From Anthoceros angustus (lineage: Eukaryota > Plantae > Anthocerotophyta): 64,000 bases of DNA. A model generated the notes under the pieces. It saw only the letters and a program-made list of their open reading frames with translations. It was not told the origin of the DNA and searched no databases. Of the stretch, positions 1 through 64,000 are shown piece by piece. Positions within the stretch are counted from its first letter, which is position 1, and the number at the start of each line of letters is the position of its first letter. Made by a program: the position numbers and the translations under genes. Location: NCBI GenBank assembly GCA_010909165.1, contig VJWM01000219.1, positions 1 to 64,000 of the forward strand, written 5' to 3'.

Positions 1-789
1 ATCGCAACACTCTAAACCCGATCCTCGCATTAAGGCCATTTCATATAAACTCAGTAGCACCGTAATGTAAATATGTAACACACATTGTAACAGAACATGC
101 AAGTTCTAGTGTAAGAGGGGCAATTATGTCCCTCACGGCAGATAACTCGTTGAGATCCCACGCGCTCGTGGGCCGGTTGAGACGCCCGATTGATGGTGAG
201 GTGGAGGGCGCAAGACGCCTTAGGGGTGGTCGAGAGCTTGCTCCCAACTGGGGTGAAGGGTGATGGAGCAATTTTACGACAACGGAGGAGGAAACCAAGG
301 GATTGGCGCGCGGTCTAGGAGCTTGCTCAGAACGCCAGACGCCTGAGGTTCTTCTCTCCTTCACCTTGATCCCGAAGCCTGTGTTCCAAATCGAGAGTGT
401 TTGAATGGATGGTTGAAGTTCGCGCTAACTGAGGGAGAGAGAGAGAGGAGAGAAGAGATCTGACGGAGAGATCAGTCAACAGTAGGTGTGCGATCGTGGC
501 GGAAAGAGAAGGAGAGCGAAGCGGGACGCTTGCGGAGAGTTGTGTGTGGTTTCAGAAACTCGAACCTGGGCTTGCAAGCGAAAGTGCACAAGGGAAACAA
601 CGCCTCCGTGGCGCTGGCAGAGCGCGGTCGTGCGCAGATCCGGAATGCGCTCTCCTGCTCCATCGTCCATTCCACTCTTGGTCCTTCCTCAACAAGCTCG
701 CTAGTGGGCAGCCCGCTGTAAATTTGGGACAAAACGCAGAATACCTAACCATCTCTGTGAACCCAGAGTTCCTTTTAGCTTAAGGCGCT

Positions 790-1440
790 CTAAGGGTGGC
801 TATGACCTTACCTTGTCCGGATCGACCTCGATGCCTCCGCTGAAACCGATGCCCCACGTAATCCTCCTCGACATGCCAAAGTAGCACTTTCTCCGATGCA
901 GCATAATTGCGGGTTCGGACACCGCCCAGACACTTCGGAGGTGCGACAAATGGTCCTCGACAGCCCCAAATACGCAGAAGTCGTCCAAGAAAACTTCCAT
1001 AAAGTCCCTAAGGAAGTCCTTGAAGATCTTGACAATGGTTCGCATGAAAGAGCCAGCGCCCTATTGCTTTAAATGCGCTGCGCTTGTAGGCATATGTCCC
1101 CATTGCTAAAAGCAAGGGCGCCAATCGCCTCCCTAAGGTGTAGTAAGGTTATACCTGCAGTACCCATCTAAGAATGAATACACCATCCGCCGCCACTCGC
1201 ATCTAGGATATTATCGATGAAGGCAACGGAAAGTGATCCCTTCTTGGTGACTTTATTCAATCTCACCCGCTGTACATTCGGATTTTGCCCGCCGCCTCTT
1301 AGGTACTACTATGATTGGAGCCACCCATCTAAGATGACTATAGGATAGATCACATCCTACGGTTGTGCAAGATTCGACCAAGCCTCACGGCCGCTTATGC
1401 ATAAGGATCGATATGAATCGTATTCGTACTTTGGGCATAC
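790..1440 (-). mobile_element. Degenerate Ty3/gypsy reverse transcriptase fragment (Athila/Tat-like)
   Basis: Frameshifted minus-strand translation gives WVAPIIVVPK...DHFPLPFIDNIL...YSFLDGY...IFKDFLRDFMEVFLDDFCVFG...KCYFG...GIEVDPDKV, i.e. RT motifs including the (Y/F)LDD active site. Confidence 0.85.
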
Positions 1441-1469
1441 CGAATGCTGAAAAGGTGACAACGCAGGAC

Positions 1470-1860
1470 CTCAGACCTATATACGGACACTCACCGCTAT
1501 GCCAATAGAGTTCGGCACCCACCCTCGTAGTACAGAAACAAGTCGAATGCGTGTGGAGGAAAGCCAATTGAGAGGTTGGTTGATTCAGACATACACAAGA
1601 CGAGAACAAGCACTACAAGTTATGCGGATGTTCAAGAGAAGGAAGGAATGGCATGATAAGCGATCAAGCGCCAAGAGTATGTTGTTCCGGGACCGCTCTA
1701 TTGATATAACCGATACATGCATTTTCCGTAAGTTACATTTAAGGTGGATGGGACCCTACAAAGTTTTGGAGGTTTTTCGACAACGGATCTATCCAGCAGT
1801 AGCTTGAATGGATCGCCCGCCAACTAGAGTCAACGGTTGGCGAGTTAAAAGTTACAATAA
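1470..1860 (+). mobile_element. Degenerate Ty3/gypsy integrase C-terminal region
   Basis: REQALQVM...RKEWHDKR...KLHLRWMGPYKVLEVF-DNGS...PTRVNGWRVKSY matches the KL...W.GPY.V / VNG.R.K.Y pattern of gypsy integrase C-termini; frameshifted. Confidence 0.75.
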
Positions 1861-4800
1861 GTTGGCGAGGACGCCAACAAATGAGAAGGGAGTATGTGAA
1901 GACCACATATACACTAACCCCTCAAGTGCCTGGATGAACGATTTTTTTTGTTTTGGGAGTGTTTGTATAGCAAAGTGCTTTGAGAATCGCCTGGTAAGGT
2001 CTTTTATACGAGAATGGTCCTTGGCCCTTGGGATAATAATTTTTTTTTGAACCTTAGGTTTTTCGAATTTTGATAGGTAGGTGAGATAGAGTCCTTGGGT
2101 TTTGGTGATTTTAGAAATAAGAAAGTGTCTATATATGTTAGGTGCCTACACCGCCACAGCAGCGGGGAGGTAGCCGCCCACCACGGTGGTCAAGAACGGG
2201 ACGCATGCACTGGGGAGTTTACAACCCTAGTGGCGAGCGGCCGCCGACAATGGAGCGCAATCGAGACGACACACCAAAGACCGCGAGGTCGCGAATTCGG
2301 GCGTCGGGCGAGCCGCAGCAAGCGGGCGCGCGATGCAACCGCGCTGGGCGAGCTCGCTCATTGCAGCAGTTGGACGACGCCACGTGCACGGCGGGCGGAG
2401 GAAGAGAACCGTGGCCGGCAAGTAGCGGGAGGAAAAGAGACGCTGAGGCAAGAGCGCCAAAAGGCAAGTGGAGGAGACGCGAGGGTGGTGTTCCTTTTCT
2501 CGACCAGGTGAGGGTGGGTTCTTTCCTCAAGAAACAAGGAGAAAGAGAGATGGCGCCCGAGGCCAAATTTCACTCATGCAAAGGCCCAACATGGACCATC
2601 GGAAGGTGAGAGCGGCACCGTGCGTGGAGCTGGGTCCGGAATTTATGGAGATGAAATGGTGTTACGACACCAAAGATTGGTGCAAGAGTGCGCCGCAATT
2701 GAGAACCAAGTTGCAAGAGGGAGACGCGAGGAAGAGGCCGAAACTGGATTTGGGACTCTTTCGAAAGCAGAAGGGGCGAGAAGCATGAGGATGGAAGCTT
2801 GGTAACCCCTGAAAGAAGACCCCGAGAGCGCAGCCGCGCCATGAAGCCCGGAGAAGTGAGAGTAATGAATGGGTGACTCGCCAACTCGTGTCTCACTGTG
2901 GGATTAGCCAAGTGGATTTTGTGTTTCGCAATCGAAGTTGGATCATATGGCGCACTACTCGGTCTTTCTTCATGAGGTGGTTAAAGGTACACAAATCGAT
3001 TGGGGCGGATGATCTTTGAAAGAGCCTGTGAGGAGAGGGCGAATTCCTCTTCCCTCGACCCTCCTTGATTTCACCTTTTCTAATTCATGTGTTCACATTC
3101 CGTGTCTAACGGAGTTGAAGTCGTGGTTCCGCCTTCATAGCCGGAAACCGTGAACCCAAGGTAGAGGAGGAGGAGGTAAGGAAGATTCCGGAAGGATTTA
3201 GCTTGGGAATGCGCCTCCTAGAAGATTCGGATGGTGGGGAGGTTTCCAAGGGCAAGAAGCGAGGGCGCGACGGCCGAACGGGTCGGCGAAGAAGGGAAGG
3301 ATGGCCGTAGCAGAAGAAGAACCCACAGCCACACCTAGGGTCACCAGTCGAAATCCAGCAGGAACGCGAGTGAAGGAGGAGAAAATAAAAGGGAACGACA
3401 AGTTGTGCCCCTCAGTGGGGAGGAGTCGCCGCTAGGAGAGATTGGAGCGGATGAGGAAGTTGTGGCAAACCAACCCCTAGAAGAAGAGGGGTTAGTTTCG
3501 ATAGCCAAGTCCGCGAGAGCTCCGAACATTTTGGCGACATTTCACCGACCCGTCCTAGGTGGAGGCAGTGACACCGCCAAGGCGAGAATTGTTGTGGAAG
3601 GGGGCACGGGCAGCCCACCTGAATGGCCCTCGCCGCCATGGCTCGACGCAGCGGATCTCCTCGACTGCAGCCATGGCTCTCACCGGCCGAGTGCAGTGGC
3701 CAACAGAAAAGTTGCTCAAGGAGAAGTTGGAGAGCCCGAAGGCGAGAACAAGGTGGCGAGGAGCGCAGACGGAATGCGAGGCGGCCCTATGCAAGGCATG
3801 TGAGCTAAAGGCCATGTCCACCCAACAGAGGCCTTAGTGAATCAGTCAAGGGGCGATGCCACAATCGAGGAGCTTCAAGATGAGGTCTCGCGAGCCTGTG
3901 AACAAATGGAAACAATGGCGCCCGAGAAATTCAAGAAGTCGGAGAGATATAAGCGAGAGAGAGATGAAGCTAGGGCCGAGTCAAGAGAGAGGTCCAAACC
4001 AAGAAGGGCAGAGCCACAAAGAACAGCAGAGCAAGCCACCACCGTGGAAACTACCACCACGGTGGCTAAACCGCCACCGCGGAAGGAGGAACCGAGGTGG
4101 GGAAGTCACCGATGAGCGCCGCAGTGGGGATACGATCCCTGATTCCAAGGCACTGCTGATTGTCCATGGGAGGAGAGGGTAAGAACCTCCGTAGTCAAGA
4201 GCGACAGTGCTACGGGCCTGAGGATGCTCATGTCCCCGGCTTCGCCGCATGGTGAGCGGGTGCTCACTCTAAATGTGTATGTGGTTGTTGGGACAGAGGG
4301 GCGTAAACTATTGGTTGACATCTTGACGCCGGCGCTACTGGTTCTTCCGAACGGAGCGGGGCCTACCCCCAAGTGGTGATCGAGGAAATGAGCCAAGCCG
4401 TGGCGTGGAGGAGGAGCACACGGTGGCAGTCCAATGAGGAGCGGAATAACATAGGGGGCCTATAGACGACGACGCCCATGGAAGACGCCAAGAAACCGTG
4501 CAGTGATCCGAGGTGGAGGTTTTGGGGAGAATCGCCGGATCGAGGCGCAAGGAGAGCGAGAGCGACGGAACCCCACCCGCAGTGGCTAGGCAAAGAATCA
4601 TGACGCGCGCCGATTTTAGGAGCGCGACATCATAGGCCGAGGCTTTTTGGGGTAGGGGATAGGATGTTTTGAGGACCCGTGAGTCAGTAGTCGAATTGGT
4701 AGGAGCGCCGTGGTAGTGGGCCATATTTTAGACACCGTAGGAGTGAGTGGAAATCCACAATGAATGTATAAGAGACCCTTGAGAGTCTCTCCAATGCATA

Positions 4801-5081
4801 CTGTGTGAACTTCCGGTTGAAGCTATGCGCGCGAGGTTGATTGGAGACGATCAAGATCAAACTCGCTCGATGCACCGCACCGCTACAAGAAGGCCGGAAG
4901 ATCCTCGGATGGTCGAGAGCGAGTGGCCAAGCTCCACGCCTGGGTGACGGAAGGCCGGCGCGCCGAAAAAGAGGTAGGAATTGCGAAGGCCGAGGCGGAA
5001 CCCGGAAGGCGATCGCCCAAGCACCGACCGGGTTTTCTTCCGATCCTCTTCCCAACCGCGCCACCAGCGTGTTTTATTAAA

Positions 5082-5190
5082 GAGGGGTCTGTGGCCCAAG
5101 GAGGGGTCTGTGGCCCAAGGAGGGGTCTGTGGTGGCCCAAGGAGGGGTCTGGCCCAAGGAGGGGTCTGTGCTGGGGGGTCGTGGCCCGTG
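5082..5190. repeat. 19-bp GC-rich minisatellite (GAGGGGTCTGTGGCCCAAG), about 5 copies
   Basis: Directly visible tandem units with small indels. Confidence 0.9.
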
Positions 5191-6189
5191 AGGCGAGGGA
5201 GAGTTCATTAGGGGAAAGGTTCTCAAAGGGTAGATGAGTGCCGTGAGGGATTGTGAGGTGTGAGGGAAAATCGAAATGCGAGGGGAGTGGAAGGTGGAAT
5301 CGCAGAAATTCCTAGAGGTAAAGTGAGGTGTATATAGGTGTCTGTATGTCCATAGCCCCCAAGGTCTCGCGCCAGAAGCCGGTGACAATAGACCCCGCGA
5401 CAAGGCGTGGTGGGACCCGCCATGTTGAACCAGCCACGGGGTGGCCGAGTCTACGGTGGTGGGTTTGGGGTAGGTAGGCGGATAAGGTGGGGTGGTGGCG
5501 GAGGGTAGGTCTAGAATCCATAGATTGAACACCTTGACACAAAACCATTCCCTTGGGATCGAATCCTAGGACTATAACGACATAGAGGGTAAATGTGGCC
5601 TCTTTGCGTCTTGGATGCAAAACCCATTCCACAAGTGGCATGTGGTGGGCCTCATCTACTAAAGCACGCTTAAAGCGAGTGGTGCTTGGTGGCTCTCTGC
5701 CGTGTTACAATCGCCTTGGCCTTCATGATCGTGAGGTGTCATCCTTTCTCACCCGCCACGGATCGGCATATGGCTATTGGGGGATTTTGCGATTCAACAT
5801 CGCTGGAAACCCATTTTGTCTGGAAATGTATGTGTTCAAGAAACCCAGCACATCCTTTGGGTCGCTCGGCCTGCGCAACAAGTGGGACCAGATTTTTCGG
5901 CTCTTACTATGATATGCGCCAACTCCTCAGATTTCCAAACTCGGAGGGAAACTTATCTCTTACTTCAAGCCGATTGGCTACTACTTTTAGTGCAGGTTCC
6001 TTAGCAAAGCTATTTAGTCTTCTGATCTTTGTTTGACCTACTTTCTTTGCTTTAACGCTCTCCCAAATGTCACTACATTCACGTTCTTGATTCCTGTTCA
6101 GGCGTCATAGCCTCACGGCTGCATACGCCTAATGATCTATAAATAAATAAATAACAGGGGATCGATGAAATTGGAGCATTGCGGGGATC

Positions 6190-6480
6190 GAAGTCATACT
6201 TTCTCAAGTAACAGAGCAAGGAGACGAGCGAGTTGTGGCGTATGCTTGCAGGTCTAATAACTTGGTAGAGGCAAATTATTTGTCTTATGAGAGCGAATGC
6301 TTGGCTGCAGTTTGAGCAACGTTACATTTCCGTGTGCATTTGTTCGGGAGGAGGTTTCAACTAGTGACAAATCACCAACCCCTGCACTGGCTCATGACGA
6401 ACATGAAGCTCAGTGGGAAAGGGCAAGGTGGGCTTTGCTATTGTCAGATTACGACATGGAGATTGTACATAGGGCAGATA
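6190..6480 (+). mobile_element. Retrotransposon RNase H relic
   Basis: Frameshift-corrected: EQGDERVVAYACRSNNLVEANYLSYESECL...HFRVHLFGRRFQLVTNHQPLHWLMTNMKLSGKRARWALLLSDYDMEIVHR. Confidence 0.85.
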
Positions 6481-7186
6481 AGGCTTTCTACACCTTGCAT
6501 GCTGCTGCAGAAGACCACATGAGGGCAATGGCCCTGCACCCGCCCTATCATATTGATGAAGTGATTGTCCAGGACAATGATCTGAGATCAGACAACAACA
6601 TTCAGTCGGGAGAATAAGTGGAGATCAAGCCTGAGCAAATGTCTGAAGATGAGGAAGATTATATGCATCCTCCTCCCCCGCCAATGTATGAGACCAGCAT
6701 CTCCAAGCGTTTTACTTCTCACTCGGTTGGTTTTTGGTAGCTCTAGGTGCAAAATCTAGTTCTCTAATGCTAGTTGTTCACTAGATTTTGCAGGGGGGTT
6801 TTCGCGGGGTTAGGATTTTGCTTAGTTCTTCTTTTGCTTTGCTACTTTGTTAGTTAGCCAATAAGCCTATTTTACAGGTTTATTAAATACTTGTTTAAAT
6901 GATAAGTCTATTTTGGAGGTTTATCCAGACCCTGAATCTTAATGCTTCACACACTGAGACAAGACCTAATGTGGCCATGGACAGCTACGCTGCCTCACGG
7001 CGGGACAGAGGCTTACTTCTAGGTGGTATTGGTAGTCACGCTTGGCTTAGAGCTAGAAGTAATCTACTTAAAGCAATTATTTGGACCTTCTTATTACTAA
7101 CCACATACTGACTAAAGTAGATTCATGACTGCAATACGTATACTACTTATGTAGTTGTACCCTGCCATCTACATACGTATGTAGCT

Positions 7187-7196
7187 AGAAGCTTCT
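7187..7196 (+). promoter_or_regulatory. Heat-shock-element-like palindrome AGAAGCTTCT upstream of sHSP1
   Basis: nGAAnnTTCn about 155 bp upstream of the sHSP ATG; only two units, so weak on its own. Confidence 0.45.
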
Positions 7197-7349
7197 CAGT
7201 CGGACCCGGGAATTTCATTCGGCACAGTCGTCCGCAGGATAAATGGCGCTACGCGCCTTCTGATGCTTACATTCTTCCGCGCGGCCCGAGTGACATATCG
7301 CTTCTGTTCTTGAAGTTCACGTTCCAGGTTTCGTCCATATTCTTAAACG

Positions 7350-8076
7350 ATGTCTGAGGTTCAAGTACCTCCGTCTTACTCCAAGTTCCTGAGGACATGT
7401 TTCAAGGATCGACCGCTTTTTCCTGATGCTTTCCCGTGCGATGGGGATCTGCTGGACTCGCCGTTTCTTTCTAACATCGATGTCGACTGGTTTGAAACTC
7501 CTGGCGCACATGTGATCAAGGCCAATCTTCCCGGTGAGCTCCTATGTTCTTCGAAGTTGGAACAAGTTTGCGAGTCGGTTTCCTTTCCCTTGGAACTGTA
7601 TTCTGACAATCTGTACACTGAATTGTCCCTGCTCGTTCCTGATCCTCGGACCTCCACCACTGCGCCTGTCTTTGGCGGGAAGCAAGCTTGCTGCCGCAGC
7701 TCCACGGTCGAAGTTGCTGTGCATGTTTGCTGTGGAGTCTACGGGCTACATCCCGACTGCTTGAGCGTTTATGTGTTTTTTCTCCTCCATTGCTTGTTGA
7801 ACAGGTGTGACAAAGCAAGATCTCAAAGTCCATATATCAGATGATCGCGTCCTGAGTATTATGGGAGAGCGTACCACAGAGCATGCTACCGAGCTGAGAC
7901 AGTGGCACAGGATGGAGCGCATCTCCGGAAGATTTAGCCGGGATTTCTGGCTCCCATATAACGCGAACCTCGACAGCCTCTCCGCCAAACTGCAGGATGG
8001 AGTCCTCACTGTGACAGTTCCTAAAGTGACGGAGAAGGAGGAGAATCTTGCCCCCCGCAATATTGAAATCTCTTGA
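7350..8076 (+). CDS. Small heat-shock protein (HSP20/alpha-crystallin domain), 2 exons (7350-7533, 7805-8076)
   Basis: IDVDWFETPGAHVIKANLP|GVTKQDLKVHISDDRVLSIMGER...[41 protein letters not shown]; GT-AG intron 7534-7804 restores the frame. Confidence 0.93.
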
Positions 8077-8545
8077 ACAATCTACACTCACCAGGACTGT
8101 GACTCCCTGGCAGACATTATACCCTCGTACTACGTGCAATCTAGTCAAGTCTACCTACGTCCTCTCGATGTCTCGGTCTAGGCTATGGCGACCCGCGAGG
8201 TTGTCTCATAACGTCAGGCACGTCATTCTTTCCTTGGATGCCATAATTCGCATTGATTTCATCATGAATTTTATCTTGCCTCTGGGCAGCGACAGAGTAC
8301 GGCTCCGGGGTCTCTTATTACCATCTATGTAATCACGCTATTGCGATCAGTAAATAATTTCCCATCCACCAGACTGTTTTGGCAGTAAATTCTTATTACC
8401 ATAGACATCTCACCTAGTTTTCTTCTCATTTATACAGCTTTTGGTTCAAAAGATAATTGCTAAGCTTCCGGTAGTTTAGGTATTTGTGTAGGGTTTTCAT
8501 CTGATAATTGATGGGTAGCAAAATATGGAGGACTACAAAGGGACT

Positions 8546-8891
8546 GAACAAAACCAAGGTGCCCATGATAGCTATCTAAGTTGTTAGAAGTAACTTGAGC
8601 TATTCTAAAACTTATAAGGAAGCATGTTACCTCGTTCTCAAGGTTGTCCATGTATATAACAAAATGAACAAAACCAAGGTGTTCATGATAACTATCTAAG
8701 TAATTAGAACAGCTTGAGCTGTTCTAAAAGCTCTAAGAATTTATAATAACCTCGCTTGCAAGATTGTCCATATATGTGAGAGAATGAACAAAACCAAGGT
8801 ATCTATGATAGCTATCTAAGTTGTTAGAAGTAGTTAGAGCTATTCTAGACCCTCTAAGAAATCATAATAACCTCGCTTGCAAGGTTGTCCC
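8546..8891. repeat. 120-bp tandem repeat, about 2.9 copies
   Basis: GAACAAAACCAAGGT...ATGATAGCTATCTAAG recurs at 8546, 8666 and 8786. Confidence 0.9.
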
Positions 8892-9514
8892 GTAAGAGCT
8901 TCAGCACTTTCCAAAAGGTAAGTATGGGAGATAGTGCAATATCAAGGGGTTTCAAATAGCAGCTTGCTACATCTGGAACCCCTATAGTATGTTATTTCAA
9001 ATTTTTTAAAGTACTTAAGTTATTTCAAAAAGCTATAACAAATGATAAAAAATAAGCCTCAAAACTCTTCAAATAGATATAAAATTTATTTTAGATTAAG
9101 AAACTCAAAGTAAGGATATATAAGCAGTATAGTACTTAATGCCTGGGAAGTTATTTTGGGTCAAACAACTCAAGGTTAAGATATATAAGCAATGTGGTAC
9201 TTTGTGCCCGGGATGTGTGACCCTTGGGGACCTTATGATGTCCTTGGTAGATAAAATATACATATAATAGTATTGAAGAACCCTATAGAACAAACCTATA
9301 CAGTCACAAAATTAGGGTTTATAGGACGATCCTATACAAAATGAGTCCACGCATGAAGACCGACTCATTCTTTGCCGAGCAAATAACCCCTATGTCAAAT
9401 AAAATCCGATTTTCTTTTCACAAAGCCGGGAATGTTTGTCTAAAAGCGGTTGCACTAAAGCGACGAAAGCCATATGTGGGGTAAATACACCGAATCGTCG
9501 AGACAGTGACATCA

Positions 9515-9620
9515 CGTTCCGGAGCGTTCGAGCCATGTCCAGACCTGTCGCTCGAAGCTTCAGGAGATGGCAAAGGAAGCTCGTAGACCTTTCTGGACAC
9601 TCTCCACAGGAATATAAATC
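9515..9620 (+). promoter_or_regulatory. Heat-shock promoter of sHSP2 (HSE arrays plus TATA box)
   Basis: TTCcgGAGcgTTC (~9517), GAAgcTTCagGAG (9554-9566), GACctTTCtgGAC (~9587) and TATAAAT at 9613-9619. Confidence 0.7.
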
Positions 9621-9769
9621 TTGCTCCTCGTTCCCCGGCTTGTCATTCTTCTACGCTTCTTTCTGCGATCACGAACATTGGCAGTCTTGCGCAGCGCGAT
9701 CTTCGTGCGTTCTCATTTCAAGCTAGTCGCTTCACCCGCACGCGTCTCGGCCATACACTGTCCCGAGCG

Positions 9770-10447
9770 ATGGCGCTAACTCCGTTCGGCCGGCGGTCGT
9801 CTGTGTGGAGCCCCCTCTCCTTCCCCAGCTTCTGGGATCCCGTGGACTCTATCTTCGATCGTCCTTGGGCCGTTTCTGTTGCCTCATTCCCTGAGGATGT
9901 GCACGCCATTGCCAGCACCAAGGTTGATTGGGTTGAAACCCCCGAAGCACATGTCTTCAAGGCTGATCTTCCTGGTATGCTCTTTCCTCCGTACATCGGT
10001 TTCTTGAAACTGTATTTGTCGTGGCGGGGGTAAGGAATATGACTAGGTAGCTTGTTTCTTCTGTGACGAGATTGCATTCTGTCTGATCTCATCCCGGAGT
10101 CCTGTTTGCATGGCCCGCGTGAACTAGTTTTCTTGATCGAGTCCTGACGGCTGTTTGTGCGTTGAACAGGTTTGAAGAAGGAAGAGATCAAAGTGCAGTT
10201 GGAAGATGGCCGGACCCTGACTATCATTGGTGAGCGCACGAAAGAGGAGACGAAGCAGCAGGATCAGTGGCACCAAGTTGAGCGGTCTTCTGGAAAGTTC
10301 CAGCGCCGGTTCCGGCTGCCGGAAAATGCAAAAGTGGACGACATCAGCGCCGGAGTGGAGCATGGTGTTCTGACGGTGACTGTTCCCAAAGTGAAGCCGA
10401 CTGAAGAATCCGCTGCACGAAACATCGAGGTCACACAGACTTCGTAG
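9770..10447 (+). CDS. Cytosolic class I-like small heat-shock protein, 2 exons (9770-9974, 10170-10447)
   Basis: MALTPFG...FWDP...[19 protein letters not shown]|[23 protein letters not shown]...[41 protein letters not shown]. Confidence 0.96.
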
Positions 10448-10824
10448 GTTATGTGGGTACTGGTGCGTTGTACGTACGTGTTAAGGAACTGAAGTTACTC
10501 CAATCAGCTCAGTGGAGCACCCAACTCACCTCGTGTGTTTGACATAATTTCAATAACAGGAGATACTACCTTGTACTCGTCTTTCAGGCGTGCCCTTCGC
10601 TCGCCCGTTCGTTTTATATAGTGAAATAAAAGCACTTACAATTCCATTTTGCTAAAATTTCTAATGTTCTATTGATTTGATAGCAACAGTACTAGTGGCA
10701 CAGTTACACACAGCAGAGCTATAGCAATAGCGGTATAGTTACCTGCAGAGAGACAGAACGACATTGTTAACTTTCTGACGAAATCGCGACGTACTGAAGG
10801 CTGGTGAGTCCTTTGGTTAGGGTC

Positions 10825-12330
10825 TTAACTTGATGTAGAAATTATTTCTGGCTCCCAGTCTCGCACCTTGCAGTGCACTTTGGCAACGCTGGCCATGTAG
10901 TCACCCGATCTGTGTACCGACAGAACAGTAAGTCCTGAACATGAACAATTATATGTGAACCTGCAGTTGCCGAATGTACTTACCTCAAGGCATACTGACT
11001 CCCTGCTGCTTGACTGATGGCAGCCTGGGCGGCTTCCTCGTCACCCTGTGCATGACAAAAGCCATAGTCCACAAGTTACGCATTGTTTTGCTGTTGTGTC
11101 ATTGAGGTAGCAAGACAGCTGCAGTACCTCGCTTTCGTAATACAGTCCAGCATATAGTTTTGCGTAGAACCATGAGCTAGATGCATCCGGTGCATCTGAT
11201 GAGCCAGCTTCCGCTAAAAGCTGGGGACAGAATGAGAAGAGTTAGCATGGCATCGCTCGCACCAGTATCTGATTCCCAGAGGAGGACAACATTCACCCAC
11301 TGCTCTCACTTTTTGCGGGCTGCCACCATCTCTGAAGAGCTCATAAGCTAGTCGCATGTATGGACGTCTATCTGAACCAACCTGGCAATGGACAGAAATG
11401 GTGCTCACATGAGATGGTCACAAAAGCAAAGCACATGAAAGGAGGAGTGATTTCCTGAAGATTCATACTGACCTGCAAGAACCTCTTGCGTGCTTCGCTG
11501 GTGCCATACACTTTAGCCTCGCATAGGTAACACCATATAGACTGGCAGCAATCAAATACGTCAAAGCATGAATGACAGATTGGAAGCTTCACAGAATACA
11601 GAAGACATTAGAAAACAGAGGAAGGTCAGTGTGTGTCCACCTCCTCAGTATCGTTTGGATTGACCGCAACGTCGTCTCTAAACTGGGTTGCACCTTCTTC
11701 AAACCTGCGTGTCGCCCGAACTGAGATGCACAGCAGCAGTTTGCAAATGTAAACAGTGCAGACTAGTTTGCTTACCTGTCTAAGTAGAACAAGGACAAAC
11801 CCCGCTGCCACAAATCTGCACCAACAACAGTAACGCTCATTAACAAAAAAGAGGCCGAGTAGAGGTAGGGCAGACTGGAAGGGCCTCAGTTCTCACACAT
11901 GGCTTCTGCGAGGGGTCCAGCTCCAGTGCTCTGTCGAACTCCACAAGAGACCCTTCAACATCACCCTGCGCGGAAGAAGTTGGTGTCATACTTCCGTTCA
12001 ACACAGCACAGCCTTTGGGAGCTTCCCAAATGGCAACTGTGAAGCTGGCATTCCCACCTCCGTGAACAGCTGCATGCCTTGTCTGATTGCCTGGCTGGCT
12101 TGCTGTTGCGGACCGTAGCGCGTCCCTGCGCTTGCTCTGATCGACAAGCGCCTTGGTCTGTGCCTGCTCGCCCTCCCTGTCGGATTGGTGGGGCAGGCCA
12201 CAACCGGAGCGGCAATCTGCAGTCCCCGGAAATGCAGGCCCCTGGCCAGAGAAGTGCTGCAGGGAGTCCCATGAGCTGCCGTCTGCTGCCACCAGAGCCT
12301 GCCGCTCACATGCCCTGCGAGCACCACCAT
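10825..12330 (-). CDS. TPR-domain protein with predicted plastid transit peptide (multi-exon; resembles the Arabidopsis At3g05625 type)
   Basis: Exon pieces: AIRQGMQLFTE, GDVEGSLVEFDRALELDPSQKP, RFEEGATQFRDDVAVNPNDTEE, SIWCYLCEAK..EARKRFLQV, DRRPYMRLAYELF, WFYAKLYAGLYYES, DYMASVAKVHCKVRDW; GT-AG boundaries; Arg/Ser/Ala-rich N-terminus. Orthology assigned from memory. Confidence 0.8.
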
Positions 12331-12491
12331 CTTTGCTGCAGCCTGCGCCTGCAGATCATGTACAACAAGCTGTGGACATGCTTGTGTTCTGTTCTAATTT
12401 GCTTTCGGAATGAGCTCCGTTTTCTTAGCTTCGTTATTCAATGTTCTGCGATTATTCGATAATGACCATTTTCTCCAAGCTCGTGACGTTC

Positions 12492-12702
12492 GAAGAAGAA
12501 GGAGAAGAATTTTATTTAAGTCCACTAAGGACGGATTTCCGTCATGGGACTTGGTACTTAACAAGTTGTACCATGGTGTGCCTAAGCTACTTGCACCAAG
12601 GGCATCCACTCCCTTTAGCACCCCATCTAAGTACCGATCCAAGCTCAGGATGCTTAATTACGATATTCTTATAAATGTGTGTCCATTTGGCTTAAGCCAT
12701 TT
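12492..12702 (+). mobile_element. Single arm of the foldback/MITE family also found at 27194-27798
   Basis: Shares GAAGAAGAATTTTATT.AAGTCC...CTTGGTACTTAACAA.TTGTACCATGGT...CTAAGCTACTTGCACCAAGGGCATC...GTCCATTTGGC.TAAGCCATTT with the left arm at 27194. Confidence 0.8.
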
Positions 12703-13250
12703 GAAGTGCTTTGCGCTTTATTTCAATCTCGAATTGAGACGTAGTTTCTCGGGGGTGGGGAGGGGGGGGGCCTAGTCCCCCTTGGCCTGGGGTATCTAGA
12801 GGGCTGTCCCGTTCATCCCAATATAAATGGGACTTCATCTCTTCATATTTCAAGTTTTTATTAGTTATTTTTTTCCATAACGTTTTTAAAATCACTGCTT
12901 GGGTAGTTATCTCTACTGTTAATTTTATATATTATAATATATTTTAAATAGTGAAATCGTTGAAATATTAATAAAACTAAGTTAAACCATATAAACTTAT
13001 AATCTCGTCCTCTTAAAGTTTCTAATTACGTTTGGTCAGCTTTTAAAAATACGCATACTAGATATATACAAAATATTTATCCTCCAAAATCATATTTTTC
13101 TTTTTAAAACTCACAAATTTCTTTGAAGAAGTAAGATAGTTTTTAACCTCTTCTCAACATTATTTTCTTGAATTTTTTATGCTAACTCAGGTTCAAGACT
13201 TTAAAAAATATTGTCATAAACTCCAAGCCATGGGGCGTGCCCCTGCACTA

Positions 13251-13455
13251 ATCTACCCTATAACCCCCAACCGCCCCTAAGATCTTAACGTCCACCATAG
13301 GGAAGGGCCTACTTATCACATCTACCCTATAACCCCCAACCGCCCCTAAGATGTTGACGTCCACCATAGGTAAGGGCCTACTTACCACATCTACCCTATA
13401 ACCCCCAACCGCCCCTAAGATGTTGACGTCCACCATAGGGAAGGGCCTACTTACT
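13251..13455. repeat. 69-bp tandem repeat x3
   Basis: ATCTACCCTATAACCCCCAACCGCCCCTAAG... at 13251, 13320 and 13389. Confidence 0.95.
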
Positions 13456-13469
13456 ACTCACGATAGGGC

Positions 13470-14150
13470 CATGTGTGAGAACTGAGGCCCTTCCAGTCTG
13501 CCCTACCTCTACTCGGCCTAGGTCACAATATGGAAGGTCCAAGATGAACTTCTCCAAAATGTTGTTATCTCGAATAAGGAAGCGAGAGGCCAAAATCGGG
13601 GCCGACAGGGCCCAGCTTCCTAGAAAGGTCGTTGGCGCTGAGGCCCACGGCCCAAAGACCTGTGTCCCCAAAAGCGGTAGGGAGGGACGCTTGTCGCTGC
13701 GCTAGGTCTCTGGCTGCGCATTCGAAGAAACCTAGGCCAATAATGTCTTCTAGAGATTGCATAACCTGCTTGTCGAAATCTCCAAGTTGAGAAAGAGGGG
13801 GGATAGTGCGAATGAGGTACCCAGGGTGGCGTGCAAAGCAGGAAGAGAGAATGCCGAAGGCCACCTATGGGTTGCCCAACCTAGAGAGGTCCTAGAGAGG
13901 TCGTCGATATGTGCGCAAGATCCTTTTTTAAAGCAGCATCCACAAATTCCCATATAAAGCCCGAGGGCCCGACCGGGACTCCAAGGACCCGCAGCCCTTG
14001 TGGAGAATCAATATCTTCCCCGGGATAATGAAGAGGGGGCATAATACCGGACGAGGACCAAACCTTGCACTTCAAAATTTTAACCTTCAGGCCAAAGGAG
14101 AAGAGGTCACATAGATAGGTAATCATAGAGGAGGAGTGAATCTCCAAAAC
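13470..14150 (-). mobile_element. Degenerate non-LTR retrotransposon fragment (RT C-terminal region, early-branching CRE/R2-like type)
   Basis: GLKVKILKCKVW, GLRVLGVPVG..GFIWEFV, AFGILSSC...YLIRTIPP, QASLPTAFG resemble the G.x.N..KC / LGVPIG / QA.LP...GGLG motifs of non-LTR RTs; frameshifted. Confidence 0.6.
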
Positions 14151-14711
14151 CATGCATAAGAAGAAAATGTTATTTTGTTAAAAAAGCAAAATAAGATCAA
14201 CTACTATTTTTATTTTTTTATAATAGCTTTTGTATCAATAGATAACTATTGCACTATCTCAAAGTCTTTATAATTTAATTATTAAAATTTTGAAAGACGT
14301 ACCAAATAAATTACTATTTATTGTTGAGATAAAAAAAAGTGTGGGTGATCATTCTGGGGTTAACGGTCTGGGGATAACGGTCTAGATCACTATGCAAGGT
14401 GTTGAGCCTTGGCCTGTTACAAGATTGGCTGACGGGGTCTGATGTTCACCATCCTGGTGCTTTAGGTTCTCTGGTCGAAGGCTCGCTGGAAACGAAAGGA
14501 TTCACCAGGCAACCTAGTCGTGAAGATGGGACAGGATTGTTCGATAACCGCCATTACCATTAACGAGATGCTAAACGAGTCCTGGAAAAGGTTAATAAGC
14601 CTCAAAGACATTGGCGCTTAGAGCACGTCTTTGGCTCTGAGCGTCTGTGGTTAGGGCGTGCAATTGTGAGCTAGTCTACATCGACCTCGCGCATCTCTCC
14701 ATCTTTACATC

Positions 14712-15241
14712 ATGCAGGTGCGTCTTTCAAGCATATTTCGGTGCAAGTAATTGCGGGTTCATGTGAGAGTCCACGTTGCTCATTCCTGGATTGTCCTTGC
14801 AGGCCAGCGACAGGTTTAACATCAACAGCCAGCTTGAGCATTTGCAGGCTAAATATGTCGGCACCGGCCATGCGGATCTCAATCGATTGTAAGCATGAGA
14901 ACTGCCTGTAAGCTGCTGTGTGTCATCCTCTGAGAATGAGATTGGGGTTAAAGTATGCTAGGGTTTTTTTTTGGTTGCAGTGAATGGGCAGTGAACATCC
15001 AGCGGGACAGCTATGCGTCATACGTAGGGCACGATCCTCTCCTCGCCTACTTCGCAGTGGCGGAGAACGAGTCTGTGGGACGAATGAGATACAACTTCAT
15101 GCAGGTCACTCTGCGATTAGATTCTCTGAACGGATTACCAATGGTGTCTTTTATGTGGTATGGTTCTTGACGTTCGAGGGGCCTTTCTTGCAGAAAATGT
15201 TGGTCCCATGTGGTCTGCCGCCGGAACGAGAGGAGGACTGA
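14712..15241 (+). CDS. SF3B5: Splicing factor 3B subunit 5 (SF3b10), 4 exons
   Basis: MQ|ASDRFNINSQLEHLQAKYVGTGHADLNRF|EWAVNIQRDSYASYVGHDPLLAYFAVAENESVGRMRYNFMQ|KMLVPCGLPPEREED* with GT-AG introns. Confidence 0.97.
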
Positions 15242-15299
15242 CTGAGAGGAGCTTGCCTGTGAGCAACCCTTGCCTGTGGGGCTACGCAGTTGCAAGGAT

Positions 15300-17480
15300 T
15301 GAGCGGGAGCTCGAACAGTTGGTAATGTGATGCACACTTCCAGCACAAGGAAATAGTCTTTTTTGGACCAGGCAGAAATCGTGCCCGAGAAAGCCATTCA
15401 AGATTTGTAGGTGCAGCTTACTTACAAGCGCACTTCGGAGTTGCGCACCTGGCAAGGTGAACGAACTTCGCACGTTGTCCAGGATTTGCGCACTCTCAGA
15501 TAACAGTTGAACGATCTTGAAGGTAAATGAGCCACACTCCCTACACTGTAAGTCCCAGATCACGAACCTACTTGATGAAATCAGTTTCTTTCGAACTGGG
15601 CGTGCGTACTTAAGTGCCACCTTGAGAACTGTTGTGTACCTGGCACCTGGCCGACACCCACAAATAAATGATCTCACTGATCATGTTCGACCATTGGTTA
15701 TTGTTGCATGTTGCAGCGACTGGAAAGCAACACCTCAGAATCCATGTCTTCGTTGAGATTCTTTCTACCAGAACCATGCCAGGGTGGTGCTTGTTGTCCA
15801 GAGTCCTCTTGTACGGGTCGTTTCCTCACAAACGTGTGAGCAGCAGCACTTCCTAGTTCTAACCTCAGCCACAGTTCTTCTTCAAGGCCTTTCTCACCTA
15901 ACCTCTTTACAGTACTTGCTGTCAAGTCGTCAACGATATCAGATTCTCCCGGGCTCTCATCATCCTGTAGGCTTTGTTTCCCATCCCCTGCACAAAAAGA
16001 AGAACGAATGCGTCAGTTCTCTACACACCGGACTGAACAGGGGCTCAAGGATCTCACGGGGAGTTACACAAAACATCGCAACTTACTTGGTAAACGGGGA
16101 TCACCGTCGGGGAGCACAGGTGGTCTCAACCTGAGTGGCTCCATGAATGTTCTGCGGGAAGCTGCTGGAGTGATCAGAATGGGTGAAAACCTAGAGAACC
16201 TTGCATTGGCAGTAGTAGGGGTTTCAGAGCTTGGAGCACGTTTTGGTAAAGGAGCTTGCACCGACTGACCCAAACTAGGATACCTTCGCAACAAGTCTGG
16301 CGGAGGTAAGGGGGTCATCATTCCCGGGCTCATACACTCAGCTGCAGAACTGATCCCAGAGGATCTGGAAGGTGTAGAGAGCGTGGCATTACCACTACAT
16401 CCCACACTGGACCGGAACAGGTGCACAGACGCCGGTGGGGAGGGGAGGACGGGAGTGACCATTTGAGAGGAAAAGGACGAGGCTGTGCTATCCCGGGACA
16501 AACCTACAGAGCCAGTGCTATCCTGGGACAAATCTACAGAGCCTGTGCTATCCTGGGATATATCTGCAGAATGTGGAGTCAAAGGCACTGATGGTACAGC
16601 AGACAGCACAAGGTCTTCAGATACCAGGTCTTCAGACACCTGTCGGACAGAGGGGTGGGGCGTTGGAGCCAGGGGTTTCGACCTCCTAGGTGGTAGAGGA
16701 GTGAAGAACATGGGACTCGAGATGGTGTATGATGAAGGAACCAGGGGAGAACTGCTCAGGACCATAGTTTCGCTGTCTGGTTCAGGCTCCATGGGAATGA
16801 CATCCTTCACTGTCAGCCCTTTCCCTGGCAGCAAACTAGGGCTTTCCGGAGGAGGAGGAGGAGTGTCAGATCTTGTCGAAGCCAACCTCAGGAAAGAGTC
16901 CCAATTCTGCGAAAACGAACCACGAACACAACCACATTAGCACCAAAAGCACTTGCAAGGGCAGCGTTCCTGCCGTGAAGATCTGTGAACCAAAGAACCA
17001 ATCCCCCAATCATACCACCAAAATGGATTCAACTTCAGTCATCGCTGCGGCAAAGCTCTCCACTTCATGGTCCTTCAACTTCCCACCCAGCCCGAGGCGA
17101 TGTGCTGAAACCATCAAGCCATCAATCTGGAACACGCAACACAGGCCGGTCACACCTCCACCCCCGCACCTCCACAAGAAATCCGACCTCACACTTGAAA
17201 TCAGCTCTAAACTGGCAGATCATAGACACAGTTCTTTCAGTCAGCACCAGGCAGCACCGTGTGGATCAACCTTGTTCAACGTCTCAGAAACTCGTTTGTG
17301 CACAGCATTCAAGCGCACCCATGGACTGTCAGAAGATTCCTTCGCCCTCGCTTTGGCCTTGCCTTTGCCCACCGTCCGGAATCTGGCCTCCTGGTCCTCG
17401 TCGAGCTGCTGGTTTGTCAGGTCCCGCAATGCTCTGATCTTTCTTGGATGCGGAGTCCCCTTGCCCCGTCCTTTTTTCAT
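15300..17480 (-). CDS. Unidentified multi-exon protein with a basic N-terminus and a long Ser/Pro-rich central exon (boundaries approximate)
   Basis: Open frames 17241-17480 (MKKGRGKG...RALRDLTN), 17010-17130, 16064-16885 and 15700-15925, separated by GT..AG-bounded segments; no recognisable domain. Confidence 0.5.
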
Positions 17481-17826
17481 GGCTACGAACCGCCCTCTCA
17501 ACCAAACCAAAGCCGGCCTCCCCTCGCTGCCGCGAACTCAATCCTCTAATGTGCGTTTCGAAAATCCGTGCGCGCTACTGAGACCCGCTCATTCCATCCA
17601 TCTCATACGATCCCATTCATGTGCTGAGATTGCGGCACCGGCTTTCTCCTTCTTTCCATCCCCCTCGAACGTCTGCACAGCCACCCACAGTACTGCTGAT
17701 ATCTTCATTGCAAAACATGATCCGGCAACGCAACCACATCCTTCGCTGGAAGGCAAGAGGTCGAAATTTGAATCCTCCAGCCGAGGCTTACCCGCCGGTT
17801 TGGATCGTGGCAACTATCAAGACCTT

Positions 17827-18991
17827 CTACACCGGCTTAAAACAGGATAGAGGAATTTTTAAGCCTAAAATGGGCCCAACCACAGATAACCATGTGGCCA
17901 AGTAGAGTGATTCACGATCCTCTCTACTACTTGGTGCTCGGCTACTCTCAATGGCTTCTTGATCAGGGATTGTTTTTGTTGGTGAGTCACCGAGCACGAG
18001 GGCCAACAGGGCTGCTGTGCCGCAAGGGTGAAGACTGAACCAAGGCCTATGAAGGTAAGGATGCTCCTGCGAAATGAAATCACGAGACACTTTCCAGTTC
18101 AGAAGTGGAAACAGAAACACTCGAGATCGTGTGCCAAGGAGAAGAGCAAGCAGTACTTGCACCTGTTGAGTCACAAAAGTCCAACGTGATTTCTCCGAGT
18201 TGTCATGCATGTTTGTTGGAAGATCTCTACTCATTTGATCCCAGGAGAGAGGGCTCCCATCTACATATGCCACAGAGAAATGTCAGAGAAATCGCAACAG
18301 AGTGAAGGGCACCTACAACCTTGCCAATCATTGCTTACCAGAGAGACAGCCTCTCAAAAACATGACTGGAACTCTGTACGATTCGCTGTAGACAATGTGG
18401 AAAGTGTAGATGTGGCAATCGTCAATTGTGTCATCAAGCTGCATGAGGTTTCGTCAGCTGAAGGACTCCAAGTCCTTCTTTTTCGTAGGCTACAAGCTTT
18501 GTAATGGTGTGGATACGTTAGGCAACATACCACTGTGGCTTCATCCTTGTAGCTAGTTGTCTCCACTGCATGGCCTTCCGGAATTGCATCGGCCTGCGGT
18601 GAACATCCGGATCACTTTGTTAATGTTACACGGTATGGTATGCCTGGCGGGACTAAGACAAATACGGCTCCAGGCAGACCTCCTCTGACAAACGCGCGCC
18701 AGGAGTGGTCACAACTTCTAATTCAAGGTACCCTCCGGCCTGCATGTTGGGACGCATCACTATGGTGAATTAGGAAGAAATAATGCTTCACCATGAGAAG
18801 CAGCATAAGCAAGCGCTCACCCCATCACTCAGAGCAATTGCAGACGCGCTGAGAGAGGAGGGAGCATCCTGCCACTGCCACTGCTCGGAATTTCCAGGGC
18901 AAAGCTCCTGCCATCTCTGCACAAGGTTTAGAGCTGCAATTCTGAACTGCCCGCCCGAGACTGTACCGTCCCATTCTTGCCTGCCCACCAT
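17827..18991 (-). CDS. ATG10: Autophagy E2-like enzyme ATG10 (multi-exon)
   Basis: WDGTVSGGQFRIAALNLVQRW; YTFHIVYSESYRVPVMFLRG; DGSPL; SRWTFVTQQ|EHPYLHRPWFSLHPCGT (catalytic Cys); YLATWLSVVGPILGLKIP. Confidence 0.93.
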
Positions 18992-19359
18992 GATAGTTCA
19001 GCTTTGCCTGTTGATGCTGGTGCACGGAACTTGAAACCCAAAATTATGGCTGAAATAGCCACACACAGCGCAATTTTGTGAGCAACAGCGGCAAATATGT
19101 TCAAGGTGAGACCAGCGGCTGTTCGTGGGTGCGGCAACAACGAGAAGGCTGTCCGTTTTCAGTGTTGCTGTTCTTTCTGCCGAAGCTGGCAGTCACCACT
19201 TCCCAGAATAGGAGTTTCTCATAGTCCGGGCAATCTGGTTCAGAAGTACGACGGAAGCAAATACCAAATTTGCGCCTCATCAGTCAGGGCTGTCTATATA
19301 TATAGATAGCTTCGGATCCAACAGTTTCAGAGCCTTGGATATCACCTGCTCCTCCTATC

Positions 19360-22300
19360 ATGGCCGCTCAGCTGACCTCGAAGTGGAGATCGGTGGAGCT
19401 TGCTTTCCTGTTGGTGTATGCAACGTTGTTTGTAATTCTAGTTACTTTACGTGGCGCAAAGATTTCCTCAGGTTGAACGGTGTCCGAGTGCACAAACCTC
19501 TTGTTCATGAAAGTCAAAGCTCTGCATTCTAACCTACGTGCTTGTCATCGTAGCAGAATACTCATCTGGATCACATGCTGGCTGGTTAAGGGGTCTGGAA
19601 AGGGGTTGGATCTTCTCTCAGAATAATGTGAGTATATCCGTGCCATGCTCACTCTTGCCCAGTTCTAGAAAAAGTTTACAGTCGATCAGTTGAAATCCCT
19701 TTTGTTTGCAGGATGTTTCAGATAGCCAGTGGCGTAATTTTCGGGCAAACCTTCCCATCTTGACTGTGTTGATGGCATCTGTCACTCTCACAGCTCATGG
19801 ACTTCGAAAATATCTACACTTCTCTACCAGAGGGTTGTCCTGGTTTTGGCTTGTGATATCACTGGGCTACATCTCCTACTTGCATGGTGTCTGGTACAAA
19901 CTGGGCGGGAGTACTTATGATCTATTCAATAAGTTCATGTTCAGTGCATCTTATGGGTTCAAGTAATGAGATTGCTTTTGCTTCTGTGCAGTGTCTTTTT
20001 CATTGTGGCCATAGCTCTGTTCAACTACATCCTGGTCAAGGTAGCCAAATTGCCGTTTGCAGGGTGATCAAATGCAAGACTGCCCAACTCTTCTGGTCTT
20101 TTTGTCCACGATTCTTATACCTTAGTAACTGCAGGTATTTGTTGGGACACGCGCTTTCCCTCTTCTAATTTGGGTCTGCAATGGAGCAATCCTTGTAGCT
20201 ACACGTGTAAATGAAGGCTACTCCTTCTCAGCATTCGGGTATAGCATCATCTCAAGGGCAGGGCAGGCTTAATATTACTTTGTTCCAAGCAGGTGCCCAA
20301 CAATCAACCTGACATCTTTCGCACGAACTTTCTATGCAGGACAAATTGGGCACACCTGGATAGCTACAGAGGAGTCATGCGGTGGCATATCAGCTTTAAC
20401 TTGGGTATGTTGTCCTACATAGATGTTGTATCTTCGTTGAATCCTGGTTCATGCTCGCTACCAGCTTCTGATACTTAGATCTGTGCAGTGATGTTGCGGA
20501 TGGTGAGCTATGGCCTTGACTACCACTGGGCTTTCATAAATCGTCCTTCTACCATCAACTGGGAGGTCCGTCTACCTTCTGTTCATTCATCATTCCTTCC
20601 TTTGCATTCTTGAATAGGTTATGAGTCAGTTGTAAGTGGCGGCTTGGCAATGTCCAAGGGCTTCGTAGATAAACTTATTGCTGCAGCCTATCATACCAAT
20701 ACGATGGCAGCTGCTTTGTGGCATGTGTTTCAGAAGCATACAAAACGCTGTTCTACTTGTCAAGCTGGGGCAGGGTGCTCTGTAGCCCGACAGGTGAGCC
20801 AGTGTCTTTCACGGATTCCATGTCTAAGTTGTAGGATTTCTAAGAAGGAAACTGAAGAACCTCCTTTCGCTGCCAGGAAAGGTCTCTGCCGCTGGCGGAC
20901 TATGGTCTCATAACCTACTTGGCTTATCTTATGTATCCGCCTCTTTACATTGCCGGTCCTATCATTGGTTACAATGCCTTTGCTGCGCAGGTTGGTATAT
21001 GTCACGCATATGCTGCATTTGTCCCGTATCATCTTCATGTTATTAGTCCCCTTGTCCAAATCTTCTTGCAGCCTCCCTATTTGAGCAGACTAAACCTGGA
21101 TCTTCTTGCAGCTAAATGCTCCCCAGAGATCCCTCAGCACCAGACAGATTGCATGGTACGGCTGTCGGTGGCTTGGTTGTTTACTGCTGATGGAGCTGCT
21201 GACTCATTACTGCTACTTCAATGCTCTTGCTACTAGGTACTGCAACACTATGGACTGATGGACTGCAAATCCTTTCAGCTGATACACCTTGTCATTTTTT
21301 CTTGAGTGCTTACTCGTATACATAACTGACGTGTGTGCTTCCAGTGGGATCTGGAAGGTGTTACCTCCATTGGATGTGTTTATTATTGGATATGGGGTAA
21401 GTCTCATGTGATGAACTGCAACAATTCTTGCTTGGGAGTCAGGTTCGGCTTTTGGAGAGCTTGCACAAAGGCAATGTTTGACAGCACGTTTGACACATTG
21501 TAACTAATGATTTTGCAGGTTCTGAACGCAATGTGGCTCAAATTTCTATTGATCTGGCGCTTCTTTCGGTTCTGGTCCCTGGTATGCTTCCTTGAGACGC
21601 TTTGCATATGCAAGTTGTTAATATGTGCTGCCCAGCTCTCACGTACGTCAGAATGCAGATTGCTGGAATTGAAGCTCCAGAGAACATGCTGGGGTGTTTG
21701 AATAACTGCTATGATTTGGAAGGCTTTTGGAAAAGCTGGCACGCATCATACAATCGGTGGCTTGTCAGGTGAAAGTTTACCGGACTATTCGCTGCATGAG
21801 GAATTTGATAGCCGCACTGCAAGCTAACATGCTGTCCTGCTTTATTCAAGATACTTATATATCCCACTGGGAGGGGCACGATGGAGACTGCTAAATGTGT
21901 GGGTCATCTTCACTTTTGTGGCAATTTGGCACGACCTCGAGTGGTAAGGCTCTTTGCTGCTACTGCTATTTGTGGGGATGCCTAGAATTGCAGGGGACTG
22001 ATGCAGGATATCCTCAAATTCAGGAAACTCTTGTCATGGGCATGGGTCACCTGTCTGTTGATGATTCCGGAGATTTTGGCCAAAGCATTCGCCCGGTCAG
22101 CTATGGTAAGCATACTGCATTAGGCTAGGAAATACTGTGTGTAACGTAACCTGCAACTTATGAAAGATTCAGGGGAACAGGACCAAAAGATCACGAGTTT
22201 TCTGCCTGTTTCAGATGCAACGGCATCAGAAGGCGTGGTGGTTCAGGGAATGCTGTGCAGTAGCTGGAGCTTTGAATATCACAGGCCTTGTGGTCCGTGC

Positions 22301-22714
22301 TCAAACTCGATCCTCAGGTGCCTTGATGGAATGTCGTTGTCTGGTTCTGTATCTCACAGTCTGGCCTTTTGATAATGCAGACAGCAAACCTCGTAGGTTT
22401 TGTGATCGGAATCTCAGGGTTGCGAATCTGGGCTTCAACGCTTTTCGGTTCCGAAAGTAAGCGCAATTCCATGTTTTCCAACCAGTTGGCCGTCCTCGTT
22501 CATAAGCTGACTTGCGCTCTTTGATCGCAGATGTATTGCTACTGTTTGGGATATTGACGACGTTCTACGTGGGAACCAAGGTACGTAGTGCACATCTCTG
22601 GTGGCTCATTCCTGGAAGATGAGAAACCATACCAACAGAAACTGTGGCATACAGATAATGTTTTATATTCGGGAGAGGAAAGCATCTCAGGAAAGTCAGA
22701 AGTGGGTGGATTAG
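19360..22714 (+). CDS. Membrane-bound O-acyltransferase, GUP1/HHAT-like (many exons)
   Basis: DVSDSQWRNFRANLPIL; AYLMYPPLYIAGPIIGYNAF; WLKFLLIWRFFRFWSL; GIEAPENML..NNCYDLEGFWKSWHASYNRWLVRYLYIPLGG; VIFTFVAIWHDLEW (MBOAT active-site His). Confidence 0.93.
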
Positions 22715-23082
22715 CTCCATCAGGCTTGGAGTGTCAGGGAATTACCATCATCTCAGACAGTTCGAACGGTTCCCTATCAATCATTTTCCTTTAATTTATC
22801 ATTTTTTCCTTCTGCTGCCATTTCCAGGAAGAGGTTAATATTTGCCTCTTCCTCCATCCGACCCGATCGCTACATTTTCTCAACAGTCTTCCTGAAAGCA
22901 GAAAGGATAATAGGCTCTGCCAATTCTTAAGTCAACAACGGAGTCTACTCTACAAAATGTTTTGTACAGACGACGAACCAGATAGCCGCAATACCCAAGG
23001 CTGGGGACAACCATGGGGCCAGCCTCATGTCACACCACCGCTGTACGTTACTAGACACTCACGAAGTACCCGTGCAGGCCTC

Positions 23083-26000
23083 CTACCCTTTCCTCATGTT
23101 CCGCCCAGCCCGGATAACCTCGTCAACCAGTAGCAGCTGAGCGGCAATCACAGGCCTGCATGACAGCCATCGCCAGGGCATGATTCAGCACATAAAGTCA
23201 CCAACCAAACGTTGAAAGAAATGAGCTGCCGCTTGAATAAAAAAAGAAATGTGTAGCCGCTTAAATCTAAAAGAAATACGTAGCCGCTTGAATCAAGGAT
23301 CTTACGCTGAGCTAACAATTTGCCTCTTGACGGCGTAGTTGTCATAGATGCCTTCAAGATGAGGGTCCATTGGTTCTCCAGTATTATGGTTCAGACCTAC
23401 TACATTTCCGTTGGCATGCTCCGACTGACGCAAACACAAAACGTTAGGTACTTGGATAACCCAGGAATAGAAAAACGAAAGCTGGAAATATGATTGGTGA
23501 GGAAACCTGAAGTCCAATCAACACATCTTGGGTGTCAAGCCCAGCATTTTCAGCCAAAGTCTTTGGCACAATCAGCAGAGCATTTGCAAACGCTTCCACA
23601 CCTAGTTGAGCACGCTGCAAGACAAACAAGTATAGAGTCAGACACATGCACCCGACCGCGGATATCAAAACATGACAGAATTCACTGGGAAAAGAACTTC
23701 AGTTAGAAAACGTACCCCTTGCACTGCCTTCTTCACCGTGTTCAGCAGATAATCTGCAGCTGCGACCTCGAAGGCCCCCGCTCCCTGCAAACATAAAAAT
23801 TTTTAGCTCTAAAAGAAACCACTAGATATCAAATCCCCACAGATTTGCTCAGGCTCTAAAAAACATCTCTAGTAATCACCCAGACTAACCAAGACCACAG
23901 CTTCATCCTCTATCGTGTTCTTCACAGATCTCAAACCATCCCTCACAGCGTCCTTGATTTGGGCAATTGTGTGGTCATTTGGGCCTGCAGAGTAGGGCAC
24001 ACAAATGAGTCAGACTCAACCCAATAGCACTCCTGGAAAACATACTTAAGAGCGCAACAGCCCTTACCTTTGACAAGAATGGTACAGGAGTGTGGATTTT
24101 TCACTTCCTCCACAAACGTATATTTCTCGTCACCTAATACATGCTCATACACCAGCCCTGCATACCCTAGGACATCTTCGGAGAGACCCTCCACTGAGTT
24201 GATGGCTTCTCCACCACAGGCAAGAACCAAGCGCTCCATGTTTCTCCGCTTTGCCCTTCTTAAAGCAACAATCTACAAGCAGATGTACAAACGTGAGATC
24301 CTGCAGAGAGAGACAGCATTAGCTCTAAAATTTGACCAAAGAGCTGAGATAGGAGGACCAGTACCCCTTCTCTTGCAAGCAGGTCCAATGAGATGGGATC
24401 AATGCCTTTCTGATTGATCACTACAAAATTCTTGTCTGTTCCATCACAAACCTGCACAGCAGAGACACTTGCCAGATGAAACAGCTGAACATGTGGGTCC
24501 ACATAAACAACAAAAAGCAAGTGAAGTACCTTCTTTTTCAGCGCAATAATCTTATGGACTTTGTCATCCACATGCTTCCGCTCAGCAGCTACCATCTTTT
24601 CTCGTGTTTCAGCATCATGGTAGAAGAAGCCAGAATTCACCTCACTGTCGAAAAAGACATCATCCCATCATATTGCTAAAAGCTCCAGGATATGATCAAG
24701 TTAATGTGACTTGCACATGCACAACTACATAATTTGCATATCACTACAGACCTCTTTTCATACTCCAAACCAATGTTGCAAGTAAGAATGTAACAGTTCT
24801 CCACTCGCTTCTTCATGTCAGGATGCCGAGCTCCATGATCCAAGACCAGACCCTCCACCTGCATGATCCGGAAGCAATCATCTTAAAACCCACAAACACC
24901 TTACCAAATGGAAACGACAATATATCCTGAGGCTCTCTCCCAGGATAGTAACCACAACCTAGACATACCAAGCGTGTGTCGATGTCCAATCTATGTCGCA
25001 TGTGCATTTGTTCGACCATGAACAGATCAATCGCCTCATTGGGTTTTCTGATACACAGCACCTGCAGTTCAATCAACAAAAATCGTCAAGGTCTTTGTCA
25101 TTACTATAGAGGCGGGTCAACCAACACTGTCTAAAGCATCACCCACCGCATTGACAACTATGTCTGTTAACTGGTCCGCGAGTGATTGATGCAACTGTGG
25201 ACACACAGACCAAAAGAAAATGTCAGGATTAGTATAAACCCAGCAAACTCCTAGCTCACACACCATAAACGCCTGTCAACTGTACAGTTGACCTACGAAT
25301 TACCACCAGTTCCAAAGAAAACTACCTTTGTCCTCAAAGTGGTCCGAGCCACCATCGTAAGTATCTCCTTGTCAGGAGTATCTCCGATCACAACAGGGGT
25401 CTTGAATTTCTCGAGAAACTCCAAAGTCTTTTTCTTCGCAATCTCAAAGCCGTCAACAACCACACGTGGATGCAGCCCTGAACAACAGAGTGTACTCGTG
25501 AGAGAAAACAAACTGACAGCACCCTTTATCAGCAAAAATCGGCACCCAAAAGACAATTTACACCTAACCAGCACCCCTCATCCAGCGGTTCAGCAAGAAC
25601 CTGGTACCTTCACTGATGAAACGCTCAGACTGCTTCATCAACTCTCCAATCACAAGAACAGTAGTGGTCGTTCCGTCTCCACTAAATTCGTCCTGAGCCA
25701 CAGCTGTCCTAGCTATCATGATGGCTGTTGGATTTTGAATTTGCTGCATGCGCGTAAGACCCTCTCATCAACACCGTCTGCCACAATCCCTGACTAGTCT
25801 CTACCTCCAAATACCTCCAACCGAGACCCCGATCCGATGCAGCAAAGCGATGATTTTCATCTAGTGAACTCACCATCTCCTTGAGAAGCGTGTTGCCATC
25901 CTTGGTGAGCTTGATATCACCCGCTCCTCCCACGAGCCTGCAGGCCGGAAAAGCACCTTGGGCATCAATGCGACCCACAGAAAACACAGCTCCGAACAGC

Positions 26001-26156
26001 AGATGCAGGCACCAAGACTCACATCTTGATAGTCCCCTTCGGCCCGAGATTGGTTTTCAGCACCTCCTGAAGCCCCTTGGCAGCATTGATGTTCATGTTC
26101 AGTGCAGCAGACTTGTTGAGCACCTCTGCGTTGGGGTTCAGCACGCGGATCGCCAT
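23083..26156 (-). CDS. CCT6: T-complex protein 1 subunit zeta (CCT6), multi-exon
   Basis: [45 protein letters not shown]; [12 protein letters not shown]; [23 protein letters not shown]; [15 protein letters not shown]; [13 protein letters not shown]; ERLVLACGG; [16 protein letters not shown]. Confidence 0.97.
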
Positions 26157-27193
26157 CGTAGCCGAGTTCGCTGGAGCAGATCCTCGTCGCTCAAGCAGAA
26201 AATCAGCTGGCTCCGCGGCCTGGCGACGTGGTCGGCTGCACTTCCGTCGCTTCCCGCCTTTTCGAAAGAAGTTAATTTGGCAAAGCAAACGACCTAAAGG
26301 AAGCTGCTGGAGACGAGAGGGAAGGCATTGGGTGAAATAGGTTTTGAGTCGAGCAAGAGTGTGAGACGGTCCGAAGGCTTGATCAACAGCTTGAGGGCTC
26401 CAGCGAGCCCACTCCTCGCATCAGATGGTAGGCGCATGTTGGCAGTCTCCACATGCACCATCCGACCCACTATCAATCTTACATTGGGATTACTGGCTTG
26501 ACAGCCAAGCGATGTTTCTGTTTGATCCATTCCGATCATCGTGAGGTGAGGATCAGTATATGCACCTTCTCATCGCTGCTACAACAAGTCTCCTTTTTTT
26601 CCAGAGAAGTCTTCGCATCATTTAAGCTGCCATTCCATTATGTGTTGAAGCACCGTATCAAGGTGACCCTATGGAAAAGAGGAGACAGCCAGGAATCTGG
26701 GACTCTCCTCCTTGCAGGAACACATTCAGGAGAGCTACTGTGAAAGCCTCTCACTTATTGCTGGTGGTCAAAAGGGATGTGGACCTGGCGGCGTGGTTTA
26801 GGCACTGGATTGTAGGTTTTGGTGGACGGCATGAGGGAGAAGTCATCAGCCTCGCATCTGCCTGCAAAAGGTATGAGAAGGCATTTTTCGCCGGTAACAG
26901 CTGATGATGGTGCTAATTTGACGCTGGTCACGTCAGAGGATGTCAACAAAGCGAAGTCTGAAGAGCTCTGGAAAATCCACAACAAAGACCTGTGTTGAAG
27001 ATGGGCAGGGTGCTTGAGTAAGGGTGGAGGCATTTCTTCAAGCTGAAGGAATGTACAGATGCAGGAGATTGAACTTATTGTAGCATGAATGTCGTCGGGC
27101 ATTGTTGCTTTCAACCACAGTCTCTCCTCTGCACGACAGCGGGTGTAGAACTCCTAATTTGGAAATCAGGCTCATTAGTATAACTAGTAAAAA

Positions 27194-27798
27194 GAAGAAG
27201 AAGAAGAATTTTATTGAAGTCCACCGGGGACGGAAATATTTCCGTCATAGGACTTGATACTTAACAACTTGTACCATGGTATATCTAAGCTACTTGCACC
27301 AAGGGCATCTATTTTCTTTAGGCACCCCATCTAAGTACTGATTCAAGCGTAGGATGCTTAATAAACACGTTATTATAAATGTATGTCCATTTGGCCTAAG
27401 CCATTTATAAGAACATCGTGATTAAGCAAGATATAAATGTGTGTCCATTTGGCCTAAGTCATTTATAAGAACATTATGATTAAGCCTCCTGTGCTAAGAT
27501 CTGAGATCGTAAGAATATCATGATTAAGCATCCTGCGTTTAGATCAGTACTTAGATAGGGTACCTAAAGAAGTGGATGCACCAAGTATCTAAAGGAGTGG
27601 ATGCACTAAGTACCTAAAGGGAGTGAATGCCCTTAGTGCAAGTAGCTTAGGCACACCATGGTACAAGTTGTTAAGTACCAAGTTCCATGATACAAGTTGT
27701 TAAGTACCAAGTTCCATGATACAAGTTGTTAAGTACCAAGTTCCATGAGGGAAATCCGTTCTTAGAGGACTTCAATAGAATTCTTCGTCTTCTTCTTC
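27194..27798. mobile_element. Foldback/MITE-like element with long imperfect terminal inverted repeats and internal tandem duplications
   Basis: The right end (27560-27798) is the reverse complement of the left end (27194-27360). A 29-bp unit TACAAGTTGTTAAGTACCAAGTTCCATGA occurs x3 (27662-27748). A second arm copy lies at 12492. Confidence 0.85.
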
Positions 27799-28286
27799 AT
27801 TTGGACACACGCGCACGATGCTGCCCATCCCAACTCGGGTTGTGGTTGGAACTGATGAGAGTCGGTGGATGGTTACCACCCTGTGTCAAAGGTCGTAGTT
27901 ATCCTCTCCGCCGAGCGGAGGATAATATCCGTCGTGCAGCTGTGGAGTGGATAGATAATATCCGGCCGCCCCCGGATATATAAATCCCCCGCGCTTCCCG
28001 AGTGCAATGCGGAGTGTTGTTGTGTGAGCTTGCTGCTTTCCCGACCTTCACTTGCCTTCTGATTGTCTGCGCCTGCCTGACACCCGTTGTCTTGATCTTA
28101 GCAGGCGCATTCCAGCGCAGCTACCTGATTGCGCTGCATTGTAGCTGAGTGTAGCACGCCCACGGGCGTCGGGAGATTCTCCGGGCCGATTTCCTTCTTG
28201 CTTGTAGTACGCATATTCCTGCCGCTGTCTTACCAGCCATCACAAGGCTGCAATTGTTGTAGAGGAAGTCCTTGTGTATCGTGCCA

Positions 28287-28865
28287 ATGGATATGGAGTT
28301 CCATCACACCAGCGCCAGCGACAGCTGGAATCCGCTTTCTCCACGGGAAGGATCCTGCGACCCGTTTGAGGAGATCGGAGAATTCGGCTACGTTTCACCG
28401 AGCGGCTACTCCAAGGGAGTGCATGGCGCGTCTCGTCTCCGGCCCAGTGCACGAGCTCACATTGACTGGGTGGAGAAGCCAGATCTGCACATCTTCAAAG
28501 TCGATCTGCCAGGTCTGCCTGACCCTCTCCAGCTGTTCTTCCCTAGTAACCGCAATTGCAAACAAGCTTGCTGTTGAGTGTTCTTTCTGCGGACGCTAAC
28601 CAAAGCCGGGGGAATGTCCATGTCGGGGTGAGCAGGTATGAAAGAGGATGACATTCATGTGGAAGTGGAGGAGGGCCGCATTCTGAAGATCAGCGGGGAT
28701 CGCGATGAGGAACACCTGAGTGAATCCGACAAGTGGCACCAGCATGAGAGATCTTACGGCCACTTCTTGCGGCGATTCCGCCTGCCTGACAACGCCGACA
28801 CAGACCAAGTGCAGGCCAAGCTTGAGAGCGGGGTCCTCAAGCTCACCATCCCTAAGAGCCAGTAG
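28287..28865 (+). CDS. Small heat-shock protein, 2 coding exons (28287-28512, 28636-28865); start codon uncertain
   Basis: HIDWVEKPDLHIFKVDLP|GMKEDDIHVEVEEGRILKISGDR...WHQHERSYGHFLRRFRLPDNADTDQVQAKLESGVLKLTIPK; TATA box at ~27977. Confidence 0.92.
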
Positions 28866-29494
28866 TGAAGCTTGCCCCCGGCTCACATCAATGTTCTTTC
28901 TTTGGAGGTTCGCTTGAAGTGCTCAAGCTTGCCTCATCCTTAATTTAGCTGGCTAGGTTTCCGGTACTGCCTGGCGGCAGTAGGTATGCCCGCACTACCT
29001 CTCACCACCTCTGTTGCTTTCCGCATCAGCACTGCTGCAGCAGGAGATGCCTGTTTCTGGCAGGTAGTGCGCTATTTAGTGAGGACGGGACGTCGTACTT
29101 AGGCTTTTCCAATTCGTCTTTTCCTCCTGCCACCAGAGAGAGATCGTACAGGGTTTCATCTGGTAGTAAGGGACAAGGCTGATCATCCTTTGTTCAACAT
29201 GTACCTCTAGAACTGGCACGATGTACAGATAATGGAAACTCTGCCACACTACCTGTGGCCGTTCTTACTCCAGCTGGCTGTCGTCTTCACCAGCGCATCA
29301 ACACCAGCTTTGCACAATATTCCCTAGGAGGAAGATTACCTATTGCACGTGTGCACTTGCCAAGTTGCCGGTTAACAGAGCTATCTGGATATGTCGGTAG
29401 GATGATATCTGGACGAGAAGCGAGCAGGAGCAGCGACAGAAATGCTGGAATGCATAATTAACGGGATGCAGGGAGCCGAATGGCGTGGGATCGT

Positions 29495-30299
29495 TCAGGC
29501 CGCACTCGCAGTCGTCGTGGTGGTAACTGTGGTCGTGGTGCTTGCTGTGGTGAGGGGAAATCCAATGCCGTGGCGAGTGGTTGGGAAGATGATGAAGACG
29601 AAGGTGATGACGAAGCCAGCTGCGAGCGGGATGCTGTCCACAACAGCGTTGGAGATGTCAGGGTAGAAGCAGAGCCTGACGTCCTGCGTGAAGAGGGTGG
29701 ATGTCGCGAACACCAGGGCGGTGAGCACGGCGTGCAGAAAATCGATAGCGTTGAGAGCGTAGGTCGCGTCCACGTATTGGCCTGCCACAAGCAAATCAAA
29801 CAACGGCTGTGAGAGGCGGATCCAAAGGGGATGTGGGAGACGAGCGTGGTGAACTCAGACTCGAACTAAGGCTCGGACAGATGTGATTCAGACTCCGTCT
29901 GAGCCTGCTGGTGCTGGTTGCGCGCGGCAGACCTCCGACCAGGAACGGGGAGTAGAGCCCGTAGGTGGTGACAATGCCGTAGATGACACTCCCGTCGGGC
30001 GCGACGATGCTGTCAGTGAAGACGAGGAAGACGGCGACGGTGCCGAGCACGCCCAGCAGAACGGCCGTCAGGATTTTCCACAGCGAGTCGCTACAGTCCC
30101 CGTTTTGCGACAGCAGGGGGACCAGGATCTGGAAGAAGAGGAAGGTGCCCGTGGGCAGCAGGTTGGCCAGGTTCCCTGCCCGCAGCAGCGCCGAATTGGC
30201 CACTTGCACCAGCGTTTGGCTGGACAGCACCTCCACTGCCGCCTGCGTGTTGGCGTCCGTGCTGATGAGAGGCTCCACTGTGGTGGAAGCGGCCGACAT
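29495..30299 (-). CDS. DMP: DUF679 membrane protein (DMP family), 2 exons (intron 29782-29932)
   Basis: AGNLANLLPTGTFLFFQILVP..SQNGDC; FTDS...GSVIYGIVT; IDFLHAVLTALVF...CFYP; IFPTTRHGIGFP - diagnostic DMP motifs. Confidence 0.93.
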
Positions 30300-31789
30300 G
30301 TTGTTGTTGTTGTAGCTGAGATGCGCCGGGTCGGGATACCTTGATCACAAGTTTCTCTGATGCTATGCACTTGTGCTTCCAAAACGCCGAATCGCGCTCA
30401 GCTGCTGTGAGGTTGAACTGCGTCTGACGTTCTGATCTCGATGCTCAGCTGCTGGCACCAGGTCTCAAGTGTTACATGTGTTCGAGACTGCTCTGTCACC
30501 TGGCCTGCCTTAGAGACTTGAGGCTGCAGGCCGGTGCCATTGGATGGCATCACGTCTGTTGCACAACAGCGTGAACTGATTGCCTTCACGGAATGTTCAA
30601 TCATTCAAGTTGGTATCCCAGAAATGCAGAGCGACATGGAGCAATTGTTACAGTCGTGGGCCCCGGTGGTTAGCGACTGGTGCTGGAATCCCCTTGACGT
30701 GCGATGTGACCAGTCTATCATCCATACGCCTCCATTATAAAAATGTGAAGGTGCACGTCTCACGACCTGTGGAGGATTTGCCAGCCTGGGAGCTTACAAT
30801 CCAGCCTCCCGTTAACGTTGCCCGGCTCCATAGCTGCAGTGCCTGATATCATGTAATATCATGCAACAGTCGGAGTGCACCATTTGAGTGCTGCTCATGA
30901 GATGCTACTTGATAGCATAAGCTTTAGATTCAAATGCATGGCCTTGTCGTCCTCATGATCGGCCCGGAAACATCTTATAGGCCACGCTGGATTGATCCCG
31001 TACCCACCAGAAAATTGAAAAGTGTCCGGCATTGCGTGGAACTTCAAGTGCATCGAAAAGTGTCCGGCATTGCATGGAACTTGAAGTGCATTGTGTCATC
31101 GTGTACGGACCACCCTGCCGTAAAAGCATAAGGGGAGGACAGCTCACTGCGGACATCTTCACCGTGTGTTAAGTTAAGTAATATCATCGTGTACATAATC
31201 ATAAAATTAATCTCCAAAACCGTTGCCAATATTCATATAACCTTATATCATGTCATGGATTATGAGTTAGTGAATCTAAGACATTAACAAAACCAGCATG
31301 TATAAATTTTCGTATTTTCTTTCCTTTTTCTTTCTTTCATGGGTATAGTGTATTTCACGACTCCTACAAAGAGGCCAACTCGGAGAACCTCATTTTTACA
31401 ATAGGCAACCTCGTAGAACCTTTTTTACAATAAGCGGTTCGATAGAACTGTTCTTACAACATGTGCCCTGTAGGACCATGAAATAGGGAACGGTGGGCTT
31501 GGCCCCGTAGGCCTTGTTTAGAACAGGCGGCCCTGTATGGCCAGGAAGTAGATGGTACCCCATCTTGTTACTGTGAAGTTGCAATGAATTCAAACATTTG
31601 TCACCCCTTCAAGAGAGCATGTGTAAATTGAAGATGGTGCAATGTTCCTCTTTGTTTGCACTGAAATCTTTTGAATATCTAGGTAATTTAAAATTTGGTG
31701 CAAAAGTAATAATATGTACTTGGGAGAAAAAGACTCTCCATGCACATAAACATGAAGCTCTTTAAATATCTATTGGAGAATTGCGCTCA

Positions 31790-32210
31790 ACTTTATGAAC
31801 ATCCACCTAAGCATCAAACTCTTCATGGACATAGATATGAGATGTTTAGGACATCCATAGGACGATAAAGCTCTTCACTCACATTCATTTGAAAACCCTT
31901 GGTAGATAGGGACATGCGGATATCCATGGGAAATGAACTCATGATGCATATAGACGTGAGACTCTCCACAAGAATCTATAAGAGAATGAGTCTCTTCATG
32001 GACATGGGTGTGAGAACGAGACTTCTCTTGACATCCAAGGTGACTATTAATGGACATTCGTGTAAGAGACTTTTCATGCAAATCCATGGCTGAAATTGAA
32101 ACTCTTTAAGGACATTTGGGTAAGAACAAGACTTATCTTGGACACTTGATTAAAATGAGACTCTTCCTAGACATCCATGTAAGAATGAGGCTTTTCATGA
32201 ACATTCACAA
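31790..32210. repeat. Highly degenerate ~30-bp minisatellite (core AGACTCTTCATGGACATCCATG)
   Basis: Core variants recur about 8-10 times. Confidence 0.55.
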
Positions 32211-32269
32211 ACGAACCATATCGTGAATCCGAACCAAACCACGTCGTGAATCCAAACCAAGCCAATCTT

Positions 32270-32450
32270 CGGTTCTTTTGTCAGTTTGTTCACACCAGAT
32301 ATGTTATACTCTAGCCACCTCAAACATAGCAGACCCATCTCCGGTTCTTTTGTCACTTTGTTCACACTAGATATGTTATACTCTATTCACCTAATACATA
32401 GCAAGCCCTCTCCAATTCTTTTGTCACTTTGTTTGGACCAAACTCTAGCT
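32270..32450. repeat. ~70-bp tandem repeat, about 2.4 copies
   Basis: TTCTTTTGTCA.TTTGTTCACAC.AGATATGTTATACTCTA recurs. Confidence 0.8.
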
Positions 32451-32850
32451 ACCTAATACAAACTAAGAAAAAAATCGAAAATAGGTAGCTGGTAGCTTAT
32501 GGACACTTTTAAAATGCATCACGAATGTATCGCGAATAAGTATAAGGGAGATTGGTATCTTCCAAACTGGCAATCCCTTGTGGAGACCAAAATGACAAAC
32601 TGATCAATATCTAATGGGCAAGCTTATTCCAATGCATTAGTGACTAGGTAGTTGTAATAATTGATACACAGGCAATGCGCCATGGTGATGTCTTCGGTGA
32701 GGACCATCTTCCTGAACCGATTAAACAATCTGATGAACAAATCTAAACAATGAGGATGCTATGTTGGTGTCCTTGCCACAACCAGAAATCGAGCGAGTCA
32801 GCTGGGAGAAGATCTCTTCAAGTGGGGCTGACAACGTCAGCCCACCGTGA

Positions 32851-35160
32851 CTATCTCCAGTGCCGGTCAAGATTGACACTGAGGTAGCCAGCATTGTGCT
32901 TGCCGCCAGTGCTTCTCATGCCGTCGATGAGATAGCACCAGGTGGAGCCCAGGGCCCCGACAAAGTAGTCAGCATCAGCCGCCATGAGGAAGTTCACCAC
33001 AGTCATGCTGCTGGCCAGTTCCTTGCCCAAGCTTTTCAAGTATGAGCCCATGCTGGTGTGGCCACTTTGCCTGGGCACCTTGGTGTAGTAGAAGTTCCAG
33101 CCTGCGTACTCGGACGACTCATCAATCACTTCCTGCACCACCAGAGCAGCAGCAGCGTCAAACAGCTGACGGCAACATTGTTAGGTAACAGATTTGCCGT
33201 ATGACTGACTGACTTACCTGCATTTCGGAGGAGAGCCATATGTCCTTGATGTGGGGAAACCTGTTGCGCAGTCGCTGGGCCAGGGCCATGTAATCCGAGA
33301 AGCCCTTGATCTTCATCTCGGAGCCCTTGTCTCCCATCCTGACGTGCACACTCAAGAGCGGTCTGGGAACCCACGGCTTGTGGCTCGGCCACACCCACTT
33401 CTCCATGTCCTTCTCCATAACCACCCCGCTGCTATTCGACGTCTGTGTCACATCACCAGAGCCCGATATGAAGCATATAAGCGTCCTCCGACTGTGCGGA
33501 CCGATCCAGTCTATGTGGTTGCACACATCATCAAGACCGGAAGAAGATACCTGGACGGAAACTCGAAGCGTGTTGGCAGCAGCTCTCACGCCAAACGCCT
33601 CGTGCCTGGCCCTATTCATCAGCATGCAGGAGTGCTCGCTTTGGTATCTCATCATGTAGCGAATAGCCTGCAACACCATTCATCCACCCATTCACCAGGC
33701 TGCCCCTGTCAGCACTTCTCCTCCCTTGTCAAACATATTAGAGATGGGTGGTGGGTAGGTAGGTAGGTAGATGGCACAGGACCTGCGCTCGCCACCATCG
33801 CACATTGGCAGTCTTGTAGTTGGTCAAGAGACGGCCCTCCGCCTCCGTGGTGGGCTGTTCACGCTCCCAAGGTTTCCCCCACAACCTGCCACACGTCCAC
33901 ACACCATGTCATACCATGTCCTGCCCTATCTCGTGAGGGAAATCCGAATCATTCCACAGCTGCTCATCAAAGGCAAGCAAGCTTCCTCATACGGAGGTGT
34001 AGCAGTAGCTTACAAGGGCGGCTGGGCCATCCAGATATCCCAATGGGGCGGAATGTCCCTGTCCAGCAACACCCTTCTCTGCATAATCGGCACTTTGACC
34101 TCCTTCAAGCTCCCCATGAGCTCGTACGCCTTCTCTCTGCACTCGGCCGGAGTCTCGGGCACGAAATAGCAAGACCATCGCATGTGGCCCTTCCCTGCAC
34201 CCACAAAAGAACAGCAACCCACAACCCACCACTTCCATCAATCCCTTGCCACTGCATCACCCCAATCGCAACAAGCCTGAATTCCCCAACCCACCAAAAC
34301 CGACCTCGACAGGCCGGGTGTCCGGCAAAGTCGAAATCATGCGTCACCAGCACCCGCTTCTGCTCAATGGCCACCGCGAACATGCCCTGCATATGGTGAA
34401 TCTGGGCCCCGAACCCGTGCTTCGGGTTGTTGGTCCAGGACGCCACCAGGAAGCGCACGCTCTCATCGGAACAGTTCCGCGGATGCTGCAGCAGCCAGAG
34501 GTCCCGCTGCGCCCGCCTGGTCATGGGCAGATTATCCTCGTCCGCGCCCTCCACCTGCAACACCCCGCTGCGCAGCCCGCGTCAGCCAATCCCGCACCGC
34601 ACCCCGCCCATCCCTTCAATCCAGAGGGGAAGCGGGGACTCGGACGGACCTACCCAGGGAGGAAAGGGCTCCCACACCAGAGGCGCCGCGTCCCCGAGAA
34701 ACGCCTCCGACCGCGAATGCTCCAGCTCCACGGGGTCCTCGGTCCGCTCCAGCTCCCGGATCCGGCCCTTCCACAGGCCCCAGACGGGCCACTCCCGTCC
34801 TCCCCGCTCGTCCAGCGCCCGGTGCTCCGCCGCCCGGGCCGCGCAGTCCTCCAGATGCGGCCCCTCACCCCCGTCATGTTCCGCAGCTCCTTGCGGGCCT
34901 CCGCCACCAGCGGGTCCCCTTCTCCTGCATCCGAGCTCCGGGCTGGCCTCCCACATCGCCAGCAGCCACTCCATCTGCTGCATTTCCCAGGCATCACGCT
35001 CCCCAGCTCCACCACCCCGCCTTCCTCCCCACTCCCCCAGCCCCTCTGCCCTCTCCGCCCCCAGCCTCGGCACCGTGTACAGCAGCCACAGGCAGTAGAT
35101 GAGGCCCATCACCACCCCGATCACCATCCCCTTGCAAACCAGCCCCGATCCCGTCCCCAT
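32851..35160 (-). CDS. Type II membrane glycosyltransferase, alpha-(1,6)-fucosyltransferase-like (GT23-related plant family), multi-exon
   Basis: N-terminal TM anchor; FPPW|VEGADEDNLPMTRRAQRDLWLLQHPRNC; HGFGAQIH; QAIRYMMRYQSEH; PRPLLSVHVRMGDKGSEM; IWLSSEMQ; VVNFLMAADADYFVGALGSTWCYLIDGMRSTGGK..AGYLSVN. Confidence 0.85.
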
Positions 35161-37645
35161 CTCCCTCCCCTTCCCTTCCTCACCAAACAAAGCCAATCAA
35201 TCCTCCTCCTCCAGATCCTCCTCCTCCAAATCCTCGAAATCCCAATGCGATCCCTCCTCCTCCCTACCGCCCACCACCCGCGCCCTCTGCGCTCCCGCTG
35301 CGGCCCCCTCCATGTTGCAGCTCCAGGCCCCGCCCGGCGCCTGGCGCTCCGGTGTCCATCACCAAATCCGTGCCCGCTGCAGCCTCTTATGCTCCTCGGC
35401 TGCAACGTCGGCAAAACCCAACAAAACGGCACGGCACGGCGCGGCGCGGATCGGGCCCCTTACCTGTCCGTTTCTCTTCTCGTGTATTCTATTCCTCCGA
35501 AAGCCGGGGATCTCGATCCTGGCGCTTATCATCACACGTCGTATCCTTCAAAATGCGGCTCTCCCGTCCCACCATGGCAGACCAAGTATTCCGCGAGTTT
35601 ATGAATTAGATCAAGTCCCTTCGCGCGCTTAAGTAGAGTAAAGTGATGCAAGTCGTCAAATCTGGCTTCGTTTCAATGTTGAGCTGTCCTTGATAATCCA
35701 TCCATGACTTGAAATGGGCATAAGACTAACGAGATGCTTGTTTCCTCGAGATGCTTGCGGAGATGATTCATGGTGGTACTTGTAGGAAATGGGGCGCCCA
35801 AAAGTTATGGTGGAGTCTTTGTGTTCAGGTTGCGAAAGCTTGGGGGTGTCCAGGAAGGTGATGGTGAAGCTTGGAGTATCCAGGAAGGTGGCGGAGGGGA
35901 ATTTGGCCTCCTGCTTGCTTGCCTTGCGCTGCTGCTGGTGGGAACGGCGGCATTATAACAGGGGAGCCTGGAGGCTCCAGTGCCCGCAGTAATGTCACGT
36001 GAAAACTGCCGACCGTGAAGGAAAACGGGAATAATTGCAACCGCCAGGGGAGTCAGGTGGCAGTGGATAACAGGCCCTCCGACGGGGGCCAACCGGCTGA
36101 CGCTGGCTTCAACATTACCAACGTTTTCTTCTGCCTCACCCGAATAGACCATCCATTAATTCCGCTAAAACAAACCAGACCATCCATTCTTTCGTTGAGT
36201 TACTAGGGTTTGGGAGTGTTTGAATTATTATCAGCATTAGCTATAAGAAGAACTCATATAATATGACATTGAACAAGATCTATATATCTAGCTTTATATA
36301 TTTTTATTTATTATTAAATTTTATATCTACATTAATTAATTTTTATTTTATAATAACTAGAACAGAATGTGAACATTTCTTTGTGACCAGTTTTGATATT
36401 TTCTGGGAACAGAGTTTTGTCGTATTGAACATTCTTTGCTTGCATTGTAGTGGGGACGACATAAAGTACCAACAATATTGATGGAGTATATACCAACAAG
36501 ATGAATAAAGTACTTACACTTGACGCACGCGTTGATGATTACACACACTACTACACTTACACTTGATGATTAGATGATACATGTTTGCTGAAAGTAGGGT
36601 TTTGCTTTTTTAATTCAATGAGTTGTTATGAATAAATTCAAAGTAATGTTACAAAGAATTATAGAAATATAAAAATATAATGAGAAAAAATGCACACCCG
36701 TGATGTGTATACCGCATTGGAGATGTGAAAAAGGGACATATAACATATTATATAAAGTGAAAACTAAAATTCACCCAAAAACATGCAAGTGTTTTACATG
36801 AACTCATCAACATTTCTTAGGTTTTGAGCCTTAAAAATTATTTATTGATATTTAAAATTATATACATATTTTAAATGAATAAAATTTATATTTCCAAATT
36901 TTGATGGTATAAAATTCTAGAGTTTTAAGTAGTAGTGTGAACGTAGTTGTTGCTCTTGCTTCAATCATCGGAATGACATGTAACACTACTCTAGTGATTG
37001 TGTATATTCTTTGGTAGGATGTCATGAGTTTACTCAAAGAATCCTCTCAACTTTGTTAGCACTTGTTGTGAGATGACAAATACATAAGTCAACAATTTTC
37101 CAACAAGGTTCTCATGCAATGTACAATATGTACAATGTACACTACACCTACACATTTATGGAGTGTATTTCATGCTTCCATGTCCTCAAGAACATATCAA
37201 GAACTTTTCATGAAAAGCTTGAAATAATGCATTCTTATAATTGAACTATATACAATTATGAAAAAGTAAAAATAAGATGCCTAGGGATACACAAATTTAG
37301 GATCATATGATACTATACTTAACACAGGAAATGGAATATGGCATAATTGTGTACACAGCCACTAGGTATTGTGTACTAATTTAATTTGTCAACTGTACTC
37401 AATAACACTGACTCAACCAACGGACACGTCCAGGTCAGCTTCCGCTTTTGGCGGTTACTGTGCTGTGCACTTGCTTTATAGCCGCCTTCAGCTAGCCCCA
37501 GCTACTACCTTTCTTTCTGCTGGCAGTTCCACTAATTGCTTGAAGGTCCAAGTAAAGAGGATGAACTACACTAAGTGATGCTTTCCTGAAGCTGGTTGCA
37601 TGTATTCATGTTGCAAGGAAAAAGCTACTAGTTAGACGCACGGAA

Positions 37646-39270
37646 ATGGACATCTTACTGGGTTGTTTTGCGAGGTTCATTCTGTTTCTTACGTACACCT
37701 CTCAGATGCATATAGGGAAGGTTACAGCGCAAAGCTTTTTCCCCGCATTGTTTACATTCGGAGACTCCTTGGTGGATAACGGAAACAACAACTTTATAGC
37801 TTCCCTTGCAAGGGCAAACTATCCTCCCAATGGCATCGACTATGAGGCTGTGATGCCATCAGGCAGATTCTGCAATGGAAGAACTGTTGCCGACTATATC
37901 AGTAAGAAAATAAATTGTGCAACCTGCACTTAACTAGCTTCAAGAACACCTCAGCTGATGTTTGTTTTGTTTATGTCCACAAAATAGGCTATTTAATGGG
38001 AATCACCTCAGCCCCTCCTTACCTAGATTTCAATCAGAACAATTTCTTTCATGGGGTGAACTTCGCATCTGGTGCTGCTGGCATACTCGATGAATCAGGG
38101 GCAAACTATGTGATCTCTCGAACAATATCAAACCTTTTCCTCCTATCATATATTTAAAGCTCCCTGAAGAAGCAATAGTGTTAAATAGCTCCCTACTTTA
38201 GTGCATGACTTCAAGTTCGGCTTGTTAGAACTATTTACTCAAAATTTACTTTTTTACCTTTGGCCACTGATGCAGCTACAACGAATACCCATGTCAGTTC
38301 AAGTGGAGTATTTCAAAGATGTGAAGCGTAATTTGTGTAGCTCTCTTGGGGCTGCTCAGACAGATGATCTTATCCAAAAGTCTTTGTATTTCATTGTCAT
38401 GGGGAGCAATGACTACCTCAACAACTATCTCCTACCTAATTCGCCAGATGCTTTAAAATATAATCCCCAAGACTATCAAGACATGCTGATTGAGACTTTC
38501 AGAATGCAGCTCAAGGTTAGCTGTTGTTGAATTCTGACATTTTGAACTCGACATCTTTCCATTGTTTCTATTGGGCTCAACCGTCATCTTAAATCTTGTC
38601 TCCCTTCAGACTCTGTATGCTACTGGTGCTCGTAAGATAGTGGTGGCAGCAGTTGGACCCCTTGGTTGCATTCCGTACCTGATGATTCAATTTCACAGCG
38701 TTCATGGAGAGTGTATAGAGGAGCCGATCAACAAACTTGTTAGAGGGTTTAATGGGGCTTTGAAAGAATTGCTGGTGAACCTTACCTTGGAATTACCAAG
38801 GGCAAACTTTTTGTATGCAAATGCTTTTGATAATACTTTTGCTTATGCAAACAAGCCTGCTGATTTTGGTAAGGTAACTCTACCATTTCATATTTATTAT
38901 TTAAGTATTGCATTAATATTATTATATTGATCTATTTAACCTTTCAATTATTATATAATAGGATTTGTACACGGTAATTTATCTTGCTGTGGAGTAGGAG
39001 TATATGGAGCTGAATCCCCATGTTTACCTGCCACTCCATATTGTAAGGATCGAGCTGCATATGTGTTCTGGGATAGGTGAGAGTTCACAATTTTTTATTC
39101 AATATCTTCTTAAATATTTTACATTCAATAATGGCTACTCTTAAAAACAATTTTGGCTTGACAGATATCACCCAACCGATCGTGCAAATTTATTACTTGC
39201 AAATTCCTTTGTGTATGGATCAAATGATGATATTAGTCCAATGAACATTGCAAAACTAGCTACGATCTAG
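37646..39270 (+). CDS. GDSL esterase/lipase, 5 exons
   Basis: PALFTFGDSLVDNGNNN..ARANYPPNGIDY..SGRFCNG; GVNFASGAAGI; GSNDYLNNY; GARKIVV..GPLGCIP; CCGVG; YVFWD|RYHPTDRAN (catalytic D..H). Confidence 0.96.
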
Positions 39271-40165
39271 TACTCAAATGTGAACTTCATTGGAAGCTAC
39301 AAGTAAAGCGAGAATTGAGTGTGTCCTTACCCATCTTAAAAAATAAATTTTGTTCAGTTATTGCATAAAATAATCCATGTAGCATGTATGAAGGGACAAG
39401 TCACTAATTTATCACTTGAGATTTGTATCATTGATCCAAGTATTAAGAATTTATTAAAATAAATCCTATTTAATTAATTTTTTTCTTATCTTGAACTTAC
39501 TCACAAAGTATGAATGATTATGCTTAAATTTGTAGCCCTTATGAGAAGGTTTAGAAAAATTTAAATGAGCTCTATATAAACAAGAACTTTTTTTACACAA
39601 AAAATATTGGAGACCAAGAAAACACCTTCCAAATTGTCATTAGTATTATTTTTTTTCACAAGGTGTGTAGACGTAGGAAGCCCTTAGTATTAATTATGGT
39701 GTTCAATTATTGATGCATGGTTGCTTAAAGAAAGGGTGCATGTAATAATTGACATGCTGGGTACCTACCTATACAAAAATTGTATTTAAGATAGTTTAAC
39801 TTGTAGTGTTTGAATATGTACATTTTTATTAGTATTATTGCATGTCAGGCCATATATTCACTAGCATTGGATTTTTTAGATCCATGTGGACAACAGGTCG
39901 AATACTCCATGATCTGCTAACGGAGTGGATTATAGATGACAACTGTAGCACCCACTATAAGATGACAAGACTAAAAGTAAAGAAATTGCTTACAACATGT
40001 TCTCATATACTTTAAACCTTCAAGCATCCTTGAAGCGACATTTTCAATCATAGGTATGAAGTTTAGATTTGAGCTTGACAATTCGTGATCCTGATGATAA
40101 TCAAAGTTTTATAATATATAGAGTTTTGAATATTTTCTCTTTATTGGCATTGACTAGAAGATGGA

Positions 40166-40989
40166 TGTCGTGCGTGCATCACCGGCTGTTGGGCACACAA
40201 GGTACGTGCATCCCGCGCTCCAGTCCGGCCCGACCTTCAGCTGCAACAAGAAAACAGGGCAAAAAGGAAATTCTGTCCATGCCACACCAGACAAGCCAGC
40301 AGCGCTCACATGTGCTGTGGCGCACCTCGGTGCAAATACGAATCAAAAGGGCTGCCCTACACGGGCTGCCTGGAGTTGGTAAATCCGTGACCTGCTGCAG
40401 CACCCACATACATTGCAATCGTTCTGAGCCACATGCACACCAAAACCTTGCATTCCAATCAGAAATCCAGCAACACCGCGGTTTTGCGTGAGTCTCAGCA
40501 ACATTCCCTTTCCACGGACTTGACAACTGGTTGTTGCAGCTGCCATCGCCAGTCTTGAGGTCTTGGCCGCCATCATGAGCAAGCACCTCCCTCTCGGTGT
40601 GATGAGGCCACCACCTCGCGTGATCCTTTGGCGTTGCAGCAGCGGGCTTCATGATGTAGCCCACGAGCCACCTGCCGGGTTTGCAGCCCTGGTTCTAGAA
40701 ATGACCTAAATGGCCTAATAACCTATCCTGATAATGTCAGTTAAATAGCTTCATATGGGGTAAGCTAATTAATAGCTATTTCCTAATGGCCAAAATCACA
40801 TATATAGCCAGCCTACCTCTAGGCTACTATATATATTCTTGTGAAACAAGTCTGGTGCCACGACAGCTGTCGTGCGTGCATCACCGGCTGTTGGGCACAC
40901 AAGGTACGTGCATCCCGCGCTCCAGTCCGGCCCGACCTTCAGCTACAACAAGAAAACAGGGCAAAAAGGAAATTCTGTCCATGCCACAC
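40166..40989 (-). repeat. 3' terminal repeat block B1-A2-B2 (B = 122 bp, A = 577 bp)
   Basis: B1 and B2 differ by one transition. A2 matches A1 (49111-49687) apart from 4 transitions and 3 small indels (by-eye alignment). Confidence 0.95.
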
Positions 40990-40990
40990 A

Positions 40991-41000
40991 CCCCCCCCCC
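40991..41000 (-). other. Polypurine tract (G10 on the minus strand) abutting repeat B1
   Basis: Minus strand reads ...AGCT-GGGGGGGGGG-TGTGTGGCATGG, the PPT-then-TG arrangement of LTR retrotransposons. Confidence 0.7.
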
Positions 41001-41274
41001 AGCTGATGGACGGGCTAGAAGAAAGGCAGCATGGACGAAGAAGGGAGAACTGGAATTATCCAGCACCTGGAAGGAAAGAATAAGGAAACCCCAAACAGCA
41101 TCAGCATCACAGCCATGCTCAAGCACGATTGCAACGCTATGGGGCCATAGCACCTGTCACACGTAGAATGGCAGATGCCACATGAACCCAATTGTGACTA
41201 GCAGCCATGAAACCTTGCAATGCAATCACATCCATCTTCACAACTGAAAACGAATTGAAACAGTCACACCTGAG

Positions 41275-41450
41275 TAGCAGTTTCAGCACACTTTGAACAA
41301 TACCAAAGTTGCTCAGGAACCTCAGCCAAAGGTGGCTGCAAGCAGAAAAGGTGGAACCCCCATTGCATCCATCACAAAGCAGCATGAGCTCTCGTCATCC
41401 GTGCGGCTGCAGATCTGGCATGGGTAATCCGCTGGCGGGATCCAATCAGC
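41275..41450 (-). CDS. PHD finger at the C-terminus of the retrotransposon polyprotein (frameshifted)
   Basis: Frameshift-corrected: YPCQICSRTDDES-MLLCDGCNGG-FHLFCLQPPLAEVPEQLWYCSKC = C4HC3 PHD consensus. Confidence 0.9.
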
Positions 41451-41479
41451 TGTTACAATGGTGGGGTCAAGGTTAGGGA

Positions 41480-42560
41480 GATGGCACGGGCACAATTTTG
41501 GTGTGATCAGAAATGACCCTGCCATCAGATCCCTGCAGCACCAACACTCCATTGGACTTGACCTCCTGATCCTAAGCACATGTCTGCTGCTGGAAGTCTC
41601 AAGAGTGTCAGCTGTTTGGCGTTGAAGATACGAAATCCCCAGCCTGGAATTTCTTAAGCTTGGGCCTGAAGCTCCGCTGCAGTGTGGGCGCTTAGTGTGT
41701 CCCGATGCTGTGCAATGTGCAAATTTTCCATAGCCATCGGCATCACTCGACGGAAAAGGCAGCCCTGTCACCTATCATCCTAGCCCAAGTGGCTGGATCA
41801 TCCAGCGAGACCACGGCCTGCATCTGTTTAGCGATGGAGCTAGGTGGAACAGGCTCCTGCCAAAAGAAGGAAATAGGGTGAGAAATGAGCTAGGAAGCGT
41901 GCGGCTCATTCCCCCATCAATATATAAGGCAGCATGATGTCCCAATCCCCTTCGGCTGCTGCAGACAGAGCTATGGAGGCCCTTTTGATGGTTTGAACCA
42001 TCCTCTCAGCCAACCTGTCGGCCTGAGGGTGGTCCCTGCTGGTCCTCCTGTGGTCAATTAGTGCCACATCCAACAGGTCTTGAATTCCCTCGAATTCTGA
42101 ACCTTGGTCGGTGAGACACTCACAACTGCCAAAGCGGCACGCTTCTGCAAGAAAGCCTGTGATGTGCTCCTGGATGACTTGTCAGGCAACGCCACGGCCT
42201 CCACCCACTTGCTAAAGTGCTCTATCATCACCAAGATGTACACGCTACCCCTTGGTGTCTTGGGCAGCTCTCCATGAGGTCGCAGGACCACCTGAAGAAG
42301 AGCCCCATGATGGGGAGTGGGTGCAGCTCTGGGTGCTGCATAGTGAAGGATGTTTTGACGGTCACATGGCTCACAGCAAGCGACACATTCCCGGACTTGT
42401 GCATGCATGCCAAACCAGTGGAAGTGAGGGGCCAGCAAGCTGTAGGTCCTCTTGACTCCAAAATGCCCCATGTCATCATGTACTCTTGAATGAGATCAGC
42501 ACGATCTCCGGGAGGTGGAACCAGCCGTTCCACACCATGGGCCCGCCTCGGATGAGGTAC
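41480..42560 (-). CDS. DDE integrase (HHCC zinc domain, rve core, C-terminal domain), frameshifted
   Basis: GHFGVKRTY...WFGMHAQVRECVACCEPC; LHPLPIMGLFFRWSCDL; YILVMIEHFSKWVEAVALPDK; CLTDQGSEF; HRRTSRDHPQAD.LAERMVQTIK. Confidence 0.93.
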
Positions 42561-42859
42561 CCATCTCTCCAGTAGTAGGCAGCAGCACGTTGCTGTACCG
42601 CTCACATTCTGCTGCTGTCCAATCTTCACCTAGCTGGCCAGTTTGCACAAACTGAATTGTATGCACGTCCTCCCATATGTCCTTGGGGACATGTTGAGCT
42701 GCTGCAACCTCAAGCTGTCAAGGCATGTCATGGCCACCAAGGCAGCTACAGCAAAATCTGCCTGTCCTCGTGGCTGATCATCCTCATCCTGCCTAGCCTC
42801 CGTGGCATCCCTACAGCTGCTATCCGGATTCCTGGAGAGGGTGTCCGCATTCTGATGTG

Positions 42860-44231
42860 ACACCCCGGCCTGTGCTCCACATGGAAGTTGTAATCCTGCA
42901 AAATCATGGCCCAGCGAGCAAGTTTCCGCTGAGCTTTGTGTTTGTCATCAGCCACTTCAAGGGTTGATGGTCAGTGACAAGGGTAAACTGCTGCCCATAG
43001 AGGTAAGGTCTGAAGTGGCAGACTGCCCAAACAGCGGCGAGGCATTCGCCCTCATAGCTGCTGTAATTGGCCTCAGCACGGTTGTTGCTGCGTGAGGCAA
43101 AGGCAATCACACGTTCCTTCCCTGCTCATCCTCTTGCGCAAGTACAGCACCCAGCCCCAGACTACTCCAGTCTGTATGAAGCACAAACGGCTTGTCAAAA
43201 TTGGGACGAGCCATAATGGGTGATGTGCTGAGCCGCTCTTTCAAGGTGTCAAAAGACTGTTGAGCATGCTCATCCCACAGCCACTCCACGTCCTTGCGCA
43301 ATAGGTTGTTCAGCGGTTTAGCAATCCTGCTGAAATTCTGGATGTACACCCTGTAATAGTTGCACAATCCTAGAAATGCCCGTAGTGCTGACACATTGGT
43401 GGGCTTCTTCACCCGCTGAATGGCCTGGATCTTGGCTGCATGAGGCATGACTCCATTGGGCACGATCTTGTGTCCCAAGTATGCTACAGTGCTCATCCCA
43501 AACTCACATTTGGAGGGGTGGCACGTGAGCTCAGCCTTCCGCAACCTAAGGAACAGATCCTCTAGATGTGCCAAGTGCTGCTCAAAATCCTCGCTGTGCA
43601 CAAGGACATCGTCAATGTAGCACATCAAATATGCTGCACCTGCTAGCACAAGATCCATTATCCTCTGGAAGGTGACTGGTGCATTTTTAAATCCAAAAGG
43701 CATCACCAGCCACTCCCACAGCTGCTGAGATCCATGGAAGGCAGTCTTCTTGATGTCCTCCTCAGCAACCGGCACCTGGTTGAATCCTTGGCGTAGGTCA
43801 AGTGTGGAGAAGAAGACTGACTGCCCAATGCGGTCAAAAATTTCTTCAGGGGTCGGCATCGGGTACCGATCCTGTGCTGTTGCTGCATTTATGGGACGAT
43901 AGTCCCCGCACATCCTCTTCTCAGTCCACAGCCCTTGGCTGTCCTTCTTGGGCGGCATCACGGTGGCAGCAGCATAGTCACTGCTGGAGGGCCTGATCAA
44001 CCCTGCTTCCAGCAATTCCCTACAGCGGGCGTCCACCATGTCCCATTCTGTCTTGCTGAGACGGTACCTTCTCCTGTAGATGGGCTCCGAGGTGGTAAGG
44101 TTGATCCTAAAGGTCAACACATTACACCTCTTCAGCTCCTTCATTGAGAAGGCGAAGCAGTCTCGATACTTCAGCAGTAGCACGTGAATCCTCTGCTTCT
44201 GTAGGTCTGTGAGCTCATCCCCATCTTCCAA
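42860..44231 (-). CDS. Reverse transcriptase and RNase H
   Basis: RMCGDYRPIN..DRYPMP; FSTLDLRQGFNQV; WLVMPFGFKNAPVTFQR; CYIDDVLV; FVLHTDWSSLGLGAVL; IAFASRSNNRAEANYSSYEGECLAAVWAV..FTLVTDHQPL. Confidence 0.97.
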
Positions 44232-44469
44232 GGGAAATTATCAGCTGTGACCTTTGTTGATGCTCCATGCTCACTTCCCTTGTGGTCAGATGCGGAAAAA
44301 GCAGACCTGTTTCCCCATGTAGGCTGCTCCACCCCCAGCATCTGGCCAAAAGGGTAGGTGAGTGTAGCCAGGAAAGGAAAATGGACAGCATCTGCTGGGC
44401 ACATACTGGCCAGCAAGCTAGGAAGGGCTACAGCTGCAAACTTGGCGTGCAATTGAAAGGCGAGGCAGA

Positions 44470-45395
44470 GGCTGACCAGCCAAGTAATGGCGTGAAGGTC
44501 CATGGCTCTGCCTATGGCTGCAGCACGCTGGGGTCGAGTGACTTGAGGTGCTGCTGTAGAGCCTGTTTGAAACCCATCAGGCGCCTCGCCTCTACTCCAG
44601 GTTCCTCCCATTGCTGAGTGGTAGTGTTAAGGAGCATGCCATTGCCTTGAGCTCTGTATGCAAAAGAGCCTGGAAAACTCACGAGCGTGGGCAACGTCTG
44701 TCTCGGCTGCCCTGGCACATTGGTAGGGAACCAAGGTGCACGCTCACTAGCAGTGACTGGCTTGGGCTGATGATGTGGTTCCAAGACCAGCTGCAGCTGC
44801 AAGTGGGGATCCCTGGTGGTGCCACGTAAGGCTAGCTGAACCGAAGAGGGACAAGGTTTGTCCAATAATTGCGTAGCCTGTGGGCATAGCTACCCACCTG
44901 GGCAGCATCCATAAGGAATGGGAGCCCACATAATGCTGCACAATCACCATGTCCTGTTGCACATGTGGGCGTGAGTCCAGCTGGGCAGGTGTGTTTTCAA
45001 GAGATAAGCACAGCGTGGATTATCTTGCTGAGCCCATGCGAGCACCTGGTGCAAGTCCCGAAGAGGCCTGAACGTGCATCTTCTAAGCCTTGGCCACGGC
45101 CTGCCCTGGAAAACCCCTGGCATTCCCAGCCAGCGATGACCATGTCCACAGGTCCCAAAGCATGGATGTGGGCCTGTTGGATGTACTGCACATCCTGTGG
45201 CCAGGCCGTAAAACGCTGTGAGTGGCCTCTGGGGGTAGTTGGAAAGCGCTGTTGCAGCCCAAGCAGTCTGAAGGCTGCAATGTCCCTGGCTATTGGGTCC
45301 TTGTCACAATAGACATAGCGCGGATAGTGAGCCCGTCAATAGCAAAGCCTCCAGGCCAGTGCAGATACCCCAAATAGCTCTACCACCGTTAGTTC
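44470..45395 (-). CDS. C5 cytosine DNA methyltransferase domain inserted between protease and RT (frameshifted)
   Basis: Motifs in order: I VVELFG(G)ICTG; II YVYCDKD; IV DMVIAGWECQGFSRAG; V DARSGLF; VI YLLENT; VIII DAAQVGSYAHRLRNYWTN; IX E-RRLMGF; X AIGRAMD. Confidence 0.9.
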
Positions 45396-45699
45396 AGGCT
45401 GAGAGGGTGCCCACGTGATCACAGTGCAGTTCAGCAGCTTGTCCTGTGTGGGATGCGCCAACCCTGTAGCCACAAGGCTCTGGACACGTTGCAATTGAGC
45501 CTTGGCATTCTGCAAACGTGCGGCCACCTCAGCAGGGTAGTCTGGATGAGCCATGGCTTGAGACAAAGTGCTGCCACTGCCAGGTGAGTCCTCATCAGCT
45601 GCAGACTCCAGCTGCCGTTCTACATGGGCAGTGTCCTCACTAGCTCGCCAAGGTTGCAAGACTGAATGTCACAAACCATTTGGCAGGCTACAAGCGAGC

Positions 45700-46150
45700 C
45701 ACATCAGCAACTGTTTTACCATGAAGGTCCAGTGGCAGATGCGCCACACGGAGCCCCTTGTCTCCAATCAGGCCTGTAAAGGCTTGTTCCGTCCAGTTGT
45801 CCACGCCAATGCCTGGTGGGTACAAAATTCTTGACCCAACAAGACATCGAGTTGGTGGCTGTGGTCACAAGACAGGGCAATGACAAGGTCATCTCATCTG
45901 GCGTGCCGGGTTAAGGGTAATATCCACGGTCGGATGGTTTCCCCACACTGGCTCAATTGCCCTGGAAGCAGTCCTGATGTTCCAGGGTGATGTGCGAAGA
46001 GCATCACCCTTCAGATGCAACCTGGCTGCCAGCACCTTGCCGATTATGACTGGCTGTGCACCTGTGTCAAGCAGCACCACCCTGGGTGCGTAACCATTCA
46101 CTGTCACGTGCCCTGCTCGATTATCAACAACAGCTAACCCGGGTGTTGAG
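45700..46150 (-). CDS. Retropepsin-type aspartic protease
   Basis: PRVVLLDTGAQPVIIG within ORF 45889-47403. Confidence 0.85.
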
Positions 46151-46899
46151 CCTGTTGGTGGCTGCACTCGTGGTCTGTCACCAACTTGGCCTGCCACCTG
46201 TACACTGCAGACTCCTTCCAGCAAGCCGGAATGCATTCGTGGCTGCTCCATGGGCTGAAGGCTGCTGTCACAGCGTGACGATCTGTCTGGTGGGAGTTCC
46301 CACAATCGGGCATGAGCAACCACAGGATCGGGCTCATTGCATGTGGCCACAACTTCTAGTGTCTGCATCATTTGCTGCAGCCGGCTGGGTGTAACTCCAA
46401 GCTCCTGGAGAGTGAAGAGTGGGATCTCCGTGAGCCTCTTAGCCACCTGTTCAGCAGTGACAGCCTGTGGAAGCAAGTACAATTTTTCCGCGTGATATGC
46501 CCTGCCCCTTTGAGGGGCTGATCCACTTGGCTCTGACCTGGATGAAGAATGGCTCTGCCCCTGATCGGAATGGCAGAACCTGGCGGCAATGGCACATAGG
46601 ATTGAGGCATCACTGCCCTCGCCTCGTTGCCTAGTGACAGGTCCAGTAGCTGCTGATGTAATGTCCAGCGTGGTATTTGGGAGCACATGCCCCACCCAGC
46701 TGGTCGGCATCACAACACGTCCCTCTTGGCTGTCACTTGGTGCCTTATCCGCTGTGCAGACCTGATGTGGCAGGCCGTAGTCCTCTCCTTCAGGTACTGC
46801 AACAAGTTCTACTGCTGCAGCCGGTTTGGCTCCTTCAGCACTAGAGAGATTGGCCACCTGCGTGGCCAATGCTGCCAGTTGTGCCTCCAAGGTTGCGAC

Positions 46900-48060
46900 C
46901 TTCTCAGCATTGGCAGTATTCTTGGCCTTGGCCTTGTCACGTTGTTTGCTCCGTGAAGGCCCTGCTGTTCCAGCTGCAGCAGCTGTAGGTGCCACTGCTG
47001 TCCCACCAACCTCTGCCTTTGCCTTCTGATACCGTCTCCGGATGTTTCTGGAAGCAGACCGTGACAACATGGCCGTTCTTCTGGCAGTGAGTGCAGAACA
47101 AACCCTCCGATGGACACTTGCATGCAGTGGACAAGTGCTCTGGACTGCCACAGTAATTGCATAAGGCTGCCGCAGGTGCTGCTGTAGTAGCTGCCCCTGC
47201 CTTGGCTGGCTTAGCTGGCCCTGCCCTTGAGGAAGCTCCCCATGCGTGGTTGACCCCTTGTTGGTGAACATGGACTGGTAGTGATGGAAGGACTTGGCAT
47301 GCTTGGAGGAGAACACCGAGTAGGCGATCTCCTTCTTCTCCGCCTCTTCATGCACTTGCTCCAAGGTGTAGTTATCACCATATTTGTCCACCAAGGAGGA
47401 CACAAGCTGGAAGTGAAAAGAGAATCACCCTCCAGGGCAACTAAGAATTTCTCCGCTGCCTCCTGATCCGTCAACATGCCAGTACCCTCACGTAGCTTTT
47501 GCAGCCTACGGAAGCACATCTGGACTGTCTCCCTTTCTTCCTCGCAAAAGTAGCCAACTCAGCGATTTTCTCCGGAGTTTTGAGGGGAAGGCCTTTTCCA
47601 GAATCTTCAGAAACTCCTCCACGGGGTTGGCATGCTTGGGAGTCTGGATGAACTCATCAATCCCCTGCGTTGCTGTTGTCCTCTCCGCTGGGGTGAGGGG
47701 CTCACCACTGTAGGAGGCTGCACGGTGGCAGCAACAGTGCCATTAGCAATGGCCTGTTGATGAGCTGTAATGGCGGCCTGCAACTTGGCATTGTAGGCTA
47801 GCTGCAGCGCCCCTGGTGCAAAGGATTCAAGGTCTGCACCGTGGCAGTCAAATCTGCTTGGTGAGCCTCGTACAAATCCAATGCCTCATCAGCCATGTAG
47901 GCAGACAGCTGTTCGAACATGTACAGGTGATTGTACAACGCAGTGCTTGAACTTCACCCGGCTGATTGCCTCACTCACACGAGGCGGAAATCTCTCAAAG
48001 ACATAGTCCCAGGCCTGCCTGAGAATTTTCGTGCCTACTTGATGGTCCTGACTCCATGGT
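46900..48060 (-). CDS. gag region with CCHC zinc knuckle (frameshifted)
   Basis: FCTHCQKNGHVVTVC (C-x2-C-x4-H-x4-C) at ~47070-47110; helical gag-like segment LTDQEAAEKFLVALEG..YTLEQVHEEA. Confidence 0.8.
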
Positions 48061-48587
48061 ATCAGATCCCTCCGAGAGGTCAGCTTTAGTCTGTCCTCCT
48101 TGTGCTGTTGAAATCACCAATGAATGGTCAGCACCTTGGCCTCCACTATCCTGCCTCAAGTCACCAAAATCTGGTGCAACTGGATCGGGGCCTGGTTAGC
48201 AAAGGGACCAACTTGTGCCTGCAGGTTGTAGCTGCTCAGCACCAGGATCTGCTCCCGCTGGGTCTCCTCCTAGAGACAGCCGTTGCCGTTGTGCCGCCTC
48301 CTCCTTGCAAAGACCCTGGCTGGCACGTCCCTTGTCCTCAGTCGATGGCGTGGACTACCTCCTCCTCGTCAGAGGGCATTGCCCATGTAGACAGCACACC
48401 AGAGATCAGCCACCAGCAAGGTAAGCAAGTGCAAGGCAGCCTCCGAGAAAGCAAAACCCCAGCCACAGAATCAATGTGAAACGCAAAATTCCTGAACACA
48501 CCAACGCTGCAACTCTGATCCTTCTCCTCAGTAAGCAAAGGGACCTGGAATATCACTATCCTAGCACCTATGCTGCAACAAGGGAAG

Positions 48588-48955
48588 TGATGGCTGCAAA
48601 TAGCCAATTTCCCCAACTGAACCCTAAGTGCCCAACCTTTCCAAGGCATTCAGTCCTTGGATTGCACTCGAAAGTAGACAAAATGGTACCAACAGATTTG
48701 TCTCAACAAGGCGAACACTTTGGTATGCAAATCAGCGGAAACCGACCTGTGGATCGATCGCTATGAACGCTGATGGCTGCAAATAGCCAATTTCCACACC
48801 TGAACCCTAAGTGCTCAACCTCTCCAAGGCATTCAGTCCCTGGATTGCACTCGAAAGTAGACAAAATGGTACCAACAGATTCGTCTCAACAAGGCGAACA
48901 CTCTGGTATGCAAATCGACGGCAACCGACCTGTGGGGCGATCGCTATGAACGCTG
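48588..48955. repeat. ~183-bp tandem duplication in the element's 5' leader
   Basis: TGATGGCTGCAAATAGCCAATTTCC...GATCGCTATGAACGCTG at 48588 and 48771. Confidence 0.9.
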
Positions 48956-49110
48956 GAAGACTTGGGCAGCTTGCTGCAGATGAAATGCAGCTGCTTCTGC
49001 TGCACAATCAGGGCGTGTGGGGATGCTGCCTTGCTAGAGTTGCACGGCCGCCTCCACCAGCTCACTCGCCTCACACGTGAGCTCCAGCAATTGAAAGCAG
49101 TTGTCGAAGT

Positions 49111-49687
49111 AGACAAGCCAGCAGCGCTCACGCGTGCTGTGGCGCACCTCGGTGCAAATACGAATCAAAAGGGCTGCCCTACACGGGCTGCTTGGAGTTG
49201 GTAAATCCGTGACCTGCTGCAGCACCCACACACATTGCAATCGTTCTGAGCCACATGCACACCAAAACCTTGCATTCCAATCAGAAATCCAGCAACACCG
49301 CGGTTTTGCGTGAGTCTCAGCAACATTCCCTTTCCACGGACTTCGACAACTGGTTGTTGCAGCTGCCATCGCCAGTCTTGAGGTCTTGGCCGCCATCATG
49401 AGCAAGCACCTCCCTCTCGGTGTGATGAGGCCACCACCTCGTGATCCTTTGGCCGTTGCAGCAGCGGGCTTCATGATGTAGCCCACGAGCCACCTGCCGG
49501 GTTTGCAGCCCTGGTTCTAGAAATGACCTAAATGGCCTAATAACCTATCCTGATAATGTCAGTTAAATAGCTTCATATGGGGTAAGCTAATTAATAGCTA
49601 TTTCCTAATGGCCAAAATCACATATATAGCCAGCCTACCTCTAGGCTACTATATATATTCTTGTGAAACAAGTCTGGTGCCACGACA
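49111..49687 (-). repeat. 5' terminal repeat A1 (577 bp)
   Basis: Near-identical to 40289-40865; not followed by a B copy. Confidence 0.95.
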
Positions 49688-50049
49688 TGGACATCAAATC
49701 ATTTCCCTTGGCAATGAGAAGGCAAAAGAAGTCCTCCCTTGAGGAATGACATCTACACATGGCTGCATTTGAAACTCCATGTTTCAAGCACCCTTGAGTT
49801 GGATCACTTAGGATAAGTTGCTACCCATCCTGTGTTGTAGAAAAAAGCTTGGGGTGCTATCCATCTCGCGTCATAGAAAAAAGTCATTCGAGATTGCCTT
49901 TGTAAAAAGTCCTATGGGGCTATTGATATTAGCTCTATTCAAACACAAGATAATATTGCTTATATGGTTTTGAGAAGGCAATGATGCCATCCATCTTGAC
50001 TCTGTAATACCAACTAACGCCTTTGATGCCTTTTGTATAACATAGACAA

Positions 50050-50292
50050 GAATCCAAAATCTTTAATTTTGGTAAGCAAAAGATGTAAGAAAAAAGGGGT
50101 GGAAGAAAAAGGCCTTGAACACCCTCTCTTCAAGGAGTGACTTCATACATGGGTTCATTGGAACTCAGTCAAGAATCTAGAATCCTTGCTTTAATTTTGG
50201 TAAGTGAAAGATGTAAGAAAAAAGGGGTGGAAGAAATAGGCCTTGAACGCCCTCCCTTTAAGGAGTGACTCCATACATGGTTCATTGGAACT
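50050..50292. repeat. ~127-bp tandem duplication
   Basis: TTTAATTTTGGTAAG...AGATGTAAGAAAAAAGGGGTGGAAG...AGGAGTGACT.CATACATG..TTCATTGGAACT occurs twice. Confidence 0.8.
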
Positions 50293-51101
50293 TCTCCATT
50301 AAGACTTAATGTACACTTTGAAATATCTATAGTGTCTGAACTCTCTAAAAAAGAAAAAACAAGGCCTTAAAGCTTAATCCTGCTTAGGAACCCGTTTTTC
50401 TTGCTGGGAGGAACGCAGTCATTGCAGGGACCCTTGAGCTCTTGCTTCAAGGAACCTTCACTTTTTTTTTTCTGGGAGGAACACAGTCCGACTGCAGGAT
50501 CCCCTGGGGCTCCACACTCGGGGTACGAGGTTCCGCCTTTTTCTTGTGGGTCTTGGAAGGAGAAGAAGCTATGGGGTTCTTGCTGACGAGACTTGCTCTC
50601 ACGGGATTAGGTTTAATTGCAGGAGGCTTCATCAAGTGGTCAGGCCTGACCAAGACCTGAAGGACTATTATCTTGTCTTTTTGATGTAGACACTTTTTAG
50701 TACCGTACCAGCATGCAATTCCCAGGGACGGCCGCCCGGCCGCCTGAAAGCAGAGTCTCCTTCTCGTTTTATAACAAAATGCTGCATTACATCCCCGTGA
50801 CGTACATACGGTCGGTCTCCCTTGGGCCTTTGAGCCGTTTGGTTTTTGAATGGGGATCTGCCTACAGCGCAGCTGCGGATCTGTGGGATCTACTTTTGCA
50901 CAACCGAGAGTAGTGATCATCCAAGGTGCCATAGCGCCCGCTCTAGCAGGCACATGTTACTACCACCGGCATATCTATCTGGTGGAAGACGTGAAGTCTC
51001 CTTCTGCCAACTCCAAAGGACAGTTCGAATCCAGAATCTGGTGCTGAGGGATGTTACCGGAAGTTCTCATGCATGCCTGGTGGCACGTACGAAAGTGTGG
51101 C

Positions 51102-53818
51102 GGGCAGAAGAGCACGTCACACTTTCAGGCCTCGGCCACTAAAGACGTACTGGGTGTAGATTTCTGGTCAAAAACACTAGCTTCTTTTAAGAAGATGTGC
51201 ACCAATACTCATCTTCAGCTGCCGCGTTGCTCTCACCAACACCGTCAATTGCAGCTTCACGATTGCAGCATTCCAATTGCAGCGCACTGCTTCTGTTGTC
51301 TGATGCAGACCTGCACCTGGCGGAGCGAAGAGGTCAGACTACTGTACAGAGTCACTGCTCAGTTTGACATCCATACACAATGGCTGGAAATTAGCTGATG
51401 TTCTCGGGGTCGATGAATCAGACAGTTACAGAAGGCTGGCTTCTTGTCCATTAATGATTCAGCTGGCCGCTCGAGAGAGAAACTTGTGTTATGTTTCTCC
51501 CACCGACCAGTCATGAAGGTTCTCGTGTTGATGGAACGTGCCTCCCCGCTCAAGCCCTTGGGTAGTTAAAAGTGCAACATTTTGGACGGGTGCCTCTGGT
51601 CTCCTGCTGAATGTGTGGACGTCCTGATCATGCTCAATCCAGCTCTGGCCAGGTTCCTTGACCCCTGTCCTCAGTCTCAGGTCATCTATCTCCCGTGCCG
51701 ACACCCACATTCCAGCTTGTGAATAGATATTTGACATGAGCACATATGATCAATGTTTTGGCTGCAAGTTGACTGCTCGATCAAAGGCTCTTCTTCCCAG
51801 TGCTACATTTCCATGTTTCCGGCCTGGCAATGACAACCACATGGTCAGATTAGGGTCCACCGGCATTTTCAACAAAACACAGCTTCTGCCAAGCTCAAGT
51901 CCTGCGCGACCGAAGAGGTCAGCGAGTACCATAATGCTCTGAGGCGAGATACCAATCTCTGATCATGGCTTGAAAGTACTCCAGGCCTTGTCCACCATGC
52001 CAGCATGGCTGCATGCGGATAGGAGCGAGAGGAAAGTCACTGCTTGGCTCTAAGCCTGTCACACATATCTTCAAACAGTTCTACACTCGTGGTGTAGTGT
52101 CCTTGAGGCGTACCGGCAATTAACTCAAGCCCGCAGGCTTTTCTGGGGTAGTGAGTCAAAAACAAATCGAGCATCTAACATGCACCCACATTTGCTGGCA
52201 GGCATGAAGGCAGTTCAACCAACCAGCTGCCGTCAAGGCCACTGCTTACGAGTGGATTTGATAACAGTTCCTCAAAGCTCCAATGTTGCTGCTTCTAACA
52301 TGCACAAGAACGTGATTTCATCTGGTTTGACACCTGTGCGCATCCAGGCATAAAGTTGCAGCCTTCTCCCCTCTTCATGCTGGGCATAGCCAGCAAGCAT
52401 CGCATTCCATGATAAATCTCGCTGGGCCAACCTGTAAACACATCTTCCGCAGTTCTGATGCTCCCAGTTTTGCATACATGCTAAAGAGTTGCAGAAAAAT
52501 AGATCTGAGTTGAACCCCATCTGAAAAGCTTCAGCATGTATCTCTTCCCCATGCGGAGACTGCACTTTGATGGCTTGCCCATCAACAAGACTACTTTCTT
52601 CCTTCTCTGCAAGGAGACCATGCTTGAAGCACACTAGCGAAAGTGTGCCCATCAGGAGAAACGCCTTCCTTCTCATCCGTCCATAAAGGTCCATAGCCTT
52701 CTCTGCACGGTCCTGCTGGGCGTATCCTGCAACCATTTTCCACGACACCACATTGCGCTGGGACAGTCTATCAAACACATATTCTGCATCTCTGACGCTC
52801 CCGCACTTTGTGTAAACACTAACAAGCGTGGTGCCAACAAACACATTCGACTCCATACCTTTCGAGCTTCGCCGTGTAATGTTTTCAGCTTCAGTCCCTC
52901 CACCTTAACCACCTGGCCGTCCACCAGGATGCTTTCCTCCTTCTCAGCAATGCTGCAGCAATCACAAGGTCGGTGATCAGGAGTAACACCTGCTGCATTC
53001 GCTCATACAGCACAAAAGCCTCCTCTCCTTGGTTGCTGGGCGTATCCTGCAAGCAGTCCATGACACCACATTGCGCTGAGGCAACCTGTCAAACACATGT
53101 CGAGCGTCAGATAAGCTTCCACACTTGACGTACATGTCGACCAGCGCTGCACCCACAAACAAATCAACCTCACATCCCTGCCTCACCATGTCCGCATGGA
53201 TTCGCTTCCTTCTTCCGGGTCTGGCTCCACACGCTCTGAGTAAGCTCGTGAACGTATACTTGTTGGCCTCCACACCTTCCTGCTGCATTTGCTGATACCC
53301 TTTCAAAGCCTCCTCCATCTCCCAGCCTTACAGTACCCCGAAATGATGACCGTCCAGGTATAACCTGTTCTGCGAGACAATTTCCCAAACACCTGCAGCC
53401 CATCTGCAAGGCCTCTTACCATTGCCTCCACCACAGATTCACCCAAATACATGTTCGATTCCAGCCCACTTTTCACCAAATGGGCATGCACCTGCCCCTG
53501 CCAGGCCTTGTTCTGCATGCACCTTCAGTAGCTTGTCGTACACTTGCACGGAGGGCATGCTGCCTGGTTGCTCCATAACCTCCAGAGCCTTCTCCAGCCA
53601 TCCCTGACTGGGTGCCATCTGGCCAGCTAGGGCTGGCCCTGACAGTCAGAGCCATACCAGCACACGTTTTCCTGTTAGTGCCACACATGCCAGCATAGTA
53701 GTGTGCTGCACATACATTGCAGACAGTATACCAAAACCTCTGATGGCAGCATAAGGTGGATTCTTCTCACCGTGCATTTTCATCTTAGGTCCACTACGGA
53801 CTATACTTAAGGGGTGGT
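51102..53818 (-). pseudogene. Deletion-riddled tandem copy of the PPR locus at 53819-56693 (pseudogene or assembly false duplication)
   Basis: Collinear with 53819-56693 but about 155 bp shorter through scattered small deletions, with few substitutions; all frames are broken. Confidence 0.85.
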
Positions 53819-54214
53819 GGGCAGAAGAGCACGTCACACTTTCAGGCCTCGGCCACTAAAGACGTACTGGGTGTAGATTTCTGGTCAAAAACACTAGCTT
53901 CTTTTAAGAAGATGTGCACCAATACTCATCTTCAGCTGCCGCGTTGCTCTCACCAACACCGTCAATTGCAGCTTCACGATTGCAGCATTCCAATTGCAGC
54001 GCACTGCTTCTGTTGTCTGATGCAGACCTGCACCTGGCGGAGCGAAGAGGTCACAGACTACTGTACAGAGTCACTGCTCAGTTTGACATCCATACACAAT
54101 GGCTGGAAATTAGCTGGGATATGTTCTCGGGGTCGATGAATCAGACAGTTACAGAAGGCTGGCTTCTTGTCCATTATGCTTCGACTGTGTGGCCGCTCAA
54201 GAGAGAAACTTGTG

Positions 54215-56569
54215 TTATGTTTCTCCCACCGACCAGTCATGAAGGTTCTCGTGTTGGATGGAACGTGCCTCCCGCTCAAGCTCCCCTTGGAGTTTAGTTA
54301 AAAGTGCATACAACATTTTGGACTGCGGGTGCCTCTGGTCTCCTGCTACGAATGTGTGGACGTCCTGATCATGCTCAATCCAGCTCTGGCCAGGTTCCTT
54401 CCAAGCCCCTGTCCTCAGTCTCAGGTCATCTATCTCCCGTGCCGACACCCACATTCCAGCTTGTGAATAGATATTTGACATGAGCACATATGCCGCACAA
54501 TGTTTTGGCTGCAAGTTGACTGCTCGATCAAAGGCTCTTCTTCCCAGTGCTACATTTCCATGTTTCCGGCAGGCCCCAAGCAATGACAACCACATGGTCA
54601 GATTAGGGTCCACCGGCATTTTCAACAGCACAGCTTCTGCCAAGCTCAGAAGTCCTGCGCGACCGAAGAGGTCAGCGAGAGTACCATAATGCTCAACTGA
54701 GGGCGAGATACCATAATCTCTGATCATGGCTTGAAAGTACTCCAGGCCCTTGTCCACCATGCCAGCATGGCTGCATGCGGATAGGAGCGAGAGGAAAGTC
54801 ACTCCGCTTGGCTCTAAGCCTGTCATACACATGTCTTCAAACAGTTCTACACTCGTGGTGTAGTGTCCTTGACGGGCGTACCCGGCAATTAATGCACTCC
54901 AAGCCCGCAGGCTTTTCTGGGGTAGTGAGTCAAAAACAAATCGAGCATCTAACATGCACCCACATTTGCTGTAGGCATGAATAAGAGCAGTTCCAACCAA
55001 CCAGCTGCCGTCAAGGCCACTGCTTACGACATTGCAGTGGATTTGATAACAGTTCCTCAAAGCTCCAATGTTGCTGCACGCTTCTAACATGCACAAGAAC
55101 GTGATTTCATCTGGTTTGACACCTTGTGCACGCATCCAGGCATAAAGTTGCAAAGCCTTCTCCCCCTCTTCATGCTGGGCATAGCCAGCAAGCATCGCAT
55201 TCCATGATACCAAATCTCGCTGGGCCAACCTGTAAAACACATCTTCCGCAGTTCTGATGCTCCCAGTTTTTGCATACATACTTACTAAAGAGTTGCAGAA
55301 AAATAGATCTGAGTTGAACCCCATCTGAAAAGCTTCAGCATGTATCTCTTCCCCCATGCGGAGACTCCGCACTTTGATGGCTTGCCCATCAACAAGACTA
55401 CTTTCTTCCTTCTCTGCAAGGAGACCACATGCTTGAAGCACACTAGCGAAAGTGTGCCCATCAGGAGAAACGCCTTCCCTTCTCATCCGTCCATAAAGGT
55501 CCATAGCCTTCTCTGCACGGTCCTGCTGGGCGTATCCTGCAACCATTGCATTCCACGACACCACATTGCGCTGGGACAGTCTATCAAACACATATTCTGC
55601 ATCTCTGACGCTCCCGCACTTTGTGTAAACACTAACAAGCGTGGTGCCAACAAACACATTCGACTCATACCCTTTCCGAGCCGCTTCGCCGTGTAATGTT
55701 TTCAGCTTCTGCAGTCCCTCCACCTTAACCACCTGGCCGTCCACCAGGATGCTTTCCTCCTTCTCAGCAATGCTGCCGCATGCTTGAAGCACAATCACAA
55801 AGGTCCGGTGATCAGGAGTAACACCTGCCTGCTGCATTCGCTCATACAGCACAAAAGCCTCCTCTCCTTGGTTCTGCTGGGCGTATCCTGCAAGCATAGC
55901 AGTCCATGACACCACATTGCGCTGAGGCAACCTGTCAAACACATGTCGAGCGTCAGATAAGCTTCCACACTTGACGTACATGTCGACCAGCGCTGCACCC
56001 ACAAACAAATCAACCTCACATCCCTGCCTCACCATGTCCGCATGGATTCGCTTCGCTTCTTCCGGGTCTGCCAAGCCTCCACACGCTCTGAGTAAGCTCG
56101 TGAACGTATACTTGTTGGCCTCCACACCTTCCTGCTGCATTTGCTGATACCCTTTCAAAGCCTCCCTCCATCTCCCAGCCTTACAGTACCCCGAAATGAT
56201 GACCGTCCAGGTATAACCTGTTCTGCGAGACAATTTCCCAAACACCTGCAGCCCATCTGCAAGGCCTCCGCATCTTACCATTGCCTCCACCACAGATTCA
56301 CCCAAATACATGTTCGATTCCAGCCCACTTTTCACCAAATGGGCATGCACCCGCTTTGCCCCTGCCAGGGCCTTGTTCTGCATGCACACCTTCAGTAGCT
56401 TGTCGTACACTTGCACGGAGGGCATGCTGCCTGGTTGCTCCATAACCTCCAGAGCCTTCTCCAGCCATCCCTGACTGGGTGCCATCTGGCCAGCTAGGGC
56501 TGGCCCTGAGTCCAGGCAGAGCCAGCATACCAGCACACGTTTTCCTGTTAGTGCCACACATGCCAGCAT
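54215..56569 (-). CDS. PLS-class PPR protein with E1-E2-E+ C-terminus and no DYW domain (organelle RNA-editing factor type), 784 aa, single exon
   Basis: P-L-S triplets (..ALVDMYVKCGSLSDARHVFDRLPQRNVVSWTAML..); C-terminus WLSLLGACRKHG..AYVLMSNIY..WKEPGQSWIE..HTFVAGDQRHPQ then stop. The true start may lie ~90 bp upstream. Confidence 0.95.
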   Translation of the reverse strand: MLACVALTGKRVLVCWLCLDSGPALAGQMAPSQGWLEKALEVMEQPGSMPSVQVYDKLLKVCMQNKALAGAKRVHAHLVKSGLESNMYLGESVVEAMVRCGGLADGLQVFGKLSRRTGYTWTVIISGYCKAGRWREALKGYQQMQQEGVEANKYTFTSLLRACGGLADPEEAKRIHADMVRQGCEVDLFVGAALVDMYVKCGSLSDARHVFDRLPQRNVVSWTAMLAGYAQQNQGEEAFVLYERMQQAGVTPDHRTFVIVLQACGSIAEKEESILVDGQVVKVEGLQKLKTLHGEAARKGYESNVFVGTTLVSVYTKCGSVRDAEYVFDRLSQRNVVSWNAMVAGYAQQDRAEKAMDLYGRMRREGVSPDGHTFASVLQACGLLAEKEESSLVDGQAIKVRSLRMGEEIHAEAFQMGFNSDLFFCNSLVSMYAKTGSIRTAEDVFYRLAQRDLVSWNAMLAGYAQHEEGEKALQLYAWMRAQGVKPDEITFLCMLEACSNIGALRNCYQIHCNVVSSGLDGSWLVGTALIHAYSKCGCMLDARFVFDSLPQKSLRAWSALIAGYARQGHYTTSVELFEDMCMTGLEPSGVTFLSLLSACSHAGMVDKGLEYFQAMIRDYGISPSVEHYGTLADLFGRAGLLSLAEAVLLKMPVDPNLTMWLSLLGACRKHGNVALGRRAFDRAVNLQPKHCAAYVLMSNIYSQAGMWVSAREIDDLRLRTGAWKEPGQSWIEHDQDVHTFVAGDQRHPQSKMLYALLTKLQGELEREARSIQHENLHDWSVGET

Positions 56570-57092
56570 AGTAGTGCTGCTGCATACATTGCAGACAGTA
56601 TACCAAAACCTCTGATGGCAGCATAAGGTGGATTCTTCTCACCGTGCATTTCTATCTTAGGTCCACTACGGACTATACTTAAGGGGTGGTGGGTACACAG
56701 TCACTCCCACCTTCTTCACGTTGCATCACGTCGCACGTCGAGCTCACACTGGTGGGCTATTTAACGTGGAAAGCTAGGGTTGTATCTGTCATTCGAAAAG
56801 GGGCGACAGAGAGCGCGAGATCAGCGCTATGTTCGCTTGCGAAAAGGGCGGGGCCCATTGGCAATCTTTTGAAGGCTCATCTCGTCCAACCAGCTCATAT
56901 CCATTCTCTTGTGCCTGAAGGCGGGATGCTGTCGATCTGCTTTCCCACCCTGCAGCACGGTGCGAGCGTAGACTGCGCACTTCTTGTGTGTCATTCTTGT
57001 GGCCTTGATTGGCAGTTGAAACTGTGCTCGATCAGTGCTCTGTGCCTGAGAAGGTTTGCGTAGCAGTGGGTGAGAGCCTCCGAGGAAATGCC

Positions 57093-60000
57093 ATGTACGA
57101 CACACGCAGCTTCCAGATCCAGCACGTGCTGTTTTGTGTGGGTCATGAAGGTGCCCAGCATGCCGACTTCAGGCTCAAGAGAATGGAGGGGCCAATTTTA
57201 CTGCATCATCACCCTTGGAAGCCCCCTTGGTTGTCTTCTCGGCATGCCAGGTTGATGGGGACGTGTGGATCGGTGTCTAGGCGGACGCTGGCAACTGGAA
57301 GCACGGGACGTGATTGGTAATGGGCTCCTGCACTGAGTGACTGCCAAGCTCTCCGAGGGAGAATGCGGAAGAGGAAGTGTTGTTTTGGTGTTTGCAGGGA
57401 TGCACCGTGTGAGGATGGGGTTCTGGTTTTTGCAGGACGGAGAGAAACCCTCAGCATGCTTTTGAATTGCGACGCTTGTGTGAGGAGGGAGAGCTGGAAA
57501 AGGCTGTGGATGCCTTCATCGGAGGGGAGCAGCATGGGAGTGTGCCTTCAGTGCAGTTGTACAGGATGGTGTTACAAGCATGTGCAAAGAAGAAGGCTCT
57601 TGCTGAGGCGAGGCGAGTACACGCCCACTTGGCAAAGAATGGGCTGGAGTTGAACAGGTATTTGGGTGATTGTGTTGTAGAGACTCTGGTGAAGTGTGGC
57701 AGCCTTGAAGGTGCTCTGGAAGTGATGGAGAGATTGTCGTACCGATCTGTGTTCATGTGGACGACAGTAATTTCAGGTCACTGCAAGTTGGGGCAGTGGC
57801 GGCAGGCTCTAGAAATCTACCGGCAGATGCAAGATGACGGTGTGGCGCCCAACAAGTACACATTTGTGGCTGTACTTAAAGCTGCTGGCAGCTTAGCCCT
57901 CTTGAAGGAGGGCAAGCGGATCCACGGTGACATTGTGAGACAAAGGTGTGAGGCTGACGTGTTTGTCGGTACATCTCTGATTGATATGTATGCTAAGTGT
58001 GGAAACGTTGCTGATGCGCGGGATGTTTTTGACCATTTGGCTCAGCGCGACGGAGCATCCTGGAATGCCATGCTTGTAGGGTACGCTCGGCATGATGCAC
58101 AGGAGGCCTTGCGGCTCTTCGCCATAATGCGAAGCAAAGATGTTAGGCCAAACAACCGAACCTTTGTGAGTGTGCTGCAAGCATGTGGGTACCTTGCAGA
58201 TAATGAAGAGGGCATTCTTGTTGATGGACAGGTGTTTAGGGTGGAGTCAATGCAAAAGGGGAAGGCACTGCATGCTGAAACCGCTCTTGAGGGTTATGGG
58301 TCTGATGTGTTTGTGGTGAACACGCTCATTGGAATGTATGCCAAGTGTGGGAGTATCAGGGATGCGGAGTTCGTATTTGACAGTTTGTTGCACCGAAATG
58401 TGGTGTCATGGAGTGTAATGATTTCAGCATATGCTCAGCAGGGGCAAGGGCATAAGGCTTTGGAGATTTACAGAGAAGTTCAAGAGAAGGGCATAACTCC
58501 AGACTGTTGGACAACATCTTGTGCACTTCGGGCCTGTAGTGGCCTTGCAGATACCGAAGAGAGTGTTGTTGTGGATGGAGAATTCGTCAAAATAGTCTCC
58601 CTGAGAAAGGTCAAGGAATTCCATGCTGATGCTGTGGACTGTAGCTATGACTTAGTCCCTTGTGTTGCTCACACGCTCATGACAATGTATGCCAAGTGTG
58701 GCAGCATTGTGGATGCTCAACTTGTGTTTGACAGATTGCCCCAACGTGATGTAGTTTCCTGGAATTCGTTGCTTTCAGGATACTCACAACAGAAAGAGCC
58801 AAAGAAGAGGAAGAGAGTTTGGGAACTTTATGGCCAAATGTTAGATCATGGTTTCAGACCAAATCAGCGAACCTTTGCCATTTTGCTCCAAGCCTGTAGC
58901 TACTCTGCAGAACTTCAAGGTATTGGTACGTCATCTGGGAAAGTGGCAGCCTTGCATCAGGGCAAGTTGTTACATGCTCAAGCAGTTCTGAGCGGGTACG
59001 AGTCAGATGTATTTGTCAACACCAGCCTCGTCAGTATGTATGCAAAATGTGGGAGCATCTTGGATGCCCAACATGTGTTTGATACTCTGCCCAGGCGGAA
59101 TGTAGTGTCGTGGACGGCAATGATTGCAGGATTTGCACAGCAGGAGAAGGTTGAGGAGGTTCTCAAGCTATATAGTCAGATGCAGGAGGAAGATATTAGT
59201 CCAAACGAATGGACCTTCGCCACTGTGCTCCAAGCATGCAGTGTTCTCTCAGGAAATGAAGGTGGTGTGCTTGTGGATGGCAACGCAGTGAAATTGAGCT
59301 CATTGACAAAGATCAAAGCATTACATGCTGCAGCTTCCTCTAGGGGACATGGTGCAGAGGTCTTTGTCGGTACTACTCTTTTGAATTTGTATGCGAAGTG
59401 TGGAAGTCTAGGCGACGCAGAGTATGTGTTTCGCATGATGTGCCACCGCACTGTAGCATCATGGAATGCAATGCTTGCAGGATATGCACAGCATGGCCAA
59501 GGAGACAAAGCGTTGGAGCTGTATGACCATATGAAAGGTGATAATATCCAGCCAGATGGTTGGACATTTGCTAGTTTGGTTCAAGCATGTGGCAGCATCG
59601 CCGACAAGGAAGAGAATCCTAAACCTGGTCTAGCTGTGAAAGTGGAAGCACTGCATAAAGGGAAGGTCTTGCACTCTGAAGCCATTCAAAGCGGTTATGA
59701 ATCCAATGTTTTTCTCTCCAACAGCCTTGTTAGCCTGTACTCAAAGTGTGGGAGCCTCATCGATGCACAGCTTGTGTTCAATAGAATGTCTCATCAGGAT
59801 GTAGTCTCCTGGACGGCCATGATTGTAGGATGTGTACAGCAGAATCAAGGAGAGAAGGCCTTGGAGCTGTATTGGCAAATGCAGGAGGATGGGGTCATGC
59901 CGGATGACCAGACCTTTGTTACCGCCCTCAAGGCATGTAATGTGCTGGCAGGGCAAGAGGAAAGCACCTGTGTGGATGTGGAACTTGTGAAAGTTGATGC

Positions 60001-61453
60001 ATTACGTAATGTGCAGGCAATACATTTTGAGGCTGCTTTGAATGGTGTCGAGTCTTCAAATTTTCTACCCAAAGCACTTATTGGTGCTTATGTCAAATGT
60101 GGCAGCATTTTACAGGCAAGGCATGTGTTTGACAATGTTTGTGAACGAAACGTTGATTTATGGAATGTGATGATAACAGCCTATGTCCAGCTGAAGGAAG
60201 GGGGAAAGGCTTTGGACTTGTATCATCACATGCTGGAGGCATCTATTCCTCCTGACTATGATACATTTGTCTCTTTGTTTCAAGCATGTGGCAGCCTCGC
60301 CCAGCACGAAGAGAGCATTTTTGTGGACGGGCAGTGTATCAAAGCTGAAGCTTTGCAATTTGGGAAGGCAATTCATGCCCAAGCTGTATGCAGGCTCTCC
60401 AAGCCGGATATCTTTTACTGCAACGTTCTTGCTAGTCTTTATGTGAAGTGTGGCAGCATCAGGGATGCAGAAGATGCATTCACAGGATTGGAGATAAAAG
60501 ACGTGGTGTCTTGGAATGTTCTGTTGGCAGGTTATGCACATCTTGGTGAAGGCGACAGAGCCCTGAAATTGTATTCCCAAATGCAGCAGGAATGTGCGGA
60601 AGTAGATGAAGTAACATATTTGTGCGTCCTAAAATCATGTTGCCAGTTGGGAGCCCTGAATACCTGTCTTCAGATTTACCAAGATGTTGTAGATAGAGGA
60701 TTAGAGCGCAGTCCTTGCGTGGCAACAGCTCTCATCCAAGCTTTCGGCAAGTGTGGAAGTATGGTGGATGCAAGGTCTGTGTTTGACTCTGTGTCCCAGG
60801 ATAATGTGTGGTCATGGAATTCACTAATTGCAGGATATGCTAGTCAGGGACAGTATGAGATGAGCGTGCAGTGCTACGAGGACATGCGTCTAGCAGGAAT
60901 AAACCCGAACGGTGTAACATTCTGCTCTCTTTTGTCTGCTTGCAGTCATGCTGGCATGGTAGACGAAGGCCTGGAGTACTTTGAATCTATGGTCAAAGAT
61001 CATGGCATCACTGCAACAATTGAGCACTATGGCAGCATGATTGACCTTTGCGGTCGTGCAGGACTGTTCAGACAGACGGAAGAGCTGCTGTTGATGATGC
61101 CAATGGAGCCTAATTTGAACGTGTGGTTGTCATTGCTCGGTGCATGCCGAAAGCATGGGAAAGTAGATCTAGGAAGGAAGGCCTTCGATATTTTAGTCAG
61201 CTTGGAGCCCAAACATGGAGCAGCTTATTTACTGATGTCAAATATTTACGCTCATGCTGGCATGTTTGATTGTGCCATGGAGATCCAGAAGTTGAGAGAC
61301 GCTTCAGGAGCATGGATACCGCCTGGCCTGAGCTGGGTTGAGCATGGACTAGAGAGGCATACTTTTATGGTGGGAGCTGGCAGGAAGCATCAGCAGGAGG
61401 GAATTCTGTTTACTTTCTTGGATACTCTGCTACCGCATTTGGAACTTGCATAG
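57093..61453 (+). CDS. Large PLS-class PPR protein with E1-E2/PG-box C-terminus and no DYW domain; short upstream exon joined by intron 57317-57435 (start codon uncertain)
   Basis: ORF 57467-61453 has about 11 P-L-S triplets and ends WLSLLGACRKHG..AYLLMSNIY..PPGLSWVE..HTF. A GT-AG splice joins ORF 57009-57320 in frame (..GRD-W-TERNPQHAFELRRLCEEG). Confidence 0.93.
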
Positions 61454-61808
61454 TCAAAAACAACGATTATAGTGCCAATCTTTACAGCAGTCATGGTCAT
61501 GCATTGCCTGTCCATTAATGTAGTTCTATTAGTCCGGCTCCGGGGTGGCTCACGAAGCATCATCACCCGCGTGCAGCAAAAATCCCTCAACCCCCAAAGG
61601 ACGAAGCCTGTTTTCTGGTTTTTGGGCTGACTTTCAGCCATTTATGCATTGGTAGATGCAGAAACTTTGGGTGACCTTGTTGTCACTCCCACAAGTGCCA
61701 TCATGCAGAGTTGCGTGCGCTCATTGTTTCAGAAAAAGATAAATTTTCAAATTTTCAATGCGCTGGGGCACCTTATATGCTCACGGTGAGACGGGAAAGG
61801 ATCTTCGT

Positions 61809-62190
61809 GAGCATGGCGAAGAGTTGGGTTAAGCAAGCTGAGACAAAAGCATCTCCACTCCGGAGAGGGGCATGGCAAAGAGTTGGGTTGAACAAGCTGA
61901 GACGGGGAAGCATCTTCACTCCGGAGAGGGGCATGGCAAAGAGTTGGGTTGAACAAGCTGAGACGGGGAAGCATCTTCACTCCGGAGAGGAGCATGGCAA
62001 AGAGTTGGGTTAAGTAAGCTGAGACAAAAGCATCTTCACTCCGGGGAGGAGCATGGCAAAGAGTTGGGTTGAGCAAGTTGAGACGGGAAAGCATTTCACT
62101 CCGGGGAGGAACATAGCAAAGAGTTGGGTTGAGCAAGTTGAGACGAGAGAGCATCTTCATTCAAAGGAGGAGCATGGCAAAGAGTTGGGC
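61809..62190. repeat. ~60-bp tandem repeat, about 6.5 copies
   Basis: GAGCATGGCAAAGAGTTGGGTT.A.CAAG.TGAGAC...AGCATCTTCACTCCGG recurs. Confidence 0.95.
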
Positions 62191-63077
62191 AAACTGTATG
62201 ATGGATTCCTGGCAAGGCTATGAACATCCTCACCAAAAATCACAGCAATGGGAGGTCAGGAGCATGCCTATCTGAATTTACAAACAGACAATTCGACCAT
62301 TCACCGCCCCTGCTGCCTTGGTTCATGGCATCTTTCAGGAATCTCGCCTCCATACCCATTGTTGAGCATTGAGATGGTGTCTATTTTTTCTGCTCTAAAC
62401 ATTGACATGCTCCCTTGAATGCTAGGCGCACGAAGGTTTGAGATGAAATCCCACACTCCAAAACACACGACAATCACTCACTTTCATTAGATTCGTCTTT
62501 TAGCGGTTATCCCGACGGTCCTTTGGCTCATTTTTCATATATTTTATTAAAAAATTATTATTGATTTTTTTTAAAAAAATTTAAAATATAAGAAATCACG
62601 AATATCTAGGTATCCAACGACCTATGACATGCTTGATTCTAACAAAAAGCTGCCCCTAAACGTTTCAAACTATCGACTTTGGGACCACGTCTCGACAGAT
62701 TATTTAGATCTTTTGGAGATGGCAGCGGTCCGACGGGTCGTTTAAGGGTTAACCATCTCCTAGAGATGGCAACGATCTGACGGGTCGTTTAGGAGCGCGG
62801 ACAAACAGTGGGAACAGGGGTTAAGCAATCATTTCTAACGAAAAACAATTTAAACAAAAACCACCTAGACCGACCGAGGGGAGTACCTACAGTGGCGTGT
62901 GTAGTTGTTGGAGCTTGGGAAAGCGATGATCCAATTGGAGATATGGGGGCTTCCTTAGGCGTTTGTGCTGCGTTGTCGGAAGTTGCTGAGGTTGTGAACC
63001 GAATCCGGTTCAGGAAGCCTTAGAGGCAGGTCAGGAGAAGGTGAGCAAAGGGACAGGCGGGAGAGAGTGAGGGGGAG

Positions 63078-64000
63078 ATGGGTGGTGTCAAAAAGCGCGC
63101 TAAGCAGGAAGGCAAGAAGGGGAGTGTGAATGAGCTTAAACAGGCTGGAGATGTGTTGGTTGGTCCCGCACGTATCTCCTGGAAGCCCGAGGTGATCCTG
63201 CTATCCGCGTTCCTCCTCCTCCTCTACGGTCTCCTCCTGGTGTTCATCGAGCTAGATAGCGAGTTGAAGAGACTGATATGGATCAGCCTGGGAATAAGCG
63301 TCGCAGCCTTTGCTCTGACTGTGCTCTTGATTCCTGTGTGTGCGCCATACGTGCTGAGGAAAGATATTTCCGGGTTTGACATCAACAAGAGGGGCTCAGC
63401 AGGGGGCAATGTGAAGATCCCGGAATCCATGGGTGCAGTGTCGGGCATTACGTTCTGCGTAGCTCTTTTCCTGTTTCTGTATTTCTACTTCCCACCGGAC
63501 TCGGAATGGCTGGTGGAGTACCTTGCTGCAATGGGGTCTATAATCTTCATGCTGCTGCTAGGGTTTGTGGACGACGTGGTGGACTTGCCGTGGCGTGTGA
63601 AGTTGTTGCTGCCATCTGCTGCGGCGCTGCCTCTCTTGATGGCTTATTCCGGGCACACCAGCATTTTGATCCCGAAACCGTTACGAGGCCTTGTAGGCCA
63701 TGAGCTGTTGGACCTGGGATGGATATACAAGCTTTACATGGGCTTGCTCACGGTGTTCTGCAGCAATTCCATCAACATTCACGCGGGAGTGAACGGGCTG
63801 GAGGTAGGCCAGACAGTGGCGATTGCAATGGCCATCCTGGTGCACAACATCTTGCAAGTGCAGGGTGTTGTAGGCTCCAGCGTGGAACCATTGTCACGGG
63901 AATTCGCAGAAAAGCAGCAAGCGCATGCGTTTTCCATCTACTTCATGCAGCCCCTGTTGGGATCCTGTCTAGGATTGCTTGCCTTCAACTGGTACCCCTC
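63078..64000 (+). CDS. DPAGT1: UDP-GlcNAc:dolichol-phosphate GlcNAc-1-phosphate transferase (GPT/ALG7/DPAGT1), runs off the window end
   Basis: GFDINKRG..KIPESMG; MLLLGFVDDVVDLPWRVKL; LMAYSGHTSILIPKP; YKLYMGLLTVFCSNSINIHAGVNGLEVGQ; LLAFNWYPS; continuous frame for 307 codons. Confidence 0.96.
   Translation, partial: MGGVKKRAKQEGKKGSVNELKQAGDVLVGPARISWKPEVILLSAFLLLLYGLLLVFIELDSELKRLIWISLGISVAAFALTVLLIPVCAPYVLRKDISGFDINKRGSAGGNVKIPESMGAVSGITFCVALFLFLYFYFPPDSEWLVEYLAAMGSIIFMLLLGFVDDVVDLPWRVKLLLPSAAALPLLMAYSGHTSILIPKPLRGLVGHELLDLGWIYKLYMGLLTVFCSNSINIHAGVNGLEVGQTVAIAMAILVHNILQVQGVVGSSVEPLSREFAEKQQAHAFSIYFMQPLLGSCLGLLAFNWYP

Follow-up and report, generated by a model that had tools for sequence, protein, structure and literature searches.

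We found that a retrotransposon with a DDE integrase is integrated in the order A-internal-B-A-B, and that this permuted layout is the normal integrated form throughout its family. The explanation that we consider best, and probably correct, is a composite one, in which an element of a Ty3/gypsy lineage would make self-primed cDNA with B·GC·A long terminal repeats (LTRs), the two tips of this cDNA would be joined, and a palindrome within the LTR would then be cut for integration.

Repeat layout of the window copy and its relatives

The element lies on the minus strand of the window (the whole 64-kb stretch of DNA that was analysed). Repeat search, BLAST and direct reading gave the order A1, gag-PR-DNMT-RT-RH-IN, G10, B1, GC, A2, G, B2, which agrees in every detail with the order claimed in the earlier note (A1 of 577 bp, gag-pol, G10, B1 of 122 bp, GC, A2, one base, B2). 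The repeats and their borders are as follows:

49688..49691, minus strand: upstream copy of the target-site duplication (TSD), TCCA (TGGA on the plus strand), same as 40162-40165; direct reading
49687 to 49111, minus strand: A1 repeat, 577 bp, starting TGTCGTG; repeat search and BLAST
49110 to 40990, minus strand: internal region between A1 and B1
41000 to 40991, minus strand: G10 tract, followed by T at 40990, with B1 one base away; direct reading
40989 to 40868, minus strand: B1 repeat, 122 bp, ending CACGACA; repeat search and BLAST
40859..40874, minus strand: perfect palindrome CACGACA·GC·TGTCGTG at the B1/A2 boundary; direct reading
40867-40866, minus strand: GC dinucleotide between B1 and A2
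40865 to 40289, minus strand: A2 repeat; repeat search and BLAST
40288, minus strand: single G joining A2 to B2
40287 to 40166, minus strand: B2 repeat, ending CACGACA; repeat search, BLAST and direct reading
40162..40165, minus strand: downstream copy of the TSD, TCCA; direct reading

A1 and A2 are 98.6% identical, with 3 indels among their differences, and B1 and B2 are 99.2% identical. The outer tips of the element read TGTCGTG...CACGACA and are bracketed by the 4-bp TSD TCCA; the same ends had been claimed before with the TSD given as TGGA, which we read at 49691-49688 and 40165-40162. Two complete identical LTRs are absent, the 5′ end being A only and the 3′ end B-A-B, and the relatives are built likewise. 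A1 putatively contains the promoter and R-U5. The 16-nt perfect palindrome CACGACAGCTGTCGTG consists of the end of B1, GC and the start of A2, and from its sequence it is predicted to be two integrase end sites lying face to face. The A2/B2 joint of this copy reads TCT-G-GTGTGG, which is not exactly the same as the end of A followed by the start of B1 (T-GTGTGG). BLAST found no second copy of the element within the 64-kb window.

The relatives span Closterium, a liverwort (Calypogeia) and a moss-associated high-copy family (~120 loci); L003-L007 and L012, old or differing copies in which the repeats are not clear, were left out, and L013, a fold-back at a contig end that is probably an artefact, was set aside. 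The A-internal-B-A-B layout was repeated in the Closterium relatives L002 and L014, and matching 3′ ends were present in the Calypogeia copy (L001) and in moss L008/L011. The 5′ part of L001 is replaced by a LINE adjoining an inverted solo A-B, and L001 is thus uninformative on A1. When moss metagenomes were scanned with a 21-mer taken from A, 120 loci were obtained, including 75 A-only 5′ ends, 35 B-A-B, 3 full A~B-A-B, 5 solo A-B and 0 A-B-A. Recombination derivatives are present in the family as solo A-B and as A-internal-B. The palindrome with its 2-nt centre, ACAGCTGT with flanking symmetry, is kept in the Closterium, liverwort and moss relatives. Metagenome contigs scanned for the exact B/A junction of the window gave no match, and a protein search with gag-PR returned no close relatives. 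A second ACAGCTGT in the leader (~window 47912) was rejected as a relic B/A junction of another family, its similarity being at chance level.

Perfect 4-bp TSDs were found in 6/12 copies with both flanks (window, TCCA; L014, AGGG; L038/45, TTTA; L133, ATTC; L088, ATTC; L009, CAAA), and a further 3 copies match at 3/4 bases, while ~0.05 perfect matches in 12 copies are expected by chance. There is no TSD in L002, at whose ends the central C and G are retained, nor in the solo copies L053/L102. In the window copy and in its relatives, it is the permuted A...B-A-B form, whose ends are TG...CA inverted repeats, that the TSDs bracket, and the earlier note was right to take this form as the integrated one.

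That a conventional two-LTR element was rearranged just once, or was mis-assembled, would agree with the single copy in the window, and the A1/A2 indels and numerous frame changes might be a sign of assembly noise. However, the same order occurs in independent insertions in Closterium, the liverwort and ~40 moss-family loci, the TSD encloses the permuted form, and a conventional 5′ LTR, in which B-A abuts a primer-binding site (PBS), was found in no relative. The family-wide survey refutes this alternative, to which we give next to no probability. Host recombination (tandem or solo-LTR type exchange) acting on canonically integrated B·A-LTR elements could be imagined from the derivatives that do occur in the family, but it is very improbable, as none of ~80 5′ ends belonged to a canonical B·A-LTR insertion, the B·A tips are without TG/CA or an inverted repeat, and the TSDs adjoin A-start and B-end.

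Coding content and lineage

The internal region, which is damaged in several places, holds the following features:

48588..48953, minus strand: tandem duplication of 183 bp in the long untranslated leader; repeat family D3, 93% identity
46940..48028, minus strand: interrupted gag region containing a weak CCHC knuckle; tblastn with moss gag
45715..46173, minus strand: aspartic protease; Pfam Asp_protease_2 and tblastn with relatives
44545..45530, minus strand: DNMT3-like C5 cytosine methyltransferase domain, frame-broken; Pfam DNA_methylase E=5.6e-6, one piece
43119..44222, minus strand: reverse transcriptase, open frame; Pfam RVT_1 E=1.4e-31
42723..43158, minus strand: RNase H, over three frames; Pfam RT_RNaseH, frame changes by tblastn
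41270..42483, minus strand: DDE integrase, broken by frame changes and stops; Integrase_H2C2 E=3.7e-13, rve E=5.5e-5

The Pfam matches follow one another as PR-RT-RH-IN, the Pol order of Ty3/gypsy elements, and the Integrase_H2C2 and rve matches bear out the DDE integrase that had been claimed. In the gag region, the zf-CCHC match (E=5e-4) is just under the Pfam cut-off. The window DNMT region aligned by tblastn with the DNMT domains of relatives, switching frame, and the nearest PDB entries to the intact DNMT domain of L001 are DNMT3A/3B. The RT-RH of L001 has Ty3 as its nearest PDB match (E=6e-67), and the window RT is 65% identical to that of the Calypogeia fissa copy. The integrase comprises an H2C2 zinc finger, a core and a C-terminal region (a PHD finger in relatives), as aligned by tblastn to the IN-PHD proteins of relatives; the PHD finger was found on the integrase of L001, L008 and L009. 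The window locus is a defective, decayed copy with several frame changes. We think it likely that this locus belongs to the streptophyte 'Gypsy-DNMT3' lineage, that is, Ty3/gypsy elements with gag-PR-DNMT3-RT-RH-IN and, in relatives, a PHD finger on the integrase. The DNMT3-like domain, which marks this lineage, had been overlooked in the earlier note.

The A-internal-B-A-B order is a hallmark of tyrosine-recombinase elements (PMC5890265, in a figure legend). A cycle of the DIRS/Ngaro/PAT/TOC1 type, in which a recombinase, acting in trans or since lost from these copies, inserts a closed circle into the genome by recombination, would also fit the copies without a TSD (L002, L053). However, a tyrosine recombinase (Phage_integrase), which the earlier note had left in question for the family, was found neither in 28 translated pieces of the window (each of at least 73 residues, both strands) nor in the near-intact relatives, where the internal region is filled by gag-PR-DNMT-RT-RH-IN. 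In addition, the RT/RNase H is nearest to that of Ty3, and TG...CA ends with recurrent 4-bp TSDs are a signature of DDE integration. We regard such a cycle as highly unlikely.

Priming signals and the proposed route

Two short sites at the 5′ end are complementary to each other:

49340..49352, minus strand: self-primer site CAGTTGTCGAAGT inside A1, element positions 336-348
49098..49110, minus strand: putative PBS ACTTCGACAACTG abutting the A1 end, a perfect 13-nt complement of the A1 self-primer site

As a control, 2000 random internal windows were compared, and 0 matched equally well. The primer-PBS helix is present in both the MFE and the centroid folds of the R-U5 region; the free energy of this fold is unremarkable (z = -0.78), and its sole informative part is the closing primer-PBS helix. 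The self-complement abutting A1 is 13 nt long in the window copy, 11 nt in L002, 12 nt in L014, 12 nt in L015 and 15 nt in many copies of the moss family, and the primer and PBS changes between these families are compensated on both sides. Perfect complements of 11-15 nt thereby adjoin A1 in four families. In the moss family, a TATA box precedes the primer site by 32 nt; in the window copy, there is no TATA box just upstream of this site. These results point to a Tf1-like self-priming PBS directly after A1, with the RNA probably starting at the primer site. A tRNA-type PBS was dropped, no tRNA genes lying within the window, and the TGG-containing start of A2, picked by eye as a PBS, was dropped after the self-primer complement was found.

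At the other end of the internal region, the G10 tract before B1 is a putative polypurine primer for the plus strand, and every copy examined among the relatives has a G6-G9 run or a purine tract at the same spot, directly before B1. This tract and the self-priming PBS with its compensatory changes are new in the present analysis, and together they indicate that the LTR made by reverse transcription would be B+A, so that the inserted form would be a circular permutation opened at the B/A boundary. They back the earlier claim that the structure equals a 2-LTR circle of a (B+A)-LTR element opened at B/A. Since the cDNA primers lie at B-start and A-end and the integrase sites at A-start and B-end, the inserted copy would not be a direct product of reverse transcription.

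The A2/B2 joint differs in length between sister copies (TTC plus 1-4 nt of PBS prefix), varying by 0-4 PBS-derived bases, with an invariant B2 start, and in L002 it falls on a 5-nt microhomology. The joint varies as if it were formed anew with each insertion; part of the variation could be ordinary indels in an A/T-rich stretch. With its ragged length and PBS-derived bases, it looks like two joined cDNA tips.

Reverse transcription alone might instead yield a linear A-internal-B-A-B molecule, through priming by the palindrome or template jumps on two packaged RNAs, with integrase trimming normal ends and opening no LTR-LTR joint. This would account for the finding of one permutation only, and the palindrome could in principle make hairpins in single strands. 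However, the sole recognisable primers (the G-run and the self-primer PBS) set B-start and A-end as the tips and not A-start and B-end, no purine tract was found before A2 and no PBS after B, and the joint has the appearance just described. We consider this reading unlikely, although it deserves more weight than the other alternatives.

In the preferred route, the RNA would start at or near the A1 primer site and end in A2. The minus strand would be self-primed as in Tf1 and the plus strand would begin at the G-run, giving linear DNA with B·GC·A LTRs whose outer tips would not be integrase substrates. The right tip (A end plus 0-4 PBS bases) would then be joined to the left tip (B start), either by end-joining into a 2-LTR circle or by an end-to-end template jump of the RT. 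The DDE integrase would cut the conserved palindrome ...CA/GC/TG... inside the PBS-proximal LTR, and the resulting A...B-ended molecule would be inserted with a 4-bp duplication. B2 and the A2/B2 joint would be by-products, whose renewed transcription would be unnecessary. In a symmetric 2-LTR circle the same palindrome occurs twice, and the product of the other cut, A-B-A-internal-B, was never found, so the real intermediate would have to be asymmetric in some way. The green-plant-wide A-internal-B-A-B layout suggests that the integrase opens a joined LTR-LTR intermediate. More tentatively, and at somewhat less than an even chance, we propose an ancient Ty3/gypsy lineage, from Closterium to land plants, in which integration through this intermediate would be obligatory, the B·A tips would be inert, and an inherited palindrome would be opened so that each insertion is permuted.

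Comparison with known systems

KnitGypsy-Dnmt3 of Klebsormidium nitens combines a DIRS-like layout with Gypsy domains and DNMT3 (de Mendoza et al. 2018; PMC5890265, Fig. 4c legend), and its A-coding-B-A-B order was termed 'the same as that of a DIRS retrotransposon'; elements of this kind were later named 'streptophyte Gypsy-DNMT3' (bioRxiv 10.64898/2026.05.21.726589). The window element resembles it in its Ty3/gypsy polyprotein, in the DNMT3-like domain in Pol and in the A-coding-B-A-B layout. However, its host is no charophyte alga but a land plant, one that has PLS-class PPR genes, and the window RT is only 49% identical to the best K. nitens protein. The K. nitens contig that holds this match (L136) is 4.6 kb long and ends inside IN, and thus its repeats and DNMT are unreadable. 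The parts of PMC5890265 that bear on the element place the capture of the DNMT in the K. nitens lineage, but relatives here occur in Closterium, the liverwort and moss-associated samples; those parts describe no TSDs, TG/CA ends, palindrome, PBS or mechanism. The earlier note had called the route not known to be described; this holds for the mechanism behind the A-internal-B-A-B Gypsy layout, of which we found no account in the literature, but not for the layout with Gypsy domains. Since that layout was published for Klebsormidium (PMC5890265), the present structure is not undescribed, and it is its mechanism that appears unexplored.

With PAT, Ngaro and TOC1, the window element shares the order A1-internal-B1-A2-B2, the order of a two-repeat circle that has been opened at the B/A boundary. 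Those elements encode a tyrosine recombinase in place of a DDE integrase and generally lack a TSD; in contrast, a DDE integrase and a Ty3-type RT are encoded by the window element, which also has TG...CA ends and 4-bp TSDs. As in the Tf1/sushi group and the plant Tcn1 clade (PMC6317226), the putative PBS pairs with the presumed start of the element's own transcript and not with a tRNA. In Tf1/sushi elements both LTRs are complete and a chromodomain is usual, whereas here the repeat order is permuted and a PHD finger is present in relatives. Dictyostelium DGLT-A was dropped as a split-LTR parallel, since the literature on it did not bear split LTRs out.

If the proposed route is right, it would provide a natural system in which cDNA tips are joined productively, and would show that the DIRS/Ngaro repeat layout has arisen in an element that carries an integrase. 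It would also call for caution with LTR-finding software, which would pair A1 with A2 and miss B2 and the TSD, so that the family would be mis-annotated or discarded. As the family is plentiful in moss-associated data and has its own DNMT3 and PHD finger, it bears on the dealings of transposons with host chromatin.

In the textbook view, LTR retrotransposons and retroviruses integrate linear cDNA, both tips of which are integrase substrates, and circles count as dead ends; the 2-LTR circle as an integration precursor is a long-abandoned model. The route proposed here, if true, would be a natural and obligatory version of that model. As the relevant parts of PMC1180852, PMC1905944 and PMC4372172 describe, the palindrome at which the two LTRs of a 2-LTR circle meet is cut by retroviral integrases (PFV, HIV-1). 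There, as predicted for the window element, two integrase end sites lie face to face in a palindrome ...CA-nn-TG... that integrase can open, which yields integration-competent ends. In retroviruses, this palindrome arises when the cDNA tips are ligated, and the route is only a side path, whereas here the palindrome would be inherited inside each LTR, the ligated tips would be the A/B joint, and the route would be obligatory.

Anatomy and coding content of the element

The repeat finder and BLAST reproduced exactly the A1-internal-G10-B1-GC-A2-G-B2 anatomy that the earlier note had read in this Ty3/gypsy retrotransposon (40166-49687). When the sequence was read directly, the outer ends were TGTCGTG...CACGACA, with a 4-bp target-site duplication (TSD), TCCA on the coding strand, on either side.

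Features of the window copy and of the adjoining reading frames
49687->49111, minus, A1, 577 bp (repeat finder and BLAST)
between A1 and B1, minus, internal region, 8.1 kb
41000-40991, minus, G10 run, then one T before B1
40989->40868, minus, B1, 122 bp (repeat finder and BLAST)
between B1 and A2, minus, GC dinucleotide
40865->40289, minus, A2 (repeat finder and BLAST)
between A2 and B2, minus, single G
40287->40166, minus, B2 (repeat finder and BLAST)
52272-52856, minus, PLS-class pentatricopeptide-repeat (PPR) ORF
54215-56569, minus, PLS-class PPR ORF
57467-61453, plus, PLS-class PPR ORF

Identity is 99.2% between B1 and B2 and 98.6% between A1 and A2, which differ at about 8 places, 3 of them indels. 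A perfect 16-nt palindrome, CACGACAGCTGTCGTG, spans the B1|A2 boundary, from the last bases of B1 through the GC to the first bases of A2. The untranslated leader between A1 and gag (1.7 kb) contains a 183-bp tandem duplication (48588-48953, 93% identical).

Pfam searches with stop-to-stop translated pieces of the coding strand gave, in order, a weak CCHC knuckle, an aspartic protease, a C5 cytosine methyltransferase (DNMT) fragment, RVT_1, RT_RNaseH, Integrase_H2C2 and rve. The gag-pol with a DDE integrase named in the earlier note was thus recovered, but the methyltransferase had been missed. A tyrosine recombinase, for which that note had suggested a search, was matched by none of the 28 scanned translations from the two strands of the element, all 73 residues or longer. 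Aligned to the intact proteins of relatives, the window copy shows several frame shifts, which fall in the DNMT, RNase H and integrase regions; it is therefore either defective or carries indel errors of the assembly. In relatives, the integrase C-terminus is a PHD finger and not a chromodomain (liverwort Calypogeia fissa L001, 12146-13159; moss-associated L008, 2914-3213, and L009, 12065-13132), which suggests targeting through a histone mark reader. In the window copy, the corresponding stretch is too damaged for a PHD finger to be scored.

The three PPR ORFs that adjoin the element are long, intronless and clustered, carry E/E+ motifs, and indicate a land plant in which organellar RNA editing is heavy. 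Just beyond the 5′ flank of the element, at 50061-50280, is a pair of 92-nt direct repeats set 128 bp apart. A GC-rich block (62% GC) at 34000-36000 holds a 452-aa ORF without a Pfam match, and a stretch of 35% GC runs from this block to the insertion site.

The permuted arrangement among relatives

A search with the reverse transcriptase piece gave relatives that share 46-75% identity with it, from C. fissa, several Closterium strains, Klebsormidium nitens and many JGI and Logan contigs, and DNMT-RT-RH-IN follow in unchanged order in the contigs whose DNA was examined. The earlier note had proposed a comparison with the layout of other copies, and complete A1-internal-B1-A2-B2 copies are present in two different Closterium families (L002 and L014). 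In a third (L015), A1 and the B1|A2 boundary are visible before the contig ends. The 3′ end of G-run, B1, A2 and B2 is found in the liverwort (L001) and in moss-associated L008 and L011. When a 21-mer of the moss-family A repeat was used to scan metagenome contigs, 120 loci came up, which together with L008 and L011 make up the 122 loci counted. Of these, 75 were 5′ ends with A alone before internal sequence and 35 were B-A-B 3′ ends; there were also 5 solo A-B, 3 full A~B-A-B (two of them one locus), 2 B-A and 1 A~A-B, while A-B-A and a canonical 5′ LTR, with B-A followed by the primer-binding site (PBS), were each found at 0 of the 122. Taken together, the Closterium and liverwort copies and the moss-family counts show that the permuted arrangement is the norm of an old lineage and not a local accident.

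In a moss copy (L126, minus strand, 2531-3006), internal sequence, G-run, B and A are followed by unrelated sequence without B2; this copy, which is otherwise a truncation, is the sole candidate for a 3′ end without permutation. In L001 (Calypogeia), the 5′ half of the element is replaced at 3805-7572 by a LINE (endonuclease and reverse transcriptase, minus strand) together with an inverted solo A-B, and the locus is nested and rearranged. The copy in Closterium NIES-67 (L013, 13935-17147) folds back with a 112-bp inverted overlap and reaches the contig end, probably as an assembly artefact.

Target sites, primers and repeat boundaries

Flanks of the copies with both flanks
window, TCCA, perfect
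L014, AGGG, perfect; TA in place of the terminal CA
L038/L045, TTTA, perfect
L133, ATTC, perfect
L088, ATTC, perfect
L009, CAAA, perfect; A-internal-B derivative
L017, CATT / CATC, 3/4 match
L020, CAAT / CAAC, 3/4 match
L110, 3/4 match
L002, no TSD match
L053/L102, no TSD match
L003, no TSD match

Perfect 4-bp TSDs surround 6 of the 12 copies (chance expectation about 0.05), in agreement with the claim of the earlier note that the permuted form is the integrated form. The ends TGTC(A/G)(T/C)G...C(A/G)(T/C)GACA are kept from Closterium to land plants. The TSDs and conserved ends are a DDE integrase footprint on a molecule tipped by the A-start and the B-end. One Closterium family (L002, 5935-5950 and 13630-13645; L013, 9425-9440) retains a central C before TGTCGC; L002, which has no TSD, also retains the central G after GCGACA and looks as if its molecule had been opened at the exact palindrome centre.

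In every copy read, B1 is directly preceded by a run of G (G6-G10), replaced in Closterium by a purine tract, at the usual site of the plus-strand primer. In the window copy and the relatives listed below, the bases that directly follow A1 are complementary to a site within A.

PBS and primer sites
window, PBS ACTTCGACAACTG, primer site at element positions 336-348, 13 nt
L002, PBS ACAAACAGAGT, primer site in A ACTCTGTTTGT, 11 nt
L014, PBS ACAAACAGAAGT, primer site in A ACTTCTGTTTGT, 12 nt
L015, PBS ACAAACAAAAGT, primer site in A ACTTTTGTTTGT, 12 nt
moss family, PBS AATTCTAGAAAAACT, primer site at about position 160 of A, 15 nt, many copies

As a control, none of 2000 windows of the internal region matched as well as the PBS of the window copy. 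The three Closterium pairs differ mutually by changes on both sides, in the moss family the primer site is preceded, 32 nt upstream, by a TATAAAAGG box, and the predicted fold of the window R-U5 is closed by the 13-bp primer-PBS helix. A PBS complementary to the element's own A repeat is the arrangement with which Tf1/sushi elements and the plant Tcn1 clade self-prime (PMC6317226). The G-run before B1 and the self-priming PBS after A1 imply that the LTR made by reverse transcription would be B·GC·A, with neither TG/CA nor an inverted repeat at its tips (B-start and A-end).

The B|A boundary reads ...CA, two bases, TG..., and is inherited and conserved; its two central bases are GC, often decayed through transitions in old moss copies. 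By its sequence, this boundary has the form of two integrase end sites joined head to head. At the A|B joint of the moss family, the first base of B2 is invariably the one that follows the G-run position. On the A side, TTC is followed by one to four bases from the PBS prefix AATT, a number that varies among sister copies on the tree. The L002 joint falls on a 5-nt microhomology shared by the B start and the spacer that precedes the PBS, and the window copy has one base at the joint without a match in B1. Such a pattern would result if two cDNA tips were joined after ragged removal of the primer, and it suggests that each insertion forms its A|B joint afresh and does not copy it.

Possible replication route and comparison with known elements

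We propose that self-primed reverse transcription would produce DNA with B·A LTRs, the tips of which would then be joined, either in a circle via end-joining or by an end-to-end template jump. Integrase would open the palindrome in the PBS-proximal LTR, and the opened molecule would be inserted as A-internal-B-A-B with a 4-bp duplication. Cutting of palindromic junctions of this type is known for retroviral integrases (PMC1180852, PMC1905944, PMC4372172). All steps of the model rest on sequence and none was directly observed; the self-priming PBS and the G-run, by placing the LTR as B·GC·A, support the view of the earlier note that the inserted form equals a circle opened at the B|A boundary. 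The weak point of the model is its asymmetry, since a symmetric circle should also give A-B-A-internal-B, a form never seen in the survey of 122 moss-family loci. The solo A-B and A-internal-B copies with TSDs would fit later A1/A2 or B1/B2 recombination, or could come from cutting of both palindromes. The same choice, B1/B2 recombination or direct insertion after both palindromes were cut, applies to L009 (4395-13356; L010 is the same locus), a moss-family copy with largely open reading frames, a single B and no A2-B2.

The earlier note had considered the replication and integration route not known to be described. This does not hold for the structure class, which is already published: de Mendoza et al. 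2018 (PMC5890265) describe KnitGypsy-Dnmt3 of the charophyte K. nitens, a Gypsy element whose Pol includes a DNMT3 domain, and the legend of their Fig. 4c likens its repeat layout to that of a DIRS retrotransposon, so that the combination of split repeats with an integrase is already on record. A 2026 preprint treats ‘streptophytes (Gypsy-DNMT3)’ as an established case (bioRxiv 10.64898/2026.05.21.726589). The claim stands for the integration route, as our literature search found no paper on the ends, TSDs, primers or integration route of this hybrid. Compared with the published case, the domain and repeat architecture reaches further, to Closterium, liverwort and moss-associated data. Four features define the mechanistic puzzle and as a set appear to be new: 4-bp TSDs that recur at the ends of permuted copies, the palindrome within the LTR, the self-priming PBS and the variable A|B joint.
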